Assembly (NCBI GenBank): GCA_963777895.1
Contig: CAVZSF010000003.1
Span: forward strand, 124,989 to 188,988
Direction: 5' to 3'
Source: an uncultured Thermoleophilia bacterium
GTDB taxonomy: Bacteria; Actinomycetota; Thermoleophilia; UBA2241
Length of the DNA: 64,000 nucleotides
Of this stretch, positions 1-64,000 are shown in pieces (positions within the stretch are counted from its first letter, which is position 1; every line of letters begins with the position of its first letter). The position numbers were made by a program, and so were the translations under genes. The notes below the pieces were generated by a model. It saw only the letters and a program-made list of their open reading frames with translations, searched no databases and was not told the DNA's origin.

Positions 1-2831
1 CCATGTGCAGGCCGCGGGCCGCGTTGCCCATGTTGTCGCCCAGGTCGATCGACATCGCCATGCGGAAGTCGACTTCCGCCGCCTCCATGTCGCCGATGCG
101 TGCGGCCACCGCCCCGTACATCGCCGGCGAGAGCGACGAACCGTGGCTCGTGATCGGCTCGTAGTAGCGGTAGTTGGCCGCCATCGTCTCCTTGTCGATC
201 TCGTTGGACAGCACGTAGCAGAGCATCACCGCATCGGCCTGTTTCACCACCTTGGACCGCAGCGTGACCTCGCGGCCCAAGAGCAGGTCGGCGGCCATGG
301 GCCGCGGCCGCAGCTTCTCGGGCGGGACGTCGTCGAGGCCGTGGAAGCCGGCGAACTGTTCGAAGACCTGGGTCGCCGGGTCCATGCCGTCCACGAGGTT
401 GTCGGCCACCTCGCGCCAGCCCGCCAGCTCCCGGGCGGTCACCTTGAGACGTTCGCGCAAGCGTGCCGCCGCGCGCCGATCAGTCGCCTCGAGCCAGCGC
501 AGCGCCTCGATGCCGTGCCGGATGTTCCAGCGCGCCAGGCCGTTCGTATAGGCGTTGTCGTCGACGCCCTCGTGATACTCGTCCGGACCCACGACCATCC
601 TGATGTGGTAGCGGCCCTCGGCGTCGCGTGACGAGCGCGACGCCCAGAACCGCCCCGTTTCCAATAGCAGCTCCACGCCCATGCTCTTCATGAACTCGTC
701 GTCGCCGGTGACCTTCCAGTACTCCCACGCCGCCCAAGCCACGTCGGCCGAGATGTGGTGCTCGAGCAGACCGGAGAGGATGGGGATGATCTCCCCGTCT
801 GGCCCGTAGCCGTAGGGCGGCGTCGTCTCGACGCCCCTGTCCGCCGACTCCCAAGGGAAGAGGGCGCCCTTGTGGCCCATCTGCCGGGCCTTCTCGCGCG
901 CCCCCGGGAGGTTGCGGTACCGGTAGGCGAGCAACGTGCGCGCCGTCTCAGGATGCGAGTACATGAAGAACGGCAGCACGAAGATCTCGGTGTCCCAGAA
1001 GACATGGAGGAAGTAGGACATCCCGCTCAGGCCGCGCGCGCCGACGGAGACGGCGTCGTTGGTGGGATGCGCCGTGCTGATGAGGTGGAAGATCGAGAAG
1101 CGCAGCGCCTGCTGCGCCTCGGCGTCGCCTTCGATGACGAGGTCGGCGTCGCGCCAGCGCTGCCGCCAGGCGGCGCGCTGGCGCCGCAGCAGCTCGTCGA
1201 AGCCGAGGCGCTCGGCCCGCTCGAGCGCGCTGCGCGCGCTCTGCACGGACGGAACGCGGCTGCGGCCGGCGGCGATGGCGGCGAACCGGTCCACCGTGGC
1301 CGGTTCGCCGGCCTCCAGCCGCCCGCCGATCACGTCGCGGGCCTGTTCCACCCGCCGCGACACCGGCGAGCCCGAGGCCGGCCTGGTCGTCACCGCCAGG
1401 ACGTGGCCGCCCCCGTTGCGCCCCTTCGAGAGGGCGACGAAGCCGGGCTGGTCGCCGAGCGTCTCGAACGTGGTCTCGCGCAGCGGTCCGCCGGCGTAGC
1501 TGACGCCGACCAGCCCTTCCCAGATGAGATGGGCGCCGGCGTCGACCGGGACGGCCTCGGCGCGGATGGCCATCAGACGCCCGGTCGTCGAGCGAGGCGA
1601 ACCGGGCGGTGCGCACCCGCAGGATGCGGTCGGCCCGGTCACGCTGCGTCCAGAAGCGGTAGACGACCCCGTCCTTCATGTCGAGCACGCGGTGCTGCTC
1701 GAGCAGCTCGCCGTTGGCGAGCGTCAGGTACATGTCGCCGGCCTTGAGGCGCAGGCCGAGCCAGTCGGGCGCCGCCACGGGCTGCCGGAAGCGCGGCTCT
1801 CCCGTGCCGTCGCCGTAGACGCCGGCGACCAGGGTCGCCGGCGTCGACACGGCCGAGCCTTCCTCCAGAGCGCCGCGCGTGCCCGTGGCCCCGTTGGCCA
1901 CCGTCAGCCACGTCTCGACCTCGCGCTCGCGGTAGGGGTCGAAGCCGTGCACCTCGAAGCGCCACGCCGCATCGCTCGTCGGTTGCGGGAACTGCTCGCG
2001 CGCTTCGCGGCCGCGGCGCTGGATCTGCTGCTCGAGGACGGCGATGAGACCGGAGGGGCCGCCGCCCAGGACGCGGACGCGCGGCGGCACATGGTCGCCG
2101 CCCTCGCCGACCGACACGAGGGCGGCGCGGCGCATGTCGGGCACGAGCAGCGCCCGTTCGGGCGTGGCCCGCCCGTTGACCAGGCCGAACTCGTGCCCGA
2201 CCAGCAGCAGATCGCGCGGGTCCCGGTCGCGGTCGGCGACGAGGCGGCGCAGGACGTAGCGCATGGCGTCCGCCTCGTCGGTGAGACCTATCTCGATGCT
2301 CTGCGACGTCCAGGAGATCGAAGGGTGCGCGAGACCGGCGTTGACGGCGAGCCGTTCGGCCACGTCCACCCAGGCCGTCGCGAGGTCGATGACGGCGTCC
2401 TCTACGCGCACCAGGCGCCGGTTCGTGCGGTACTCGATGCGGGCCGTGTGCCCTGAGTCGGCCAGATCCTGGCGGAGCTCTTCCGCCGCCGCCGTCAGCG
2501 CCGCCTCCTCGCGCTCACTCGCCTGCCGGCGCTCCAGCAGGCGGGCGCCGTTCGGGCCGACGACGTAGACCTCGGAACCCTGCGAGAGCAGCAGGAAGAG
2601 GCGGCCCTCGACACCCGGCCGCGCGCGCAACTGCCCGTCGATGCGGCGCACGTCGCCGCGCGCGACGATGGCGACGTCCACGCCGAGCGACGTGAGCCGC
2701 TCGACGGCGCTCCGCACGGCGCGCGCGGCCGCTCTCGGGCCGCTCACGGCGGTGCCCTCCCACGTGAAGGTCACCACCGCGAAGTCGCGCTCGAGGTCGC
2801 GGGGAAGGTCGTCGATGCGTCGCTGTGCCAT
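1..2831 (-). CDS. HAD-family phosphatase fused to glycoside hydrolase family 65 (trehalose-6-phosphate phosphatase OtsB1-like). 5' partial at the window edge, with an apparent frameshift near 1565-1590.
   Basis: Minus-strand translation gives an N-terminal HAD/TPP-like domain (start ATG at 2831, MAQRRIDDLPRDLERDF...) followed by a GH65 N-terminal domain (WRFEVHGFDPYREREVETWLTVANG...). After ...RFASLDD the sensible frame shifts: it continues ...RLMAIRAEAVPVDAGAHLIWEGLVGVSYAGG... and, in frame 1021 mod 3, the GH65 catalytic motif FHLISTAHPTNDAVSVGARGLSGMSYFLHVFWDTEIFVLPFFMYSHPETARTLLAYRYRNLPGAREKARQMGHKGALFPWESADRG. That frame is open to position 1. The ORF-track 1223-aa ORF is a chimera of this gene and antisense of the next. 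Confidence 0.7.
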
Positions 2832-2996
2832 GCCGGTCTGCGCTTGAGCCGCGCGCTCCTTCGCCTCGCGATAGACTTGTGGCGTCCGGCCGGGCCGACG
2901 GCCCGGAGTGTCCGGACGGTTATGGTACAGGCTCGGCTCGCAGAGAGAGCATTCCCCCTCCTCTCCGAGCCGCACGCGTAGGATGCCGCCCTGGAG

Positions 2997-4280
2997 GTGA
3001 GCCCCGTGGACCGGTTCGACGTCGACTACGTCCGCAGGCAGTTCCCCGCGCTCGCGCGCTCGATCGCCGGCCACCCCGTCGCGTATCTGGACGGTCCCGG
3101 CGGGACTCAAACACCGGAGCGCGTCCTCGACGCCGTCCGCGACTACCTCGTCAACCACAACAGCAACACTCACGGCTTCTTTGCGACCACGGAAGAGACC
3201 GACCAGGTGATCCTCGAGGCACGCATGGCGATGGCCGACTTCTTCGGCTGCGACTGGAGCGAGGTCTCCTTCGGCGCCAACATGACCACCCTGTGCTTCC
3301 TCCTCGCCCAATCGGTGGGCCGTGACCTGAAGGCCGGCGACCAGATCCTCATCACCGAGATCGACCACGAAGGCAACCGCGGTCCCTGGCTGCACCTTGC
3401 GGAACGCGGCGTGCTGGTGCGCGAGGTCCCCGTCCACCCGGCGACCTGCACGCTCGACTTCGAGGCCTTCGAGAAGATGGCGACGGAGGGCAGGACGAAG
3501 GTCGTTGCGGTCAACTACGCCTCGAACGCGGTGGGGACGATCACCGACGTGAAGCGGGCCTGCGAGATCGCCCGCAGGGTCGGGGCGCTCTCGGTCGTCG
3601 ACGCCGTGCATTACGCCCTGCACGGCCCGATCGACGTCCACGAGATCGGCTGTGACGTACTGCTCTGCTCGGCCTACAAGTTCTTCGGACCACACGTCGG
3701 CGTGCAGTACACGCGCCTCGGCGTCGGCGAGCGCATCCGCGCCCTGCGGCTGCGCACGCAGGAGGAGGAGCCGCCGTACAGGTTCGAGACCGGAACCTTG
3801 TGCCAGGAAGGTCTCGCAGGGGTCACGGCGGCGGTCGACTTCATCGCCGACATGGGCCGTCATCACGAGGGGCTGGTGGCTGAGCGGCTGCCCTACGGGC
3901 TGGCCGGCCGGCGCCGCGACGTGATCGCCGGGATGCTCGCCAACGAGCTGTACGAGCAGCCGCTCGCGCGGCGCCTCATGGAGGAGCTCGCCGAGATCCC
4001 CGGCGTCACCCTCTACGGCCCGCCGGCCGGCCATCCCCGCACCTCGACCGTGTCGTTCACGATCGACGGGGTGCGGCCCGAGCAGGCCTGCCGGCAGCTC
4101 GGCGACCAGGGCCTCTTCCTGTGGGACGGACACTTCTATGCGGTGCGGCTGGTGGAGCGCCTCGGCTTGATGGAAGCCGGCGGGCTCGTGCGGGTCGGAC
4201 TGTGCCCGTACACCACGTGGGACGAGCTGGCGCGGCTCGTGGACGGGGTCGCCAGACTCGCGGAGGCGGCGCGGCGATGA
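2997..4280 (+). CDS. Cysteine desulfurase-family aminotransferase class V (SufS/CsdA-like)
   Basis: 427-aa ORF with class V aminotransferase architecture (…NHNSNTHGFFATTEE…, …SAYKFFGPHVG…). GGAGG lies just upstream. GTG at 2997 or, more likely, 3006. Divergent from the GH65 gene. Confidence 0.8.
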   Translation: MSPVDRFDVDYVRRQFPALARSIAGHPVAYLDGPGGTQTPERVLDAVRDYLVNHNSNTHGFFATTEETDQVILEARMAMADFFGCDWSEVSFGANMTTLCFLLAQSVGRDLKAGDQILITEIDHEGNRGPWLHLAERGVLVREVPVHPATCTLDFEAFEKMATEGRTKVVAVNYASNAVGTITDVKRACEIARRVGALSVVDAVHYALHGPIDVHEIGCDVLLCSAYKFFGPHVGVQYTRLGVGERIRALRLRTQEEEPPYRFETGTLCQEGLAGVTAAVDFIADMGRHHEGLVAERLPYGLAGRRRDVIAGMLANELYEQPLARRLMEELAEIPGVTLYGPPAGHPRTSTVSFTIDGVRPEQACRQLGDQGLFLWDGHFYAVRLVERLGLMEAGGLVRVGLCPYTTWDELARLVDGVARLAEAARR

Positions 4281-4320
4281 CGGGCGCACGGCACGCCGTC
4301 GCGCCCGTCCGCGCGCCGTC

Positions 4321-5376
4321 ATGAGCGACCTCCGCACCGTCAAGCTCTGCCTGCTGGGCTTCGGCAGCGTCGCGCGCGCGACCTGCGAGCTGCTGGAGCG
4401 GCAGGAGGCGGCGCTCGCGGAGCGCCACGGCCTGCGCTTCGTCGTGACCGGCGCCGGCACCCGCCGCGGCAGCCTGCTGGCGCCGGACGGTATGCGGCCG
4501 GCCGAAGCGCTGGCGGCCGCCGGCCGCGGCGCCGAGGGCCGGCTCCCCGAGCCGCCGCGGCCGGCGGCCGACCTCCTGCGCGCCTCGGACGCCGACGTCC
4601 TGCTCGAGCTCACCGTCATGGAAGAGGACTTCGCGCCCCTGGCGACCGGTCACATCGAGACGGCCTTCGACCTCGGCATGGACGTTGTGACCGCGAACAA
4701 AGGCCCCATCGCCTGGAACTGGCGCCGCGTCGCCGCGAAGGCGGCGGCGACCGGGCGCCACATCCGCTTCGAGAGCACGGTCATGGACGGCCTGCCGGTC
4801 TTCAGCCTGCTCGAGTTCGCGCTGCCGGACTGCCGGCTGCTCGGCTTCGACGCCGTGTTCAACAGCACCACCAACTTCATCATCGATGCGATGGCGCGCG
4901 GCGAGAGCTTCGAGAGCGCCCTGGGCTACGCGCAGACCGAGGGGTTCGCCGAGGCCGACCCGGCCCACGACCTCGACGGCTGGGACGCGGCCTGCAAGGC
5001 GGCGGCGCTGGCCAACGTGGCGATGGACGCCGGCATCACGCCGGCAGGCGTCGACAAGCAGCGCCTCGACGAGGTCCCGCTGGACCAGATCAAGTCGGCG
5101 CGGGCGGCCGGCAAGCGCCTGCGGCTCGTGACGAGCGTGTGGCGCGACGGCGGCGCGGACGGCGCCGGCGTTGCCGCCGGCGCCGTCCGCGCCCAGGTGC
5201 GCGCCACCGAGCTCGACATCGACCACCCGCTGGCGCCGCTGAATGCCGAGTCGCTCGGCGTCGTGCTCCACACCGACCTGATGGGCGATGTCGTCGTCGC
5301 CGAGATGGGCGCGCTCGTGCCCCAGACCGCCTACGGGGTGTACGCCGACCTGCTTCACCTGTGCCGGAGGAACTGA
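4321..5376 (+). CDS. Homoserine dehydrogenase-family protein (NAD-binding plus catalytic domains, no ACT domain)
   Basis: N-terminal GFGSVA Rossmann motif and the TANKGPIA catalytic-domain motif. 351 aa. Confidence 0.7.
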   Translation: MSDLRTVKLCLLGFGSVARATCELLERQEAALAERHGLRFVVTGAGTRRGSLLAPDGMRPAEALAAAGRGAEGRLPEPPRPAADLLRASDADVLLELTVMEEDFAPLATGHIETAFDLGMDVVTANKGPIAWNWRRVAAKAAATGRHIRFESTVMDGLPVFSLLEFALPDCRLLGFDAVFNSTTNFIIDAMARGESFESALGYAQTEGFAEADPAHDLDGWDAACKAAALANVAMDAGITPAGVDKQRLDEVPLDQIKSARAAGKRLRLVTSVWRDGGADGAGVAAGAVRAQVRATELDIDHPLAPLNAESLGVVLHTDLMGDVVVAEMGALVPQTAYGVYADLLHLCRRN

Positions 5377-6452
5377 GCACCCTCCCTGCGCCCCTCGCCG
5401 TCGCGCCCGTCACGGCGCCGCCGGCATCTCGACGTCCGTTTTGGCGCCGGCCGCTCGTCGTCGCGCTGCTCGTTTTCGTCGCCGGCGCCGCGCTGGGCGC
5501 CGCCGCCTTCACCGCCGAGCAGCGCTTCATCGTCTGGCGGCCGAACGTCTCCCGCACGGCGGATGGCTGGCACGTCACGGGCGCCTCCGGACTCCGGCCG
5601 GCGGCCCCCGCTATCGCCGGCGACCATATCGCCTGGGGTCAGGGGCTCTACACCTGCGTCATGGATCTCGGCACGGGCGAGACCCACGTCATCGGCTTCG
5701 CCGCGACGGGAACTTCCATCTGGCCGCCTTCCATGAACGGTCGCTACGTGGCCTGGATGGAGACGCCGAAGGCGTCGGGCGGCCGCGGTCTCGTCTGGAC
5801 CTACGACATCGAACGCGGCCGGCGCCTCTCCCATGGCGCCGGCGCCAATGGGGCGACGACGGCCCTGAGCGACGACCGGGTCATCTGGTACGAGGGGGGC
5901 GACGCGACCAGGGTCGTGGGCGTCGACCTCGCCTATGGCACCCGCTCCGTGCAGTCGAGCGCCGCTGATCTGGACTACCCCGTGCTCGGGGCCGGCCACC
6001 TCATCGGCTGGCTGCTCCACTCCGACGCGCGCGGCGTGCTCGCTCAGCTCAAGGACATCGCCCGGGGCACGCTCGTCGAGGTGCCGCTCGTCGCACCCGG
6101 CAGCGGGCTCACGGTGGGGGATATCCAGCTCGCCGGGAGCTGGCTGCTGTGGACGGTCCAGTCCGCGACGTCCACCACCGTGCTGGTCTACGACGCGGCA
6201 GCAGGGACGACGCGGACCGTCGTCCGTGGTGACGTCCTGATGCCGGCCACGGACGGCCGGACGGTCGTCTGGGCGACGCCCAGCGAGTCCGGCTCGGGCG
6301 CCGCCGTCCGCGGCGCGACCGCTTCGGGGGATCCCTTCATCGTCACCCGCCTCGCGACGTGGCCGTCGGCCCTTGCCATCGGCGGCGGCCGGGTAGCGTG
6401 GACGGGTGAGGACGAGAGCGGGCCCTTCCTGCAGACCGCTGACCTGCCGTGA
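5361..6452 (+). CDS. Membrane-anchored hypothetical protein with predicted beta-propeller-like repeats
   Basis: The ORF-track N-terminus (Arg-rich) is an overlap artefact. The plausible start is GTG 5361, giving VPEELSTLP…, then a single TM helix (RRPLVVALLVFVAGAALGAAAF) and repeated W/G-rich segments. No confident family assignment. Confidence 0.45.
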   Translation: MPEELSTLPAPLAVAPVTAPPASRRPFWRRPLVVALLVFVAGAALGAAAFTAEQRFIVWRPNVSRTADGWHVTGASGLRPAAPAIAGDHIAWGQGLYTCVMDLGTGETHVIGFAATGTSIWPPSMNGRYVAWMETPKASGGRGLVWTYDIERGRRLSHGAGANGATTALSDDRVIWYEGGDATRVVGVDLAYGTRSVQSSAADLDYPVLGAGHLIGWLLHSDARGVLAQLKDIARGTLVEVPLVAPGSGLTVGDIQLAGSWLLWTVQSATSTTVLVYDAAAGTTRTVVRGDVLMPATDGRTVVWATPSESGSGAAVRGATASGDPFIVTRLATWPSALAIGGGRVAWTGEDESGPFLQTADLP

Positions 6453-6522
6453 TGACTCTCACTGAACGTCCCGGACAGTGCAGGGCCCGCAAGGTGGCCG
6501 TGGCGATGCGCGCCGGGAGGAG

Positions 6523-6867
6523 GTGAGCGCGACGCGCCGCTACATCCCACCGCCCCTCGGCGCCTACGGCCAGCGCGTGCTGCTCCTGGTGCTCGTCGAG
6601 TTGTGCCTGCTCAACGTGGCCGACTTCGTCCTCACCAGCTACGCGATGTGGCTCGGGTTCGCCACAGAGTCGAACGGCGTGATGGACTTCTTCTTCCGCC
6701 AGGGGACCGTCGCCGCCGCCGTGTTCAAGTTCAGCATCGTGACGGGCGGCGCGGTAGCGCTCTGGCTGCTCCGCCGCTACCGCGCCGCGCTGCTCGCCGG
6801 CGTGCTGCTCACCGGCGTCTTCTCGGCCGTGGTCGTCTATCAGCTGCTGTGGATCGCGAGCCTCTGA
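6523..6867 (+). CDS. Small integral membrane protein (DUF5658-like)
   Basis: GGAGG-N2-GTG start at 6523 in frame with the listed ORF. Three hydrophobic helices. The LNVADFVLTSYAM…GF.E.N motif resembles DUF5658. Confidence 0.5.
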   Translation: MSATRRYIPPPLGAYGQRVLLLVLVELCLLNVADFVLTSYAMWLGFATESNGVMDFFFRQGTVAAAVFKFSIVTGGAVALWLLRRYRAALLAGVLLTGVFSAVVVYQLLWIASL

Positions 6868-6913
6868 GACGGGAGGGCTCGGTCCTGGACCCAAGGGCGG
6901 GAAGGAAGAAGGC

Positions 6914-7717
6914 ATGATTCACGACCTGCCGATCGCCACCGACTGGTTCGCCGTCACGTGGGTGACGGCAAGCGTCGCACTGCTCAACGAGCCTCATGTC
7001 GACGCCTTCCTGCAGGGCAACATCTGGTACGTGCGCGGTCGGGAGCGCGATCTGCTGATCGACGCCGGCAACGGGATCGCGCCGCTGCGGCCGGTCCTCG
7101 AACGGTTCTCGCACGGTAAGAGGCGCGAGATCGTCGCGCTCGCGACCCATGCGCACGCCGACCACATCGGGGGTCTGCACGAGTTCGAGCGCCGCCTGCT
7201 GCACCCGAAAGAGGCGCAGGCGGCGCGGCACCTGGACGACGAGGCCCCGCTGGTCGCCGCGACGTGGCATGACAAGCTCGCGGATGCGCTCGAAGAGGAG
7301 GGCTTCATCATCCCTCCCATACTGATCGACGCACGGCCGTCCGAGGATTTCGACCCAGCCGCCTTCCGCATCGCGCCGGTCGCCGCCACGCACAATGTGC
7401 AGGGCGGCGACCTCGTCGACCTCGGCGACCGGCAGCTCCAGGTCGTCGACCTGCCGGGCCATACGCCCGGCAGCATCGGCGTCTGGGACGAACGTGACGG
7501 CGCGCTCTACTCCGGCGACGCCGTCTACGAGGAGGGCCTCATCGACACCCTGCCCGAGTCGAGCATCGAGGACTACCTGCACACGATGCGCCGGCTCCGC
7601 GACCTGACCGCCGAGGTCGTCTACCCAGGTCACGACGCCCCCTTCGGACGCGAGCGCCTGCAGGAGATCGCCGGCGAGTATCTGCGCCGGCGCGGCGAGA
7701 ACGCTCAGGGCTCGTAG
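6914..7717 (+). CDS. MBL-fold metallo-hydrolase
   Basis: HxHxDH motif (ATHAHADHIGG) and downstream His/Asp ligands. Ends with a TAG stop at 7715-7717. Confidence 0.8.
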   Translation: MIHDLPIATDWFAVTWVTASVALLNEPHVDAFLQGNIWYVRGRERDLLIDAGNGIAPLRPVLERFSHGKRREIVALATHAHADHIGGLHEFERRLLHPKEAQAARHLDDEAPLVAATWHDKLADALEEEGFIIPPILIDARPSEDFDPAAFRIAPVAATHNVQGGDLVDLGDRQLQVVDLPGHTPGSIGVWDERDGALYSGDAVYEEGLIDTLPESSIEDYLHTMRRLRDLTAEVVYPGHDAPFGRERLQEIAGEYLRRRGENAQGS

Positions 7718-7814
7718 CGTCCGGGACGGCGGCGCGCCGCGCAACGAGGCCCGCCTGATCCTCAGAGCGTCGGCCGGCGCGGGAGGTCTAAGATCGCCGG
7801 CCGCGCGGCAGGCT

Positions 7815-8657
7815 TCAGCCGGCCGGCACGAACGCGCCCAGGATCGTCACGCCGACGATGGTGGCCGCGACGCCCGCCAATTGGTGTGGTCGCGGCCGCT
7901 CCCTGAGCACGACGACGCCGAGCAGCAGCGCGAAGGTCGCGAACTGCGAGGCGGTGACGCCGGCGACGGCGAGCGGCCCGAGGGCCACCGAGACGGTGAG
8001 TGTGAACACCCCGGCGAGCTCGAGCAGCCCCGAGCCCACGGCGAGCGGCTGCAGCCGCCGTGGGATCGCCATCCCGCCAAGGATGAGGGCCAGCGGTACG
8101 GCGATCGCGAACGAGGTCAGCCGCGAGACCGCGGCGACCGAGATCCACGAGATGTCGCCCGCCTGGCCGTAGAGCGTCACGACGACGCCGAAGAGGACGG
8201 CGGAGAGGAGCGCCCACCCCGCGCCCGCCGTGCTCCTGGCGCGGTCCTGCACGGCGGCGAGGACGGCGCCGACCACGGTCAGCGCCAGGCCGGCGCCGAT
8301 CAACGGCGTGACCTGCTCGCCGAGGGCGATGGCGGCCGCGGCCGTGAAGGCGCCCTGCAGGGAGCTGAGCGCGGCGACCAGCGACAGGTCGCCTTTGGCA
8401 AAGCCCGAGAGCAGCGCGAAGTAGGCGCCCACGTACAGCACGCCGGCGGAGGCCGCCCATGCCGCCGCTTTCCATTCCGCGGCGCCGCTCGGAAGCCCGT
8501 CGATGATCAGCATCGCCGGTACCGCGATGACCAGGCCGATGGTGAGCGTCCACGCAACCATGCGCAGCGCGCTCGACGCCCGCGTGACGTACTGCGCCAT
8601 CATGTCGCTGACGGCGTACGAGAAGGACGAGGCGAGACCGAAGAGGACGGTCAGCAT
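7815..8657 (-). CDS. EamA/DMT-superfamily transporter
   Basis: 280-aa, 10-TM hydrophobic protein with two EamA-like halves. Confidence 0.7.
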   Translation of the reverse strand: MLTVLFGLASSFSYAVSDMMAQYVTRASSALRMVAWTLTIGLVIAVPAMLIIDGLPSGAAEWKAAAWAASAGVLYVGAYFALLSGFAKGDLSLVAALSSLQGAFTAAAAIALGEQVTPLIGAGLALTVVGAVLAAVQDRARSTAGAGWALLSAVLFGVVVTLYGQAGDISWISVAAVSRLTSFAIAVPLALILGGMAIPRRLQPLAVGSGLLELAGVFTLTVSVALGPLAVAGVTASQFATFALLLGVVVLRERPRPHQLAGVAATIVGVTILGAFVPAG

Positions 8658-8699
8658 CTGCGGGCGGACCGTCCGATCATCTGTCTCGCGGCGAAGGCG

Positions 8700-9914
8700 T
8701 CAGGACTGGTCCGGCCGGCGGGCCGCAAGGTCGGCGAAGCTGCGCGTCCGCAGCCCCGCGTGCTTCTCGGCGATCGTCACCGCCAGCGCATCCAGCGCCG
8801 CGAAGTCGGCCGCGCGCGGCAGCCCCTTGGCCAGCACTGGCTCAAGGAACTCGACCTTGAGCTTGTCCATCATGCCGACGAGTGTCTCGACGGTCTTGCC
8901 GGCCCAGCCGTAGGAGCCGATCACCGTCGCGTACTTGGTGCGCGGCTTGAGCGCGTTCGCGAGGAAGGCCGCGTGGGCGGCCAGCGGATGCGGCCCGGTG
9001 AGCACCGTGGGCGTCCCGATCACAACGGTGCCGGCGTGCACCAGCGAGCTGGCGAGCTCGCCGGCATCCAGGGTCGTGAGGTCGAAGCGCTCGACGGCTA
9101 CGCCCCGGTCCGTCAGGGCCGCCGTCAGGTGATCCACCATGAGCAACGTGCTGTCGTGCATCGAGACGAACGGCAGGCAGACGATGTTCTGCGGGTCCCC
9201 GGTCGCCCAGTCCCGGTAGGCCTCGATGATGAAGCTGGGGTCGTCGTACACAGGACCGTGGCTCGGTCCGATCAGCGCGATCGGGTACTTCGTCACCTTC
9301 TCGATGTTCTTCGTCACCTGACCACCGAACGGCATCATGATCTCGGCGTAGTAACGCTTCGCCCCGTCGTAGACCTCGTGCCTGTCGGCGAAGACGTCGT
9401 TGGTCGCGTAGTGAGAGCCGAAGAAGTCGCAGCTGAAGAGCATCCTGTCTTCGGCGAGCCAGGTGCTCATCGTCTCGGGCCAGTGGACCCAGGGCGTGAG
9501 GACGAAGGTGAGGGTCTTGTCGCCGAGGCTGAGGGTGTCGCCGTCGGCGACCACCTGGAAGCGCGCGTCGTCTACGTGCAGATGGTCGATCAGCATCCCC
9601 CTCGCCTTCTCATTGCAGACGATGGTGAGGTCGGGGAAACGCTCGAGCAGCATCGGGGTCGAGCCTGAATGGTCCTGCTCGACGTGGTGGATGACGAGGA
9701 AGTCGGGGGCGGGCAGGTCGTCGAGCTGGGCGCTCAGGGTGGGCCACTTCGCGGGGTCGACCGTGTCGATGAGAACGCTCTTCTCGCTGCCCTTGACGAA
9801 GTAACTGTTGTAGCTGGTGCCGTGGGGCAGCGGGATGAGCGCGTCGAACAGGCGGCGATCCCAGTCGACGGCGCCGATGAGGTAGACATTCGGGACGATC
9901 TCGCGTGGCTTCAT
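8700..9914 (-). CDS. Flavodiiron protein (FprA / A-type flavoprotein: MBL-like di-iron domain plus flavodoxin domain)
   Basis: Di-iron ligand motifs HHVEQDHSGS and PWVHWPETM, with a C-terminal flavodoxin-like domain (TVVIGTPTV…). ATG at 9914 is preceded by GAGGGG. Confidence 0.8.
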   Translation of the reverse strand: MKPREIVPNVYLIGAVDWDRRLFDALIPLPHGTSYNSYFVKGSEKSVLIDTVDPAKWPTLSAQLDDLPAPDFLVIHHVEQDHSGSTPMLLERFPDLTIVCNEKARGMLIDHLHVDDARFQVVADGDTLSLGDKTLTFVLTPWVHWPETMSTWLAEDRMLFSCDFFGSHYATNDVFADRHEVYDGAKRYYAEIMMPFGGQVTKNIEKVTKYPIALIGPSHGPVYDDPSFIIEAYRDWATGDPQNIVCLPFVSMHDSTLLMVDHLTAALTDRGVAVERFDLTTLDAGELASSLVHAGTVVIGTPTVLTGPHPLAAHAAFLANALKPRTKYATVIGSYGWAGKTVETLVGMMDKLKVEFLEPVLAKGLPRAADFAALDALAVTIAEKHAGLRTRSFADLAARRPDQS

Positions 9915-9993
9915 GACACCCCTCGGGATGTAGCAGGCGAACGGCTGGCGGCAGGGATTATATCCACGCCGCACGCGCGGCTACCGCGCTGGC

Positions 9994-11319
9994 TTGGCCG
10001 GCACGACCGCTCGCTATACTGCCGCCATGAGTCCCTTCGCCCGAGACCGTCCGACTGCGCGCAGTGACCGCCGCAGGATGGTCCTCGTGTTGTTGCTGGT
10101 CGCCGCCGTCGCTTTGTGCGTGCGCTTCGCCTACGTCGCCCGCGCCGGCGGCCCGGCCGAAGACTACGTGCACGACGACCACGACGTGATCGGCATCAAC
10201 GTCGTGACCGGCCACGGGTTCAGCTACCAGGCGGGCAAGGACACGCCCACCATCACACGCGCACCCCTCTTCCCCCTGGTGCTGGGCGTGACCTATCTGG
10301 CCGCGGGACATCAAAGGGATTTCACCCTGTGGCGTTCCGTCGAGGCGGTCGTGGAGGCGGCCACCGCCGTCCTGCTCGCCCTCCTGGTACTGCAGGCCGC
10401 GCCCGGGGTGCCGCGAAACCTCCATATTGCCGGCGTTGCCGGCACTCTCTACGCCCTGAACCCGCAGGCAGCACAGTGGGCCACGAGGCTCACGCCTGAG
10501 ACGTGGATGACGTTCTTCGCGGTTCTGGCGGCGCTGGCGTTCGTCGTCTGGCTCCGCCGGGCGAGTTACGCCAGCGCCGCCCTCCTGGGCCTGACCCTGG
10601 GCCTCCTGATCCTGACGAAGAGCGTGTCGCTGGGCGTGCCCGTCATCGCCGCCGTCGCCGGCGCCCTGCTGGTGCGCCGCGACGGGGCCCCGGCCCGACG
10701 CGCCGTCCTGTGCGGCGTGCTCGTCCTCGTCGTGGCGTACAGCGTGGTCGCGCCCTGGACGATCCGCAACTATCGGGTGTCGCACGCGTTCGTCCCCGTC
10801 CAGACCCTGACTTGGTACAACTTCTGGATGGGGATGGAGGCTGGACGAGGTCCCTCGCCCGGCTACGACCCTCTCTCCGTGGAGTACCAGACGCGGCCGT
10901 TCTCTATAGAGCAGAAGACGCCCGCGCAGGATCTGCAGCGAGAGGCCATGTTGCGCGACCACGCCTTGACGTTCGTTCGTGAGCATCCTGGTGGCATGGC
11001 TCGGAAGATCGGCGACGACCTCGTCGCCTTCTGGTACGAGTGGAACGCGGCGACCTTGAGGACCCCCGCAGCCGCCGCCTATCTGCTACAGCTTGCCTTG
11101 GCGGTCGCGGGCGTCGTCATCGGGCTGCGACGGCCAGGCCTGCGCCGGCTCGCCGGCGTGTGCCTGGCCTTCCCGGTCTACTACGTCGTCGCGTACTCAC
11201 CGTTCTTCGCGCACTTCCGCTTCTCCCTGCCGACGATCCCGTTCACGGCCGCGCTCGCGGCCATCGCGCTGGTGGCGGCTGCCCGGTGGGGGCGGACTCT
11301 GACGCGGCCGTCGTCGTAG
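9994..11319 (+). CDS. Membrane glycosyltransferase, GT39/GT83 (ArnT / PMT_2-like)
   Basis: Multi-TM protein with an N-terminal D-rich loop (EDYVHDDHDVIG) and PMT_2-like topology. The start could be 9994 or 10027. TAG stop at 11317-11319. Confidence 0.65.
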   Translation: MAGTTARYTAAMSPFARDRPTARSDRRRMVLVLLLVAAVALCVRFAYVARAGGPAEDYVHDDHDVIGINVVTGHGFSYQAGKDTPTITRAPLFPLVLGVTYLAAGHQRDFTLWRSVEAVVEAATAVLLALLVLQAAPGVPRNLHIAGVAGTLYALNPQAAQWATRLTPETWMTFFAVLAALAFVVWLRRASYASAALLGLTLGLLILTKSVSLGVPVIAAVAGALLVRRDGAPARRAVLCGVLVLVVAYSVVAPWTIRNYRVSHAFVPVQTLTWYNFWMGMEAGRGPSPGYDPLSVEYQTRPFSIEQKTPAQDLQREAMLRDHALTFVREHPGGMARKIGDDLVAFWYEWNAATLRTPAAAAYLLQLALAVAGVVIGLRRPGLRRLAGVCLAFPVYYVVAYSPFFAHFRFSLPTIPFTAALAAIALVAAARWGRTLTRPSS

Positions 11320-11406
11320 CCTCCCACTCCTAGCCGCTTCCACTTGCGGTCAGAAGTGACCGCGACGACCGTGGGTCTCTACCAGGCCGTCAGCGACGGC
11401 TGCGCC

Positions 11407-12636
11407 TCAGCCTCGGCGCTCCAGCTCGTCGGCGAGCTGCTCCACGAACAGGCCGACGTCGGTGACGATACCGATGGCCTGGAAGCTGCCGCGGTCGGCC
11501 AGCTTCGTCACGACCGCGGGGTTGATGTCGACGCACACCGTGCGCACGGCAGCCGGCAGCAGGTTGCCCGTGGCGATGCTGTGCAGCATCGTCGAGAGCA
11601 TCAGGCAGGCGCCGGCGCGCTGCGCGTACTCGCGCATCGTCACCTGCGCCTCGATCACGTCAGTGATGACCTCCGGCAACGGTCCGTCATCGCGGATGCT
11701 GCCCGCCAGCACGAAGGGCGTCCCGGTCTTCACGAGCGTGTGCATCAGACCCTTGGTGAGCACGCCTTGCTCGACCGCGTCCTTGATCGAGCCGCAACGG
11801 CGTATCGTGTTGATGGCGCGCAGATGGTGCTCGTGGCCGCCGGGGATCGGCGTGCCCTCTGTCAAGCTGATGCCGAGCGAGGTCCCGAACAGGGCCGACT
11901 CGATGTCGTGGGTGGCGACCGCGTTGCCGCCGAAGACGGCGCCGACGTAGCCCGCCTCGATGAGGCGGGCCAGGTGCGGCGCCGCCCCCGTGTGGATGAC
12001 CGCCGGGCCGACCACGGCGATGGTCAGCTTCCCTTCATCCCTCACGTGCCGCAGCAGGCGTGCCACCTCGTGGACGATCTGCGCCTTGGGTTTCTCGCTC
12101 GAGACCGCCGACGCCATGAACTCGAAGGGCTGGCTCTCGCGCGGCCGCTCGAGCGGCAGCACGCGCAGCCCGTGGTGTCCGGCCACGTAGAGCTCGCCGG
12201 CCGAGACCTCGCCCATGGGCACGGTCTCGGCCGTCCCCGCCCCCACGTCGACGCGCACGCCGCAGTCCATCTCGGGCCTCTCGACGCGCACCCACTCGCC
12301 CTTGAGGCGCACGTACGTCTCCAGGTTGGTGGTCGAGTAGAAGTCGTCGGGGAAGACGCCGTCCTTGGGCGCCGGCTCGAGCTGCGCGTCCTCCGGCGAC
12401 ACCGCCACGACGCCGTGCTCGGTGATGACCGTGAGGATCTCCTCGAGGTGCGCGCGGTCGCGCCCGTACACGCGCATCACCGCGGTCGAGATGTCGTTCT
12501 GCGTGCGGCCCACGCGGAAGTCGAGGACCTCGAACTCGCCCTCGAGGTCCATGATCGCGTCCCAGACCTGGGGCAGCATCAGCGAGTCGATGAGGTGGCC
12601 CTGAAGCTGGACGTCTTCGTAAGGCTTGTCGGGCAT
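11407..12636 (-). CDS. TIGR00300-family protein (archaeal-type ornithine cyclodeaminase-like, LOR/SDH conserved-domain family)
   Basis: From ATG 12636 (GGAGG upstream): MPDKPYEDVQLQGHLIDSLMLPQVWD… and a C-terminal GGNAVATHDIE… region typical of this family. The ORF-track N-terminal 47 aa are an upstream extension. Confidence 0.5.
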   Translation of the reverse strand: MPDKPYEDVQLQGHLIDSLMLPQVWDAIMDLEGEFEVLDFRVGRTQNDISTAVMRVYGRDRAHLEEILTVITEHGVVAVSPEDAQLEPAPKDGVFPDDFYSTTNLETYVRLKGEWVRVERPEMDCGVRVDVGAGTAETVPMGEVSAGELYVAGHHGLRVLPLERPRESQPFEFMASAVSSEKPKAQIVHEVARLLRHVRDEGKLTIAVVGPAVIHTGAAPHLARLIEAGYVGAVFGGNAVATHDIESALFGTSLGISLTEGTPIPGGHEHHLRAINTIRRCGSIKDAVEQGVLTKGLMHTLVKTGTPFVLAGSIRDDGPLPEVITDVIEAQVTMREYAQRAGACLMLSTMLHSIATGNLLPAAVRTVCVDINPAVVTKLADRGSFQAIGIVTDVGLFVEQLADELERRG

Positions 12637-12739
12637 CGGCGCCTCCACCGCACCTGGGTTGGCGAACACAGGATAGCAGCAGGCACACGAGCCCGAGAGG
12701 CGCGATCCGCCGGAGGCAGACCAGTCAGGTCCCGGTGCG

Positions 12740-12753
12740 TTGACTAAGGTCAA
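12740..12753 (+). promoter_or_regulatory. FNR/CRP-family (Dnr/NnrR-type) binding box TTGACTAAGGTCAA upstream of the qNOR gene
   Basis: Perfect inverted repeat TTGAC-N4-GTCAA about 85 nt upstream of the qNOR ATG, followed by AT-rich TAAATAT at about 12783-12789. Confidence 0.4.
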
Positions 12754-12836
12754 CGCCCCAGTAAACGGCGCTTCCATAGTGTAAATATCCTAGACTGGCC
12801 ACGATCGTGGGGGTCACCGTGCACAAAGGGGGAGTC

Positions 12837-15200
12837 ATGAGTGGTCGCGTTGAGGATCCACGCCGTCCGTTGATCCTTTCGCGGCGCTGGGTCCAGGTCT
12901 CGCTGCTGGTCTTCGTACTCGGCTTCTTCGGTCTTGGCCTGGCCGGCTACCTCAACTACCGGGACGAGCCGCCGATGCCGGCGAAGGTCGTGGACGCCTC
13001 GGGCCAGACGCTCTTCACGCACGACGACGTGATCGCCGGCCAGAGGCGTCTTTCTCGGCAACGGTCTGATGCAGTACGGCAGCATCTTCGGGCACGGCGC
13101 CTACCTCGGCCCCGACTTCACGGCCGACTATCTGCACCGGCAGATCGGCTCGATGCGCGCGCGGGCGGCGGTGGGGACGGCGCCGCGGGCGCAGCCCATC
13201 CCGGCGCCGCCGCCGTGGCCGCATCCGACGGCGCCGCGGCGCAGATCGCCGCGGCCATCACCAGCGACCTCAAGACCAATCGCTACGACGCCGCCACCGA
13301 CACCCTTACGCTTCACCGCCGCCCAGACGGCCGCCTTCGACGATCTCGTGCGCTACTACACAGGCTACTTCTCGACGCCCACCACCAAGTTCGGTCTGCG
13401 TCGCGACGCCATCACCAAGGCGCAGGAGCTGCGCGACCTGACCGCCTTCTTCGCGTGGACGGCGTGGGCCGCGGCGGCCAACCGGCCCGGCAAGCAGTAC
13501 TCGTACACCAACAACTGGCCGAGCGAGACGGCGATCGGCAACACGCCGACCGCCGACGCCCTGCTGTGGAGCGCGCTCTCGCTCATCGCCCTCATCGGCG
13601 GCACCGGCCTCCTGCTCGCGCATCTTCGGGCGCTACGACTGGCTCGGCTGGCACCGGCGCGAGCAGCAGCAGCTCGACTTCCGCAGCGCCCGACGCCGTG
13701 ACGATCACGCCGGCACAGCGCGCCACCGGCTGGTTCTTCTTCGTGATGGCGCTGCTGTTCGTCCTGCAGACGCTGGTCGGCGCGCTGACGCAGCACTACC
13801 GCGCCGACCTCGCCAGCTTCTTCGGCGTCGACGTCGGCCGCCTGCTGCCCTACAACCTCTCCCGCACCTGGCACGTCCAGCTCACGATCTTCTGGGTGGC
13901 GACCTCGTTCCTCGCGGCCGGCATCTTCCTGCTGCCGCTGATCACGAGGCGCGAGCCGCAAGCGCCAGGGCCTGCTGTCGTACGCGCTGCTCGGCGCGCT
14001 CGCGGTCGTCGTCTTCGGCAGCCTGTTCGGCGAGTTCGCCGGCCAGCGCGGCTGGTTCGGCAGCCTGTGGCCATGGTTGGGCAGACCAGGGGCTCGAGTA
14101 CGTCGACCTCGGCCGCTTCTGGCAGATACTGCTCATCGTCGGCATGCTCCTCTGGGTGTTCATCGTCGTCCGCGGCCTGCGCCGCCGGCTCGCCGGCGAG
14201 AGCTTCGGCAACATGCCCTGGCTCTTCCTCTACGCCGCTCTCGCGATCCCCGCCTTCTACGCGGTCTCGCTGCTCGCCAGCCCCAGCGGTCACACCACCA
14301 TCAACGACTACTGGCGCTTCTGGATGGTGCACCTCTGGGTCGAGGACTTCCTCGAGCTGTTCACGACCGCGATGGTGGCCTACGTCTTCGTGCTGCTCGG
14401 TGTCGTCCACGAGCGCACCGCGCTGCGCGTCATCTACCTCGACATCATCATCTACTCGGTGGGCGGCGTGATCGGCACCATGCACCACCTGTACTTCTCG
14501 GGGACGCCGGCGGCGACCATGGCGCTGGGCGCGCTGTTCAGCGCCGCCGAGATCATCCCGCTCACGCTGCTCACGGTCGAAGCGTGGAGCTTCGTGCGGC
14601 TGGGGGCGCGCGAGACCGCAGGCTTCGCGCGCGCCTTCCCGCACTACTGGGCCGTCATGTTCCTCATCGCCGTGGGCTTCTGGAACTTCCTCGGCGCCGG
14701 CGTCTTCGGCTTCCTCATCAACCTGCCGATCGTGAGCTACTTCGAGATCGGCACCGGGCTGACGGCAAACCACGCGCACACCGCGATGATGGGCGTCTAC
14801 GGGATGCTCGCCGCCGGACTCGCGATCTTCTGCCTGCGCTATCTCGTGCCCGAGAAGCAGCTGGTCCGACCGCGCCGCGCGGATCTCGTTCTGGTCGCTC
14901 AACGTCGGCCTCGCCTGGATGGCGTTCGCCAGCCTCTTCCCGCTCGGCGTGCTGCAGCTCTACCACTCGGTGGCCGACGGCTACTGGCAGGCGCGCACGC
15001 TCGACTATCTGGGCAACACACGAACACGGTGCTCGAGTGGGTGCGCCTGCCCGGCGACGTGCTCTTCATCCTCGGCGGGCGCGCTGCCGCTGCTGTGGCT
15101 TGCTTTCTGGGCGATCGCCGGCCGCAAGGGCGTGGCGATCGCCGACGACTACGACGCGACGCTCTACTCCGAGCTGCCGGCGGAGGTTGCCGAGGCCTGA
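12837..15200 (+). pseudogene. norZ: Quinol-dependent nitric oxide reductase (qNOR, NorZ/NorB family, heme-copper oxidase superfamily). Full length (~788 codons) but interrupted by about 10 frameshifts.
   Basis: Conserved qNOR segments sit in alternating frames: …FTHDDVIAGQ | VFLGNGLMQYGSIFGHGAYLGPDFTADYLHRQ | …AAITSDLKTNRYDAATDTLT | FTAAQTAAFDDLVRYYTGYF… | ITPAQRATGWFFFVMALLFVLQTLVGALTQHYRADL…HVQLTIFWVATSFLAAGIFLLPLI | KRQGLLSYALLGALAVVVFGSLFGEFAGQ | …HLWVEDFLELFTT…IGTMHHLYFSG…GHHAY-type His ligands… | …LGVLQLYHSVADGYWQARTLDY. GGGGGAG RBS before ATG 12837. Ends TGA 15198-15200. Confidence 0.75.
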
Positions 15201-15206
15201 CGCCGG

Positions 15207-16109
15207 CTACGACGCCGTGGGGATGACGGGCCGGCCCTCGTCGACGGGCCGGCCCTCCGGGCCTCGCCTCGACGGCAACGTCTCGATGATGAGGATGCCG
15301 CTGAAGATCAGGGCGGCGCCGGTCACGAGGCGCCACGTGATCGTGTCCATCCCGAAGATGATCCCGAACACGGCGCTCGACACACTCTCGAGGCAGAGCA
15401 GGACCGCGGCGTGCGTGGACGTCGTGCGGCGCTGTGCCCACGACTGCAGGAAGAAGGCGTAGATCGTGCCGCTCAGCGCCGTCCACACGACGGCCGCCCA
15501 GACCTCCCACGGCAACGAGAAGCTGATGTCGGTCGTCAGAACCGCGATCACCGTCGCCAGCACGGCGCTGACCGCGATCTGCGTGACGGCCAGCGTCGCC
15601 GGCGGCACCTTGGGCGCGAAGAACCCGGTGGCCATGATGTGCAGCGCGTAGCCGAGGGCGCCCAACAGGGTGAGGGCGTCGCCCCAGCTGATCGTGAGGT
15701 CGCCGCGCAGCGAGAGGACGCCGAGACCGGCGGTCGCCACGATGGCGCCGAGCACCTGCGTCCAGCCGGGTGAGCGGCGAGCCACCATCCAGTAGAGGAA
15801 GGGCACCATGGCCACGCTCAGACCGGTGATGAAGCCTGACTTGCCCGGGGTGGTGTACTGCAGGCCGATCGTCTGGACGATGAGGGCGGTGCAGTAGAAG
15901 ACGCCGAGGATCCCGCCCATGAGCCAGTAGCTCTTCGTGCTGCGCGTGAGGCTGCGCGGCATGATGGCGGCGAAGATCGCCGTCGCCACGAGGTAACGCA
16001 GCATGATGTAGAGCATCGGGTCGACACGCCCGATGACGTCCTTGATGACGACGAAGTTGAAACCCCAGACGACGGCGATCGAGAAGAGCGCCGCATCGGC
16101 CACGAGCAT
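15207..16109 (-). CDS. EamA/DMT-superfamily transporter
   Basis: Start at the internal ATG (MLVADAALFSIAVVWGFNFVV…). 10-TM EamA-like protein. Confidence 0.7.
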   Translation of the reverse strand: MLVADAALFSIAVVWGFNFVVIKDVIGRVDPMLYIMLRYLVATAIFAAIMPRSLTRSTKSYWLMGGILGVFYCTALIVQTIGLQYTTPGKSGFITGLSVAMVPFLYWMVARRSPGWTQVLGAIVATAGLGVLSLRGDLTISWGDALTLLGALGYALHIMATGFFAPKVPPATLAVTQIAVSAVLATVIAVLTTDISFSLPWEVWAAVVWTALSGTIYAFFLQSWAQRRTTSTHAAVLLCLESVSSAVFGIIFGMDTITWRLVTGAALIFSGILIIETLPSRRGPEGRPVDEGRPVIPTAS

Positions 16110-16164
16110 CTGGCGGCGCTCGCCCCGGTCGCGGGCCACCGCGGCGTCTTCCACGTCACCTCCA

Positions 16165-16190
16165 GCGCGCCCGAGCCTGGTCGGGCGCGG
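16165..16190 (-). terminator. GC-rich hairpin downstream of the ABM monooxygenase gene
   Basis: CGCGCCCGA-GCCTGG-TCGGGCGCG inverted repeat. Confidence 0.4.
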
Positions 16191-16261
16191 CACCGCAGGC
16201 GCCGCGCCCCCTCCACGGCACTGAGTCTACGCTGCGGCTCGCCGGGGACGCATCCCGACGG

Positions 16262-16543
16262 TCACACCTCCACGAGGGCGAAGCCTTCCGGGTCTCGCTC
16301 TTCCCACTCGTCGAAGGGGTCGTCCTTGACCGCCGCACGCATCGCCTCGACGCCCGACCGCCAGCTCGCCTCGTCCTCCCAGATGGCGAGACCGACGAGC
16401 CTGCCGCTGCGCAGGTCTTTGAGCGTGTGCAGCTCGCGCAGGCCGGCCGCCCCGGACGCGGCTCTCCCATAGCGGTGCATGGAGTCGATCAGGTCCGGTT
16501 CCCGCCCCGGCTTCGGCTGATGGATCGACATGTGGACGAACAT
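16262..16543 (-). CDS. Antibiotic-biosynthesis-monooxygenase (ABM/Dabb) family small protein
   Basis: 93 aa with a ferredoxin-like ABM fold signature (…LAIWEDEASW…). Confidence 0.6.
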   Translation of the reverse strand: MFVHMSIHQPKPGREPDLIDSMHRYGRAASGAAGLRELHTLKDLRSGRLVGLAIWEDEASWRSGVEAMRAAVKDDPFDEWEERDPEGFALVEV

Positions 16544-16593
16544 GGGGCCTCCTTACGGCGTGATGCTCCTCACATCACCGCCGCGTCACGTGC

Positions 16594-17910
16594 TCACACC
16601 GCCAAGCCGCACCAGCGCATCGCCGCCAGGGCGTAGACCGCGGCCGCGTCGACGAGCTCGTCCTCGACGATCCACTCGTCGATCGTGTGCGCCGTCGCAA
16701 GCGCATCAGGTCCATAGGAGAAGGTCGGGGTCCCGCCACGCAGCGTGAAGGTGGCGGCGTCATGCCACGAGTCGAGACCGCCGGGCCTGCCCTGACGGCC
16801 CAGCCCGGCCCCGGCATCGAGCGTCGCCACGACCAGCGGATGGTCGGCCGGCATCTCGGCGGGCACGATGTCTGAGTGCCAGTCGTAGGTGAGCGGGTGC
16901 TCGTCAAACCAGGGATCGGTCGCCGCCGCGGCCTCGAAGGCCTGCCGGATCTCCGCCTCGACGGCCTTGCCGGTGCCCTCCTCGTCGAGGCGGCCGGGCA
17001 GGTACATCGAATCGAAGCAGATCGTGCAGCTCGCCGGATACGTGACCTCCCAGGTGCCGCCGCTGATGATGGTCGGCACGATATCGCCCGGCGAGAGCAG
17101 CGGATGCTGCTGGTCCGGGCGGTCACGCCACTCGTCACGGAGGCGCTGCGCCGCCTGGATGATCGGCAGCGCCTTCTCAATGGCGTTCACGGCCCCGCCC
17201 TCGCGCCAGTGAGGCTGGCGCACCTCGGCGTGGCCCGGGCGCCCCTCGACCGTCACGAAGGGCGTGAGGGTGCCGCGGCAGGCCACCCAGGCGTCGAAGC
17301 CCGTAGGCTCGGCGCAGATGCCCGCGTCGGCCTTCACGCCCCGCGCGACGCAGGCGAAGCCGCCCGCGCCCGAGGACTCCTCGTCGGTGTTGGTGCAGAA
17401 CACGACGTCGCCGGCAAGGCGGACGCCGGCGCGCGCCAGCGCTTCGAGGGCGACCACCAGGGCGGCCACGCCGCCCTTCATGTCGCCCACGCCGCGGGCG
17501 TACAGCCGGGCGTCACGCCGCGTCAGCGTGAACGGGTCGCTGGTCCACTTCTCGCGCGGCTCGACGTCGACGGCGTCGATGTGGCCGTTGAGCAGCAGGC
17601 TGCGCCCGCCGCCCCCGCCGCGCAGCCGCGCGGCGAGCTGCGGGCGCCCGTTGAAGTCGAGCTCATCGGGCACGTGCCGATTGCCGCTCCCCGTGGCCTC
17701 GGGCTCCCAGAGGTCCGTCTCGGCGCCCAGCGCGATCAGCCGCCGTTCGAGGATCCGCTGCAGCTTCTCCTCGTCGCGCGCCGGCATCCCCACGGTGCGT
17801 GCGGTGGTGTCGCAGGCGACGAGCTCGGCCGTCAGGCCGAGGAGCTCGTCGCGCGCCTCCCGCACGCCGGCCACGACCTTCTCCTCGAGCGCTGAACGCA
17901 CGTCTGACAC
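16594..17910 (-). CDS. M20-family metallopeptidase / deacylase (ArgE/DapE-like)
   Basis: LLNGHIDAVDV, GVGDMKGG and TDEESSGAGG motifs of the M20 family. Confidence 0.8.
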   Translation of the reverse strand: MSDVRSALEEKVVAGVREARDELLGLTAELVACDTTARTVGMPARDEEKLQRILERRLIALGAETDLWEPEATGSGNRHVPDELDFNGRPQLAARLRGGGGGRSLLLNGHIDAVDVEPREKWTSDPFTLTRRDARLYARGVGDMKGGVAALVVALEALARAGVRLAGDVVFCTNTDEESSGAGGFACVARGVKADAGICAEPTGFDAWVACRGTLTPFVTVEGRPGHAEVRQPHWREGGAVNAIEKALPIIQAAQRLRDEWRDRPDQQHPLLSPGDIVPTIISGGTWEVTYPASCTICFDSMYLPGRLDEEGTGKAVEAEIRQAFEAAAATDPWFDEHPLTYDWHSDIVPAEMPADHPLVVATLDAGAGLGRQGRPGGLDSWHDAATFTLRGGTPTFSYGPDALATAHTIDEWIVEDELVDAAAVYALAAMRWCGLAV

Positions 17911-18189
17911 CTCGGCCTCCTCGGCTCACGCTGCCGGAGCAGCGAACGCTTGCTGGCGGACCGGCCGGACGGCGCCGACCGGGCCTCGCGCTGATTCTAC
18001 GGCGCGAGGCCCGGCCTCCGCCGATCCGCGCCTTCGCTGCGCACGTACCGCGCTCGCCCGCCAAGGCGCAGTCGACCACCCTTGCGCGCCTCGAGCCGAT
18101 GTGCTTCTGTCAGCGAGATGACAGCAGGGGGTGCCCGCGCTCGGCCGTCCCCGCGACGGCCCGCCAGGCCCGCCCATCGAGGAGGAGAC

Positions 18190-18588
18190 ATGGAGGACAT
18201 CAGCACCAAGCGAGTCCGCGTCGTCAAGCCTGAGGACGTCGCCTGGGAGCCGGCGGCCGTCTATCCCGAAGAGCAGGACCCGCCCGGGAAGGAATACACC
18301 GCGGCGCAATCGTTCGACGAGAAGTTCAGCTTCGGCCTGTGGCAGCGCGACGTGCAGCGTCGCTACTTCGAGCGGCCCTACCACGAGATCGCCTACATCA
18401 TCGAAGGCCAGGTCGAGATCACCGAGGACGACGGCACGATCGTCATCGCCGGCCCGGGCGACGTCCTCATCACTCCCCGCGGCTCCAAGGGTTTCTGGAA
18501 GAACCTCACGCCGGTGAAGAAGGTCTGGGGCATCTACGAGGAGCCGAGCGGCGACATAGAGGCGTACAAGGGGCCGGGAGCGTTCTGA
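18190..18588 (+). CDS. Cupin-domain protein
   Basis: GGAGG-N4-ATG at 18190 (MEDISTKRV…). The conserved-barrel segment YHEIAYIIEGQVEITEDDGTIVIAGPGDVLITPRG fits a cupin. Confidence 0.6.
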   Translation: MEDISTKRVRVVKPEDVAWEPAAVYPEEQDPPGKEYTAAQSFDEKFSFGLWQRDVQRRYFERPYHEIAYIIEGQVEITEDDGTIVIAGPGDVLITPRGSKGFWKNLTPVKKVWGIYEEPSGDIEAYKGPGAF

Positions 18589-18614
18589 GAGGTCCCGGCG
18601 CCTGAGCTGCCGGG

Positions 18615-18728
18615 GCGCGCGTGACCAGCGGTCCCCAGCACTACCCAGAGCACGGACCCAACTGCGCCGTCTCCTTCGAGGACCCGAGCGGCAACGGTCT
18701 CGAGGTGGTGCACCGCTCCAGGGAATGA
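18615..18728 (+). pseudogene. Remnant of the C-terminus of a VOC/glyoxalase-family gene
   Basis: A 37-codon frame with no start, …QHYPEHGPNCAVSFEDPSGNGLEVVHRSRE*, typical of a VOC C-terminal beta-strand region (DPDGN.LEL). Confidence 0.3.
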
Positions 18729-18766
18729 GCGGCTCGGGGGCTCGGCGGGCGGTATAGCATCAGCTT

Positions 18767-19984
18767 ATGGCCACGCCCGCCGAGCCCCCCGCCCCCCTGC
18801 GCGATCGCCTGCGCGCCCTCGACCCCAACGTCAGGGGCATGGGCTGGGTCAGCTTCGTGGCCGATCTCAGCAGCGAGATCGTCTACCCCCTCTTCCCGCT
18901 CTTCATCACGAGCATCCTGGGCGCGCCGGTCGCCGTGCTCGGCGTGATCGAGGGCATCGCCGAGGGGACGGCGACCTTCCTCCGCTATCCGTTCGGCATC
19001 CTGTCGGACCGGCTCGGCAGACGACGCCCGTTCGTCTTCGTCGGCTACGGCCTCAGCGCCGTCGGCAAGCTCTTCATCGCGCTGGCGGGCGTCTGGGGCA
19101 TCGCTCTGCTCGGCCGCGTCGTCGACCGCGCCGGCAAGGGCATCCGGACGGCGCCCCGCGACGCGCTGATCGGCGCCGGCACGCCCCCAGAACAGCAGGG
19201 CCTCGCCTTCGGCCTGCACCGCACCATGGACACGATGGGGGCGGCCATCGGTCCCCTGATCGCCTTGGCCGCCCTCGAGCTGGGGCTGCCGTTTCGCTGG
19301 GTGCTCGGCCTGGCGGTCGTGCCGGCGCTGCTCAGCGTGGTCGTGATCGCGCTGGCCGTGCGCGAGCGCCGTCAGGCGCCCTCGCCGGCCGCCTTCCGCT
19401 TGCGGCTGCCGGCCTCGCCGGCCTATCGCTGGCTGCTCGCCGGCTCGCTCGTCTTCGGCCTCGGCAACTCCAGCGACATGTTCATCTTGCTGCGCGCGCA
19501 GGACGTCGGCCTGGGCGCGAGCGGGATCATCCTCGTCTACGTGCTCTACAACGTGGTCTACGCGGCCGCCTCGCTGCCGCTCGGCGGCCTCTCCGACCGT
19601 ATCGGGCAGTTCCCTCTCGTGATCGCCGGCTACGTCGTCTTCGCCGCCGTGTATCTCGGGTTCGCGGTGGCAGGGTCGATCGCGGGGGTCACCGTGCTGT
19701 TCGCGGTGTACGGCCTGTACATCGCCGCCACGGAGGGCACAAGCAAGGCGCTGATCAGCCGGGCGACGCCGCTGAGCGAGCGGGCCTCAGCCATCGGACT
19801 GCAGGCCACGCTCGGCGGCGTCGCCACTCTGCTCGCCAGTTCCCTCGGCGGCGTCCTCTGGTCGGCGGCCGGCCCCTGGGCGACCTTTGCCCTCGGCGCC
19901 GCCTGCGCTCTCGCCGCGGCCGCCCTCATGACACTGGGCCGCGGCGCGGTCCGACGCAGCCTCGCGCCGGCGACTTCCGTATGA
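18767..19984 (+). CDS. MFS transporter
   Basis: 405 aa, 12 predicted TM segments, with an MFS loop motif (GILSDRLGRRRP). Confidence 0.75.
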   Translation: MATPAEPPAPLRDRLRALDPNVRGMGWVSFVADLSSEIVYPLFPLFITSILGAPVAVLGVIEGIAEGTATFLRYPFGILSDRLGRRRPFVFVGYGLSAVGKLFIALAGVWGIALLGRVVDRAGKGIRTAPRDALIGAGTPPEQQGLAFGLHRTMDTMGAAIGPLIALAALELGLPFRWVLGLAVVPALLSVVVIALAVRERRQAPSPAAFRLRLPASPAYRWLLAGSLVFGLGNSSDMFILLRAQDVGLGASGIILVYVLYNVVYAAASLPLGGLSDRIGQFPLVIAGYVVFAAVYLGFAVAGSIAGVTVLFAVYGLYIAATEGTSKALISRATPLSERASAIGLQATLGGVATLLASSLGGVLWSAAGPWATFALGAACALAAAALMTLGRGAVRRSLAPATSV

Positions 19985-20050
19985 TGGGGACAGGTGGATC
20001 CACCCGGCTCCCGGCGGCCGCCGGGAGCCGGGTGACAAAGGCGAGCGAAC

Positions 20051-21031
20051 GTGAGGTTGGCCATGGCAACGTCTGAACATCGTCTGCGGAAGCTTGCCGG
20101 CGTCGTCGCTGCTCCCGAGTTCGTCGTCCCCTGGCTCGACCGCATCTACGACCCCATCGAGATCGACCTGGTGTTCGCGCTGGCGGATGGACCGCTCTCG
20201 CGGGCAGCGCTGGCCGAGCGTCTCGGGCTTGCGCCGGCTGACCTCGCGCCGATCGTCTCGCGGGGCTACCGTCGTGCCGTCCTGGCCGGCGACGGCGACG
20301 AGCTCGCCGCCGACACCTTCTACGAGCGCTCCGCCATGTGGGCCCGCTCCGCGGGCCGCGGCAGCGTGCCGGACGACGTCCACAAAGCGCTCGCCGACTG
20401 GTGGCTCGACGCCTACGTCGACTCGGTGCGCGATGGTCTAGCGAAGCTCCAGGGCGGGGCCCCCGAGCCCGGCGGCGACGCCGACTACGCCTACCTTCTG
20501 CTCAGCGAGGCGGAAGAGATGGTGCGCCGCGAGGAGCACGTCTACCTGTGGCGCTGCGACTGCCGCACGCTCATGCGCGCCTGCGACCAGTCCGTGGACA
20601 ACTGCCTCCGCTTCCACAACGACCGCGACGTCGGGCTCGAGATCTCGAAGGAGCTCGCCATCGACATCCTGCGCGAAGCCGACGCCGCAGGGCTCATGCA
20701 CTGCGACTACGTCGGCTTCGGTGGGCCGACCGACCCGCACGCGATCTGCAACTGCTGCACAGACTGCTGCCAGCCCCAGCTCGCGTCGCAGCGTCTGGGG
20801 GTGAGCGACGTCTGGCCCCGGCGCCGGTACCTCGCGAGCGTGTCAGCAGACGCCTGCACTCTGTGCGGCACCTGCACCGAGCGATGCCCCTTCGGCGCCC
20901 TGAGCGTCGCGGCCACCGGCGCCGACGAGAGCCTCGTCCTTGCCGAGGATGAGTGCCGCGGCTGCGGCCTGTGCGCGACGACCTGTCTGGAAGCGGCCAT
21001 CCAGATGGTGGCGCGGCCCGGCGCGGCCTGA
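20051..21031 (+). CDS. Cys-rich iron-sulfur protein with two C-terminal 4Fe-4S ferredoxin motifs. Uncharacterised family; paralog of 22834..23796.
   Basis: CDCR…C…C, CNCCTDCC, then CTLCGTCTERCP and CRGCGLCATTC (CxxCxxCxxxCP-type). Confidence 0.6.
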   Translation: MRLAMATSEHRLRKLAGVVAAPEFVVPWLDRIYDPIEIDLVFALADGPLSRAALAERLGLAPADLAPIVSRGYRRAVLAGDGDELAADTFYERSAMWARSAGRGSVPDDVHKALADWWLDAYVDSVRDGLAKLQGGAPEPGGDADYAYLLLSEAEEMVRREEHVYLWRCDCRTLMRACDQSVDNCLRFHNDRDVGLEISKELAIDILREADAAGLMHCDYVGFGGPTDPHAICNCCTDCCQPQLASQRLGVSDVWPRRRYLASVSADACTLCGTCTERCPFGALSVAATGADESLVLAEDECRGCGLCATTCLEAAIQMVARPGAA

Positions 21032-21398
21032 GTGGCGCAGACACAAGGCGCGTGAGCGGCCATGGCCCGCCGCGCGGCCCGAGGGACGCAGACACCTCAC
21101 CCGCCGCGCGCGCCTGCTTGCCGACACCCGGGCGCGTGACTATCATCGAGAGTGCCGCACAGTCCCGAGGAGCGCCGCCATGCAGCCACTCATGAAGCCT
21201 CAGCCGCTCGGAGCGCTGGACTTCGTCATGCGCTGGCGCCCCAACTGTCACTGCTGGACAAGCGAGCCGCTCTTCCACGGCTAGACCCGGGCCGCGAGTC
21301 CGGCGTCGGCCCGACCGGCCGCCGCCCTCAGCCTCCGCGGCGCCAAGGTCCTGCACGGCGCCGCGCCTTCCCCTTCACCATGACGCCTGGGAGGCGCA

Positions 21399-22841
21399 GT
21401 GACAGACACCACCTCGAAAGTCGGCCGGCTGGCCTTTCTGAGCGAGGACGACAAGGGCCGCGTCTACGACGCCGCCCTGACGATCCTCGCCGACATCGGT
21501 ATGCGCGTGCATCACGACGAAGGCCGCGCGATCATGCTCGCGGCGGGCTGCACCCTGGACGACGACAAACGCGTGCACGTGCCCCGAGAGCTCGTCGCTC
21601 GGGCTCGCGAGACGGCGCCGGCGAGCTTCATTCTGCACGACAGGACCGGCGCTCCCGCCTTTACCGTCGGCGGCTACGCGGCCGTCTTCGGAACCGGCTC
21701 TGACCTCATGCATCTCTACGATCTGGAGAGCGGCGAGCGACGGCGCACGTCGCTCGCCGACGTCGCGACGTGCGCCCGTCTCTGCGACGCGCTCGACAAC
21801 ATCGACTTCGTCATGTCGAGCGCGTATCCGCACGAGGTCGAGTCGCACCGCGCGTACCTCGAGGAGTTCCGCGCGATGGTGCTCGGCACGACGAAGCCGC
21901 TCGTCATGACGGCCGAGGGCGGCCGCGACCTCGAGCGCATGTGGGCCGCCGCCTGCGAGCTGCGCGACGGCCCCGAGCAACTCCGCGCCCGACCGTACTT
22001 CGTCGTCTACGACCAGCCGAGCAGTCCGCTGGACCATCCGACGGACAGCGTCGACAAGCTGCTCTTCTGCGCCGACGCCGGCATCCCCGTGATCTACTCC
22101 CCCGCCCCCCTGGCCGGAGGCACCGCGCCGATCACCGTGGCCGGGCACGTGGCGCAAGGCGTCGCCGAGTCGCTTTTCGGGCTCGTGCTGCACCAGCTCC
22201 ACCGGGCGGGATCCCCGTTCCTCACGGGGATGGGCCCGGCCGTCCTCGACATGGCCACCGCCCAGTCCTCCTACAACGCCCCGGAGTACCTGCAGGCCTA
22301 CGCCTGCTTCGTGGAAATGGCGCGCTGGCTGGACCTGCCGAACTGGGGCTACGGCGGCACGACGGACGCGCAGCTCGTCGACGCGCAAGCCGGCATGGAG
22401 ATCGCCGAGCTGACGCTGCTCAGCATGCTGCTCGGCTCCAACCTCAACCACGACGTCGGCTACCTCGACTTCGGCATGACGGGGTCGCTCGAGCAGATCG
22501 TCATCGTCGACGAGTACATCGCCATGAACCGCCGCCTGCTCGGCGGCGTCGAGGTGAGCGACGACACCCTGGCCCTTAACGTCATCGCCGACATCGGTCC
22601 GGGCGGCGACGCGCTCAGCCACCGGCACACTGCCAAGCACCTGCGCACCGCACAGTGGCGGCCACGCATCCTCAACCGCAAGGGCCACGAACGCTGGATC
22701 GAGGACGGCGCGCCGGATCTCCGCGAAGCGGCCCGCCGGCGCGCCCTGCAGGTCCTCGACGCGCACGTCCCGGCGCCGCTCGACGAGCACGCCAGGACGC
22801 GCATCGACGAGATCGTCGAGGGGTTCCAGACAGATGGCTGA
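21399..22841 (+). CDS. MttB-superfamily methyltransferase with no internal amber codon (presumed non-pyrrolysine; quaternary-amine or methylamine:corrinoid methyltransferase family)
   Basis: 480 aa. GGGAGG before GTG. TMA-methyltransferase-family N-terminus (…YDAALTILADIGMRV…) and C-terminus (…DDTLALNVIADIGPGG…HRHTAKH…). No internal stop. Confidence 0.85.
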   Translation: MTDTTSKVGRLAFLSEDDKGRVYDAALTILADIGMRVHHDEGRAIMLAAGCTLDDDKRVHVPRELVARARETAPASFILHDRTGAPAFTVGGYAAVFGTGSDLMHLYDLESGERRRTSLADVATCARLCDALDNIDFVMSSAYPHEVESHRAYLEEFRAMVLGTTKPLVMTAEGGRDLERMWAAACELRDGPEQLRARPYFVVYDQPSSPLDHPTDSVDKLLFCADAGIPVIYSPAPLAGGTAPITVAGHVAQGVAESLFGLVLHQLHRAGSPFLTGMGPAVLDMATAQSSYNAPEYLQAYACFVEMARWLDLPNWGYGGTTDAQLVDAQAGMEIAELTLLSMLLGSNLNHDVGYLDFGMTGSLEQIVIVDEYIAMNRRLLGGVEVSDDTLALNVIADIGPGGDALSHRHTAKHLRTAQWRPRILNRKGHERWIEDGAPDLREAARRRALQVLDAHVPAPLDEHARTRIDEIVEGFQTDG

Positions 22842-23796
22842 GCGCCCGGCGGCAGTCCAGGGCTCGTGCAACGACCGCCTCGAGAAACGCCTCGAGAGAC
22901 TCGCGGCCATCGTGGGCGCGCCGCCCTTCATGCTCCCCTGGCTCGACCGCTTCTACGAGGAGACCGAGGTCGACCTCGCCTTCGAGGCCGCGGAAGGGCT
23001 GCTGCCGGGGACGCACCCGGAGGACGCGCTCAACCGGTCGTATCGCCGTGCGGTGCTCGACCGTGACGGGGAGGCCTGGTCGCCGGCGAGCTTCCATGCG
23101 CGCTACGAGCTGTGGGCCCTCTACGAAGACTGGCGCGACATCCCGCAGAGCGTGCGCGACGAGCTCAACGTGTGGGAGCTCGACGACTACCTCGTCGAGG
23201 TCGGTGACGGCATCGCCTCGGTGCGCGAGGGACGGAGCACCGAGGGCGACCAGCTGGACTACACCTTCCTGCTGCTCGAGGAGGCGGAGGAGCTGCTCCG
23301 CGCCCGTCCGGCGGTCTACCTCTGGCCCTGCAACTGCCGCGCCATGATGGGCCGGTGCGAGCACTCGCACGCGGTCTGCCTGCGCTTCGACAACAACCGC
23401 GGCATCGGCTGGGAGATAAGCCCGGAACGCGCCGTCCAGATCCTGCGCCAGGCAGATCACGAAGGGCTCGCGCACACCGCGTATCTCATGAGCACCCACG
23501 GTCACCACGGCATCTGCAACTGCTGCAGCGACTGCTGCTTTCCGATCCTCGCCGGCGAGAAGCTCGGAGCGGCCGACGTGTGGCCCGTGCGCCGCTATCT
23601 TGCCGTGATCGACGACGCCGAGTGCACACGATGCCGCCGCTGCGAGAAACGCTGCCCCTTCGGCGCCATCTCGTTCGGCGGGAAGGGAAGACCCATGCAG
23701 ATCGACCCTCACGTGTGCCGAGGCTGCGGCCTGTGCTCCACCGGCTGCGAAGAAGAATCGATCCTGATGGAAGCGCGGGCGCCTGTTCCGGCCTGA
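22834..23796 (+). CDS. Cys-rich iron-sulfur protein, paralog of 20051..21031. Translationally coupled to the upstream MttB-family gene.
   Basis: ATGGCTGA start/stop overlap with the MttB gene. Same Cys pattern as its paralog (CNCR…C, CNCCSDCC, CTRCRRCEKRCP, CRGCGLCSTGC). The N-terminal regions align with the paralog (…PWLDR.Y…DL.F…). Confidence 0.6.
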   Translation: MAERPAAVQGSCNDRLEKRLERLAAIVGAPPFMLPWLDRFYEETEVDLAFEAAEGLLPGTHPEDALNRSYRRAVLDRDGEAWSPASFHARYELWALYEDWRDIPQSVRDELNVWELDDYLVEVGDGIASVREGRSTEGDQLDYTFLLLEEAEELLRARPAVYLWPCNCRAMMGRCEHSHAVCLRFDNNRGIGWEISPERAVQILRQADHEGLAHTAYLMSTHGHHGICNCCSDCCFPILAGEKLGAADVWPVRRYLAVIDDAECTRCRRCEKRCPFGAISFGGKGRPMQIDPHVCRGCGLCSTGCEEESILMEARAPVPA

Positions 23797-23850
23797 GAGC
23801 GCCCGCAGGCCGCGGGGTCGCGACGTCGTGATGGCGGGTCAGAGAAAGAG

Positions 23851-23927
23851 TGGCGGGAGCGACGAGACTCGAACTCGCGACCTCCGGCGTGACAGGCCGG
23901 CGTTCTAACCAGCTGAACTACGCCCCC
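23851..23927 (-). tRNA. tRNA-Asp (anticodon GTC), CCA encoded
   Basis: Reverse complement: GGGGGCGTAGTTCAGCTGGTTAGAACGCCGGCCTGTCACGCCGGAGGTCGCGAGTTCGAGTCTCGTCGCTCCCGCCA. 7-bp acceptor, anticodon loop CTGTCAC, discriminator G73. Confidence 0.85.
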
Positions 23928-24009
23928 GCGACAGGGCGCCTGCGCACGGCCGGCGGCGCCGGCCCTCGCGGGCGGAACGGCAGTGTAGCACAGCGTCGAC
24001 AGGCCCACA

Positions 24010-24048
24010 AAGCGAGGCCGGCGGCGGCGACCACGGTCGCCGCCGCCG
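24010..24048 (-). terminator. Perfect 17-bp GC hairpin downstream of the CHRD-domain gene
   Basis: GGCCGGCGGCGGCGACC-ACG-GTCGCCGCCGCCGGCC. Confidence 0.5.
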
Positions 24049-24073
24049 GCCCGCGACGCTCAGCAGAAAGCTC

Positions 24074-24652
24074 TCAGCGCTTCCGTCCCAGATTGTCGCT
24101 CTGCATCACGATCTTGCCCGCCGCCACGGGCAGCAGGGCGTCGTACTTCCGCAACCCGTAGTAAGGCGTCTGCCAGTAGCCCCCGTGCACCATGACCACC
24201 CGGCGGGTCAGGTCCGTGCCGAAGGGGTCCAGCTGCGTCAGGGCCGAGCCCTGGTACACCGTGGTGAACACGTAGAACCGCATCGGGTTGGCCTTGGGAT
24301 ACGGCGTCAGCGCGAGCAGCACCGGTCCCGTGTACTTCACGGCCTCGTCGAGCTGAACGAAGCCGTCGTGGTCGGTGTCGGCAGCGTCGCCCGGAAGCAC
24401 CGCCGGCGTGCCGTCGGCGAAGCCGTGGATGTGCTGGGCATGCTGCTTTTGCGGCACGAGGCCGTATGCCCACACGCTCACCTTCAGCTGGCCGGGCAGC
24501 TTGGTGATCGCGACCATGCCCGTCACCCCCGAGCCGTTCAGCTCGGTGAGGGCGGCGCGATACCCCCTGACGACCCCTCGCGCCGAGGCCGTCCCTGCGA
24601 TGCCCAAAGCGAACACCGCGACGAGCACAACAAGTGCGATGACTCTCTTCAT
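24074..24652 (-). CDS. Secreted CHRD-domain-like protein
   Basis: Start at MKRVIALVVLVAVFALGIAGTASA (signal peptide). GSGVTGMVAI…HIHG segments resemble a CHRD domain. Confidence 0.45.
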   Translation of the reverse strand: MKRVIALVVLVAVFALGIAGTASARGVVRGYRAALTELNGSGVTGMVAITKLPGQLKVSVWAYGLVPQKQHAQHIHGFADGTPAVLPGDAADTDHDGFVQLDEAVKYTGPVLLALTPYPKANPMRFYVFTTVYQGSALTQLDPFGTDLTRRVVMVHGGYWQTPYYGLRKYDALLPVAAGKIVMQSDNLGRKR

Positions 24653-24751
24653 CCATACCCCCTTCGATGACCGGGATCCCCCCACCGCAGGACGCGGTGA
24701 AACCCCACACTACTCAGCCGTACCCAAGACAGTCAACGCATTGCGTGAGGA

Positions 24752-24767
24752 AGTTTGTATACAAACT
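24752..24767. promoter_or_regulatory. Perfect 16-bp AT-rich palindrome AGTTTGTATACAAACT, a candidate operator
   Basis: About 100 nt upstream of the CHRD gene start, in an otherwise GC-rich intergenic region. Confidence 0.35.
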
Positions 24768-25004
24768 GGAGAACGCTCGGCGCAGGAACGAGGGCGAACG
24801 CGCAAGGTCGATGAACCCGTCCACGAGGAAGGCCGATCGCCTCGCACGGCCTCGGCCGGAGCCGGCCCTACGTCGAGGCGCGGCGCGGCACTCCGTGCGG
24901 CAGCTGTGACCCGAGGAAGAGCGTGTGCTTACCCGAGGGCCGCTCTTCGACGGAAGCGCGACTTGCCCAGAGCGGGCACGTTCGCCGGCCCGAGGACGCG
25001 ACTT

Positions 25005-25814
25005 TCAGACGGTGACGGCCGGCAGCGTGACGACCACCGTCGTCCCCCTGCCGGTCTCACTCTCCAGCGTCACGGAGCCGCCCGCCTCCTCGACGAAGGC
25101 GCGCGTCACGGCCAGCCCCAGTCCTAGGCCCCGGTCCGGCAGTTCCCGGGCGGCCGCCCCTTGGTAGCCGAGGTCGAACACTTTCGGCAGCTCGTCGGCC
25201 GGGATCCCACAGCCGTTGTCCCTGATCTCGATGACGACGCAGCCGCCCTCGGCACCCGCAGCGGCCGTCACGATCCCGGCCGCCGGCGTGAACGTGCAGG
25301 CGTTGATCAGGATGTTGCGCACGGCGAGGCGCAGCCGGTGCGGATCGGCGAGGACGAAGAGGCGTCCGGTACCGGGCGACGCGTCGGGGCCCGACACGTC
25401 CACCTGCGGCGAGCCGTCGAGCTGCGCCGGCACCAGCCTCGCCAGCTCGCGGAGCAGCGGCACGACCTCGACGCTCTGGTCGGCAGGTGGGAGCCGCGCC
25501 ACCTCGAGCCATCCCGTCTCCACCAGGCTCGAGATCATGCCGCCCAAACGGGCAGCGTTCCGCTCGAGCATCGCGACGTAGTCGCGCTGGCGCGGCTCGA
25601 GCTCGCCGGCCGTGCCGTCGAGCAGCATGTCGAGCACCGGCTGCAGCACGGCGAGCGGCGTGCGCAGCTCGTGACGCACGAAGGACTGGGCCGTGGCCGC
25701 CCGCCCGCGGGCGTCGTCCTCGCCGCCCATCGCGGCCGGCGGACTCGTCTGGCCGCTGTCGCCTTCGCCGCCCGGTGTCGCCGGCGGAATCTGGCCATCG
25801 GGTGACATGGACAC
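25005..25814 (-). CDS. Soluble sensor histidine kinase (HisKA plus HATPase_c), no partner response regulator adjacent
   Basis: H-box FVRHELRTPL. N/G1/G2 boxes (…RNILINACTFT…, EIRDNGCGIP, GLGLGLAV). Confidence 0.75.
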   Translation of the reverse strand: MSMSPDGQIPPATPGGEGDSGQTSPPAAMGGEDDARGRAATAQSFVRHELRTPLAVLQPVLDMLLDGTAGELEPRQRDYVAMLERNAARLGGMISSLVETGWLEVARLPPADQSVEVVPLLRELARLVPAQLDGSPQVDVSGPDASPGTGRLFVLADPHRLRLAVRNILINACTFTPAAGIVTAAAGAEGGCVVIEIRDNGCGIPADELPKVFDLGYQGAAARELPDRGLGLGLAVTRAFVEEAGGSVTLESETGRGTTVVVTLPAVTV

Positions 25815-25986
25815 ACCCTATCGCACGATGAGGAGGTCATGGACGCGTGCTGCAACGGACCTGCGGGCGGTGCTGCGTGCGCACTGCCGGCGGCTCGTCG
25901 TTCGAGCAGCGCGAATGGGATGGCATGGACCGGTAGAGACGGAAGTCCGGGAGGTAGGGGCCGGGGGATCGCAGCGAGCGCCGGCG

Positions 25987-26061
25987 TGGTGGGCGATGTT
26001 GGATTTGAACCAACGACCCCCTGCTTGTAAGGCAGGTGCTCTTCCCCTGAGCTAATCGCCC
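25987..26061 (-). tRNA. tRNA-Val (anticodon TAC), CCA encoded
   Basis: Reverse complement: GGGCGATTAGCTCAGGGGAAGAGCACCTGCCTTACAAGCAGGGGGTCGTTGGTTCAAATCCAACATCGCCCACCA. Anticodon loop CTTACAA. Confidence 0.85.
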
Positions 26062-26151
26062 GCTCGTGAGCGTCGGCAGTATATACCTCTCGCTGTCGGG
26101 GTACGCTGGCGGCAGGATGAGTGGACATTCACGGAGGGCGACGGCGAGCAC

Positions 26152-27045
26152 GTGAGCCATCCGCCGGACGGCAAGCTCGTCGTCGAGCACATCGGCTTCG
26201 TCGCCCCACACCGTCCCCCACGGCGCACCGAGTCGCCGCCTGACGGGCGTGCGCACACGCGCGCCATCCTCACCGACGTTTCCTTTGTCGTCAGGGCCCA
26301 CCACGTGTTCACGGTGCTGGGGCCCTCGGGCTCGGGCAAGTCCACCCTACTGCGCATCATCAACCGCCTGATCGAGCCGACGGAGGGCAGCGTTCTGCTC
26401 GACGGCCGGCCGGTGTCCGAGCTCCCCGTGCAGACGTTGCGGCGGCGGGTCGGCATGGTCTTCCAGGCGCCCGCGCTCTTCGACGGCACGGTCATGGACA
26501 ACGTTCTGTACGGCCCGCGGCTCCGGGGCGCGATGAGCGCTGAGACGCCCGGTGCGGGGACGGCCGGCAGGAGGCGGGCCGGCGCGGGGCCGAGCGGCGC
26601 AGTGCGGACCCGCGCGGAGCAGGCCGGCGCGGCACGCGAGCGCTCCTGCGAGCTGCTGCGCCGCGTCGGCCTGCCAGACTCCTTCTGCGACAAGCCGGCC
26701 CACGAGCTTTCCGGAGGCGAGGCGCAGCGGGTCTGCCTGGCGCGCGCCCTCGCCAACGACCCCGAGGTCCTCCTGCTCGACGAACCGACCGCCTCGCTCG
26801 ATCCCACGGCGGCGCGCCACGTCGAGGAGTTGCTGGCGCGACTGGCCGGCGAGACCGACCTGACCTTCGTCTTCGTCACGCACGACCTGCACCAGGCGCG
26901 CCGCATCGGCGACCGCGGCCTGCTGCTGGTCGACGGGAGGGTCGTCGAAGAAGGTCCGTTGCCCGAGCTGCTCGACGACCCCGACGCCGAGGTCACGCGC
27001 CTCTTCGTCGAAGGCCGCCTCGGGTCGCAGGTCGCCCGAGGATGA
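26152..27045 (+). CDS. ABC transporter ATP-binding protein (FetA/YbbL-like)
   Basis: Walker [10 protein letters not shown], signature LSGGEAQR, Walker B LLLDEP. Unusual low-complexity insert between the Q-loop region and the signature motif. Confidence 0.75.
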   Translation: MSHPPDGKLVVEHIGFVAPHRPPRRTESPPDGRAHTRAILTDVSFVVRAHHVFTVLGPSGSGKSTLLRIINRLIEPTEGSVLLDGRPVSELPVQTLRRRVGMVFQAPALFDGTVMDNVLYGPRLRGAMSAETPGAGTAGRRRAGAGPSGAVRTRAEQAGAARERSCELLRRVGLPDSFCDKPAHELSGGEAQRVCLARALANDPEVLLLDEPTASLDPTAARHVEELLARLAGETDLTFVFVTHDLHQARRIGDRGLLLVDGRVVEEGPLPELLDDPDAEVTRLFVEGRLGSQVARG

Positions 27046-27144
27046 GGCCGCACTACCGGCGGACCAAGGCTCCGAGAGCCCGCCCAGCACGGAAGGGCCA
27101 TCCGCCGTCGCCGAAGCGGCGACGATACCCCAGGCGGAGAACGG

Positions 27145-27931
27145 TTGATGCCCATCGCCGCTCAGTTCACCTACTGGAACGTGGCTGCCGCGCTCGCCCT
27201 CCTGGCGATCGCCCTTCTGCTGTCCTGGCGGCAGGGCCTCGGCGTCGAACGTGACCTCGTCGTGGCCGCCGTCCGCTCGTTCGTCCAACTCATGGCGATC
27301 GGCTACGTGATCGACCTCATTTTCGGCACGGAGCACATCGCCTACGTCCTGCTCATGGTCGTGGCCATGGTGGTCTTCGCTGCGATCACGTCCGCCCGCC
27401 GCCTGCGAGACCTGCCGCGCTCCTGGCTCGTCATGCTCCTCGCCATCGGTGGCGCCGCCGCTGCTGACGCTCGTGATGATGCTCGTCCTCGACATCATCC
27501 CGAGCACGGCGCGCTACGTGATCCCGATCGCCGGCATGGTGATCGGCAACACCATGAACGTGGCCTCGGTGACGGGGCTCCGGCTCCTGGAGGACACGCA
27601 GGCACAACGGCCACGCATCGAGGCGGCCCTGGCCCTGGGGGCCAGCCCGAGCCAGGCGACGCACGGCATCGTCCGCGGGTCGGTGCGGCTCGCGATGGTG
27701 CCGGTCATAGACAGCACGAAGACGATGGGCATCGTCTTCCTGCCCGGGGCGATGACCGGCATGATCCTCGCCGGCGCCGACCCTCTCGAGGCCGTGCGCC
27801 TGCAGGTCGTCGTGATGTACATGCTGCTGGCGGCGGTCGCCATGACGGCTTCGGCCGTCGCCCTGCTCGTCCCGCGCGAGCTCTTCACGCCGCAGCAGCA
27901 GCTGCGACGCCTGGAGAGCGAAGGGACCTGA
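27145..27931 (+). CDS. ABC transporter permease (FetB/YbbM-family iron-export permease-like), with an apparent frameshift near 27450-27460
   Basis: The N-terminal half in frame 27145 (…LLAIGG) continues in the 27449 frame (APPLLTLVMMLVLDIIPSTARYVIPIAGMVIGNTMN…). A one-base change at GGTGGCG rejoins the frames. Confidence 0.65.
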
Positions 27932-28108
27932 GAGCCTCCGAGAAGGACATTGAAAGGCGCAGGGACCGTGGGGGGCGGGACTTGGGTGCGGTTGGAGAGG
28001 ACCTTGGGCGCCGTTGGAGCAGGCTGGGCGCCACGAGCCTCAAACGAAACGGGCGGGGCGGCGCTTCCGCGCCGCCCCGCCCGTTGTCCCCTCACGGGGT
28101 TGTGGGCC

Positions 28109-29257
28109 TCAGTTGTACACGGGCTGGATCTCGCGCCACGTACCGCCCACGACACGCACGTGCAGCGCCACGATCCTGTCGAGCGCGTACAGGACGCCCG
28201 GGTCGAACATGATGGTCTGGTCGCCCTTGAGGACCACGTCCCCCTTGGCGATCAACATACCGTGCACGACGAAGCCGCCGTTGTTCGTGAAGGGCCCGTC
28301 CGTGTAGATGAGGCCGTAGAAGTCGCCGTTGCCACCCACGGTCAGCCCCCCGCCGCCCTCGAGGATGAGGATGCCCGGGAGCTTGGGGAGAGCAATCGTT
28401 CCGGCGCCGTTCGTGGTGCCGTTCGGCAGGTTGCTCAGGCCGTTCGTCTTGATGTACGTGATCCCCTCGAGTGCCGAGTTTGCCCAGCTCGCCACGGAAG
28501 GGGTCGTGTACTTGTGGGTGGCGGAGTCCTTGAGGATGGCCAGCACGTCCGGAGACAGGATCGTATCGGCGGAGGGCGTGGAACTGCCCGTCTGGCCACT
28601 GACGTTCGTGTCCAGCACGTCACCCCACTGGCTCGCGGGCAGGAGCCCGCTCGTGCTGTAGAAGCCCCCGGCGACTTCGGCCACGGCGGGGTCACCCGTC
28701 GTCGCCACATCCGCCTTCCAGTTGTTGATGGTCACTGTGCCGGGCGTGTTCAGGGCCACGTTACGGCGCAGCAGCGGGCTGAGGTTCACCAACTGCAGCT
28801 GCGCTTGGACGCGCGAAGCGCTGTTCCCGACACCCGCCTGTGCCTCGACATACAGCAGGCCGTCCTTGTTGGCGTCATACGGCACGCCGTCGGCACGGGT
28901 GACCTGTCCGTCTTCGTTGGTGTCCGCGTTGTCGAAGTACACGACGCTCACGAACGGCCCCTTGCCGGTCTTGGGGTCCGGGAAGTCCGTCGTGCTGAAG
29001 CTGTTCCTGAACGCGGTCGTGTCGAAGGTCGGGGCGGTCGTCGTCGGCCACTTGGCCGGAGCGCTCAAGTCGTACATCACCCGGTCGAGCGCAGCCTCCG
29101 CCACGTTGAACGATTTCGCCCTGTTCCGGTCCGTGCGCGTGTTGCTCTGTGCGTTCACTACGAGGATCACGAGCGACGAAGCAAGGATGGCGAGCGCGGC
29201 GACGATGCCGATCACCAGCACCAGGCTCGCGCCTCTCTGTGACTTAGCTCTGCGCAT
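28109..29257 (-). CDS. Type IV pilus minor pilin / pilus assembly protein with a PilX-N-terminal-like domain
   Basis: N-terminal TM (GASLVLVIGIVAALAILASSLVILVV) followed by …RAKSFNVAEAALD, characteristic of PilX_N. Confidence 0.6.
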   Translation of the reverse strand: MRRAKSQRGASLVLVIGIVAALAILASSLVILVVNAQSNTRTDRNRAKSFNVAEAALDRVMYDLSAPAKWPTTTAPTFDTTAFRNSFSTTDFPDPKTGKGPFVSVVYFDNADTNEDGQVTRADGVPYDANKDGLLYVEAQAGVGNSASRVQAQLQLVNLSPLLRRNVALNTPGTVTINNWKADVATTGDPAVAEVAGGFYSTSGLLPASQWGDVLDTNVSGQTGSSTPSADTILSPDVLAILKDSATHKYTTPSVASWANSALEGITYIKTNGLSNLPNGTTNGAGTIALPKLPGILILEGGGGLTVGGNGDFYGLIYTDGPFTNNGGFVVHGMLIAKGDVVLKGDQTIMFDPGVLYALDRIVALHVRVVGGTWREIQPVYN

Positions 29258-29266
29258 GCTTGCCCC

Positions 29267-29917
29267 CTAGAATTGCCGCGAGTTTCGCGGTTGGACCGTC
29301 GTCACGATCTCCGTGCGATTGGGCGAGTGGCCTGGGTTCAGGTCGATCAGCATCCTGATCTTCACCGATACGATCGAGCTCGTCGAGACGCCGTCCCACG
29401 CCGCCAGGCGTCCCGCGCTGTCGTACATGTAGTACTCGAACAAGGGGGCGCTCCCATCGGTCGGGCGGACGCAGTTCGTCGCCACCTTCATCTTCCTGTC
29501 GGTGTAGAAGGAGAGGCCCGCGGCGCCGTCGCTGTCTTCCACGCGGTAGAGGTCGTAGGTGCCCGAGGACGCCACGTATCGCATCAGGTAGCCGATGAGG
29601 ACAGGCGAGGTATTCGCCGCGTTGGCCGCGTCCGAGTCATTGAACAGCGTCGTGAAGTAGAGGCGATACGGCCTCGCCGTGCGGATCGATGCATAGCCCG
29701 GGACGGGCTGAGCGTCCCTGATCTCGCGGCTCAGCCGCCTCGTCGCGTCACGCGCGTACTCTCTCGCCTTCGTGTCCTTCGTCGTGAAGGAGTACGAGTC
29801 GCTGAGCGCGATCCACGAGGTGATGAGCATGGCGGATATCACCGTCGTGATGGTCATGCCCACGAGCAGCTCGATGAGGGTGATGCCGGCCTGTCGCTTG
29901 TCGCGTCTTCCTGTCAT
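29267..29917 (-). CDS. Prepilin-type N-terminal cleavage/methylation-domain protein (pseudopilin, PilW-like)
   Basis: GITLIELLVGMTITTVISAMLI class III signal peptide motif. Confidence 0.7.
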   Translation of the reverse strand: MTGRRDKRQAGITLIELLVGMTITTVISAMLITSWIALSDSYSFTTKDTKAREYARDATRRLSREIRDAQPVPGYASIRTARPYRLYFTTLFNDSDAANAANTSPVLIGYLMRYVASSGTYDLYRVEDSDGAAGLSFYTDRKMKVATNCVRPTDGSAPLFEYYMYDSAGRLAAWDGVSTSSIVSVKIRMLIDLNPGHSPNRTEIVTTVQPRNSRQF

Positions 29918-29933
29918 CGCAGCCCCCTCGCCC

Positions 29934-31669
29934 TCAGAAGACGAAGTCGATGGTTGTGGCGTTCGTGAGCATGGTGGTCTGTGACTTGGTCACCTGTACC
30001 GTCCCGACGTAGGCGACCGCGGTGACCCGGTAGGAGCCATAGGGCATGGGAACGGACGCCAGCCAGATCGCCGTGCCGTTGCTCGCGATGGACTTCGCCC
30101 CCTTACTGACGTCGGGGTCCGGATCGAGATAGGTGACCGTCACGGTGGCGTTGGCGTTGTAGACGCGCACGGTCAGAGAGTAGTTCTGCGCGGTGCCAGT
30201 CGTGGCCGTCACCGCGGCGCTGGCCGCAGACGTGTTCAGCGCCCCATCGACCGCCTTGAGATAGTAGCTGCGCGGCGACGTCGACCACCCGGGGACGTCG
30301 TTGTAGCTCGTCTGTCCTGGTCCCACGGTCGCGAGCAGGCTGCCGTCCCGGTAGATCTGATAGGCGAAGACGCCCGTCACCGGTTCGCCGACCGCGCCGG
30401 ACGGATCGGAGGCAGCCGCCCAGGTGAGCCGGACGTTCGGCCCCTGCGCCGTCGCGGCAAGCGATGCAGGCGCAGTGGGCGCGGTCTTGTCGGCCGACGA
30501 GACCAGGGGTGTGAGCGCCACGACGTTGCTGTTGGCGCTGCGCAGACCGAACGTGTCGACGACCTGCACGCGATACTCATAGGCCGTGCCGGCCACGACG
30601 CCCCGGTCGATGAAGAAGGTCGACAAGGCGCCGGCGGCGGCGTACGGGTCGGTCGGCCATGTGGTGCTGCTCGCTTCCTTGCGGAAGACGTCGTAGTGGT
30701 CGATGTCGGTGTCGCTCGGGGCCGCCCACGAGAGACTTGCCCCGCCGACGCCCGCCACACCGCTGACGATCACCGTCCCCGGCGCCCCCTTGTCGAGTGC
30801 AAAGGTCAGCTGCCAGACGTTGCCTGGCTGTCCGGCGACGATGCCCAGGGTCGGACTCGGGCTTGGGGTCGGCGCGGGGGTCGGCCCGACGAGGGTGCTG
30901 CCGGTGTAGGCGACCGCGGAGAAGGTGTAGGTGCCGTCGGGTGCCCCTGCAGCCACCGTCCAGGTCGTCGTGAACACCCCGTTCACGTGCTCACTGTTGG
31001 CTGCGTTGTAGCTCACCGTGGACGTGTAGGAGCCTGTGCCGCCCACCCTGTTGATGCGGAACTCGACGCGTCCCACACGCTGGCGGTCGGCGGCGGAGAT
31101 CGTCGCCGTCAGGGTAACGGTGGTGGCCGAAGAAGCGGACGTGTGGATATAGGAGCCCTCGTGGTCTACGTCCGACGCCAGTGGCGTCACCGCGAGGTTG
31201 GTGATCTGCGGTCCGGAGTCTTGGCGCGTAATGTTCGTACGGAGCACGACGCGCCTGCCAGCCGCGGAGCCCGAGCCAAGCCAAGTCACCGTGACGGTCA
31301 CCTGCTTGTAGGCGAGCACGCCGGTCGTGCTGCCGGTCGGCTTTACCTCGGTGACGCCGTAGTCGACGGTGAAGTTCTTCGAGGCGCTGCCCACCTGCGT
31401 CGTGACGGTGGGGCCGAACTGTCCCGCTGAGAAGCTGGGGTTGTAGAGGTTCGGCGTGGAGGCCGGAGTGGCCGAGTCCGCGACGATCTCGTCGTAGTCG
31501 AGCGTCCGGATCCTCTCGAGCTTGTCCTGCGCGATGTTGACCGCAACGGTCTTGGCACGGTCCTCCGAGCCCTTGCCGGCCGCCTGCACGAACAACGGCA
31601 CCATCGCCGCGAACGCGATGCCGGCGATGACGATGGTGACGAGCAGTTCGACGATGCTGAATCCCGCAT
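29934..31669 (-). CDS. Large pilin-like protein: prepilin N-terminus plus fibronectin-III/Ig-like repeats and a Pro/Thr/Ser linker. Apparent one-base deletion in the start region.
   Basis: With a GGG->GGGG correction the N-terminus reads MRGFSIVELLVTIVIAGIAFAAMVPLF…, a canonical prepilin leader. Downstream are TPAPTPSPSPT and FN3-like segments (…WAAPSDTDIDHYDVFRK…, …TWAAASDPSG…YQIYRDGS). Confidence 0.6.
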
Positions 31670-31984
31670 GGCCTCGCCGGGAGGCCTGTTCATGCCCTGC
31701 CTCCGGATAGCGAGGGGAACGTCTCCTCGTTCTATCGGCCGCACGCCGGAGAGCATGAGCGTCCGGGCCGATTTTCGTTGCCGCCGATGGCAGCGTCGTT
31801 AAGGCTTCTCCCTAGGCTCACTTTCCCTGTGGGCTCAGTACGAGCAGATGCGTGGCGGGTCGCTCGAGTCTGGATCCGGGCTCCGGGACGGGACTAGAAC
31901 ATTCGTCTAGCTGAGGAGAGGCGCGCGGCAGCGGAGGATCTGCCGGCATGCCGGCGCGGCGCGGACGGTGCGCCGCAGGACTCG

Positions 31985-34903
31985 CTACTGCAGCTGCTGG
32001 AGTTGGCTCAGCGTGTTCTGCAGGGCCTGGATCTGGCGGCCGTACTCGGCCCAATCGCCGTTCTGCTGGGCCTGCTGGGCCGCCTCGAACTGCTGGTTCG
32101 CCCGCTGGACGAGCTTCAGGGCCTGCGCGCTCAAGTTGCCGGTCGTGCCGCCTTGGCCGCCGGTGCCGCCCTGGCCGCCGGTGCCGCCCGTGCCTCCCTG
32201 GCCGCCCGTGCCCGGCGGCTGCACGTTCGGGACATTGCCGAAGGCCTGGGCGAGCGCCTCGCCCAACGTCGGCTGCATCACGACGATCTGCTCGCCCGCC
32301 GTCCCTTCGGCGGTCGTCGGCGTCTGGTAGAAGACGATGACCCGCTTCATCTGCGGCAGTTGGGTCTGCTCGCCCTCGAGGTAGAGCGGCTGCACGTAGA
32401 GCAGCGAGTCCTCGATCGGGATGACCAGCAGGTTCCCCATGATCACTCTCGAGCCTTGCTGGCCCCACAGCGAGCGCTGCGCCGAGATGGTCGGGTCCTG
32501 GTTGATGGCGGCCTCGACCTGGCTCGGTCCGTAGACGCTGGTGCCCTTGGCGAACTGGAAGGCGACGGCCTTGCCGTAGTCCTGGCCGTCGCTCAACGCC
32601 GCCAGCCACGCCACCATGTTGGGCCGCGTGTTCGGCACGAACGGGATCATGAGGAGGAACTCCTCCTGCTCCGTCTTCGGGAGGCTCATGATCACGTAGT
32701 ACGCCGCCATCCTGCCCGGCCCGCTCAACGCGACGTTGTCGGGGATCTGCCACTGGTCGCCCTTGTTGTAGAGCACCGCGGGATCGTCAACGTGGTAGGT
32801 CGCGTACACCTCGGACTGCACGTTGAAGAGCTGCTCCGGGTAGCGGATGTGATCCAGCAGAGCCGCCGGCATCTCGCTCCTCGGCGTGAAGAGGTCGGGG
32901 TAGATCTTCTCGTAGGTCTGCAGGATCGGGTCCTGCTCGTCGAAGGCGTAGAAGCGCATGGTGCCGTTGTAGGCGTCGATGACGGCCTTGACCGAGTTGC
33001 GGATGTAACTGACACCCGCCTCGGGCGTCGAGTACGGATACCGTCGAGTCGTCGTATAGGCGTCGGCGACCCAGTAGAGGCGGCCGTCCGAGATCACCAT
33101 GTACGGGTCCGGGTCGAAGGAGAGGAACGGGGCCGCCGCCTGCAGCCGCTCCACGATGTTGTTGCGGATGATCACGCGACTGTCGGCGTCGATGGCCGAC
33201 GACGTGAAGAACTTGATGGTGCCGAAGCGCCAGGCGAAGGCCAGCTTCGGCAGGAAGGACCCGATGCCGATCCCGCCGCTGCCGCTGTAGTTGCGGTAGA
33301 CATCGGCTCCGCCGGCGCCCGGGTAGTCGAACTCGCGGTCCTTGGTCTTCACCAGCGTGTAGTCGGTGCCGATCTCACCGTAGTAGATCCGGGGTTCCTT
33401 GATCTCGAGCCCCTGCACCGACCGGGGCGGGACGTCCTGCACGAGGAAGTCCGGGGACCCATCGGTCGTGACCTGGTTCACGGCGCTGACGACGGCCCCG
33501 AAGCCGTGGGTGTAGGTGATGTGCTGGTTGACCCAGGTCTGCGCCTGCGCGGGCAGGCCGGAGATATCGAGCTCGCGCGCGGAGAGCATCGTCTGCGTGT
33601 ACTCCCCCGCCACCGTGTACCGGTCGACGTCGGCGTCGACGAAGGAGTAGTAGGGGCGCAACTGCTGCAGCTGGCGATAGCTGCGCGTCAGGGTGTCGGG
33701 ATCCCACAGCCGGATGTTGCGAAGCGTCGCTTCGTTCTGCCGCAGGACACTCCCGGTGATCGCGGTCTTCATGGCGAGCGGCTGAGAGTCGACCTTGTCG
33801 AGATCGTAGGCGGCCTTCGTCGCGTCGATGTTGTGCTGGATGTACTGCTCTTCCTTGTCCAGCTGGTTCGGGTTCACGATCAGCGACTGGTAGGCCGCGG
33901 GGACGACCCCGCGCAGCACGATGAGGGCGATGACCCAGATGGCGATGGCGGCCGGCCACCAGCGGTGCCGCCGCCAGATGTTGTAGACGAGGGCGGCGGC
34001 CAGCGCGAAGGCCAGCACCATCGTCACGCGCGTGAGCGGCAGGCGGATGTGGACGTCGGTGTAGCCGGCGCCGAACACGGCGCCGGCCGTCGAGTAGAGC
34101 AGGTTCCAGGCACGGAAGAGCTGGCCGATGCCGACCGCGACGAAGATCGCGGCGAGCACTGCCGAGAGGTGGGCGATCGCGGGGCCGGAGAGATGGAGCT
34201 CGACCCGGGAGCGCACGTACTGGGCCGCCTCGCTGGGGCTCGTCGGCCCGCGGAACGGCCCTCCCTCGGCCCCGGCGGGCGGCGGGGCAGCAGTGTACTC
34301 GATGCCGCCCAGCACCAGATGGACGATGGCGGCCGCGATGAGCGACGCGATCAGCGCGGCCAGCACGAAGTTCTGCACGGCCTGCCACGCCGGCATGGTG
34401 AAGACATAGAAGCCGAGGTCGCGCCCGAACACGGCGTCCTTCTCGCCGAAGCTGGTGGCGTTGAGGGCGCGCAGGAAGAGCAGCCAGGCGCCCGAGGCGC
34501 CGAACCCGGCGATCACGGCGACGATGCCCGCCACGATCAAGCCGATGCGTCCCACGTAGCGCCGCACCGTCTCGCTGCGTGGCTCGATCACGCCTTCGAT
34601 GCTCGACCGGAAGTCGGGCGCGAGGCGGCGAGCCAGCAGGATGTTGGCCGCCACGACCACGAAGAACACGGCCGCCGCAGCGGCGCCGAGCGCGAGGCGC
34701 GACCACACCCTGGTCCAGAACACCGACCGCAGCCCCACCTCGCCGAACCACAGCCAATCCACGTACATCCCGACGAGACGGCCGAGCAGCGAGGCGATGA
34801 CGACCACGAGGACGACGACGATCGCGATGACGACGGTGCGCAGCCTGCGGCGAGGATCGGGACGCGGGGGACGGCGCGCGCGGAGCGGCGTGACATTGTC
34901 CAT
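31985..34903 (-). CDS. UPF0182-family membrane protein
   Basis: 972 aa, N-terminal multi-TM region then a large extracytoplasmic domain. Ends in a Gly/Thr/Gln-rich and Q-rich tail. Architecture typical of UPF0182. Confidence 0.8.
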   Translation of the reverse strand: MDNVTPLRARRPPRPDPRRRLRTVVIAIVVVLVVVIASLLGRLVGMYVDWLWFGEVGLRSVFWTRVWSRLALGAAAAAVFFVVVAANILLARRLAPDFRSSIEGVIEPRSETVRRYVGRIGLIVAGIVAVIAGFGASGAWLLFLRALNATSFGEKDAVFGRDLGFYVFTMPAWQAVQNFVLAALIASLIAAAIVHLVLGGIEYTAAPPPAGAEGGPFRGPTSPSEAAQYVRSRVELHLSGPAIAHLSAVLAAIFVAVGIGQLFRAWNLLYSTAGAVFGAGYTDVHIRLPLTRVTMVLAFALAAALVYNIWRRHRWWPAAIAIWVIALIVLRGVVPAAYQSLIVNPNQLDKEEQYIQHNIDATKAAYDLDKVDSQPLAMKTAITGSVLRQNEATLRNIRLWDPDTLTRSYRQLQQLRPYYSFVDADVDRYTVAGEYTQTMLSARELDISGLPAQAQTWVNQHITYTHGFGAVVSAVNQVTTDGSPDFLVQDVPPRSVQGLEIKEPRIYYGEIGTDYTLVKTKDREFDYPGAGGADVYRNYSGSGGIGIGSFLPKLAFAWRFGTIKFFTSSAIDADSRVIIRNNIVERLQAAAPFLSFDPDPYMVISDGRLYWVADAYTTTRRYPYSTPEAGVSYIRNSVKAVIDAYNGTMRFYAFDEQDPILQTYEKIYPDLFTPRSEMPAALLDHIRYPEQLFNVQSEVYATYHVDDPAVLYNKGDQWQIPDNVALSGPGRMAAYYVIMSLPKTEQEEFLLMIPFVPNTRPNMVAWLAALSDGQDYGKAVAFQFAKGTSVYGPSQVEAAINQDPTISAQRSLWGQQGSRVIMGNLLVIPIEDSLLYVQPLYLEGEQTQLPQMKRVIVFYQTPTTAEGTAGEQIVVMQPTLGEALAQAFGNVPNVQPPGTGGQGGTGGTGGQGGTGGQGGTTGNLSAQALKLVQRANQQFEAAQQAQQNGDWAEYGRQIQALQNTLSQLQQLQ

Positions 34904-35078
34904 GAGAGCAGTATGCCACAGCGGAGGGCGCGACTGTCGTCTGCCACGCGCAGTGGAGCCCCCGGACCGCCAGCCCCGGGGGGCCGAGGTGGTCTTGCGG
35001 CGGCGCGCGGAGCGGCGGGCGCGCAGGCGGCGCCTGTAGGCGGGCGGATGTCAGGCGGCGGGCGTCAGGCGGAGGGCG

Positions 35079-37187
35079 TCAGGCGGCGGGCGTGCGTGCG
35101 CTGTCCGAGTCGCCGCGCAGCATCGCCACGAACCGCTGGACCATACGCGGATCGAGGGCGCGCGCCGACTCGCCCCGCAGCCGCTCCAGCGCCTCGTGGC
35201 CGCCGCGTCCGTACTCGCGGCAGACGGCGAAGGCGCGGGCGACGCGCGGGATGCGGGCCCCGCGCCGTCCCTCCGGGTAGCCGCTGCCGTCCCAGCTCTC
35301 GCTGCCGTACAGCAGCGCCTCGACGGCCTGCCGCCGGACGTCGTACTTGCCGCCGCCGTTGTGGCCGTTGCCGTTGGTGCCGTTGCCGCCGCCGAGGATC
35401 GCCTGCACGTCGTCGCCCAGGGACGCGCCGGCCTCGTAGACGGCGAGAGCCGTGACCAGGCCGGCCGTCTCGAACTCGCTGAGCGCGAGCTGCGCGGCGA
35501 AACGGCGGCCCACGTCGGCCAGGTCGCCGGCGATCATCGCCGCCATCCTGGCGGTGTCTTCGCCGGCGAGACAGACCCGGTTGCGACCACGCGCCTTGGC
35601 GCGCAGCAGGGCGGCGTCGGCCGCCGCCAGCACGCCGTCGCTGTCGCTCGCCGACTCGGGGAAGGCGGCGACGCCGATCGACATCGTCACCTTGACCGCG
35701 TCGGCGTCGATCTGCGCAACCTGTTCGCGCACGCGTTCGGCCAGCGTCGCCGCCTCGGCCAGCCCGGTTTGCGGCAGGATCATGACGAACTCCTCGCCAC
35801 CGTAACGGGCCTGATAGTCCGACTCGCGGGAGCACGAACGCAGTACGTCCGCCACGTCGCGCAGGACCTCGTCGCCCGCCTGGTGTCCGATGGTGTCGTT
35901 GACCGTCTTGAAGTGATCGAGATCCATCATCAGGAGGCAGAACGTCTCCTCGTAGCGCTCGGCCCGGCTGACCGTCGCCTTCAGCGTGTCGTGGAAGTGA
36001 CGGTAGTTGTGGATCCCGGTCAGGCCGTCGCTGATCGCCTGACGTTCCATGTCCTCGTAGCTGCGCGCGTTCTGGATGGCGATGGCCGCCATATTAGCGA
36101 ACAGCTTCGCCGGCTCGAGCTCCTCCTCGGCGAAGGTCCCGCCGCCGAGGCGGTCGATCGAGAGTACTCCCGTCACCTTGCCGCGCACGTTCAGCGGCAC
36201 GATGATGCTCGCCTGCGGCTCGCCTTCCTCCGTGCCCGGGATGAAGACGCCGCGCGGGTCGGTGTTCATGTCGTTGACGAGCTGCGCCTCGTTGTGGCTC
36301 ACCACCCATCCGGTGACGCCCTCGTCGAGCGCGCTCCTGAAGTCGAGCATCTGCTCGGCGCTCTCGTCGCGCGCGTAGATCGCGACCAGCTCGTTCGTGT
36401 CCTCGTCCACGAGGCGAATGTCCATGGTGTCGTAGTCGACGATCTGCTTCAGCATCGTCGTGATCAGCTGGAAGACGTCGCGCTGGTCGAGGGTCGACAG
36501 AAGAGCGGTGCTCAGGTTCAGGAGTTGGTGCCGAGTGGCGAGCTCCCGTTCGAGCTCGGTGCCCGTCGCCTCGAGCTGCTCCTGCTGGCGGGCGCTCTCG
36601 ACCGCCACCGCGGCGTGGGCGGCGAACACTTCCAGCGCCTTGACCTGTTCGAGCGTGGGGATCGCCTTGTCCTCCGGATCGTACAGGTCGACGACGCCCA
36701 TGAGCTGGTGGCGCTTGTCGTAGAACGGGACGAACAGGTCGTCGTCCTGGTCCCACTCGCCGGGACGACGCGGGCCCAGCGGCAGAGGCGGCAGGTAGTA
36801 GAGCTGCTCCTCCGTCCATTCATGCCGGCGATGATCGATAAAGAACGACGAGCCGATCTGATGACGCTCGACCAGGAGCTCGTCCCAGATGTGGCTGGGG
36901 ACCGGCCGCGCGAAGACGTCGGCGTCGTAGTCGGGGTGTTCGCCCACGGTCGCCCACGCCCGGTACTTCGCGCCGTCCGGTTCTACCAGGTAGACGGTGG
37001 ACTCACGGTAGCCGAAGGTACTCGTCACGGTGCTGACGATGGCACGGACGATGCCCTCGAGGTCGGAGCCGGACTGGATCTCGCTGGCGAGCCGCACGAG
37101 GCCATGCAGCAGCTCGCTCTCGCCGCGCTCCGCCTTGCGGTTCTTGCCGCCGAACACCACTCGTGCTCCCTGGTCGGGGTTCCTCAC
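35079..37187 (-). CDS. GAF-GAF-GGDEF diguanylate cyclase with a C-terminal extension
   Basis: Two GAF-like regions, a GGEEF active-site motif (ARYGGEEFVMIL) and an RxxD-type region. The C-terminal ~150 aa are of unclear function. Confidence 0.8.
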   Translation of the reverse strand: MRNPDQGARVVFGGKNRKAERGESELLHGLVRLASEIQSGSDLEGIVRAIVSTVTSTFGYRESTVYLVEPDGAKYRAWATVGEHPDYDADVFARPVPSHIWDELLVERHQIGSSFFIDHRRHEWTEEQLYYLPPLPLGPRRPGEWDQDDDLFVPFYDKRHQLMGVVDLYDPEDKAIPTLEQVKALEVFAAHAAVAVESARQQEQLEATGTELERELATRHQLLNLSTALLSTLDQRDVFQLITTMLKQIVDYDTMDIRLVDEDTNELVAIYARDESAEQMLDFRSALDEGVTGWVVSHNEAQLVNDMNTDPRGVFIPGTEEGEPQASIIVPLNVRGKVTGVLSIDRLGGGTFAEEELEPAKLFANMAAIAIQNARSYEDMERQAISDGLTGIHNYRHFHDTLKATVSRAERYEETFCLLMMDLDHFKTVNDTIGHQAGDEVLRDVADVLRSCSRESDYQARYGGEEFVMILPQTGLAEAATLAERVREQVAQIDADAVKVTMSIGVAAFPESASDSDGVLAAADAALLRAKARGRNRVCLAGEDTARMAAMIAGDLADVGRRFAAQLALSEFETAGLVTALAVYEAGASLGDDVQAILGGGNGTNGNGHNGGGKYDVRRQAVEALLYGSESWDGSGYPEGRRGARIPRVARAFAVCREYGRGGHEALERLRGESARALDPRMVQRFVAMLRGDSDSARTPAA

Positions 37188-37357
37188 CCCTTAGCTCGGC
37201 AGTAGTGTACCCCCGGCTTGAGCTTGAGCGGCCGTACGTAGCCAATAGGGTTGTCAGACTTGTGGACGCTCCCGAGGCGCCGCGGAGGCGCGCAGCGGCG
37301 TCATCCGGCGCCGGGGTTGGGCGGTCCTCAGCCGGGAGGCGGATCCTGGTGAGACGC

Positions 37358-37400
37358 GGGACGGGCGGCGGGCCGGTGCCGCCGGCCCGCCGCCCGTCCC
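37358..37400 (-). terminator. Perfect 19-bp GC hairpin downstream of the Kce gene
   Basis: GGGACGGGCGGCGGGCCGG-TGCCG-CCGGCCCGCCGCCCGTCCC. Confidence 0.5.
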
Positions 37401-37466
37401 AAGCTCTTCCCGCACGTCAGCCGGCCCTCGACCGTCCGCCGAGACCCGCGGCGTCAGGTCACGACT

Positions 37467-38300
37467 TCAGGAGCCGGCCGCCGCCACGCCCAGCTGCAGG
37501 ATCTCGCGCGCCTCGTCGGGGGTGGCGCACTCGCGCCCCCACTCCGCGGCGAGGCGCGCCACGCGGCCGGTCAGCTGGGCGTTGCCGTCCGTCAGCACGC
37601 CCTTGTGGTAGTAGATATTGTCCTCGAGCCCGAGGCGCACGTTGCCGCCCAGGGCGAGCGCGGTCATGGTGACCGGCATGTGCCAGCGGCCGATGCCGGT
37701 CGCCGTCCACGTCGAGCCCTCGGGGAGACGGTCGACGAGGAAGGCGACGTTGCGCGGCTCGCCGCTCATACTGCCGGGCACGCCCAGCACGAAGTCCCAG
37801 TGCATGAGCGGGCCGGCCGGACCGAGCTGCTTGACCAGCCGCACGGCGTTATCGATCTGGCCGGCCTCGAAGATCTCGAACTCGGGCCGCACGCCCTTCG
37901 CCTGCATGCGCGTGTAGAACTCCTTCATCAGGGCGGTGTCGTTGAAGAACACCTCGTCGCCGAAGTTGGCCGTGCCGGTCGTCAGCGACGCCACCTCGGG
38001 GTTCAGCTCCAGCGGCTGCAGGCGTTCGTCGGCGGTCATGCCCATGGCCCCGCCGGTCGAGGCCTGGATAATGACGTCGGTCCGCTCGCGGATGGCGGCA
38101 ACTGCGGCCGCGAAAACGTCCCTGTCCTGGGTCGGCGTGCCGTCCGGCCGCCGCACGTGCAGGTGATAGACGCTGGCGCCGGCCTCGCGGCAGCGGGCCG
38201 CGTCCTCGCCGATCTCCTGCGCCGAGATCGGCAGGGCCGGCTGCGCCTCCCTGGTCGTCTCGGCGCCCACGCCCGCGACAGTGATGATGAGCTTGTCCAT
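37467..38300 (-). CDS. kce: BKACE-family beta-keto-acid cleavage enzyme (3-keto-5-aminohexanoate cleavage enzyme Kce-like, DUF849)
   Basis: 277 aa TIM-barrel family signature (MDKLIITVAGVGAETTREAQPALPISAQEI…HLHVRRPDG…, …GLEDNIYY…). Confidence 0.8.
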   Translation of the reverse strand: MDKLIITVAGVGAETTREAQPALPISAQEIGEDAARCREAGASVYHLHVRRPDGTPTQDRDVFAAAVAAIRERTDVIIQASTGGAMGMTADERLQPLELNPEVASLTTGTANFGDEVFFNDTALMKEFYTRMQAKGVRPEFEIFEAGQIDNAVRLVKQLGPAGPLMHWDFVLGVPGSMSGEPRNVAFLVDRLPEGSTWTATGIGRWHMPVTMTALALGGNVRLGLEDNIYYHKGVLTDGNAQLTGRVARLAAEWGRECATPDEAREILQLGVAAAGS

Positions 38301-38315
38301 CGAGCCTCCCCCCGG

Positions 38316-39584
38316 CTACTTGCTGTACGGGTACTCCTGCGCCACGTAGGCGAGACTCTCCTCCACGACGTCCAGCGCCCTGGTGAGGTCCTCCTCGGTG
38401 TGGCGGTAGGCGATGTACCAGTGATGATACGGCTGCACGAAGAGGCCGCGGCGGATGCACTGCGTGTAGAACTCGGTCCGCCGCTCCTTGTAGTGGTCGT
38501 CCGCGTGGTCGAAGGTGAGGAAGGGCATCGGCGGGATCCCGCTCTTCGTGACCGGCACGCCGCTCTTGTCGACGATGTCGCCGAGCCGCTCCAAGAAGCG
38601 CGTGCCGCGCTCCCAGATCGTGTCCTGCACCTTCTCGCGCTCGAGCACCTCGAGGCACTTCATGCTGGCCGCCATCTCGAGGCTGTTGGGGAAGTACGTC
38701 GAGCTGAGGAAGGCGCCCTTGACGTAGACGCTCATGATCTCGCGCCTGCCCACGAGGGCCGCGATCGAGTAGCCGTTGGCCATGGCCTTGCCCACCGTGG
38801 TCATGTCCGGCGTGACGCCGTAGCGCTCGCTCGCGCCGCCCATCGCCACACGAAAGCCAGTCCGGATCTCGTCGAACGTGACCACCGCGCCGTTCTTGTG
38901 CGCGAGGTCGACGACCGCCTGGAGGTAGCCTGGCGGCGGCGCGATGATCGGCTTGGCCATGGGGTGACCGACCGGCGTGATGACGACCCCGGCGACCTCG
39001 CCGGGGTTCTCGGCGAAGACGCGCTCGAGGTCGGCGATGTCGCCGTACTCGAACTCCTTGGTGAGCTCCCACACGGCCTGAGGGACGCCGCCGTGGTGCT
39101 CCACGCACCAGTCGCCCCAGCCGTGGTAGCCGCAGCGCGCGATCTTGTCGCGGCCGGTGTAGGCGCGCATCGCGCGCACGGCCGCGTTGGTCGCGTCCGA
39201 GCCGGTCTTCACGAGGATCGTCTGCTCGCCGCACGGCATGATGTCGGCAAGGCGCTGCTCGAGCTCGTTCTGCAACGGCTGGACCAGGCTGAAGCAGAAG
39301 CCCTTGTCCATCTGCGCCTTGGCGGCGTCGTTGATCTCCGGCTCGACGTATCCGAGGATGATCGGCCCGTAAGCGCAGAGCATGTCGATGTACTCGTTGC
39401 CGTCGACGTCGAAGATGTGGCCACCCTTGCCATGCGTGATGAACACGGGGTACTCGCCGACCACGAAGTTGTAGGGCCGGCGGATGCCGCCGACGCCCCC
39501 CGGCGTCAGGCGCTGGGCGTCGTCGAGCATCGCCATCGATCTGGACAGCTCGAGCTTGGGCGCGCTTTCCACTTTGTTGACCAT
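38316..39584 (-). CDS. Class III (PLP fold-type I) aminotransferase / aminomutase
   Basis: Glutamate-1-semialdehyde-aminotransferase-like layout with the PLP lysine region TTVGKAMANGYSIAAL and DEIRTGFR. Directly upstream of and co-oriented with the Kce-like gene. Confidence 0.8.
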   Translation of the reverse strand: MVNKVESAPKLELSRSMAMLDDAQRLTPGGVGGIRRPYNFVVGEYPVFITHGKGGHIFDVDGNEYIDMLCAYGPIILGYVEPEINDAAKAQMDKGFCFSLVQPLQNELEQRLADIMPCGEQTILVKTGSDATNAAVRAMRAYTGRDKIARCGYHGWGDWCVEHHGGVPQAVWELTKEFEYGDIADLERVFAENPGEVAGVVITPVGHPMAKPIIAPPPGYLQAVVDLAHKNGAVVTFDEIRTGFRVAMGGASERYGVTPDMTTVGKAMANGYSIAALVGRREIMSVYVKGAFLSSTYFPNSLEMAASMKCLEVLEREKVQDTIWERGTRFLERLGDIVDKSGVPVTKSGIPPMPFLTFDHADDHYKERRTEFYTQCIRRGLFVQPYHHWYIAYRHTEEDLTRALDVVEESLAYVAQEYPYSK

Positions 39585-39771
39585 CGGGGCTCCTTTCAGC
39601 GCGGTGCGCGGGTGATCGTAAAGATGCTAGGGAAGGACGGACCCGGCGGGACGCGGGTCAGAGGGATGCCGCAGTGAGACGTGTCGTACAGCCATGGTCG
39701 CCTCCCCCAGAAGCCTATCCGAAAGGCGGCCGGACGGCATCCCGCAGCGTCGTCCCGCCGCGGAGAGGGCA

Positions 39772-40677
39772 TCAGGCGGGCGGCTCCGGCACGGCCCCTT
39801 CGCGCTCGCCGTAGAGGACCACGAGGAGGCCGGCGACCACGATGAGGGCGCCGCCGGCGATCGTCCAGCCAGAGATGCTCTGACCCAGCAGGACGAGCGC
39901 GTAAAGCGGCGCCGTCACCGGCTCGAGGTACCCGAGGATGGACGAGTGCTGCACGCGGATCCGGCCGACGCCCTCGGTCCACATCGTGTAAGCAATGGCG
40001 GTGCACACCACGCCGAGCAGCAGCCCCGACACGAGGTCGGTCCTCGTGAGCTGGTACCCGGCGCCGACCGTCTGCCAGAGGGCGAGCGGAAGCAGGATGA
40101 CCGCGTTCAGGCCGCACTCCGCCATGACGATGCCGACGCTCGACACGCGCGTCGTCAGATCCTTGACCGTGAGCTGGAAACCGGCGTAGCCGACGCCGGC
40201 GCCAAGACCGGCCGCGACGCCCCACCACGACAGCCTGATGGTCTCGCCCAGCAGCGACGGCGCGAGGATCACAACGAGGCCGCCCAGCGCCAGGCCCAGG
40301 GCCGGGTACACGATGCGGTCGGTCGGCGTCCCGAAGATGCGCGGGGCGGCGAGGGCGACCCAGACCGGCGCCATGAACTGAAGGAACATGCCGATGGCGA
40401 CGTTCGTCTCGCGCATCGCGATGAAGAAGAGCAGCAGCGAGAACGCGTCGATGAAGCCCATGAGGAGGAGGCGCGGCCAGACGGCGCGGTCGCGGGCGCC
40501 GGCCAGCGGCCGGCGCCGCGCGAAGACCGCGCCGAGCACGAGTCCCGCCGTCACGAAGCGAACGACGAGCAGGGCGCTCTCCGGCGCAGAGGCCCAAGCG
40601 ACCAGCGTGCCGATGAGGCCCATGATCACGAACGAGGAGGCGACCAGAGCGTAGCCCTGGGTGGAGCGGCTCCTCAT
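39772..40677 (-). CDS. EamA/DMT transporter paralog 1 of a four-gene tandem array
   Basis: 301 aa, 10 TM segments. Shared motifs with the other paralogs (…GMFLQFMAPVWVAL…, …VQHSSILGYLEPVTAPLYALVLLGQ…). Confidence 0.7.
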   Translation of the reverse strand: MRSRSTQGYALVASSFVIMGLIGTLVAWASAPESALLVVRFVTAGLVLGAVFARRRPLAGARDRAVWPRLLLMGFIDAFSLLLFFIAMRETNVAIGMFLQFMAPVWVALAAPRIFGTPTDRIVYPALGLALGGLVVILAPSLLGETIRLSWWGVAAGLGAGVGYAGFQLTVKDLTTRVSSVGIVMAECGLNAVILLPLALWQTVGAGYQLTRTDLVSGLLLGVVCTAIAYTMWTEGVGRIRVQHSSILGYLEPVTAPLYALVLLGQSISGWTIAGGALIVVAGLLVVLYGEREGAVPEPPA

Positions 40678-41675
40678 GAGTCGCCATCCGGCCGCACGGA
40701 GACTGGCACGGGCTCTTCGCCGGCGAGGCCGGCGAGCGACGCCGCGCTATCGTGACCGGGCTCGGCGATCGCCTCCGGTGCGCCGAAGACCACGACGAGG
40801 ACGCCGGCGACGACGATCAGGGCTCCGCCCGCGATCGTCGCCGGCGACGGCCGCTCGCCCAGCAGCAGCAGGGCGTAGAGCGGCGCGCTCACCGGCTCGA
40901 CAAAGCCCAGGATCGAGGCGTGCTCGACGCGGATGCGCCGCAGGCCCTCCGGGTAGAGCACGTAGGGGATCGCCGTGCAGAACACGCCGAGCGCGAGGCC
41001 GGCCACAATGTCGTCGCGTGTGAACTGGTAGCCGCTGCCGAACACCTGCCACGCGGCAAGCGGCAGCAGGATGAGCGCGTCGAGCGCCATCTCCGCGAGG
41101 CCGATCGTGGAGCTGCGCGCCTTCCGCGTCAGCCGCTTCGTGGTCAGCGCGTAGGCGGCGTAGAGAAGGCCGGTGGTCACTCCGCAAGCCACACCGAGCA
41201 GGGAGAGTTGCTCCGCGCCGACCAGGCCCGGCACGAGGATCACGGCCATGCCCCCCAAGGCGATCGCCAGCGCCGGGTAGACGATGCGGTCGGGGCGTTC
41301 CCCCATCAACCGCGGCGCGAGCAGCGCGACGTAGACCGGGCCCGTGAACAGCAGGAACATCCCGACGGCGACATCGGTGAGGCGCAGGGCCAGGAAGAAC
41401 AGCAGCAGCGTGCCGGCGCTGAAGAGGCCCATGAGCAGCAGGCCGGGGGCGACACCGGGACGACGCACGTCGTCGAGCGTCGCCCGCCGCGCGAAGATGG
41501 CCCCTACGAGCGCCGTGCCGATGACCATGCGGAACACGATGAGGGCGCTCTCGGGCATCGTGGCGATGCGCACCAAGGCCCCGATCGCACCCCAGATCAG
41601 GAAGCTGATGGAGACGAGCAGATAGCCGCTGAGGTCTCGCGAGGCCGTGGTCGATCCGCCTCCGCGGGAGCTCAT
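40674..41675 (-). CDS. EamA/DMT transporter paralog 2
   Basis: Start at MSSRGGGSTTASRDLSGYLLV…. The stop overlaps the start of paralog 1. The upper part of the ORF-track 571-aa ORF is read-through noise. Confidence 0.7.
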   Translation of the reverse strand: MSSRGGGSTTASRDLSGYLLVSISFLIWGAIGALVRIATMPESALIVFRMVIGTALVGAIFARRATLDDVRRPGVAPGLLLMGLFSAGTLLLFFLALRLTDVAVGMFLLFTGPVYVALLAPRLMGERPDRIVYPALAIALGGMAVILVPGLVGAEQLSLLGVACGVTTGLLYAAYALTTKRLTRKARSSTIGLAEMALDALILLPLAAWQVFGSGYQFTRDDIVAGLALGVFCTAIPYVLYPEGLRRIRVEHASILGFVEPVSAPLYALLLLGERPSPATIAGGALIVVAGVLVVVFGAPEAIAEPGHDSAASLAGLAGEEPVPVSVRPDGDS

Positions 41676-42557
41676 CCGTACACCTCCTCCTCCGCCTTGC
41701 CCAGCGCCACGACGAGGACGCCGGCGGCGACGATGAGGGCGCCGCCGGCAAGGGTCCAGCCCGAGGGCCGCTGGCCGAGCAGGACGAAGGCGTACAAAGG
41801 CGCGCTCACCGGTTCGATGTAGCCCATGATGGAGGCGTGCTGCACCTTGATGTAGTGCAGGCCGTCGATGAACAGGCTGAAGCTGAGGGCCGTCGTCACC
41901 ACGCCGAGCAGGGCGGCCATGAAGACGTTGAGGACGGTGAAGTCCGCAGCCGTGCTCTCGGCGAGGCCCCAGGGCAGCAGGACGATGGCGGTGATGGCCG
42001 CGATGACGAAGACGATGCCCGTGCCCTCGAGGCCACGCTGACGCAAATCCTTGCTGAGCATCAGGTAGCCGGCGTAGAAGACGCCGGCGGCGATGCCGGC
42101 GGCGAGGCCGCCGGCATCCAGCCCGGCGCCGCTCAGCCCCGGCACGAGGATGATCGCCATCCCGGCCAGGGCGAGTGCCAGCGCAACGACCACGACGCGC
42201 TCCGTCTTGTCGCCCGACAGCCGCGGAGCGATCACGGCGACGTAGACGGGCGCGAGGTACGACGTGAAGATCGCGATGGCCACGCCCGTCTCGCGGATGG
42301 CGATGAAGTAGCACGTCAGGTTGGCGGCGAGCACGAGCCCGAGCAGACCGAGGCGTAAGGCGGTGGCGCGGTCTCGAGGCCTCGGCCACCGGTGGCGCGG
42401 GCCGAGCACCAGGGCGAGGGCTCCCGTCGCGAACGCCATGCGCAGCGAGACGAGCATGACCACGGGCATGGTCGCATAGCTCACGATCGTCCCGATGGAC
42501 CCGTTGATCAGCGCCGCGGCGAAGGTCCCGCCGTAGCCGCGCAGACGGTCGCTCATG
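41672..42557 (-). CDS. EamA/DMT transporter paralog 3
   Basis: Start at MSDRLRGYGG…. ATGA overlap with the paralog 2 start. Confidence 0.7.
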
Positions 42558-43458
42558 CCGGCAGCTCGTCGTCGGCCTTGCCGAGGGCGACGACGCTCAT
42601 GCCGGCGAACAGGATCAAGGCGCCGCCGGCGAGCGTTGCGAGCGACGGGCGCTCCGCCACCAGCAGGAACGCCCAGAGCGGCGCCGTGACTGGTTCGAGG
42701 TAGCCGAGGATCCCGGTGTGCTCGACACGCACGAAGCGCATCCCATCGATGAAGAGGCTGAAGCAGAGCGCCGTGTAGACGAGTCCGAACACCACGACGA
42801 TCCAGGCGTCCTGAGCCGTGAGGTGGTAGCCGGTCCGGGCCGTCTGTGCGACGGCGAGCGGCGTTATGAGCACGACGACCGCAAGGCAGTGGAAGAGCGT
42901 GATCGTGTCGCCGTGCAGGCTCCGGTCCAGGGTCTTCACAAGCATCAGGGCGGTGGCGTACAGGCCGCCGGCGACGATGCCGCAGAGGATACCGGGCAGC
43001 ACGCTCTCGGCCCCGCTCAACGACAGCGACGGGATCACGATGAGGGCCATGCCGGCCGCCGCGACCGCGACCGCAGCCATGTCGGTCCATTCACGCCGCG
43101 TATGCAGGAGCCACGGTGCGACCAGCGCGATGTAGACCGGCGCCATGTACTCGAGCGAGATGCCGATGGCGACGTTCGCGAGACGGATGGCGCCGAAGTA
43201 GAAGAGCAGCTCGCCGGCCACTACGACGCCGATGAGGACGAGGCGCCGCAGCTGGCCCGAGAGACGGATCTCGGCGAAGCCGCCGCGCGCGGCGAGGAAG
43301 GCGGCCAGGACGATGCCGGCCAGCCCCATGCGGACCACGAGCAGCAGGGTGGCCGGCATCGTCGAGAGCTGCAGGAGCGCTCCCGAGGTACCCAGGATGA
43401 GGGAGGCGCCTCCGATCTCGGCGTAGCCCCGCCAGCGCGTCTGCGTCCACGCCGCCAC
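42553..43458 (-). CDS. EamA/DMT transporter paralog 4
   Basis: GTG start (VAAWTQTRWRGYAEIGGASLILG…). ATGA overlap with the paralog 3 start. Immediately downstream of the RACE-like gene. Confidence 0.65.
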   Translation of the reverse strand: MAAWTQTRWRGYAEIGGASLILGTSGALLQLSTMPATLLLVVRMGLAGIVLAAFLAARGGFAEIRLSGQLRRLVLIGVVVAGELLFYFGAIRLANVAIGISLEYMAPVYIALVAPWLLHTRREWTDMAAVAVAAAGMALIVIPSLSLSGAESVLPGILCGIVAGGLYATALMLVKTLDRSLHGDTITLFHCLAVVVLITPLAVAQTARTGYHLTAQDAWIVVVFGLVYTALCFSLFIDGMRFVRVEHTGILGYLEPVTAPLWAFLLVAERPSLATLAGGALILFAGMSVVALGKADDELPA

Positions 43459-43475
43459 AGACCCGCCCCGCGCCC

Positions 43476-45261
43476 TCAGGCCTGCGTCGCGAACCCGAGC
43501 CGGGCGGCGAACTGCGCCTGGAAGTCCTTGTTCGTGGCGAGCTCGAGGAAGGAGATGCGGCGGCGCAGGCGCGCCATGCGACGGCGCGCGAGCACGTCGA
43601 TGAGGGCCATCTGGGCGCCCACCCCGGCGGCGTTGCCCACGAACAGGACGCGGTCCGTGGGCACCGGCGGCAGCAGGTCTATGTACAGCGAGTTGCCCAG
43701 GTCGAGGTAGTTGCCGAAGGCGCCGGCGACGTACACCCGATGCAGGTCGGCCACGCTCACCCCCAGGCTCTCGAGCAGCAGGGTCCAGCCTGTCGCGATC
43801 GCGCCTTTGGCCAACTGCAGGTTGCGCACGTCGTGCTGCGTGAAGACGATCTCGCCGTTGGGACCGCTGGTCAGCAGGTACTCGGACGATCCCGACTCGC
43901 CCTTGCGGACCAGCGGGTGCGACAGCATGCGTCCGCTGCGGTCCACGACGCCGCTGCGCACCAGACCGGCGAGCAGGTCGACCACGCCCGAGCCGCACAT
44001 GCCGAGCGGGGCGCCGTTCCCGATGGTCTGGATGCTCGCGGGGTGGCCGGCGGCATCGATCGTGACCTTCTCGATCGCGCCGGCGACCGCCTTCATGCCG
44101 TGGGTGATCTGGTAGCCCTCGAAGGCGGGGCCCGAGGCGCAGCTCGTCACGGTGACCTCGCCGTCGTGCACGAGGGCGATCTCGGTGTTGGTGCCGATGT
44201 CGATGGCGAGCGACGGGCGGCGGCGCGTCGCGAGCCGCGTCGCGGCGATCACGGCGAGCGCGTCCGAGCCGACGAACCCGGCGATCGGCGGCGGGAAGTA
44301 GACGCCGCCCTCGGGGTTCATGTCGATGCCGAGGTCGGCGCCGCGCACGAGCACCGGCTCGGCTGCAGCCGGCGCGTAGGGCGCGGCGCCGAGCCCCTGG
44401 GCCGGCAGGCCCAGGACCAGATGATGCATCGCCGTGTTGCCGACGACCGTCATGTCGTAGAGGTGCTTCGCCGCGATGCCCTGACGCTGATACAGGGCGG
44501 CCAGGCACTCGTTGACGCCCGACCTGGCCGCCTCCGCCAGCTCCGCGCGGTGCTCGCCCGACTGCGCGATGCGGCTCACGACGTCCTCGCCGTAGCGCAT
44601 CTGGGGGTTCTCCACGGCCTCGGAGTCGACGTGCTCGCCGCGTTCCAGGTCGAACAGGTACGTCACGATCTTCGAGGTGCCGATGTCGACCGCGGCGCCG
44701 TGGGCGACGCCCGCCGCCTCCGGCGCCTCGACATCGATCAGGCGCCGCCCGTACCGCGTGAACGTCGCGCGCCAGCCGTTGCCGCGGAGCACGTCCGGCG
44801 CCTCCCGCAGTGCCTGGTACGGGACCTCGACCCCGTGCAGCACGGCCTGCACGCGCTCGAGGTCGCTGCGGGCGTCGCCGATCACGGGCGGGTCGAGCTG
44901 CTCGGTCACGCGCGTCACCGCCGGATGGGCGGCGCCGTGCCGCAGCCGGCTCGTGGTCAGGATGCGCCTGCGTGCCGCTGGTCTCGCGCACCTCGATGCT
45001 GACACGGGAGGACACCGGCCGCGCCTGACAGGCGAGCCGCCAGCCCGTGGCGCGCAGCTTCTCCGGGACCTTGCGGATCTCGACCTCGGTCGGCTCCGTG
45101 AGCTCGCCGGCCCCGAGGCGCACGAGGCACTTGCCGCACGTGCCCCGTCCGGCGCACACGTTGGGGACGTCGATACCGACCCGCAGGAGGGCGTCCAGCA
45201 AGGTCTCGTCCTGGCCGACCTCGAGGGTCACGCCGATGGGCTCGACGAAGACTTTGGTCAC
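43476..45261 (-). CDS. Corrinoid reductive activase (RamA/RACE family: N-terminal 2Fe-2S ferredoxin domain plus ASKHA ATPase domain), with an apparent frameshift near 44900-45005
   Basis: N-terminal plant-type ferredoxin (MTKVFVEPIGVTLEVGQDETLLDALLRVGIDVPNVCAGRGTCGKCLV…) in one frame. The ASKHA/DUF4445 body (…AAVDIGTSKIV…, …AIDIGTNTEIALV…, …CGSGVVDLLAGL…) is in the adjacent frame (ORF 43476..45005). Confidence 0.7.
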
Positions 45262-45283
45262 GGCTCAGTCCTTGTCAGGTCCG

Positions 45284-45318
45284 CCGGCGGCGGGCGACCA
45301 GGGGTCGCCCGCCGCCGG
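45284..45318 (-). terminator. Perfect 16-bp GC hairpin between the KamA stop and the RACE start
   Basis: CCGGCGGCGGGCGACC-AGG-GGTCGCCCGCCGCCGG. Confidence 0.45.
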
Positions 45319-45391
45319 CGCGGCGCGGCCGCCGTCAGGCAGTCGCGCCGGGTCTTCATGCCGCCAGGCGATCGCGCCGGGCGTCACACCG

Positions 45392-46690
45392 TCAGTGCGG
45401 CACGTGGAACGGCTCGGTGTGGATGTCCGCCATGAGCGCCTTGCGGTCGGCCACCTTCTGCCAGCGGGCCGCCCACACGTCGCCCAGCACCACGTCCTTG
45501 CTGTCGAAGATGCCCGCGACACCCTTGCGGGGCCCCTTCTCGCATTCCTCGCAGTGACACTCGAAGTGGTAGTCGTCCGGCTCGGTGTACTTGCTGATGA
45601 CGCCCTCGTAGTTGCGCAGGATGATCTCCTTGTCGCCCATGGAGATCAGGTACTGCGGGATCACCGGCGTCTTCCCGCCACCGCCGATGGCGTCGATGAT
45701 GTACATCGGCACGGCGAAGCCGGTGGTGTGGCCGCGGAGGCTCTCGTAGATCTCGATGCCCTTGGCCACCGACGTGCGGAAGTGACCCGTCCCGTTGGCC
45801 AGGTCGCACTGGTAGTAGTAGTAGGGCTTCACGCGGATCTTCACGAGCCCCTGCACCAGCTTCTTCATGACCTTGGCGCAGTCGTTGATGCCGTTCATCA
45901 GCACGCTCTGGTTGCCCAGGTTGATGCCGGCGTCGGCGAGCATGGCGCAGGCGGCGGCGGACTCGGGCGTGATCTCGTTCGGGTGGTTGAAGTGCGTGTT
46001 GAAGTACAGCGGGTGGTACTTCTTGAGCATCTCGCAGAGCTCGGGCGTGATGCGCTGCGGGCACACCACCGGCATCCTCGAGCCGAGGCGCACGATCTCG
46101 ACGTGATCGATGGCCCGCACGCGCTGCAGGATCCACTCGAGCTTGTCGTCGGAGAGCGTCAGGGGGTCGCCGCCCGAGATCAGCACGTCGCGGACTTCCT
46201 TGTTACGCTCGATGTACGTGAAGGCGGCCTCGTAGTCCTCGTTCGACGCGGCGCCTTCGGACTCGCCCACGATGCGGCGCCGCGTGCAGTGGCGGCAGTA
46301 CATGGAGCACATCTCGGTCACGAGGAAGAGCACGCGATCCGGGTAGCGGTGCGTGATGAGCGGCGTGGGGGAGTCGATCGTCTCGGCGATCGCATCCTCC
46401 ATGTCGGCCTCGCCGACGATCAGCTCCGCCGTCGTCGGCACGGCCTGCCAGCGCACGGGGTCGTTCTTGTCGTCGGGGTCGATGAGCGAGCAGTAGTAGG
46501 GCGTTGCCGCGACGCGGAACTTGCCCATGCATGCCTGCAGGTCCTTGCGGTCCTGATCGTCCAGATGGAGGACCTGCTCGAAGTCCTCGACCGTGCTGAG
46601 ACGGTGCCGGACCTGCCAGCGCCAGTCGTTCCACTGCTCGTCGGTCACGTCTTTGAAGAGCGGTATGTCGCGGAAGTGTCGAGCCATCAA
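45392..46690 (-). CDS. kamA: Lysine 2,3-aminomutase (radical SAM, KamA family)
   Basis: 432 aa. CSMYCRHCTRRR radical-SAM cluster motif plus KamA-specific flanks (…RYPDRVLFLVTEMC…, …GGDPLTLSD…, …PYYYYQCD…). Strong AAGGAG RBS. Confidence 0.9.
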   Translation of the reverse strand: MMARHFRDIPLFKDVTDEQWNDWRWQVRHRLSTVEDFEQVLHLDDQDRKDLQACMGKFRVAATPYYCSLIDPDDKNDPVRWQAVPTTAELIVGEADMEDAIAETIDSPTPLITHRYPDRVLFLVTEMCSMYCRHCTRRRIVGESEGAASNEDYEAAFTYIERNKEVRDVLISGGDPLTLSDDKLEWILQRVRAIDHVEIVRLGSRMPVVCPQRITPELCEMLKKYHPLYFNTHFNHPNEITPESAAACAMLADAGINLGNQSVLMNGINDCAKVMKKLVQGLVKIRVKPYYYYQCDLANGTGHFRTSVAKGIEIYESLRGHTTGFAVPMYIIDAIGGGGKTPVIPQYLISMGDKEIILRNYEGVISKYTEPDDYHFECHCEECEKGPRKGVAGIFDSKDVVLGDVWAARWQKVADRKALMADIHTEPFHVPH

Positions 46691-46804
46691 CCTTCATCTC
46701 CTTCGTGGGGGCCCCCAGGCGCCCCATGGTCTACGGTCTCATGAGACGGGACGACGCCCGCCGGCGCAGCCGGGCGGGCGCGCATTCAGCGCTGCATCAG
46801 CTTA

Positions 46805-48263
46805 TTACAGACCGGCGGTCGCGATGATCCGCTGCAGGATGGCCGCACGCTCGTCGTCGAGCGGTTCCACCTCGTGCTTCGCGAGCAGCTCGGCGGCGAG
46901 GCCGGCCGCGTTGTCGGCCGCGTCGCGGCGGCCGCCCGCGACCCACGCCTCCCAGGGGGAGCGGTCAAGCAGGCGGGGGCGCCACACGTCCTTCATGTGC
47001 TGCCGCGTGTGGCGCTGTCCGAGGAAGTTCCCACAGATGTCGACCTGCTTGATGGCCTCGAGGGCCAGGGTCTCGTCGTCCACGGTGATGCCCTGCGCGA
47101 TCGTCGCCGACCAGGAGAAGAGCTCCGTGTCGGCCACGAGTTGAGCCTGCGAGTAGACGCGGCCGCCGGCAAGCGCGCCCGCGCCGCAGGCAAGGGGCAC
47201 GCCGGCAAGGGCGGCCGTGAGCGCGGCGAACGAGCCGTCGGTGGAGGCCTCCCAGTCGACGGTCTCGGCGTCGGTGCGCAGCACGTCCGCGACGGCCGGC
47301 AGCCCGGCGCGGGCGGCGAGCTGCGCGGCGGCCAGCGTGAAGAGCTGGGCGGCCGCGCCGGTCGCCGCGACGCCGGCGAGCGCCGGCCGCACGGGCACGA
47401 AGAACGCGGCTCCCGGCGCGAGCGCCTGCAGGGCGGCGTTGGCAGCCAGGGCGCGCGCGAAAAAGGACACGATGGCGGCGGTCAGGTCTGGGCCGCCGGT
47501 GACGCCGAAGGCCGGGCATGCCTGCGGAGCGGGCGCGGCCGGTACGCCGACCGGCAGGCCGGCCGCCGCGAACACGCCCGCGGCGGCGAAGGCGCCCGGT
47601 CCGGCGAACAGGGAGAGTGGCGGCCTCGCGCGCCGCTCGTCCGTCGGCGTCCCGAAGAGCCGTGGCCATGGCCACGGCGGCCTCCGCCTCCTCGACCGCG
47701 GCCGGCGTCGTGAGCAGGACATGCTTCGTCGTGGAGCCCACGGCGATCTCGATCTCGGTCAGCAGCCGCAGGCCGCGCTCGACGTCGAGCGCGCGCAACG
47801 GCGGCCCGGCGACGACGGCGACCTCGGGGAGAGCGTCGGCGAGCCGCACGGCCGCTTCGAGCTGCCCCGCGGTCGCCCGGACCGGCTGGTCCGCACCGGC
47901 GGGGAGCGCCTCCGGCGCCGGCTCGCCGCCGGCGGCCAGCAGACACGCACCGGCCGCGAGGACGACGTCCTGGGCCGCCGCGCGGGCACCCAGCAGGAAC
48001 TCCTTGGGCGCCCGCGCGGCGGCCTCTTCGGCCAGCCCACGCGGCACGGCCAGGGCGCCGGTGTCGGTGACGCGTGCGCCTGCGCCGGCCAGCGCCTCAC
48101 GCGCGCGCACGTCCGGAACGGTCACGCCCTCGGTCTCGAGCAGTGTCAGCGCGGCATCGTAGAGAAGCTCCGCGTCTTCTTGCGCGAGCACGCGCAGGGC
48201 GACGTCCGTCCGCCACGTCAGTGGGGGTCGGGGTGTGTCGATGGTGGGGGTTGTCCCGGTCAC
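46805..48263 (-). CDS. Divergent Ala-rich MttB-superfamily methyltransferase homolog, with an apparent frameshift near 47600-47720
   Basis: The N-terminal part (GGAGG-N8-GTG at 48263; …ALRVLAQEDAELLYDAALTLLETEGVTV…) is in the frame of ORF 46965..48311. The C-terminal part (…ETLALEAIKQVDICGNFLGQRHTRQHMKDVWRPRLLDRSPWEAWV…PLDDERAAILQRI…) is in ORF 46805..47722. Confidence 0.6.
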
Positions 48264-48438
48264 GTCGTCACTGCCTCCGAGGGACGAGAGGCGGCAGGCC
48301 GCCGCGGCCACTCTACATCACCCTCGCTGGCCCCGCAGCCGGACCCCGGTCGCCCCGCCGGCCCACCGCGTCGTACAGTAGCCGCACAGGGCGGCAGGCC
48401 GTCCGCCGGGGAACGAGCGCGAGGAGGATCGCCCCGCC

Positions 48439-49560
48439 ATGAGGATCGAAGTCGACTGCGAACGTATCCGCGCCAACGCCGAAGCGGTGACGAAGCTCTG
48501 TGCACGACACGGCATCGAGGTCGCCGGCGTCACGAAGTGCTGCTGCGGCGAACCCGAGATCGGCCAAGCCATGCTCGCCGGCGGCTGCACGATGCTCGCG
48601 GATTCGCGCCTCGACAACGTCGCGCGCCTGCGCGCGGCCGGCATCGAGGCGCCCATCCTCCTGCTGCGCCTGCCGGCGATCAGCGAAGCCGCCCAGGTGG
48701 TCGAGCTCTGCGACATGAGCCTGAACAGCGAGGTCGACACGGTGAGGGCCCTGTCGGCCGCCGCCGTCGCGCGGGGCGTGGTCCACCAGGTCCTGTTCAT
48801 GGTCGACACCGGCGACCGCCGCGAGGGCGTCATGCCGGAGGAGGCCGGCGCAGCCTGCCGGCAGATCATGGATCTGCCGGGCATCGACCTCGCCGGCCTC
48901 GGCACCAGCCTCAACTGCCTCTGCGGCGTCATGCCGACCCCTGAGAACCAGCAGGAGTTCGCCGACATCGTCGAGCGGGTCGAAGCCGAGTTGGGCGTGA
49001 CCTTCCGTCTCGTGTCGGGCGGTCACACCGCCAACCTCCACCTCGTGCAGTCCGGCCAGGTGCCGGCGCGCTTCAACCACTTCCGCGTCGGCGAAGGCAT
49101 CCTCACCGGCACCGATTTCTCGACATGGGCTGAGCTGCCTATGCCGTACACCGACGCCTTCAAGGTCTACGCCGAGGTGATCGAGCTCAAGGACAAGCCC
49201 TCGGCGCCGGACGGCACCTGCGGCCCCGACGCCTTCATGGAGGTCCATGAGTGGCCCGACCTCGGCATCCGGCGTCGCGCCATCGTCGCGCTCGGCGAGA
49301 TCGACCTGCGCACCTCGAGCCTCAGGCCCATGCGCCCCGGGGTCACGGTGGTAGGAGCCTCCTCCGATCACCTCGTGCTCGACGTGACCGAGGCCGATCC
49401 CCCGGTCACACTGGGCGAGGAGCTCGGCTTCGACACGGTCTACCCGGCGGTCTCGACCTGCTGGTCCGGGTCGTGCTCGATGAAGGTGGTGCATCCCCTC
49501 ACGGCAGCGGCAGTCGTAAGAGCGGGCCGCTCCGATCTCTGCATAAGGTCGCAGCAGAGT
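48439..49560 (+). CDS. Alanine-racemase-fold PLP protein (putative amino-acid racemase, YhfX/ornithine-racemase-like). 3' end uncertain.
   Basis: GAGGAGG RBS. The N-terminal region (…GIEVAGVTKCCCGEPEIGQAMLAGGCTMLADSRL…) and overall layout resemble YhfX-like racemases. The listed frame has no stop before it overlaps the convergent MttB gene, so a frameshift or uncertain end lies near 49500-49560. Confidence 0.55.
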
Positions 49561-49562
49561 GT

Positions 49563-49599
49563 GACGGGGCGGGCGGCACCTGGTGCCGCCCGCCCCGTC
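49563..49599. terminator. 18-bp GC hairpin between convergent genes (bidirectional terminator)
   Basis: GACGGGGCGGGCGGCACC-T-GGTGCCGCCCGCCCCGTC. Confidence 0.5.
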
Positions 49600-49624
49600 T
49601 CGAGCATTCCGTCCTGCGCCACTG

Positions 49625-51081
49625 TCAGCTGCCGGCGAGCTCCCTGTCGGCGCGCGTCACGATGGCGCGCAGCTCCGCGGTCACGTCTTCCGGGAGCGGC
49701 TGCGGCTCGTAGGTCGCAAGGATCTCGTCGGCCATCTCCGTCGCCTTCTCGAGGGCGCCCTTCTTGCCCTCGCGCAGCCACACGTCGTACGGCGTGCGGT
49801 CCCAGACGGTCGGCCGCCAGATCTCCTTCATGTGCTGACGGGTGTGTCTCTCGGCCAGATACGTCCCGTTGGGGCCGACCCGCTTGATCACGTCCAGCGC
49901 CAGCGTTTCGTCGTCGACCTGCACCCCGCCGGCGACCTTCTGCACGATGCCGTAGATCTCGGTCTCCATGATCATGTGCGGGTAGCTCAGGATCTTCGAC
50001 CCGTTGAGCAGGCCGCAGCCGTTCATCATGTCGGCACACGTCATCACGCTCGCGAAGGTGCTCAGGGAGTCGTCGATGGCGGCCTGCCAGTCGGGCTCCT
50101 TGGCGCCGGTGGCCATGGTGCCCATCGCCATCGGGATGCCGTAGAAATGGGCGAGCTGGGTGGAGGCGGCGGCGAGCAGGTAGTCCTCGGGCGAGCCGCC
50201 CGTGTAGCCGCCGGTCTTGAGGTCGATCACGCTCGGGGCGCCGGCGAAGAAGCAGGGTACGCCCGGGAAGGCGAGCTGCAGCATGACGACGCCGCTGAGG
50301 GCCTCGGCGTTCTGGACGACGAGGTTGCCCGCGATCGTGGCCGGCCCCGTGCCGGCGCTGAGCGGCATCGGCATGAAGCCGCTCGCGAGGCCGTGCTCGG
50401 CGGCGACAAGGTTGGCCTCGAGGTTGGGGCCGTCGTGCGCGAGCGGGTCCACGGCGCACTGCATGAAGCTGACGATCGGGCGGCGGCGCAGCTCGTCGGT
50501 CCCGCCGACGATCGCCGCCGCCATCTCAACGAGGTAGCGCGCCGCCTTCTCGCCGACCGTCGTCACCGCCTGGTAGTGCTTGCTCGTGTTGGTGAGCACG
50601 GCCTCAGAGTCGTGGAGCGCCTTGCTCGCGGGCGGCACATCCTGCGACGTGACGACCGGCCCCCAGTAGTAGCTGACGGCCGGGAGCGCGTCGACGAAGC
50701 GGGCGGAGGTGGCGGCGTCGGCCTTGGTCGAGGGCCGCTTCTCGCCGGTGTGGTGGTCGTAGACGAACACGCCGGAGCCGTCGTTCGAGAGGTAACAGTG
50801 GCGCCGGTCGATGAGCATGTCGGCGGCCGCGTCGCGGCCGGCGAGCACGTACTCCTCCGGCGCCTGCTTGACCGCCTCCATGACGACGGCGCGCGGGAAG
50901 CGGACGACCTGCGTCGCCCTGTCGACCGCGCAGCCGCCCTTCTCGAGGACGTCCAGGGCGCGTGCGCTCGGGAAGCGCACGCCCGTCTCCTCCATCACCT
51001 CGAGCGTGGCTTCGTGGATGCGTTCGAGCTCGGACGGCGAGAGCACGTCCCAGCGGAGCTTCGGTTCGATGGGGTTGATCC
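49625..51081 (-). CDS. MttB-superfamily methyltransferase with no internal amber codon (presumed non-pyrrolysine), tandem copy B
   Basis: Start MTARINPIEPKLRWDVLSPSELERIHEATLEVMEETGV… (GAGG before ATG). C-terminal …DDETLALDVIKRVGPNGTYLAERHTRQHM…PLPEDVTAELRAIV. Confidence 0.85.
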
Positions 51082-51126
51082 TTGCAGTCATCTGGACCTC
51101 ACGATGGGTACTTGTCTGGGACGTTC

Positions 51127-52540
51127 TCAGGCGGTCGGGCGGGACGCCTCCACCTCGGCGAGGATGCGGTCGAGTCCGGCCTTCACCTCGTCGCCCAGCT
51201 CGAAGGCGCGCGGCTCGGCGCGAAGCGCCGCCACGCGCGCCCGCAGGCGGTCGACCAGGGTCGGACGACCCTTCCTCCACCCAGTGGGCGTGGCGCGAGG
51301 TGTCGAAGAGGTCGCTCTGCCAGATCCCGCGGAAGTGCTTGCGCGTGTACGGCCGGGCCAGGTGGCTGCCGCCCGGCCCCACCGCCGCGATCTCTTCGAG
51401 GGCGAGCGCGTCGTCGTCGACCGGCAGCGGCGCCATGAACGCCTTGGCGTACCCGATGAGCTCGTTGCCGAAGAGGATCGACTCGTAGCTGCTCTGCAGC
51501 CCTGCCTCGAGGTAGCCCACGTCGTGGAGCAGCGTCGCCCGCGAGAGCAGGCCGGTGACGGCGGTGATCGCGGCCTCGGCGCTCCACTGCCCGTCGAGCG
51601 ACTTGCTGTCGCTGTGCGCGGCGTAGCTGAAGCTCGGCAGGTCGTACCAGCGGGCGAGGTCGGTCTGCGCCTGATAGCCCTGGATCGGGCCGGCGGACGC
51701 GTACACCTCGTTCATCGTGCGCATGTTCATGGCGCCGACGCCGACACCCCACACGAAGGGAGCGCCGGGCTTGACCGCCTGGCTCAGCACGAGGCCCGCC
51801 AGGGTCTCGGCGTTGGCGACCACGATGACGGCCGCGATGCTGGCCGGCGCCGTCGTGCCCGCGTTCGGCGCCGGCGCCCAGATCAGCGGGATGTCGAGCT
51901 CGGCGCACGCCATGACCTTGCTGGCGCCGTCCTCGTCGAACATGAGCGGCGGCACGGGCATGGCGTAGATGCCGAAGCTGCCCGCCTCTCCAGCCAGGGC
52001 GCACATCTCCTTCATCCGGCCCAGGATGTGGCCGTCGCGCGGCGCCACCAGGAGCGGCTTGCGCGTGCCGCGCACCATGGCGTCCACCTGCGCCAGGTCG
52101 TCGATCGCCTGGGGCACGTCCTCCGGCAGTCCCATGCTCATCACGAAGTCGATGTTAGGCAGCTTCTCGCAGAGCGCCGCCTGGCCCTCGACGTCGGCCT
52201 TCACGACGCGGCGGCGCTCACGCGTGTCGGGGTCGCAGATATAGAGCACGTCGGAGCCGGTGCCGCAGTAGGTATGACGGGCGTCCAGCACGAGCGGCTC
52301 GGTCGTGCCGCCGCGCGGCTTCAGCTGACAGCCCCGCGACGCGCTCTTGAGGGCCGCCTCGACGAGGTCGGCCGGGATGCGCACGCGTGTCCCGTCGACG
52401 CGCGCGCCGGCGCGCGCGAAGGTCTCGACCGCCGGCGCATAGCGCACCTCGATGCCCGTCTCGGCGAGCACCTGCAGGGTGGCCTCGTGCGCCCGGCGAC
52501 AGGCGTCGTCGCCCCAGATGGTCAGGCGAGCTTCGTTCAC
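51127..52540 (-). CDS. MttB-superfamily methyltransferase with no internal amber codon (presumed non-pyrrolysine), tandem copy A. Apparent one-base insertion in the GGG run at 51269-51271.
   Basis: MNEARLTIWGDDACRRAHEATLQVLAETGIEV… through …DDALALEEIAAVGPGGSHLARPYTRKHF…HAHWVEEG, then a frame change to …RPTLVDRLRARVAALRAEPRAFELGDEVKAGLDRILAEVEA*, a plausible family C-terminus. In the unshifted frame the ORF reads through into copy B. Confidence 0.75.
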
Positions 52541-52819
52541 CGTGCACCTCCTCCAGTGTGGGCGACCCCGCCGTCGCTGACGCGGCGAGGTTCACCTCAG
52601 GATCGTCGGATCGAAAACAGCGGCGGGCCGCCGGCCGCCGGCGCGCTGCGCCGGCCGCGGCGGCCTTAGTGGCCGAACGTGAAGTAGATGTGACTGACCG
52701 TCCCCCGGCTCACGGGGCGACTCTAGCACGGAAGCTTGGGCGAAGTTCGCGCGTGCGACGCCGAGGCCTTTACGCCGCACGCCCCTCGGCCATAGCCTCT
52801 GCTGCGCAGACCGAAGGGA

Positions 52820-54316
52820 GTGCCGATGAAGCGCAACCTGCACGCCGGCCACCCGCGGAGGGGTGGCCTCAGCCTCAACGTCTTCACCGAGGCAGAGCTC
52901 GACGACATCCACCTCGCGTCCCTCGAGGTGCTGGAGCGCACCGGGATGTGGGTCGAGGACGACGAGGCGCTCGCCATCTTCGCGGACGGCGGCTGCCGCG
53001 TGGACCGCGAGAGCCGGATGGTCCGGATCCCGCCGCACGTCGTCGAGGACGCGATACGCAGCGCGCCACCGCTCTTCGTGCTCGCCGGGCGCGACCCGGC
53101 CAACGACATCGTGCTCGAGCCCAGCCGCGTGTCGTTCTGCAACTTCGACGAAGGCATCATGGTCAACGACCTGCGCAGCGGCGAGCATCGCGAGCCCACT
53201 CTGAGCGACATCGCCGAGTTCGCCCGCCTGGTGGACGCGCTGCCGCACATCGACTGCTACGAGCCCGCCGCGGGACCGTCCGACGTGCCGCACGAGACAG
53301 CGGTCCTGCACGGCACCGAGGCCGCCCTGCACAACTGCACGAAGTGCGTCGGCACCGAGGCCATTTCGGCGTGGGAGGTCCGCAAGGTCCTCGAGATGGC
53401 GGTCGCCGTCATGGGTAGCGAAGATGCCCTCCGCGAACGGCCGATCGTAGGCTTCGGCTGCTGCCCCGTGAGCCCGCTGAAGCTGCCGCACGACGCCACC
53501 GAGGTGATCGTCGAGACGGCACGCCGGGGCATCCCCTGCGGCGTGCTCTCGATGGCGATGTCCGGCGGGTCTTCCCCCGTAACGCTGGACGGCACGCTCG
53601 TGCTGCACAACGCGGAGGTCCTTGCCGGCATCACACTCTCGCAGCTCACAGAACGGGGCGCCCCGGTCGACTACGGGACCTCGACCACGGCCATGGACAT
53701 GAAGCTGGCGGCGGCGAGTGTCGGGTCGCCGGAGCTGGCCCTGTTCAGCGCCGCCGTGGCGCAGATGGCGCGACGGTACCTGATCCCGAGCTTCGTGGCG
53801 GGGTTGTAGGCGGATTCGAAGCTCGGTGACGCGCAGACCGGTCACGAGAAGACCCTCACCGGCCTGATGGCTGCGTTGGCAGGGGCCAACCAGATCTACG
53901 GGGCGGGGATGATCGAGTCGGGCGTCACCTTCGACGGAGCGCAGCTCGTTATGGACGACGAGATCGCCGGGATGATCAAGCACTGTGTCATGGGCATTTC
54001 TGTGAGCGACCCCACCATGGCGGTGGAGGACATCGCCGAGGTCGGACCGTTCGGGGACTTCTTGAGCCTGGACGCGACACTGCGGCACATGCGGGCACTC
54101 AGCCAGCCGGCGCTGCTCGACCGTCGCGTGCGCGAGGACTGGGAGGAGCGCGGCGCCAGCGACCTGTACGCGAGGGCGCAGGCGAAGGCCCTCGAGATCG
54201 TCGAGGGCCACAAGCCCGCGCCGCTCGACCCCGACGCGGCGCGGCAGATCCGCGCCATCGTCGAGACCGCCGACCGTGAACGCGGCGTGGTCGCCCCGCC
54301 CGTCCAGTACACCTAG
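52820..54316 (+). CDS. mttB: Trimethylamine methyltransferase MttB of the pyrrolysine type, with an in-frame amber codon (TAG 53807-53809) at the position expected for pyrrolysine
   Basis: GGGAG RBS. Continuous frame over 498 codons, interrupted only by TAG at codon ~330. Flanking sequence …LSMAMSGGSSPVTLDGTLVLHNAEVLAGITLSQLT…[70 protein letters not shown]… closely matches archaeal and bacterial Pyl-containing MttB around Pyl334 (495-aa M. barkeri protein), as far as I can recall without an alignment. The gene also terminates with TAG. Confidence 0.75.
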
Positions 54317-54419
54317 AAGGGGCAGGCGTCCGGGTGACGCACGGGCGGGCACACGTCGACACGCGGGCGATGGGTTGCTCGCCGATCCGACGCCATTGCG
54401 CGCGAAGGCTCGAGCGGTC

Positions 54420-54475
54420 CAGAACGGCGACGGGGCGGACGGCGCTGATGCGCCGCCCGCCCCGTCGCCGTTCTG
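54420..54475. terminator. Long GC hairpin between convergent mttB and the ABC ATPase gene
   Basis: CAGAACGGCGACGGGGCGG…CCGCCCGCCCCGTCGCCGTTCTG with a ~14-nt loop. Confidence 0.5.
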
Positions 54476-54493
54476 CGGCTGCGCCCGCCGCGC

Positions 54494-55579
54494 TCAGTCG
54501 GTATCGTTCGGGTCGGGCAGGTACGTCGTCGTGTGCGGAGGCTGCGGCGATGTGCCGTGCGGGGGGATCTCCGCCGAGGTAGGCTGGCGCCCCTCGGCGC
54601 CCGCGAGGTCCGCTTCCGGCGCCTCGCCGGTCCCCACGTCCACGAGCTCGTCGCCGCGGTCGAGCGGCATCTCACCGCCCGGGCCGGGGCCTGTCGGCAT
54701 CTTGGGCAGGTCCGTCCCGGCCTCCGCGATCGGACTGTCGCCCCCCGGCTCCGTGATCCCGAGCTCGGCCGCGTGCCGGGGGTCGACCTCGGGGAGGATG
54801 TGGCGCAGGAACTGGCGGGTGCGCGGGTCCTTGGGGTTGAAGAAGACCTCGTCCGGCCGGCCCTGCTCGATGAAGAGGCCGTCGTCCATGTAGACGACGC
54901 GGTCCGCCACGTCGCGCGCGAAGCCCATCTCGTGACTCACGACGATCATCGTCATGCCGCCCTCGGCGAGCTCCTTCATGACCTTGAGGACCTCACCGAT
55001 CAGCTCGGGGTCGAGGGCGCTGGTCGGCTCGTCGAAGAGCATCAGCAGCGGGTCCATCGCCAGCGCGCGGGCGATGGCCACCCGCTGCTTCTGGCCGCCC
55101 GAGAGCTGGCTCGGGAAGTAGTCGACGCGCTCGGCGAGGCCGACCTTTCCCAGCAGCTCGCGGGCACGCTTGACGGCCGCTTCCTTGTTCTCGCCCTTCA
55201 CGAGGATCGGCCCCTCGACCACGTTCTCGGTGGCGTCCTTGTGAGGGAAGAGGTTGAACTCCTGGAAGACCATGCCGCACTTCAGGCGGATCTCGCGAAC
55301 GGCGTGCTGGAAGGCCTTGCCGTGATCGCCGCACTTGGCGTGCACGCCGCCGATGGTGATGTCGCCGGTCGTCGGGTCCTCGAGGAAGTTCAGGCAGCGC
55401 AGGAAGGTGCTCTTGCCCGAGCCGGACGGCCCGATGAGGACCACCACCTCGCCGCGCCGCACCTCGAGGTCGACGCCCTTGAGGACGTGGTTCTTGCCGA
55501 AGTACTTCTGCAGCCCTTCGACCTTGACGACGAGCTCGTCGCCGGCGCGCGGGGCGCTCGAGGGAGACGGTGTGGCCAT
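54494..55579 (-). CDS. Polar amino-acid ABC transporter ATP-binding protein (GlnQ/HisP-like) with an acidic/Pro-rich C-terminal tail
   Basis: Walker [25 protein letters not shown], and the H-loop region. Confidence 0.85.
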
Positions 55580-55580
55580 G

Positions 55581-56795
55581 TTACTGCCCCCTTGTCTTGT
55601 CGCGCTCCATGCGGCGCTCGAGCTTCGCCTGCCAGAAGCTGAAGAAGATGGTCAGCGCCCAGTAGAAGGCGGCGGCGACCACGAGCGTCGAAAGGAAGTT
55701 GAAGGTCGCCGCCCCGGCGAGCTGAGAGCGCCGCAGCAGCTCCTCGACGGTGATCACCGACACGAGCGACGTGTCCTTGATGAGGGCGATGAAGTCGTTG
55801 CCCACGGCGGGGATCACGATCTTGAACGCCTGCGGCAGCACGATCCGGCGGCTGGTCTGCCAGCTGCTCAGGCCCAGCGCCCAAGCGGCTTCGGTCTGGC
55901 CTTTCGGCACGGCCTGGATGCCGGCGCGGAAGACCTCGGTGAGATAGGCCCCGTAGTTCAGCGACAGGGCCGCGACACCGGCCCAGAACGCCGGCGGGTT
56001 GTAGCTCTCGGAAAGACCGAGACGCTGCACGACCTCGGGCGTCACCTGGTAGATGAAGATGATCTGCAGGAGCAGCGGCGTGCCGCGAAAGAGTGACGTG
56101 TAGAAGGTCGCGGTCCAGTAGGGGATTCGTCCCAGGACCATGCGCCACATGTAGCCCCAGCTCTGGTACCGCGCCCACGCCTGCTTGAAGCTCATCTTCT
56201 TGGAAAGCCGCCCAAGCGCGCCCAGCAAAGCGAGGATGCAAGCCAGAAGGATCGAGACCACCGTCAGGGCGACGGTGTTGATCGCTCCTTGCGCGATGAA
56301 GCGGAACCACGTGCGCATGATGTCCAGGCTGAAGAGCTTGCCGCCCCCGGCCTCACCCTGTGAGGCAAAGCTCCAGGAGTACTCGACGGTCTCACCAGTC
56401 GTGGTCACCAGAATGACTTTGAAGTCGTAGTCGCCCTCGGGATAGCTCTGGTCCAACTTGAACATGATCCCGGAGGTGGCCCGCGAGATGGCCGGCACCT
56501 CGCTGGGCGGCTTCGTGAGCGCCTGCTGCTTCCCGTTGATGAACAGCTGGCACTTTTCGAACGCGAGGGCGGCGCCGTTCGGGTCGTAGTTGACGATGAC
56601 CTGGTCGCCCGTCCAGTTCTCGCCACCCTTGGGGTCGTCGGGGTTCGGGATCACGCCCGTGACCTCGGGCACGCCCGAGCCCTTGACAGGGGCCGGCGAG
56701 GGCGAGTCGGCAGCCATCGCCGTGGCCGCCGTCATGAGCGCGAGCGTCAGGAGGACGGCCAGGAGAACGGCGAACGCTGAGCGTCGTCTGTGCAT
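55581..56795 (-). CDS. Amino-acid ABC transporter permease (HisM/GlnP-like) with a ~170-aa N-terminal extracytoplasmic domain
   Basis: Signal peptide plus a secreted domain, then a permease core with an EAA-like loop (…[26 protein letters not shown]…). Confidence 0.8.
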
Positions 56796-56906
56796 CGGCG
56801 ATGACCTCTTCTCGTCACGTGAGGACTGCGGCGGGGGTCCAGTGCAGACCCCCGCCGCAGCCAGCTCGATGGTTCAACCGGCCGCAGGCCGGAGCATCGG
56901 TCCCTG

Positions 56907-57785
56907 CTACTTGACCGTCAGATCGAGGCCGTTGTACCACTTCTTGGACATCTCGGTCAGCGACCCATCTTCGTGCATGGTCGTGATCGAGTAGTCCAGG
57001 AGCTTCACCCAGTCGGCTTCGCCCTCCGCGACGGCGAAGGCGAGGTCCTCGTAGTACAGCGGCTTGCCGGAGAACTCGAAGGGCTTGCCCTCGAGGATCG
57101 CCTGCTGACCGGTCGGACCGGCCGTCATCACGAAGTCCAGGTTGCCGTTCTGCAGGTCCGGGAAGGCGCTCGCGTCGGTGTCGTACGTCCTTACCTTGGC
57201 GTCGCTCTCGCTCTTGAGGTAGTCGTAGTACGTCGTGGCGGCGCCGACGCCGACGCTCTTGCCGGCGAGGTCGGCGAGGCCGGCGATCTGCGGGCCGCCC
57301 TCCTTCACGAAGACCTGACCGGAGGCGTAATAGTACGGCTGCGTGAAGTCAAGGGTCTTGTCGCGTGCGGGGGTGATCGTCATCGAGCCGATCGAGACGT
57401 CGTAGCGCCCCTGGTTGAGGGCGGCGGGGATGGTCTCCCACGCGGGGTTCTCGAACTGCACCTGGAGGCCGAGGAGCTCGGCCATCTTCTTGGCGACGTC
57501 GACGTCGAACCCGACGAGATCGCCGGTGGCCTCATCGATGGAGCTCTGCGGAGCATAGTTGGCGTCGTTCGCCACGACGACCGTGCCCTTGTCCACGATC
57601 TCCTTCGCAACGCCCGTCGGCTCATGGCCGAGGATGGTCGCGGCGCGCTCGGCCGCGGAGCCGCTCACGGCCGTTGCGGCCGCGTCGGCGGTATCGTCGC
57701 TGCTGCTGCCGCACGCAGCCAAACCGAACGCCAGCGCCAGTGCGAGCACAAGCAGCGCCGCGACGAGAGTCTTCCCCTTGCTCAT
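56907..57785 (-). CDS. Amino-acid ABC transporter substrate-binding lipoprotein (SBP family 3)
   Basis: Start MSKGKTLVAALLVLALALAFGLAACGSS (lipobox). PBP type 2 fold motifs. Confidence 0.8.
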   Translation of the reverse strand: MSKGKTLVAALLVLALALAFGLAACGSSSDDTADAAATAVSGSAAERAATILGHEPTGVAKEIVDKGTVVVANDANYAPQSSIDEATGDLVGFDVDVAKKMAELLGLQVQFENPAWETIPAALNQGRYDVSIGSMTITPARDKTLDFTQPYYYASGQVFVKEGGPQIAGLADLAGKSVGVGAATTYYDYLKSESDAKVRTYDTDASAFPDLQNGNLDFVMTAGPTGQQAILEGKPFEFSGKPLYYEDLAFAVAEGEADWVKLLDYSITTMHEDGSLTEMSKKWYNGLDLTVK

Positions 57786-57992
57786 CTGACCGTCCTTTTT
57801 CGGAGTTCCCCTGGTGGCCACCGACACTGCCGCGGATGAGCGCTTCGCACCGTCTGGCGACGGGTCGTCGATCGCGCCCTTACGGCTGCTGTCGCTTCGC
57901 TTTATACAGCACGCCAGATGGATTACAACCGGGGTCCAGCGGCCAAGACGCTACGCGCACGGCCATTTGGTTTGAGGCTAATCTTCCGGATA

Positions 57993-59384
57993 CTACGAGC
58001 GCGAGCGTACGTGCAACGCTATGAAGATATGCAGGCGAGCCGCTTGAAGTTCGTGATCGACGGCGGCGGGCAGTCGCGGGGGCTGGTGGGTGGCGAGGAT
58101 CGCCGCGACGCGGGCGTGCGCCGCGGCGACAGAGGACCCGCCTGCGCGCCTGGGACCTCGCAACGGCGGGCCGGCGACCGGCGCCGCAGGCGCCGCGGGC
58201 CGGCCCAGCCCCGTGAGATCGAGGCCCGCCACCACCTCGCGCGCCTGCGTCAGCGCGTCGGCCGCCAGGGCCATCTCCTCGTAGCTGAAGATGCGGCCAC
58301 CGGAGACCATGCCGACACCAGTGAGCATGTCGACGCCGGCCACGACCGAGAGGAAGGTCGTCGTCGTGTCGTCGAGGGCCGACTGCCAGGACGGCGCCTT
58401 CGCCCCGGATGAGTTCACCCCGCACTGCGTCGGCAGGCCGTAGAAGCGGCCGATCTGGCCGACGGCGGCGGCCATGAGGGTGTCTTCCGGGGCGCCGCCC
58501 GTGAAGTCGCCCGTCTTCAGGTCCATGACGCTCGGGATGAAGCAGATGAAGACCGGGGCGCCGGGCACGGCGGCCTCGATGACGGCGACCGCGCTGAGCG
58601 CCTCGGCGATGCCGACCACGAGAGAGCCGGCCATGGTGATCGGCGTGGTCGAGCCGCCCATCGGCATGGTGACGAAGCCGATGGGCACGCCGGCCGCCGC
58701 GAACTCGAGACCGGCCTCGAGGGTGCCGGCGTCGTTCCCCAGTGGTGTGACCGTTCCGAGCAGCGCCGAGATAGGCGGCTCCCTGCGCAGCCGCTCTTCG
58801 TCGCCCTCGCAGAGCGCCAGCGCCATCGCCACCGCCGTGCGCGCCATCCCGGGCTCGACGACCGTGACGGTCTGCACGTGCTTGCCGGTGTTGGCCAGAG
58901 CGAGGTAGAGCTCGTGCAGGCCGCGCACCTCCGCCGGCCTGTCCTGCGCGCTGACCGCCGGCCAGCAGAAGTCGATCTCCGGCATCGCGTCCACGACCCG
59001 CGCGATCGCCGCGACGTCCTCCGCGGTCGTGCTCCGCTTTCCGCCATCAGTGACGTCGTAGATCTCGACGCAGCAGCCGTCGCTGGTCATGAGCGAGCGA
59101 TGGCCGGTCTCGAGAGGCGCCGCCGCGCGCGCGCCGAGCGTGAACCGCGGCGGCGCAAGGCCGACCAGACGCCGCACCAGCTCGGCCGGCAACCAGACCC
59201 GCTGCTCTTCGGCCTTCGCCCCCTGCGCCACGAGCGCCGCCCGGGCACGTTCAGAGGGGATGAAGACGCCGACCTCGGCAAGCACCTCGAGGGCGGCCTC
59301 GTCGAGCCGCCGCAGATCGTCGCCCGTGAAGAGCGGCGCGGGCACGGCCGTGCCCGCCTTGTGTCCCTGGGTCGTCATCGCCAC
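57993..59384 (-). CDS. Divergent MttB-superfamily homolog with a shortened, low-complexity C-terminal region
   Basis: MTTQGHKAGTAVPAPLFTGDDLRRLDEAALEVLAEVGVFIP… and …VTMPMGGSTTPITMAGSLVVGIAEALSAVAVIEAAVPGAPV…. The C-terminus lacks about 35-80 residues of the canonical VGPGG…HT region and contains PAAPAAPVAGPP. Confidence 0.6.
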   Translation of the reverse strand: MAMTTQGHKAGTAVPAPLFTGDDLRRLDEAALEVLAEVGVFIPSERARAALVAQGAKAEEQRVWLPAELVRRLVGLAPPRFTLGARAAAPLETGHRSLMTSDGCCVEIYDVTDGGKRSTTAEDVAAIARVVDAMPEIDFCWPAVSAQDRPAEVRGLHELYLALANTGKHVQTVTVVEPGMARTAVAMALALCEGDEERLRREPPISALLGTVTPLGNDAGTLEAGLEFAAAGVPIGFVTMPMGGSTTPITMAGSLVVGIAEALSAVAVIEAAVPGAPVFICFIPSVMDLKTGDFTGGAPEDTLMAAAVGQIGRFYGLPTQCGVNSSGAKAPSWQSALDDTTTTFLSVVAGVDMLTGVGMVSGGRIFSYEEMALAADALTQAREVVAGLDLTGLGRPAAPAAPVAGPPLRGPRRAGGSSVAAAHARVAAILATHQPPRLPAAVDHELQAARLHIFIALHVRSRS

Positions 59385-59427
59385 CGTCCGCCTGTCGTCT
59401 GGCGGGGCCTGGTCGCCCCGGCCCCGC

Positions 59428-59934
59428 TCACCAGTCCCGCTTCGCGATCTCGACCACCAGCGGTCGCACGACCTCCCGCAGGTCGGCCGCGCGGATCTTG
59501 AGCATCGTGGTCGTGTCGCCGCCGCCACAGTAGACGACGGACGGCACGAACGCATCCGGGTCGGCGACGCAAGGGATGTCCTGGGCCAGGGCGCAGGGAG
59601 GCACGGCGCCGACGCGGTAACCGGTCGTCTCCAGCACCTGCTGGCCCTTCGCGAGAGCCGCGCGCTCGGCGCCAAGGCGTTGCGCAAGCAGCGCGGTGTC
59701 CACGGCGAGGTGCCCCGGAACGAGAACGAGATACGGCGCGTCGTCGACGAGGAACACCAGCGACTTGACCACGTCGGACTCGGGGACACCGAGCTGCGCC
59801 GCGGCCCGCGCGACGGTCGACGACCGCGCGGGCAGATGCAGGATCTCGTGGGCGACGCCGAGACCGAGCAGGTAGTTGTGGACGTCGCTGGAGGACAGCA
59901 TGAGCACCTCCCGGGAGCCGCCGAAGTCTAGCAC
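59428..59934 (-). CDS. YbaK/ProX-family aminoacyl-tRNA deacylase domain protein
   Basis: …VKSLVFLVDDAPYLVLVPGHLAVD… plus …GAVPPCAL… and a C-terminal …VYCGGG…. The start may be the internal Met at 59901. Confidence 0.65.
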   Translation of the reverse strand: MLDFGGSREVLMLSSSDVHNYLLGLGVAHEILHLPARSSTVARAAAQLGVPESDVVKSLVFLVDDAPYLVLVPGHLAVDTALLAQRLGAERAALAKGQQVLETTGYRVGAVPPCALAQDIPCVADPDAFVPSVVYCGGGDTTTMLKIRAADLREVVRPLVVEIAKRDW

Positions 59935-59973
59935 CCGGAGGTCTGGTCCCGTTCCCGTCGAAGGACCGGTACC

Positions 59974-60726
59974 ATGGCAGGCATGACTGCTGAGGAAGGC
60001 TCGCCCCGACCCAGAGCGACCCGCCGCGTGCGCGCGCGGCGCCTGGCCGCCGACCTGTTGCTCGTCGTCGGCGGCCTGATCCTCGCCTTCCCGCTCTGGT
60101 CCGGCCTGTACACGAGCTGGCAGCAGAGCAGGCTCACCGACGCCTACGCCCAGCGCAGTACGTCCTTCGCCGCGTCCCAGGGCCTCTCCCAGGATGCCCG
60201 GCCCTCACACGGTCTCGCCGACGAGGTCGTCGTCAGGCGGCTGGCCCGGCTGTACGGCGACGAGCTCGAGCCGGGCGATCCGGTCGGCCGGCTCACGATC
60301 CCCCGCATCGGGGTGGACGAGGTCGTCCAGCAGGGAGCGGCCGGGCAGGCGTCGCTTGACCCGGCCGTCGACAAGGAGTTGCTGCGCAACGGCCCCGTTC
60401 ATTACGGGATCACCCCGCTGCCGGGCGCCGGGGAGCCGTTCGCGGTGTCCGGCCATCGCACCACGTACGGCGCCCCATTCTCCCGGCTGGACGCGCTGAG
60501 GCGCGGCGACAAGCTGTACGTGGAGACGCCGTACGCCCGCTTCGAGTACGAGGTCGGCAAGACCACCGTCGTCCTGCCGACCGACGTCACGGTGCTCGCC
60601 GACCGCGGCTACGGTCTCGTCTTGACCACCTGCACGCCGCGGTACAGCGCGAGCCACCGCCTGATCGTCTGGGGCAAGCTGGCCGGAGTGACGATCAAGG
60701 GCGCCGGCGTCCCGGCGCACGACTGA
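59974..60726 (+). CDS. Class E sortase
   Basis: N-terminal TM, a catalytic His region (…VSGHRTTYG…) and the TLTTCTP Cys motif. Confidence 0.75.
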   Translation: MAGMTAEEGSPRPRATRRVRARRLAADLLLVVGGLILAFPLWSGLYTSWQQSRLTDAYAQRSTSFAASQGLSQDARPSHGLADEVVVRRLARLYGDELEPGDPVGRLTIPRIGVDEVVQQGAAGQASLDPAVDKELLRNGPVHYGITPLPGAGEPFAVSGHRTTYGAPFSRLDALRRGDKLYVETPYARFEYEVGKTTVVLPTDVTVLADRGYGLVLTTCTPRYSASHRLIVWGKLAGVTIKGAGVPAHD

Positions 60727-60856
60727 CGCCGCCGGCGCGGCGGCGACACCCTCGGCGCCGGCCATGCAACTTGGCCTGCTGCGACGCTGTTCATCCGCGG
60801 CCCGTGCAGCACGAGCCGCTGCAGCCCGCGGTCACACGCCCCCGCGTCGTCCGCTC

Positions 60857-62107
60857 CTAAGGCCCTGGAGTGCTGCCCGGATATGGGGGCCGCTCCGCCG
60901 AGCTCCCCTCAAGCAGCAGCACCATGAACTGCGCGCCGGGGTCCGCACCGGCGAAGCCGGCGGGCACGAGGGCGAGCCCGTCCGCCAGAGCCATCGAACG
61001 CAGGATCCCGGAGCCCTGCGGGCCGGTCGTCGTGAAGACCCAGCCGCCATCTCGATGCAGCAGCCGGCAGCGGCGCGCCTCCGTGCGTTCCTTGGTGCGC
61101 TCCACGGGTTCCCTCGCGGCCGCGACGACGTAGGGACGATAGAGGTCCGCCCGGCCCTGCAGCGCGAGCAGCGCCGGCCGCACGTACAGCTCGAAGCTGA
61201 CCATGGCGGCCACGGGGTTCCCCGGCACGCCGAAGACGAGCGTCTCGCCGCGCACGCCGAAGGCGAGCGGCTTGCCGGGCTTCGTCGCGACGCCCCAGAA
61301 GCGCCGCTCGACGCCGAGCTCCTCCTGCACCTGCTTGACGAAGTCGAACTCCCCGACGGAGACGCCCCCGCTCGTGATCACGACGTCGTGCTCCAGCGCC
61401 AGGCCGAGCAGGCGGCGCGTCTCGTCCGGGTCGTCGCGGGCGATGCCGAGCAGCACCGGCTCGGCGCCGGCGGCGAGCACCTGCCCGTAGGCCGTGTACG
61501 AGTTCGAGTTGCGGATCTGTCCCGGAGCGAGGGACTCGCCCAGCGGGACGAGCTCGCTTCCGGTCGCCAGGATCGCCACCCACGGCCGGCGCGCGACCGG
61601 CACCCGCTCGTGGCCTGTCGATGCGAGCAGACCGATCTCGGCCGGGCCCAGGTGGGCGCCGCGCGGCAGCACCACGTCGCCGGCGGCGACGTCCTCGCCC
61701 GCGCGGCGCACGTTGGCGCCCGGCGAGACCGCCTCGCGCACCACCAGGGTGTCGCCCTCCTGGGCGGTCAGCTCGACCGGCACCACCGTGTCCACCCCGG
61801 GCGGCAACGGCGCGCCCGTCATGATCTTGGCCGCCGCCCCGGGAGGGACCTTGTCGGCGACGTAGCGTCCGGCCGGGATCTCTACCGTGACGGTGTAGCG
61901 CGTGCGTCCCGAGGCGAGCTCATCGCCGCGCACCGCGTAGCCGTCCATGGCCGAGTTGTCGAACGACGGCACAGGGTCGGTGGCAGTGAGATCCGCGGCG
62001 GCGGTGCGGCCTAGCGCGTCGAGTAACGGCACGCGCTCGACGCCGAGCGGCCGCGCCGCCGCCAGCACCTTGTCCAACGCCTCGTCTATTGTGATCAGCG
62101 GGGTCAT
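60857..62107 (-). CDS. moeA: Molybdopterin molybdotransferase MoeA
   Basis: …SAMDGYAV…, GGVSVG and GLPGNPVAA-type motifs (GVPGNPVAAMVSF). Confidence 0.85.
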   Translation of the reverse strand: MTPLITIDEALDKVLAAARPLGVERVPLLDALGRTAAADLTATDPVPSFDNSAMDGYAVRGDELASGRTRYTVTVEIPAGRYVADKVPPGAAAKIMTGAPLPPGVDTVVPVELTAQEGDTLVVREAVSPGANVRRAGEDVAAGDVVLPRGAHLGPAEIGLLASTGHERVPVARRPWVAILATGSELVPLGESLAPGQIRNSNSYTAYGQVLAAGAEPVLLGIARDDPDETRRLLGLALEHDVVITSGGVSVGEFDFVKQVQEELGVERRFWGVATKPGKPLAFGVRGETLVFGVPGNPVAAMVSFELYVRPALLALQGRADLYRPYVVAAAREPVERTKERTEARRCRLLHRDGGWVFTTTGPQGSGILRSMALADGLALVPAGFAGADPGAQFMVLLLEGSSAERPPYPGSTPGP

Positions 62108-62141
62108 CGCCGGTGAAGTCTCAACTGTTTACGCCACTTAG

Positions 62142-62168
62142 TAAACTCCCCCTGTTGCGAGTCCGATA
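62142..62168 (+). promoter_or_regulatory. Sigma-28 (FliA/WhiG)-type promoter: TAAA-N16-CCGATA
   Basis: gTAAActccccctgttgcgagtCCGATAg lies about 35 nt upstream of a strong AAGGAG RBS and the FlgM-like ORF. The consensus is TAAA-N15-GCCGATAA. Confidence 0.45.
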
Positions 62169-62200
62169 GCGCTAGCAGGAAGCAGGCGAAGGAGCCCGAC

Positions 62201-62389
62201 ATGACCTTCCCCGACGAGCAGCGCAGCATCACCCAGGGACCGCCCTCAGGAGCGACACCCCAGCGCATCGAGACGCTGAAGCAGCTTGTGCGTCACAGCG
62301 CCTACGACGTCCCGGCGGACGAGGTCGCGGCACGCATCATTCGCTACGCCTTCGGCCTTCCCATGCCCATCGCGCGCGGGCGCAACTGA
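62201..62389 (+). CDS. FlgM-family anti-sigma-28 factor-like small protein
   Basis: 62 aa. The C-terminal segment QRIETLKQLVRHSAYDVPADEVAARII resembles the FlgM C-terminal helix region. Strong AAGGAG-N7-ATG start. Its 3' end overlaps the convergent VanZ-like ORF by about 50 nt, which lowers confidence. Confidence 0.45.
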   Translation: MTFPDEQRSITQGPPSGATPQRIETLKQLVRHSAYDVPADEVAARIIRYAFGLPMPIARGRN

Positions 62390-62750
62390 GCACCACCAGG
62401 CCGGCGATCCCGCCGGCCACGTCCGTCGCGAGATCGCCGAGCTGCATGTCCCGGTAGGGCAGCGGCCCCTGCACGAGTTCGACGACCCCGCCCAGCGCCG
62501 CGGTCATGGCGAGCGCCACCACGGCCGCCTTGAGGAAGCTGGGCTGGCCGCGCCGTGCGAGCAGCCAGTCGCCTGCGAGGAACGCGAACACGGCGAACTC
62601 GGCGAAGTGGCCGACGACCGTCGACAGGCTCTCCTCCTCGCCGACCACGGCCTGCAGTGTGTCGTGGGTGGGCACGACGCCGAAGACGAGCACGACCGCC
62701 CCCCATCCGAGCAGCAGCACTGCTCTCCGCCCGGGATCAGGGTCCACGGC
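62337..62750 (-). CDS. VanZ-family membrane protein
   Basis: …VGHFAEFAVFAFLAG… and …LVQGPLPYRDMQLGDLATDVAGGIAG… are VanZ-like. The start is likely an internal GTG near 62750, since the ORF-track N-terminus overlaps the TPK gene. Confidence 0.45.
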   Translation of the reverse strand, partial: AVDPDPGRRAVLLLGWGAVVLVFGVVPTHDTLQAVVGEEESLSTVVGHFAEFAVFAFLAGDWLLARRGQPSFLKAAVVALAMTAALGGVVELVQGPLPYRDMQLGDLATDVAGGIAGLVVLSCARARWAWEGRRRSE

Positions 62751-63537
62751 GCGCCCCGCGGCGATGCGCCCCGAACGTCTCGCCGCCGTCGAAGACGAGG
62801 ACCGCAACGACCCCCTCGTGGACAGCGACGGTGGCTCCAGGTGCGCCGCTGGGCCCGGACGCGGCGGCGCCTCTGGCCACAACGGTGGCCCCGCCTTCCA
62901 CGATGGCCGCGGGCGCGACGCTGTTGCCTAACCCGAGGGTCGCGTCGCACGGGATCGTTTCGTGGGTCAGCCCGTACTCGAACCGCTCGAGCGTGACCAC
63001 CGCGTCACCCGCCAGCGGCAGCAGCGAGACCCTGGCCCCTGGATGCGCGTCGAGGGTCACGGTCTCGCGTGCGACCAGGACGCGGACGACAAGGCTCGGC
63101 GAGGCCAACCGCGCCGGCACGCCGCGCTCGGCGGCGCGGCGCAGCAGGACCAGGTGACCCCACGTGTGGTCGAGGGCGCCGAGGGCGCCGGCGAGGATCA
63201 CCTCGCCGGCGCCGCGGCGCAGCACTTCATCGAGCGCCAGCTCGCCGTCGGTCGCGTCCTTCCTGACAGGGTGGCGGAGGACCTCGGCGCCGGCGCCCGC
63301 CAGGGCGCTGAGGTCCTCTGCTGGAAGCGAGTCGAAGTCGCCGACGAGCAGGCTGGGAACGACGCCGATGCGGCGCAGGAAGCGGGCGCCGCCGTCCGCG
63401 GCGGCGACCACGTTGACGGCCGCCGCGACGGCGGCGTAGTAGGCGTCGTCTTCGTACGTCCCGTCGAGGAAGATCGCCGCCGACACCGGGCCGCCTTCCG
63501 CGCCGCCGCCGCCTCCGTCCGCCGCCACCGCTGGCAC
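62737..63537 (-). CDS. Thiamine pyrophosphokinase
   Basis: …VGDFDS… catalytic motif and TPK-like layout. Gly/Ala-rich N-terminal extension. Confidence 0.7.
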   Translation of the reverse strand: MPAVAADGGGGGAEGGPVSAAIFLDGTYEDDAYYAAVAAAVNVVAAADGGARFLRRIGVVPSLLVGDFDSLPAEDLSALAGAGAEVLRHPVRKDATDGELALDEVLRRGAGEVILAGALGALDHTWGHLVLLRRAAERGVPARLASPSLVVRVLVARETVTLDAHPGARVSLLPLAGDAVVTLERFEYGLTHETIPCDATLGLGNSVAPAAIVEGGATVVARGAAASGPSGAPGATVAVHEGVVAVLVFDGGETFGAHRRGARRGP

Positions 63538-63558
63538 GCGGGCCGCGTGCTGCCGCCC

Positions 63559-63622
63559 AGTCCCCGCGCGCCTCCTCCCGCTCCCCGCGCGCCTCCTCCT
63601 GCTCCCCGCGCGCCCTCACCGG
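63559..63622. repeat. 21-bp direct tandem repeat x3 (GTCCCCGCGCGCCTCCTCCCG / CTCCCCGCGCGCCTCCTCCTG / CTCCCCGCGCGCCCTCACCGG)
   Basis: Located between the partial ThiT-like gene stop and the TPK start. The third unit overlaps the upstream gene's stop. Confidence 0.6.
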
Positions 63623-64000
63623 CCGTCCCCCGGGAAGGCTGCGTCATAGGCGCGCAACAGCGGCGAAAGGAGCAGTGCGGTGACGATCGCCGAGGGCACG
63701 AGATACAGCAGGTTGTACGTGAGGGAGTAGAGCCACGCGGCCTCCCACGCGGGGGCGTATTCGGCGAAGAACAGGAGGCCTGAGAGGAAGTGGAAGAGGA
63801 GACGGGCGCCTGCACCGACGGCGACTGCCGCGACCAGCCGCCAGGCGGCGCCGGGCGCGCCCGGGACCACGCGGACGAGGCCCGCCAGCCCCAAGGCCCC
63901 AAAGGCGAGTGGGTAGTCGAGGGCCGCTTGCACGGGGTGATAGATGTAGGGAGCACCGCCCACGCCGAGCAGCTGCAGGCCGCCGAACAGGGCGCCGGCG
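63616..64000 (-). CDS. ThiT/YuaJ-like thiamine transporter S-component, 5' partial at the window edge
   Basis: The hydrophobic C-terminal region …FHFLSGLLFFAEYAPAWEAAWLYSLTYNLLYLVP… resembles the ThiT family. Adjacent to thiamine pyrophosphokinase. Confidence 0.4.
   Translation of the reverse strand, partial: AGALFGGLQLLGVGGAPYIYHPVQAALDYPLAFGALGLAGLVRVVPGAPGAAWRLVAAVAVGAGARLLFHFLSGLLFFAEYAPAWEAAWLYSLTYNLLYLVPSAIVTALLLSPLLRAYDAAFPGDGR

What the first reader, a model, noticed from the sequence alone, without database searches (positions are those of the whole stretch)
52820..54316. Pyrrolysine-type mttB with an in-frame amber codon in a high-GC, actinobacterial-like genome
A 498-codon trimethylamine methyltransferase (MttB) frame is unbroken except for one TAG at codon ~330 (53807-53809). 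Conserved MttB sequence continues on both sides in the same frame. The interruption falls at the position, and in the local context (…[23 protein letters not shown]…), that corresponds to Pyl334 of archaeal MttB.

The other apparent gene lesions in this window are one-base indels. A clean in-frame UAG at the single canonical Pyl site is therefore much more consistent with a genuine pyrrolysine codon than with random decay. Pyl-decoding systems are rare and largely confined to methanogens, Firmicutes and Deltaproteobacteria. A Pyl-type mttB embedded at host-like GC content in this lineage would imply either an undescribed Pyl-utilising clade or a long-resident relic of one.

TAG is also used as a normal stop nearby (7715-7717, 11317-11319, and this gene's own terminator 54314-54316). 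If the codon is decoded, readthrough must be context-dependent or inducible.
Basis: partly seen in the sequence, partly recalled or inferred. Interest (0 to 1): 0.9.

Follow-up and report, generated by a model that had tools for sequence, protein, structure and literature searches.

The report
Genuine pyrrolysine mttB in soil Thermoleophilia
The gene is an intact trimethylamine methyltransferase whose single in-frame UAG sits at the pyrrolysine position, in a soil actinobacterial lineage (Thermoleophilia) that carries the full pyrrolysine machinery; it is real but extends a known system rather than revealing a new one.

Summary
The frame 52826-54316 (+) is a complete MttB with one in-frame TAG at 53807-53809. 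That TAG aligns exactly with Pyl334 of the solved M. barkeri MttB.

It is not decay or a sequencing error:
- TAG is present in 21 of 21 homologous loci, from Thermoleophilia MAGs and from metagenome contigs of other lineages.
- dN/dS is the same after the TAG as before it, about 0.2-0.35.
- The 15 codons right after the TAG are the most conserved in the protein and lie upstream of any restart codon.

The window has no pyl genes. High-GC relatives do carry a syntenic pylSc, corrinoid protein, pylSn, pylT(CUA), pylD, pylC and pylB locus. One such locus lies in the same metagenome assembly as a 99.1%-identical twin of the window. Same-genome linkage is not proven.

Pyl in Actinobacteria is already on record: two PylRS genomes, and Stordalen MAGs expressing Pyl-type mttB. 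This is therefore a new member of a known kind.

Three side points:
- The clade replaces the "invariant" Gly110 with Asp or Ser.
- A small conserved hairpin lies 66 nt after the UAG.
- The Rfam PYLIS hit reflects sequence conservation, not structure.

The parts
52826..54316 (+). mttB coding sequence: 496 codons plus stop, with codon 328 = UAG (pyrrolysine). GTG 52820 is an alternative start.
   Evidence: Gene callers on the twin contig start at the ATG. GC3 is 0.91-0.93, like the neighbouring genes.
52814..52820 (+). Shine-Dalgarno-like AAGGGAG, 5 nt before ATG 52826.
   Evidence: Read directly from the sequence. Function is inferred.
53807..53809 (+). In-frame UAG at the pyrrolysine position, equivalent to Pyl334 of M. 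barkeri MttB.
   Evidence: One search aligns it with X334 of 7xcl_A. TAG is present in 21/21 homologous loci.
53810..53866 (+). Codons immediately after the UAG ([19 protein letters not shown]). This is the most conserved stretch of the protein and lies upstream of the first possible restart ATG at 53867.
   Evidence: the non-synonymous difference is 0.013 for codons 331-345, against 0.19 gene-wide. This stretch can only be translated by reading through the UAG.
53807..53906 (+). Match to Rfam PYLIS_3 (RF02510), starting at the UAG.
   Evidence: 61.3 bits against a gathering score of 38. Most model base pairs are non-canonical here, so the match reflects conserved coding sequence, not structure.
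53875..53890 (+). Candidate conserved RNA hairpin GUUGGC-AGGG-GCCAAC, starting 66 nt after the UAG.
   Evidence: 97.9% of cells are paired across 16 distinct sequences. There are two compensatory pairs, but both come from one lineage (L014). The hairpin is built on the rare codons TTG (4.1% of Leu) and GCA (4.4% of Ala). Tentative.
54314..54337 (+). The gene's own UAG terminator (54314-54316), with an in-frame TGA backup seven codons later (54335-54337).
54420..54475 (.). 26-bp inverted repeat (96% complementary, 4-nt loop) between convergent mttB and the ABC ATPase gene. It resembles a terminator and has no T-run.
43476..45261 (-). RACo/RamA-type corrinoid reductive activase, with an assembly frameshift near 45000. 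A likely accessory of the methyltransferase systems encoded here.
   Evidence: It is intact at 594 aa on the twin contig.
49625..52540 (-). Two tandem non-Pyl MttB-family paralogues read as one 971-aa ORF. The first has His and the second Ala at the Pyl position.
   Evidence: The same 971-aa call appears on the twin contig. The genes are separate in relative L003.
46805..48262 (-). Non-Pyl MttB-family paralogue, frameshifted near 47720 in the window.
   Evidence: Intact at 485 aa on the twin contig.
57993..59390 (-). Non-Pyl MttB-family paralogue, with its C-terminus frameshifted in the window.
   Evidence: Intact at 452 aa on the twin contig.
21399..22841 (+). Further non-Pyl MttB-family paralogue, flanked by 4Fe-4S proteins.

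Best explanation
This is a functional pyrrolysine-dependent methylamine methyltransferase gene, most likely a trimethylamine:corrinoid methyltransferase (MttB). The organism is an uncultured soil Thermoleophilia bacterium (Actinomycetota).

Proposed mechanism:
- The ribosome reads UAG 53807-53809 as pyrrolysine, using an amber-decoding tRNA-Pyl.
- That tRNA is charged by a split PylSn/PylSc synthetase with pyrrolysine made by PylB, PylC and PylD.
- These genes lie elsewhere in the genome, in a chromosomal neighbourhood that is conserved across the clade.
- Decoding competes with release factor 1, as in other Pyl organisms, because UAG is still an ordinary stop in this genome.
- The full-length protein of about 53 kDa uses the Pyl side chain to activate the methylamine.
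- It passes a methyl group to a cognate corrinoid protein, which in relatives is encoded beside pylSc or directly after mttB.
- The RACo/RamA-type activase in the window keeps that corrinoid protein reduced.

Shown here: gene identity, the exact Pyl position, clade-wide conservation of the TAG, purifying selection past the TAG, and complete pyl loci in the lineage and in the same metagenome.

Inferred: that this genome itself carries the pyl locus, the substrate, and how readthrough is regulated.
For: Gene identity and position of the TAG:
- MTTB Pfam match on both halves.
- TIGR02369 equivalog at 665.9 bits against a cutoff of 525.
- TAG aligned to X334 (Pyl) of 7xcl_A.
- Met249 and Tyr364 equivalents are kept.

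Conservation:
- 82 of the top 120 homologue clusters stop after the same residue, at 68-100% identity.
- TAG is present in 21/21 loci, including Desulfobacterales and low-GC contigs.
- dN/dS is 0.18-0.35 before the TAG and 0.21-0.35 after it.
- Codons 331-345, before any restart codon, are the most conserved in the protein.
- The same TAG appears in three assemblies of this population.

Other Pyl genes in a relative: contig L005 has two TAG-mttB genes, a TAG-mtbB and an adjacent corrinoid protein.

Pyl machinery in the lineage:
- About 90 metagenome contigs with 65-75% GC encode a full-length PylSc.
- L099 carries pylB, pylC, pylD, pylT and pylSc, all above the equivalog cutoffs.
- A conserved pylSc-side block (BacA, amidase, pylSc, corrinoid protein) is present in all eight loci from seven assemblies of the same ENA series as the Thermoleophilia MAGs. 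The pylSn, pylT and pylDCB part was seen in five to six of them; L138 and L144 show no pylT or pylD.
- One such locus (L143, ERZ25039545 contig_101007) is in the same metagenome assembly as the window's 99.1%-identical twin contig.
- A second (L140) is in the same assembly as the TAG-mttB of L004.

Composition: the gene's GC and GC3 match the host.
Against: - No pylT, pylS or pylBCD in the 64-kb window, nor within 10 kb of mttB in 16 related loci.
- The ENA accession is a sample-level assembly. One such accession holds two different syntenic pylS loci (L138 and L145). The pyl locus found there is therefore not proven to belong to this genome.
- Tetranucleotide composition does not single it out.
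- No cognate corrinoid gene lies next to this mttB.
- The clade has Asp or Ser where M. barkeri has Gly110. Li et al. 2023 (PMC9842639) report Gly110 as 100% conserved in 66 Pyl-MttBs. The substrate or the chemistry could therefore differ from canonical MttB.
- UAG ends 22% of the window's genes, so unregulated suppression would be costly.
- No protein-level evidence exists.
Confidence: 0.85

Rival explanations
1. Relic in this particular genome. The lineage once used pyrrolysine, but this organism has lost the pyl genes. The gene would then be terminated at UAG and be on its way to decay.
For: The pyl genes are absent from the window and from the flanks of mttB. Linkage of contig_101007 to this genome is unproven. 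A look-up of a window-specific protein found no record.
Against: The gene has no second lesion. The post-TAG part is open for 168 codons and is as constrained as the pre-TAG part against ten relatives. The protein's N-terminal 327 residues are identical in another assembly at 99.1% DNA identity. A complete Thermoleophilia-type pyl locus is present in the same metagenome. The frameshifts elsewhere in the window are assembly-specific errors.
Confidence: 0.07
2. Sequencing or assembly error: the true codon is a sense codon.
For: The assembly has one-base indel errors.
Against: Those errors are indels, not substitutions. The TAG is identical in three assemblies of the population and in all 21 homologous loci from many samples.
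Confidence: 0.01
3. Split gene. UAG terminates, and the C-terminal part is made separately from ATG 53867, as automatic gene callers annotate it (327 aa plus 149 aa).
For: Gene callers produce exactly this pair on every contig.
Against: The 19 codons between the UAG and the ATG would not be translated, yet they are the most conserved in the protein. They contain the segment that flanks Pyl in the solved structure. A split at this point would leave the protein without the pyrrolysine residue, which lies above the barrel with its side chain directed into the active-site cavity (PMC9842639).
Confidence: 0.02
4. UAG is read through, but as a canonical amino acid, by a suppressor or near-cognate tRNA and not by tRNA-Pyl.
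For: The closest full-length, non-Pyl homologues (50-57% identity) have Leu, Trp or Val at this position. A canonical residue is therefore tolerated in the fold.
Against: The lineage maintains pylT(CUA), both synthetase subunits and the three biosynthetic genes under equivalog-level conservation. Relatives also carry a TAG at the canonical Pyl site of mtbB. No other amber suppressor tRNA was seen.
Confidence: 0.03

Closest known systems
Methanosarcina barkeri MttB (Pyl334; PDB 7XCL/7XCM/7XCN; Li et al. 2023, PMC9842639)
   Same: Same family and length. 44% identity over 488 residues. UAG is at the identical alignment column. The Met249 and Tyr364 equivalents and the LSMAMSGGSSP and GHEKT motifs are kept.
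   Different: The host is bacterial with 70% GC. Gly110-Thr111, whose cis-peptide carbonyl holds the water bound to Pyl, is Asp-Glu here. Across the clade the first position is Asp or Ser. No mttC lies adjacent to this gene. The methyl group presumably goes to tetrahydrofolate rather than coenzyme M (inference).
Bacterial Pyl systems of Bacillota and Desulfobacterota (Desulfitobacterium hafniense, Acetohalobium arabaticum, Bilophila): split pylSn plus pylSc with pylBCD and pylT
   Same: The architecture matches: a split synthetase (PylSn about 109 aa, PylSc 280-291 aa) plus pylB, pylC, pylD and a tRNA-Pyl with a CUA anticodon. PylSc is 50-57% identical to D. hafniense PylSc. UAG remains a normal stop, as I recall for Pyl-using bacteria (for this window).
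   Different: In the high-GC contigs that share this synteny, from the same assembly series as the Thermoleophilia MAGs, the pyl genes are not next to mttB. pylSc sits after the cell-wall genes BacA and an amidase. It is separated from pylSn, pylT and pylDCB by a corrinoid protein, a radical SAM gene and others. The pylSc-side block is present in all eight loci from seven assemblies; the pylT/pylDCB part was seen in five to six. This points to long vertical residence.
Actinobacteriota MAGs with Pyl-type mttB/mtbB from Stordalen Mire (Ellenbogen et al. 2023, PMC10805028), and the two Actinobacteria with PylRS in Guo et al. 2022 (PMC9630628)
   Same: Same phylum and the same signature of an amber-truncated mttB. 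The Stordalen genes were reported as expressed.
   Different: Those reports note the truncation or the synthetase only in passing. In the passages I searched I did not see the pyl locus organisation, TAG conservation or selection analysis, or the active-site substitution that are shown here. Whether the Stordalen MAGs belong to the same class was not tested.
Non-Pyl MttB-superfamily methyltransferases (e.g. MtgB glycine betaine methyltransferase; PDB 2QNE, 9YCE)
   Same: Same fold family. Six such paralogues surround this gene in the window. The nearest full-length homologues are 50-57% identical.
   Different: They have a sense codon at the Pyl position: Leu, Trp or Val in the database homologues, His or Ala in the window paralogues. 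By the literature they act on quaternary amines, not on trimethylamine.

Membership tests
Pyl-dependent trimethylamine methyltransferase MttB (TIGR02369 / PF06253) | Full-length sequence match above the curated equivalog cutoff | tested here: met
   TIGR02369 at 665.9 bits against 525. PF06253 on both halves. 7xcl_A at E = 3.7e-112.
Pyl-dependent trimethylamine methyltransferase MttB (TIGR02369 / PF06253) | A single in-frame UAG at the column of Pyl334 | tested here: met
   The TAG aligns to X334 of 7xcl_A and is conserved in 21/21 loci.
Pyl-dependent trimethylamine methyltransferase MttB (TIGR02369 / PF06253) | Active-site residues reported as invariant or important: Tyr364 and Met249 | tested here: met
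   ANQIYGAG and LSMAMSGG are conserved in the window and the clade. Their roles are taken from PMC9842639.
Pyl-dependent trimethylamine methyltransferase MttB (TIGR02369 / PF06253) | Gly110 (Gly110-Thr111 cis peptide), reported as 100% conserved in 66 Pyl-MttBs | tested here: not met
   The window has Asp-Glu (NFDEG). Across the clade, 64 clusters have Asp and 18 have Ser, out of 82. The nearest non-Pyl homologues keep Gly. The contact is through the main chain, so the consequence is unknown.
Pyl-dependent trimethylamine methyltransferase MttB (TIGR02369 / PF06253) | A cognate corrinoid protein (MttC) and a reductive activase | tested here: inconclusive
   A RACo-type activase lies at 43476-45261, but it is below the RamA cutoff. 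The window has no corrinoid protein. Relatives have one after mttB (L005) or beside pylSc (TIGR02370).
Pyl-dependent trimethylamine methyltransferase MttB (TIGR02369 / PF06253) | Trimethylamine:corrinoid methyl transfer activity | not testable with these tools
   Requires a biochemical assay.
Pyrrolysine genetic-code expansion system (pylT, pylS, pylB, pylC, pylD) | tRNA-Pyl with a CUA anticodon in the same genome | tested here: inconclusive
   None in the window. Present at L143 17466-17538 in the same metagenome assembly, and in ten other high-GC loci. Genome linkage is unproven.
Pyrrolysine genetic-code expansion system (pylT, pylS, pylB, pylC, pylD) | PylS (Sn plus Sc) and PylB, PylC, PylD in the same genome | tested here: inconclusive
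   None in the window. All are present above the equivalog cutoffs on L143 (same assembly), except pylB, which on L143 is a 201-bit fragment (cutoff 348.2) fused to pylC by a frameshift. L139 and L099 carry all of them above the cutoffs.
Pyrrolysine genetic-code expansion system (pylT, pylS, pylB, pylC, pylD) | Pyrrolysine actually incorporated at the UAG | not testable with these tools
   Requires mass spectrometry. The indirect support is purifying selection on the codons after the UAG.
PYLIS recoding element (Rfam RF02510) | Match above the gathering score | tested here: met
   61.3 bits against 38, starting at the UAG.
PYLIS recoding element (Rfam RF02510) | A conserved secondary structure supported by base pairing or covariation | tested here: not met
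   Most model pairs are non-canonical in this sequence. The fold z-score is -1.14. Only a different, 6-bp hairpin is conserved, and its covariation comes from a single lineage.
Pseudogene | Relaxed selection, additional lesions, or a lesion not shared by relatives | tested here: not met
   dN/dS is 0.21-0.35 downstream. There is one stop only. The stop is shared by 21/21 loci.

The most novel reading that the evidence does not exclude
Thermoleophilia, an abundant class of soil Actinomycetota, may be a major and essentially uncharacterised reservoir of vertically inherited pyrrolysine decoding. Its pyl locus is embedded among housekeeping genes. It holds several Pyl enzymes (mttB, mtbB) with a variant active site in which Asp or Ser replaces the 'invariant' Gly110. 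A conserved mRNA hairpin downstream of the UAG might tune readthrough. The host also encodes a haem-copper oxidase. If so, Pyl-dependent methylamine demethylation would be widespread in ordinary, at least partly oxic, soils, and would work through a chemically distinct MttB variant.
Probability: 0.3. Interest if true: 0.65.

Novelty: new member of a known kind. Interest (0 to 1): 0.45.

Why it matters
Gene callers split every one of these genes into 327-aa and roughly 140-aa fragments. Methylamine metabolism in soil Actinomycetota is therefore systematically mis-annotated and under-counted.

The data show that pyrrolysine decoding is not a rare curiosity in this phylum. At least 82 MttB clusters and at least 120 PylSc clusters belong to high-GC lineages from soils, peat and sediments. 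The clade's pyl locus has conserved synteny, which points to long vertical inheritance.

This bears on who consumes trimethylamine and dimethylamine, both methanogenesis precursors, in soils. It also offers new high-GC PylRS/tRNA-Pyl pairs and a natural variant of the MttB active site.

It does not change what is known about how pyrrolysine works.

Tried and rejected
(1) pylT in the window. ARAGORN, Rfam and a 3-mismatch search with the clade's pylT sequence found nothing.

(2) pyl genes in the window. NCBIfam or Pfam scans of the candidate ORFs selected by a third-position GC filter (at least 70 aa), plus tblastn with PylS sequences, found no pyl genes.

(3) pyl genes near mttB in relatives. 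ARAGORN and tblastn on 10-kb flanks of 16 related mttB loci found none, so the pyl genes are not adjacent to mttB in this clade.

(4) Protein search with D. hafniense PylSc. It returned only Bacillota in the top 120. This was solved by a DNA pattern for LRPMLAPNLY back-translated with G/C third positions.

(5) Linking pyl contig_101007 to the window's genome.
- Tetranucleotide distance did not discriminate.
- No repeats are shared.
- A look-up of a window-specific protein found no record.
- Divergence from other lineages is similar at both loci, about 74-78%. That is compatible with a shared genome but weak.
- I first read ERZ accessions as MAGs. I rejected this because ERZ25039527 holds two different syntenic pylS loci.

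(6) The Rfam PYLIS_3 hit as evidence for a recoding structure. Rejected, because it is sequence-driven.

(7) The supplement of Guo et al. 2022, to identify their two Actinobacteria. It is not held.

(8) A sigma-70 promoter scan upstream of mttB found nothing. This is expected for this phylum.
Full report
**1. The observation**

The + strand frame from 52820 (GTG) or 52826 (ATG) to 54316 is open except for one TAG at 53807-53809. The ATG is the likelier start. An AAGGGAG motif at 52814-52820 lies 5 nt upstream of it, and gene callers on a twin contig chose it.

Both halves match Pfam MTTB: profile positions 25-334, then 341-497. With a placeholder residue at the TAG, the protein scores 665.9 bits on the NCBIfam equivalog model TIGR02369, against a cutoff of 525.

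A search of PDB sequences aligns the TAG with residue X334 of M. barkeri MttB, chain 7xcl_A. That residue is the pyrrolysine. Overall identity to that protein is 44% over 488 residues.

**2. Source and quality of the sequence**

The N-terminal 327-aa product is identical to one encoded on ENA ERZ25039545 contig_53806 (326 kb) and on a Logan contig. The window is 99.09% identical to that ENA contig over 21 kb, with 17 gaps.

Related loci in species-representative genomes are titled "uncultured Thermoleophilia bacterium MFD...". I take these to be the Microflora Danica long-read soil MAGs.

The window's frameshifts are assembly-specific:
- The RACo gene and two MttB paralogues are broken in the window but intact in the ENA contig.
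- MoeA is intact in the window and broken in the ENA contig.

These lesions are assembly indels, not decay.

**3. Error and decay are excluded**

- Of the 120 best database clusters, 82 are called as about 327 aa, with 68-100% identity. Nearly all end in SFVAGL.
- In 11 loci with a clean frame, TAG is the only interruption, and the frame then stays open to codon 489-496.
- Counting frameshifted assemblies, a second paralogue, and Desulfobacterales and low-GC contigs, TAG occupies this codon in 21 of 21 loci.
- Against ten relatives, dN/dS is 0.18-0.35 upstream of the TAG and 0.21-0.35 downstream. Synonymous divergence is 0.3-0.75.
- Codons 331-345, just after the TAG and before the first possible restart ATG at 53867, are the most conserved in the protein. 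Their non-synonymous difference is 0.013, against 0.19 overall.

Only translation through the UAG explains that last point. It also rules out the "two fragments" annotation that gene callers produce.

**4. The pyrrolysine machinery**

The window contains no pyl gene:
- Its only tRNAs are Asp and Val.
- None of the candidate ORFs selected by a third-position GC filter matches PylS, PylB, PylC or PylD.
- tblastn with PylS sequences found nothing.
- Ten-kb flanks of 16 related mttB loci also lack these genes.

I then scanned metagenome contigs for the PylS motif LRPMLAPNLY, written with G/C third positions.
- About 90 of the 120 resulting loci have 65-75% GC and encode a full-length PylSc, 50-57% identical to the D. 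hafniense enzyme.
- Five of them also carry a tRNA-Pyl with a CUA anticodon.
- L099 carries pylB, pylC, pylD, pylT and pylSc, all above the equivalog cutoffs.

A protein search with one such PylSc gave 120 clusters at 71-95% identity. One carries the NCBI name pyrrolysine--tRNA(Pyl) ligase large subunit [Actinobacteria bacterium].

Eight long contigs from seven assemblies of the same ENA series as the Thermoleophilia MAGs share a pylSc-side block. The fullest loci read as follows (for pylT and family assignments):
gltX, a decarboxylase, TldD/PmbA, an HTH protein, OsmC, BacA, an amidase, pylSc, a Pyl-type corrinoid protein, a radical SAM gene, pylSn, pylT, pylD, pylC, pylB, a nitroreductase, ThiS, a ferredoxin and AFOR.

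The pylSn, pylT and pylDCB part was seen in five to six of the eight loci. L138 and L144 show no pylT or pylD.

Two of these contigs link to mttB-bearing assemblies:
- L143 is ERZ25039545 contig_101007, in the same assembly as the window's twin contig.
- L140 is in the same assembly as the TAG-mttB of L004.

**5. Limits of that link**

ERZ accessions are sample-level assemblies, not MAGs. ERZ25039527 holds two different versions of the syntenic pylS block. Co-occurrence in one assembly therefore does not prove a shared genome.

- Tetranucleotide distance did not single out L143.
- No repeats are shared.
- A look-up of a window-specific protein found no record.
- L143 and the window are each about 74-78% identical to all other sampled lineages at their respective loci. 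That is compatible with one genome, but weak.

I put the chance that this organism carries the system at about 0.85-0.9. This rests mainly on the selection evidence and on clade-wide co-occurrence.

**6. Mechanism**

The following is inferred from the families involved. Pyl-tRNA(CUA) competes with release factor 1 at UAG 53807-53809. The full-length enzyme uses the Pyl imine to bind and activate the methylamine, then methylates a corrinoid protein. A RACo/RamA-type activase (43476-45261) re-reduces that protein. The methyl group is presumably passed on to tetrahydrofolate.

Context in the window and in relatives:
- The window is an island of methylated-amine genes. It has six MttB-family genes, five without Pyl, an amino-acid-type ABC importer, and several EamA transporters.
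- This mttB appears monocistronic. A 285-nt intergenic region lies upstream and a 26-bp inverted repeat downstream.
- Relative L005 has two TAG-mttB genes, a TAG-mtbB and a corrinoid gene directly after mttB.

UAG ends 9 of 41 genes in the window, so suppression must be partial or regulated. That was not tested here. The gene's own UAG stop is backed by a TGA seven codons on.

**7. PYLIS and mRNA context**

Rfam PYLIS_3 matches 53807-53906 at 61.3 bits, against a gathering score of 38. The model has few pairs, and most are non-canonical here. The region's folding energy is unremarkable, with z = -1.14. The hit reflects conserved coding sequence, not structure.

Synonymous variation is nevertheless about halved for some 75 codons after the UAG: 0.16 against 0.28, ranking 20th of 456 windows.

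A 6-bp hairpin, GUUGGC-AGGG-GCCAAC at 53875-53890, is paired in 97.9% of cells across 16 distinct sequences. It is built on the rare codons TTG and GCA, each about 4% of its family. Both compensatory changes come from one lineage, so I treat this as a lead only.

**8. Departure from the canonical enzyme**

Li et al. 2023 (PMC9842639) report Gly110 and Tyr364 as 100% conserved among 66 Pyl-MttBs. Here Tyr364 and Met249 are kept. Gly110-Thr111 is Asp-Glu. Across the clade, position 110 is Asp in 64 clusters and Ser in 18. The nearest non-Pyl homologues keep Gly.

The contact in the structure is through the main-chain carbonyl, so the effect is unknown. This lowers confidence that trimethylamine is the substrate. 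It does not lower confidence that Pyl is used.

**9. Comparison with what is known, and verdict**

Pyl in Actinobacteria is already recorded:
- Guo et al. 2022 count two Actinobacteria among 81 bacterial PylRS genomes.
- Ellenbogen et al. 2023 report Actinobacteriota MAGs expressing Pyl-type mttB and mtbB.

The finding is therefore a correct call of a real pyrrolysine gene. It is a new member of a known kind, not an undescribed system.

In the passages of those papers that I searched, the following were not described:
- The size of the high-GC clade.
- The conserved pyl locus synteny.
- The selection analysis around the TAG.
- The Gly110 substitution.
- The candidate hairpin.

Interest is moderate.

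Noticed in passing
window 43476-45261, 46805-48262, 57993-59789, 12807-15226; L001 18033-18557: One-base frameshifts break RACo, two MttB paralogues and a COX1-like gene in the window. RACo and the MttB paralogues are intact on the 99.1%-identical ENA contig. That contig instead has a broken MoeA, which is intact in the window. The lesions are assembly-specific indel errors, typical of long-read assemblies, and not pseudogenes.
   Followed up: partly
window 49625-52540 (-): Two tandem non-Pyl MttB paralogues are read as one 971-aa ORF, because the first runs out of frame near its C-terminus and through the spacer. The same 971-aa call appears on the independent ENA contig, but the genes are separate in relative L003. 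This is either a real fusion or frameshift in this species, or a systematic homopolymer error.
   Followed up: partly
window 53130-53150 (protein NFDEG, residues 106-110): The Thermoleophilia TAG-mttB clade has Asp (64 clusters) or Ser (18) at the position of M. barkeri Gly110. That residue is reported as invariant in Pyl-MttBs and holds the water bound to the Pyl imine. The nearest non-Pyl homologues keep Gly.
   Followed up: partly
window 53810-54030 and 53875-53890: Synonymous variation is about halved for roughly 75 codons after the UAG. A 6-bp hairpin built from rare TTG and GCA codons is conserved in all high-GC sequences and is compensated in a Desulfobacterales homologue.
   Followed up: partly
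window 38316-39584 then 37467-38300 (-); 29267-29917 then 28109-29257 (-): Two genes that end in TAG are followed, in the same frame and with no intervening stop, by the next gene (5-codon and 3-codon spacers). Amber readthrough would fuse them. This is probably coincidence, with a chance of about 1 in 3 each.
   Followed up: no
L138-L145 (e.g. L139 7965-18172; L143 7969-20785): On these high-GC contigs the pyl genes sit in a housekeeping neighbourhood whose pylSc-side block (BacA, amidase, pylSc, corrinoid protein) is shared by all eight loci. A Pyl-type corrinoid protein, a SAM-dependent methyltransferase and an HpnJ-like radical SAM gene lie between pylSc and pylSn. A nitroreductase/BluB-like gene and ThiS follow pylB. 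The roles of these inserted genes are unknown.
   Followed up: partly
L005 1166-2554 (-), 4002-5483 (-), 10001-12095 (+): A related high-GC contig (MttB 72% identical to the window's) carries three amber-containing genes: two mttB and one mtbB, the latter with TAG at codon 345. A corrinoid protein gene lies directly after one mttB. Its left end is syntenic with pylS-bearing metagenome contigs.
   Followed up: partly
one search hits P0009-P0044 etc.: The closest full-length homologues of this Pyl-type MttB (50-57% identity, closer than the archaeal enzyme at 44%) have Leu, Trp or Val at the Pyl position. Pyl and non-Pyl forms are therefore near neighbours in this part of the family.
   Followed up: no
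window 37467-39584, 45392-46690, 11407-12777, 48439-49887: Genes of lysine and ornithine metabolism are interleaved with the methyltransferase genes: lysine 2,3-aminomutase AblA, 3-keto-5-aminohexanoate cleavage enzyme, an aminomutase-like aminotransferase, ornithine cyclodeaminase, and an alanine-racemase-fold protein. Any connection to the methyltransferases, or to the supply of lysine for Pyl synthesis, is unknown.
   Followed up: no
window 12807-15226 and 8700-9974: A haem-copper oxidase subunit I-like gene (frameshifted in this assembly) and a flavorubredoxin lie in the same window. The host may therefore respire or tolerate oxygen. I would not expect that in a host of an oxygen-sensitive corrinoid/Pyl pathway.
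   Followed up: no
window 52618-52640 (-): A GC-rich stem followed by a T-run, resembling a terminator, lies on the minus strand in the leader of the divergently transcribed MttB paralogue pair. It could be an attenuator or chance: 2 sites were found against 0.4 expected.
   Followed up: no

Follow-up and report, generated by a model that had tools for sequence, protein, structure and literature searches.

What does a sequence resembling a promoter of the sigma-28 family control when it stands between moeA and a group of thiamine genes? The original prediction was that it drives a 62-codon open reading frame (ORF) whose product resembles the anti-sigma factor FlgM at its C-terminus. Analysis of the locus and its relatives suggests that the prediction is probably right: a gene for a short FlgM-type anti-sigma factor would be transcribed from its own sigma-28-type promoter, closing a feedback loop.

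Genomic context of the small gene

The window, by which we mean the whole 64,000-nucleotide stretch of DNA of an uncultured Thermoleophilia bacterium that was analysed, has a base composition of 70% G+C, and its genes are metabolic, with many MttB-family methyltransferases, ABC transporters and EamA transporters among them. As originally stated, there are no flagellar genes nearby: no flagellar, chemotaxis or sigma-factor genes were called in the 64-kb window. A phmmer search with E. coli FliA as the query, run against all ORFs of the window and of the related loci (each up to 20 kb long), detected no sigma-70-family member. The intergenic gap from the divergent moeA gene to the 62-codon ORF is 93 nt. 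The features of the locus are as follows:

60857 to 62107, minus strand: divergent moeA (molybdopterin molybdenumtransferase), with Pfam domains MoeA_N, MoCF_biosynth and MoeA_C
62113 to 62140, plus strand: conserved block GTGAAGTCTCAACTGTTTACGCCACTTA, directly 5' of the -35 box
62141 to 62145, plus strand: putative -35 element GTAAA of the sigma-28 (FliA/SigD/WhiG) type, at a fixed distance from CGAT in 46 of 46 loci
62146 to 62161, plus strand: 16-nt promoter spacer, variable, of low information between two high-information boxes
62162 to 62169, plus strand: putative -10 element TCCGATAG (consensus GCCGATAA), with CCGAT nearly invariant across the family
62174 to 62178, plus strand: predicted transcription start region, placed by how far below the -10 element sigma-28 transcripts usually start
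62188 to 62194, plus strand: ribosome-binding site GAAGGAG, 6 nt 5' of the ATG, invariant among close relatives
62201 to 62389, plus strand: gene for a 62-aa FlgM-like protein, recognized by homologues, codon-position bias and a sub-threshold match to Pfam FlgM
62258 to 62353, plus strand: two predicted helices, aligned to the sigma-28-binding half of FlgM (AlphaFold2, Pfam, hhalign)
62337 to 62720, minus strand: convergent VanZ-like gene (Pfam VanZ, E=4e-6; NCBIfam vanZ_1 above the cut-off)

The start of moeA lies 34 nt to the left of the -35 box, and moeA is the divergent neighbour in every locus. To the right of the VanZ-like gene, also on the minus strand, are genes for thiamine pyrophosphokinase (TPK) and ThiT/YuaJ, in agreement with the reported proximity of moeA and thiamine genes; beyond ThiT come a MarR/HATPase_c gene and then dnaA and dnaN, with the FlgM-like gene approximately 3.5 kb from dnaA. 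The order in every locus examined is MttB, (tRNA-editing domain), sortase, moeA on the minus strand, the small gene on the plus strand, VanZ-TPK-ThiT on the minus strand, MarR/HATPase, dnaA and dnaN. The 3' ends of the VanZ-like and FlgM-like genes overlap by 53 nt, close to the 50 nt or so originally estimated. This overlap had been taken as a reason to doubt the small gene, a concern that proves unfounded because overlaps of 47-53 nt recur across related loci and because one distant locus (L048), from which VanZ is absent, retains both the small gene and the promoter.

A scan of one genome per species with a broader alignment recovered 40 loci in metagenome-assembled genomes, nearly all labelled as uncultured Thermoleophilia and none from a named species or strain; the scan of the genome collection with only the five close homologues of the small protein found no locus. 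MoeA is 67-87% identical across loci, which indicates that the loci belong to one deep but coherent lineage.

Two features of neighbouring genes were observed in passing. In L001, an ENA assembly apparently of the same organism, moeA (8656-9180) is called as 174 aa, compared with 416 aa in the window, which suggests a frameshift or assembly error in the long-read contig. The protein that combines HATPase_c and MarR domains (280 aa; L001 12647-13489) is encoded immediately upstream of dnaA, approximately 450 nt past the window's right end; its identity across loci (66-84%) is at least that of DnaA and clearly exceeds that of VanZ, TPK and ThiT. The pairing of these two domains is unusual, and the gene is close to the replication origin.

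A predicted sigma-28-type promoter

The site was first described as gTAAA-N16-CCGATAg, a close match to the FliA/SigD/WhiG consensus. The match to the consensus stands and the spacing needs correction: TAAA (62142-62145) and CCGATA (62163-62168) are 17 nt apart rather than 16, and a spacer of 16 nt applies if the -10 box is taken as TCCGATAG. Written as GTAAA-N16-TCCGATAG (62141-62169), the site conforms to TAAA and GCCGATAA, the classical sigma-28 boxes (PMC8325347), placed 15-16 nt apart. The strong AAGGAG ribosome-binding site and the 62-aa ORF are present as described, the former as GAAGGAG and 20 nt from the -10 element rather than the approximately 35 nt first given. The ATG at 62201 is 32 nt past CCGATA, with the ribosome-binding site between them; in other loci, an equivalent AAGGAGG precedes a GTG or ATG start. 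Both the orientation of the site and its distance to the downstream start codon fit a sigma-28-dependent promoter, and transcription from the predicted start would yield a 5' untranslated region of approximately 24-27 nt.

TAAA-N15-17-CCGATA occurs once on both strands of the 64 kb, compared with a mean of 0.01 in shuffled sequence, and a search of the window with a relaxed sigma-28 motif gave no further site ahead of any gene. Scanning of 61800-62700 for sigma-70 promoters and intrinsic terminators found none. A second sequence of similar form, TAAA-N17-GCGAT on the minus strand (window 62106-62131), overlaps the moeA start codon; it probably arose by chance, as it is not conserved in the related locus L003 or in the wider family.

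Comparison of the 46 loci with upstream DNA (the window and 45 related loci; in other terms, 44 tabulated loci plus L048 and L050, the two most distant members) shows how tightly the site is maintained. All 46 have GT(A/C)AA, exactly 18 nt and then CGAT; the -35 box varies only at its third base, where GTAAA has A and GTCAA has C. The -10 box across loci is xCCGAT(A/T)x, with GACGATAT in one distant relative. CTTAGTAAAC and CCGAT carry close to the maximum information, and the spacer carries little. The relaxed motif has 56 matches in 755 kb of related DNA, 44 of which are the promoter site and 12 of which lie within coding sequence; shuffles of the same 755 kb contain 3-9 matches. From the end of the -10 box to the start codon there are 27-34 nt in 41 of the 44 loci. 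Two boxes at a fixed spacing with a free spacer between them are what a promoter, rather than an operator, would show. Thus, the promoter class first proposed is borne out by boxes and spacing that are invariant in all 46 loci around a spacer that varies, and assignment of a sigma-28-type promoter to the FlgM-like gene is well supported at the level of sequence.

The closest published counterparts are WhiG and FliA promoters. The consensus used to search for WhiG1/2 promoters consists of a -35 element xT(C/A)Ax, a 16-nt spacer and a -10 element GCCGA, and the same A/C degeneracy at -35 has been published for WhiG promoters (PMC13595943). The WhiG/FliA promoters of Actinomycetota (Streptomyces, Rubrobacter and Actinoplanes) share consensus and spacing with the site described here and lie less than 200 nt from the start codon (PMC8325347, PMC13595943). 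Unlike the targets of the actinobacterial promoters compared, the target gene here is a putative homologue of FlgM.

A hairpin within the spacer was considered and rejected as a functional element. Close relatives have a 7-bp dyad, ACTCCCC-N4-GGGGAGT, which is broken in the window itself, and the best spacer stem averages 3.75 bp compared with 3.12 +/- 0.12 bp in shuffles, a weak excess among sequences that are related to one another.

Coding status and distribution of the 62-codon ORF

The original prediction would have been abandoned if the small ORF were not conserved in relatives, and homologues were found in the related loci. The five close homologues of the 62-aa protein are 61-62 aa long and 76-100% identical to it, and their loci share its gene order. 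Among 1.84 billion cluster representatives, a profile search picked out 18 more distant small proteins, and a word-indexed search with a wider alignment raised the family to at least 457 proteins, most of them 59-62 aa long. When 24 orthologues of equal length were compared, the substitutions in their conserved core were distributed 19, 13 and 67% over the first, second and third codon positions; the GC3 of the ORF is 0.84. Because 67% of substitutions are at third codon positions, the ORF is, on this comparative evidence, coding and under purifying selection.

ORFs of 96-97 aa have been called for some members of the family (P0013, P0036 and others), reading through the promoter. These longer calls were rejected on two grounds: in the window clade, the frame is interrupted by a stop at 62114 and offers no start codon ahead of 62201, and conservation upstream of the small gene is not codon-like. 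Several family members bear the JGI name 'anti-sigma28 factor', the one NCBI name seen for the family is 'hypothetical protein', and none of the listed members carries a precomputed Pfam domain.

Resemblance of the product to FlgM

The Pfam FlgM profile (PF04316) matches the window protein with an E-value of 0.0041 and a score of 17.7 bits, below the cut-off of 25, by aligning residues 18-47 with profile positions 25-54 of 55; NCBIfam has no match for the window protein. Across the family, 20 of 22 members match PF04316 at E < 0.1, below the threshold (best E-value 8.7e-6), always in the C-terminal half of the model (profile positions approximately 19-54), and no family other than FlgM recurs among the Pfam matches of the 22. 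Profile alignment by hhalign of the family with three canonical FlgM proteins gives a probability of 69% (P = 4e-5) and places residues 16-52 on residues 56-92 of Salmonella FlgM, i.e., on its two C-terminal helices; the three reference sequences were validated against Pfam at 38-66 bits. The family motif TGSRERRVxVLRDLVAERGYDVPAEDVAASII resembles a 32-residue stretch of FlgM of B. subtilis.

AlphaFold2 predicts helices at residues 20-32 and 39-51, with pLDDT of 70-80 in the helices and a mean of 67 overall, and leaves residues 1-19 and 52-62 unstructured. The modelled 62-aa protein would therefore have the architecture of FlgM, a disordered N-terminus followed by C-terminal helices. Sequence-profile searches of the PDB with two family queries (A2 and A3) and with Salmonella FlgM yielded no FlgM match, and a Foldseek search of the PDB with the AlphaFold2 model returned nothing meaningful, as expected for a two-helix peptide. 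The FlgM-like C-terminus noticed at the outset is thus recognizable in 20 of 22 members and by hhalign, and these comparisons support identification of the product as a short protein homologous to the C-terminal, sigma-28-binding half of FlgM.

The protein is like FlgM of Salmonella and B. subtilis in being small and predicted to be largely disordered, with two C-terminal helices in register, and in being encoded behind a sigma-28-type promoter: flgM of Salmonella has a class 3 promoter and flgM of B. subtilis is sigma-D-dependent. It differs in length, with 59-62 residues compared with 88-97 in canonical FlgM, and is one third shorter, without the N-terminal half of the Pfam FlgM model. Nor is the gene linked, as canonical flgM is, to flgN, flgK, flgA or a flagellar cluster.

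Helicobacter pylori, which is flagellated, has a short FlgM (HP1122, approximately 67 aa) that retains the C-terminal module for binding sigma-28 and whose gene lies apart from most flagellar genes. The H. pylori protein is likewise truncated but comes from a different phylum, and the two are likened here by description only. RsiG, the anti-sigma factor of WhiG that is armed by c-di-GMP, would share the sigma family and the phylum with the protein described here, but the two are not homologous. A regular-expression search found the RsiG signature E(X)3S(X)2R(X)3Q(X)3D in none of 58 family members; in RsiG this signature, on a coiled-coil helix, binds c-di-GMP, and single-motif RsiG proteins occur in Thermoleophilia (PMC8325347).

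Proposed autoregulatory circuit

In the circuit that we favour as probable, RNA polymerase carrying the sigma-28-family factor of this lineage would recognise GTAAA-N16-TCCGATAG and start transcription at about 62175; translation of the short leader's message, aided by a strong ribosome-binding site, would produce the 62-aa protein; and the two C-terminal helices (residues 20-51) would bind sigma-28 and keep it inactive. Output of the anti-sigma factor would follow the level of free sigma factor, as in classical negative feedback. The sigma-28-dependent promoter that characterizes flgM genes is seen here as a motif and in its conservation, whereas we infer the existence of a sigma-28 factor in the genome, its use of this site, its binding by the small protein and the relief of inhibition, whether by flagellar export or by some other route. 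Cultured Thermoleophilia possess WhiG homologues (PMC8325347), and FlgM is reportedly kept in the basal actinobacterial classes that contain FlgF/FlgG (PMC10746217).

We regard the circuit as real but ordinary: sigma-28 promoters paired with flgM are textbook material, and there are precedents for short FlgM proteins. What is unusual is mainly the position of the pair beside moeA and near dnaA, and the fact that it is largely unannotated. The perfect conservation of the promoter may also be read as indirect evidence of an active sigma-28 regulon in this uncultured lineage.

The original prediction allowed for either a motile lineage with dispersed members of a flagellar regulon or a WhiG-like developmental circuit, and the locus may belong to either. 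The same parts may thus serve a function unrelated to flagella. A WhiG-type sigma-28 factor would then be dedicated to other functions, such as the type IV pili and c-di-GMP enzymes under its control in Rubrobacter, which we consider unlikely; equally doubtful is the corresponding role of the small protein, that of an anti-sigma factor relieved by some means other than flagellar export. The gene keeps its place among housekeeping genes close to dnaA, is never beside flagellar genes in the loci examined and encodes a protein that is missing the longer N-terminal region of canonical FlgM; however, short FlgM proteins also occur in flagellated bacteria, as H. pylori illustrates. The window contains a prepilin-like gene cluster and a GAF-GGDEF gene, but no sigma-28 motif precedes its pilin-like or GGDEF genes. 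In Rubrobacteria, a sister class, genes for pili and c-di-GMP are targets of WhiG (PMC8325347), whereas Thermoleophilia count among the basal classes of actinobacteria, those with flagellar clusters in 41-91% of species (PMC10746217).

A second alternative arises from the sequence directly upstream of the promoter. The block at 62113-62140 is 100% invariant among six close relatives and highly conserved in the family, with the consensus gGAGTCatatCTGcTTACGCATCTTA; over its 25-28 nt, it is conserved as strongly as the promoter boxes and is AT-rich for the genome. It adjoins the -35 box even in loci where the moeA start is 80-190 nt away, and neither a consensus of the sigma-70 type nor a match to Rfam nor a shared RNA fold was found in it. 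It might function as an UP element, as an activator site or within the divergent moeA promoter. In the window clade, the block and the -35 box together form the palindrome GTTTAC-N9-GTAAAC, the left arm of which is not conserved elsewhere.

The bipartite site might accordingly be some other regulatory element, such as an operator or a promoter for the divergent moeA gene, with the likeness to sigma-28 promoters coincidental and the protein a relic of the FlgM fold in another role. Consistent with such an element, the conserved block reaches well past the -35 box within the region upstream of moeA, and no sigma-28 gene was seen in the window or the related loci. Several properties of the site make this alternative quite improbable: the fixed spacing of two boxes about a free spacer is a promoter signature; the distance to the start of the small gene is maintained, but that to the start of moeA ranges from approximately 34 to approximately 190 nt; the -35 box shows the A/C degeneracy of WhiG promoters; and a sigma-28 promoter is to be expected at the downstream gene more than at any other.

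That the conservation reflects a structured RNA instead, either a minus-strand moeA leader or riboswitch or an antisense or small RNA, is extremely unlikely and already largely refuted: the spacer has dyad symmetry in some clades (7 bp in close relatives), and the minus-strand ThiT, TPK, VanZ and moeA genes could be co-transcribed across the region, but the dyad is broken in the window, an Rfam search of 61900-64000 at E-values up to 5 gave a chance match only and no molybdenum-cofactor riboswitch, RNAalifold found no consensus structure on either strand of 44 anchored intergenic sequences (energy approximately 0), and the substitutions in the ORF follow codon position.

Implications for anti-sigma factors of Actinomycetota

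The autoregulatory reading of the locus provides a concrete and testable anti-sigma candidate for sigma-28/WhiG in deep-branching Actinomycetota. The analysis also identifies a family of at least 457 members that curated profiles miss, with matches to Pfam that fall below the threshold and, for the window protein, no match in NCBIfam. A 2026 study based on reference and representative genomes states that almost no flagellar cluster of actinobacteria contains FlgM and that WhiG1 has no known anti-sigma partner (PMC13595943). A bolder interpretation, to which we assign a low probability, is that the family constitutes an overlooked, minimal FlgM subfamily (two helices, approximately 60 aa) acting as the anti-sigma factor for a sigma factor of the WhiG/FliA type in an order of Thermoleophilia that is uncultured and possibly anaerobic, uncoupled from any flagellar cluster and perhaps from flagellar export. 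Such a subfamily would offer a candidate for the anti-sigma partner that is 'missing' for WhiG1-type sigma factors of Actinomycetota, as well as a case of FlgM controlling a non-flagellar regulon.

Other features of the window

The window encodes at least six MttB paralogues, and a RACo corrinoid-activation gene is located at 43476-45005. One MttB-family (trimethylamine methyltransferase) frame of 498 codons on the plus strand (52820-54316) is interrupted by a single in-frame TAG at 53807-53809, in the context ...PSFVAGL*ADSKLGD..., and is split by gene callers into products of 327 and 149 aa. The TAG is at the same codon in eight other species-level genomes (L002, L009, L010, L020, L030, L033, L034 and L037), changes around it are synonymous, and paralogues carry Ala, Ser or His at this position. 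It resembles a codon for pyrrolysine, in which case this Thermoleophilia lineage would decode pyrrolysine. The window contains no tRNA-Pyl, and a literature search found no link between pyrrolysine and Thermoleophilia. On the minus strand, a 971-aa ORF (49625-52540) contains two MttB-family stretches and is apparently a fused double methyltransferase.

Elsewhere on the minus strand (window approximately 28070-34903, corresponding to L007 10001-16834), a 972-aa protein with no Pfam domain has after it a prepilin-type (N_methyl) protein (window approximately 31186-31695) and four more ORFs devoid of domains. This group, which is possibly a pilus-like or pseudopilin cluster, is adjoined by the GAF-GGDEF gene at 35079-37187.
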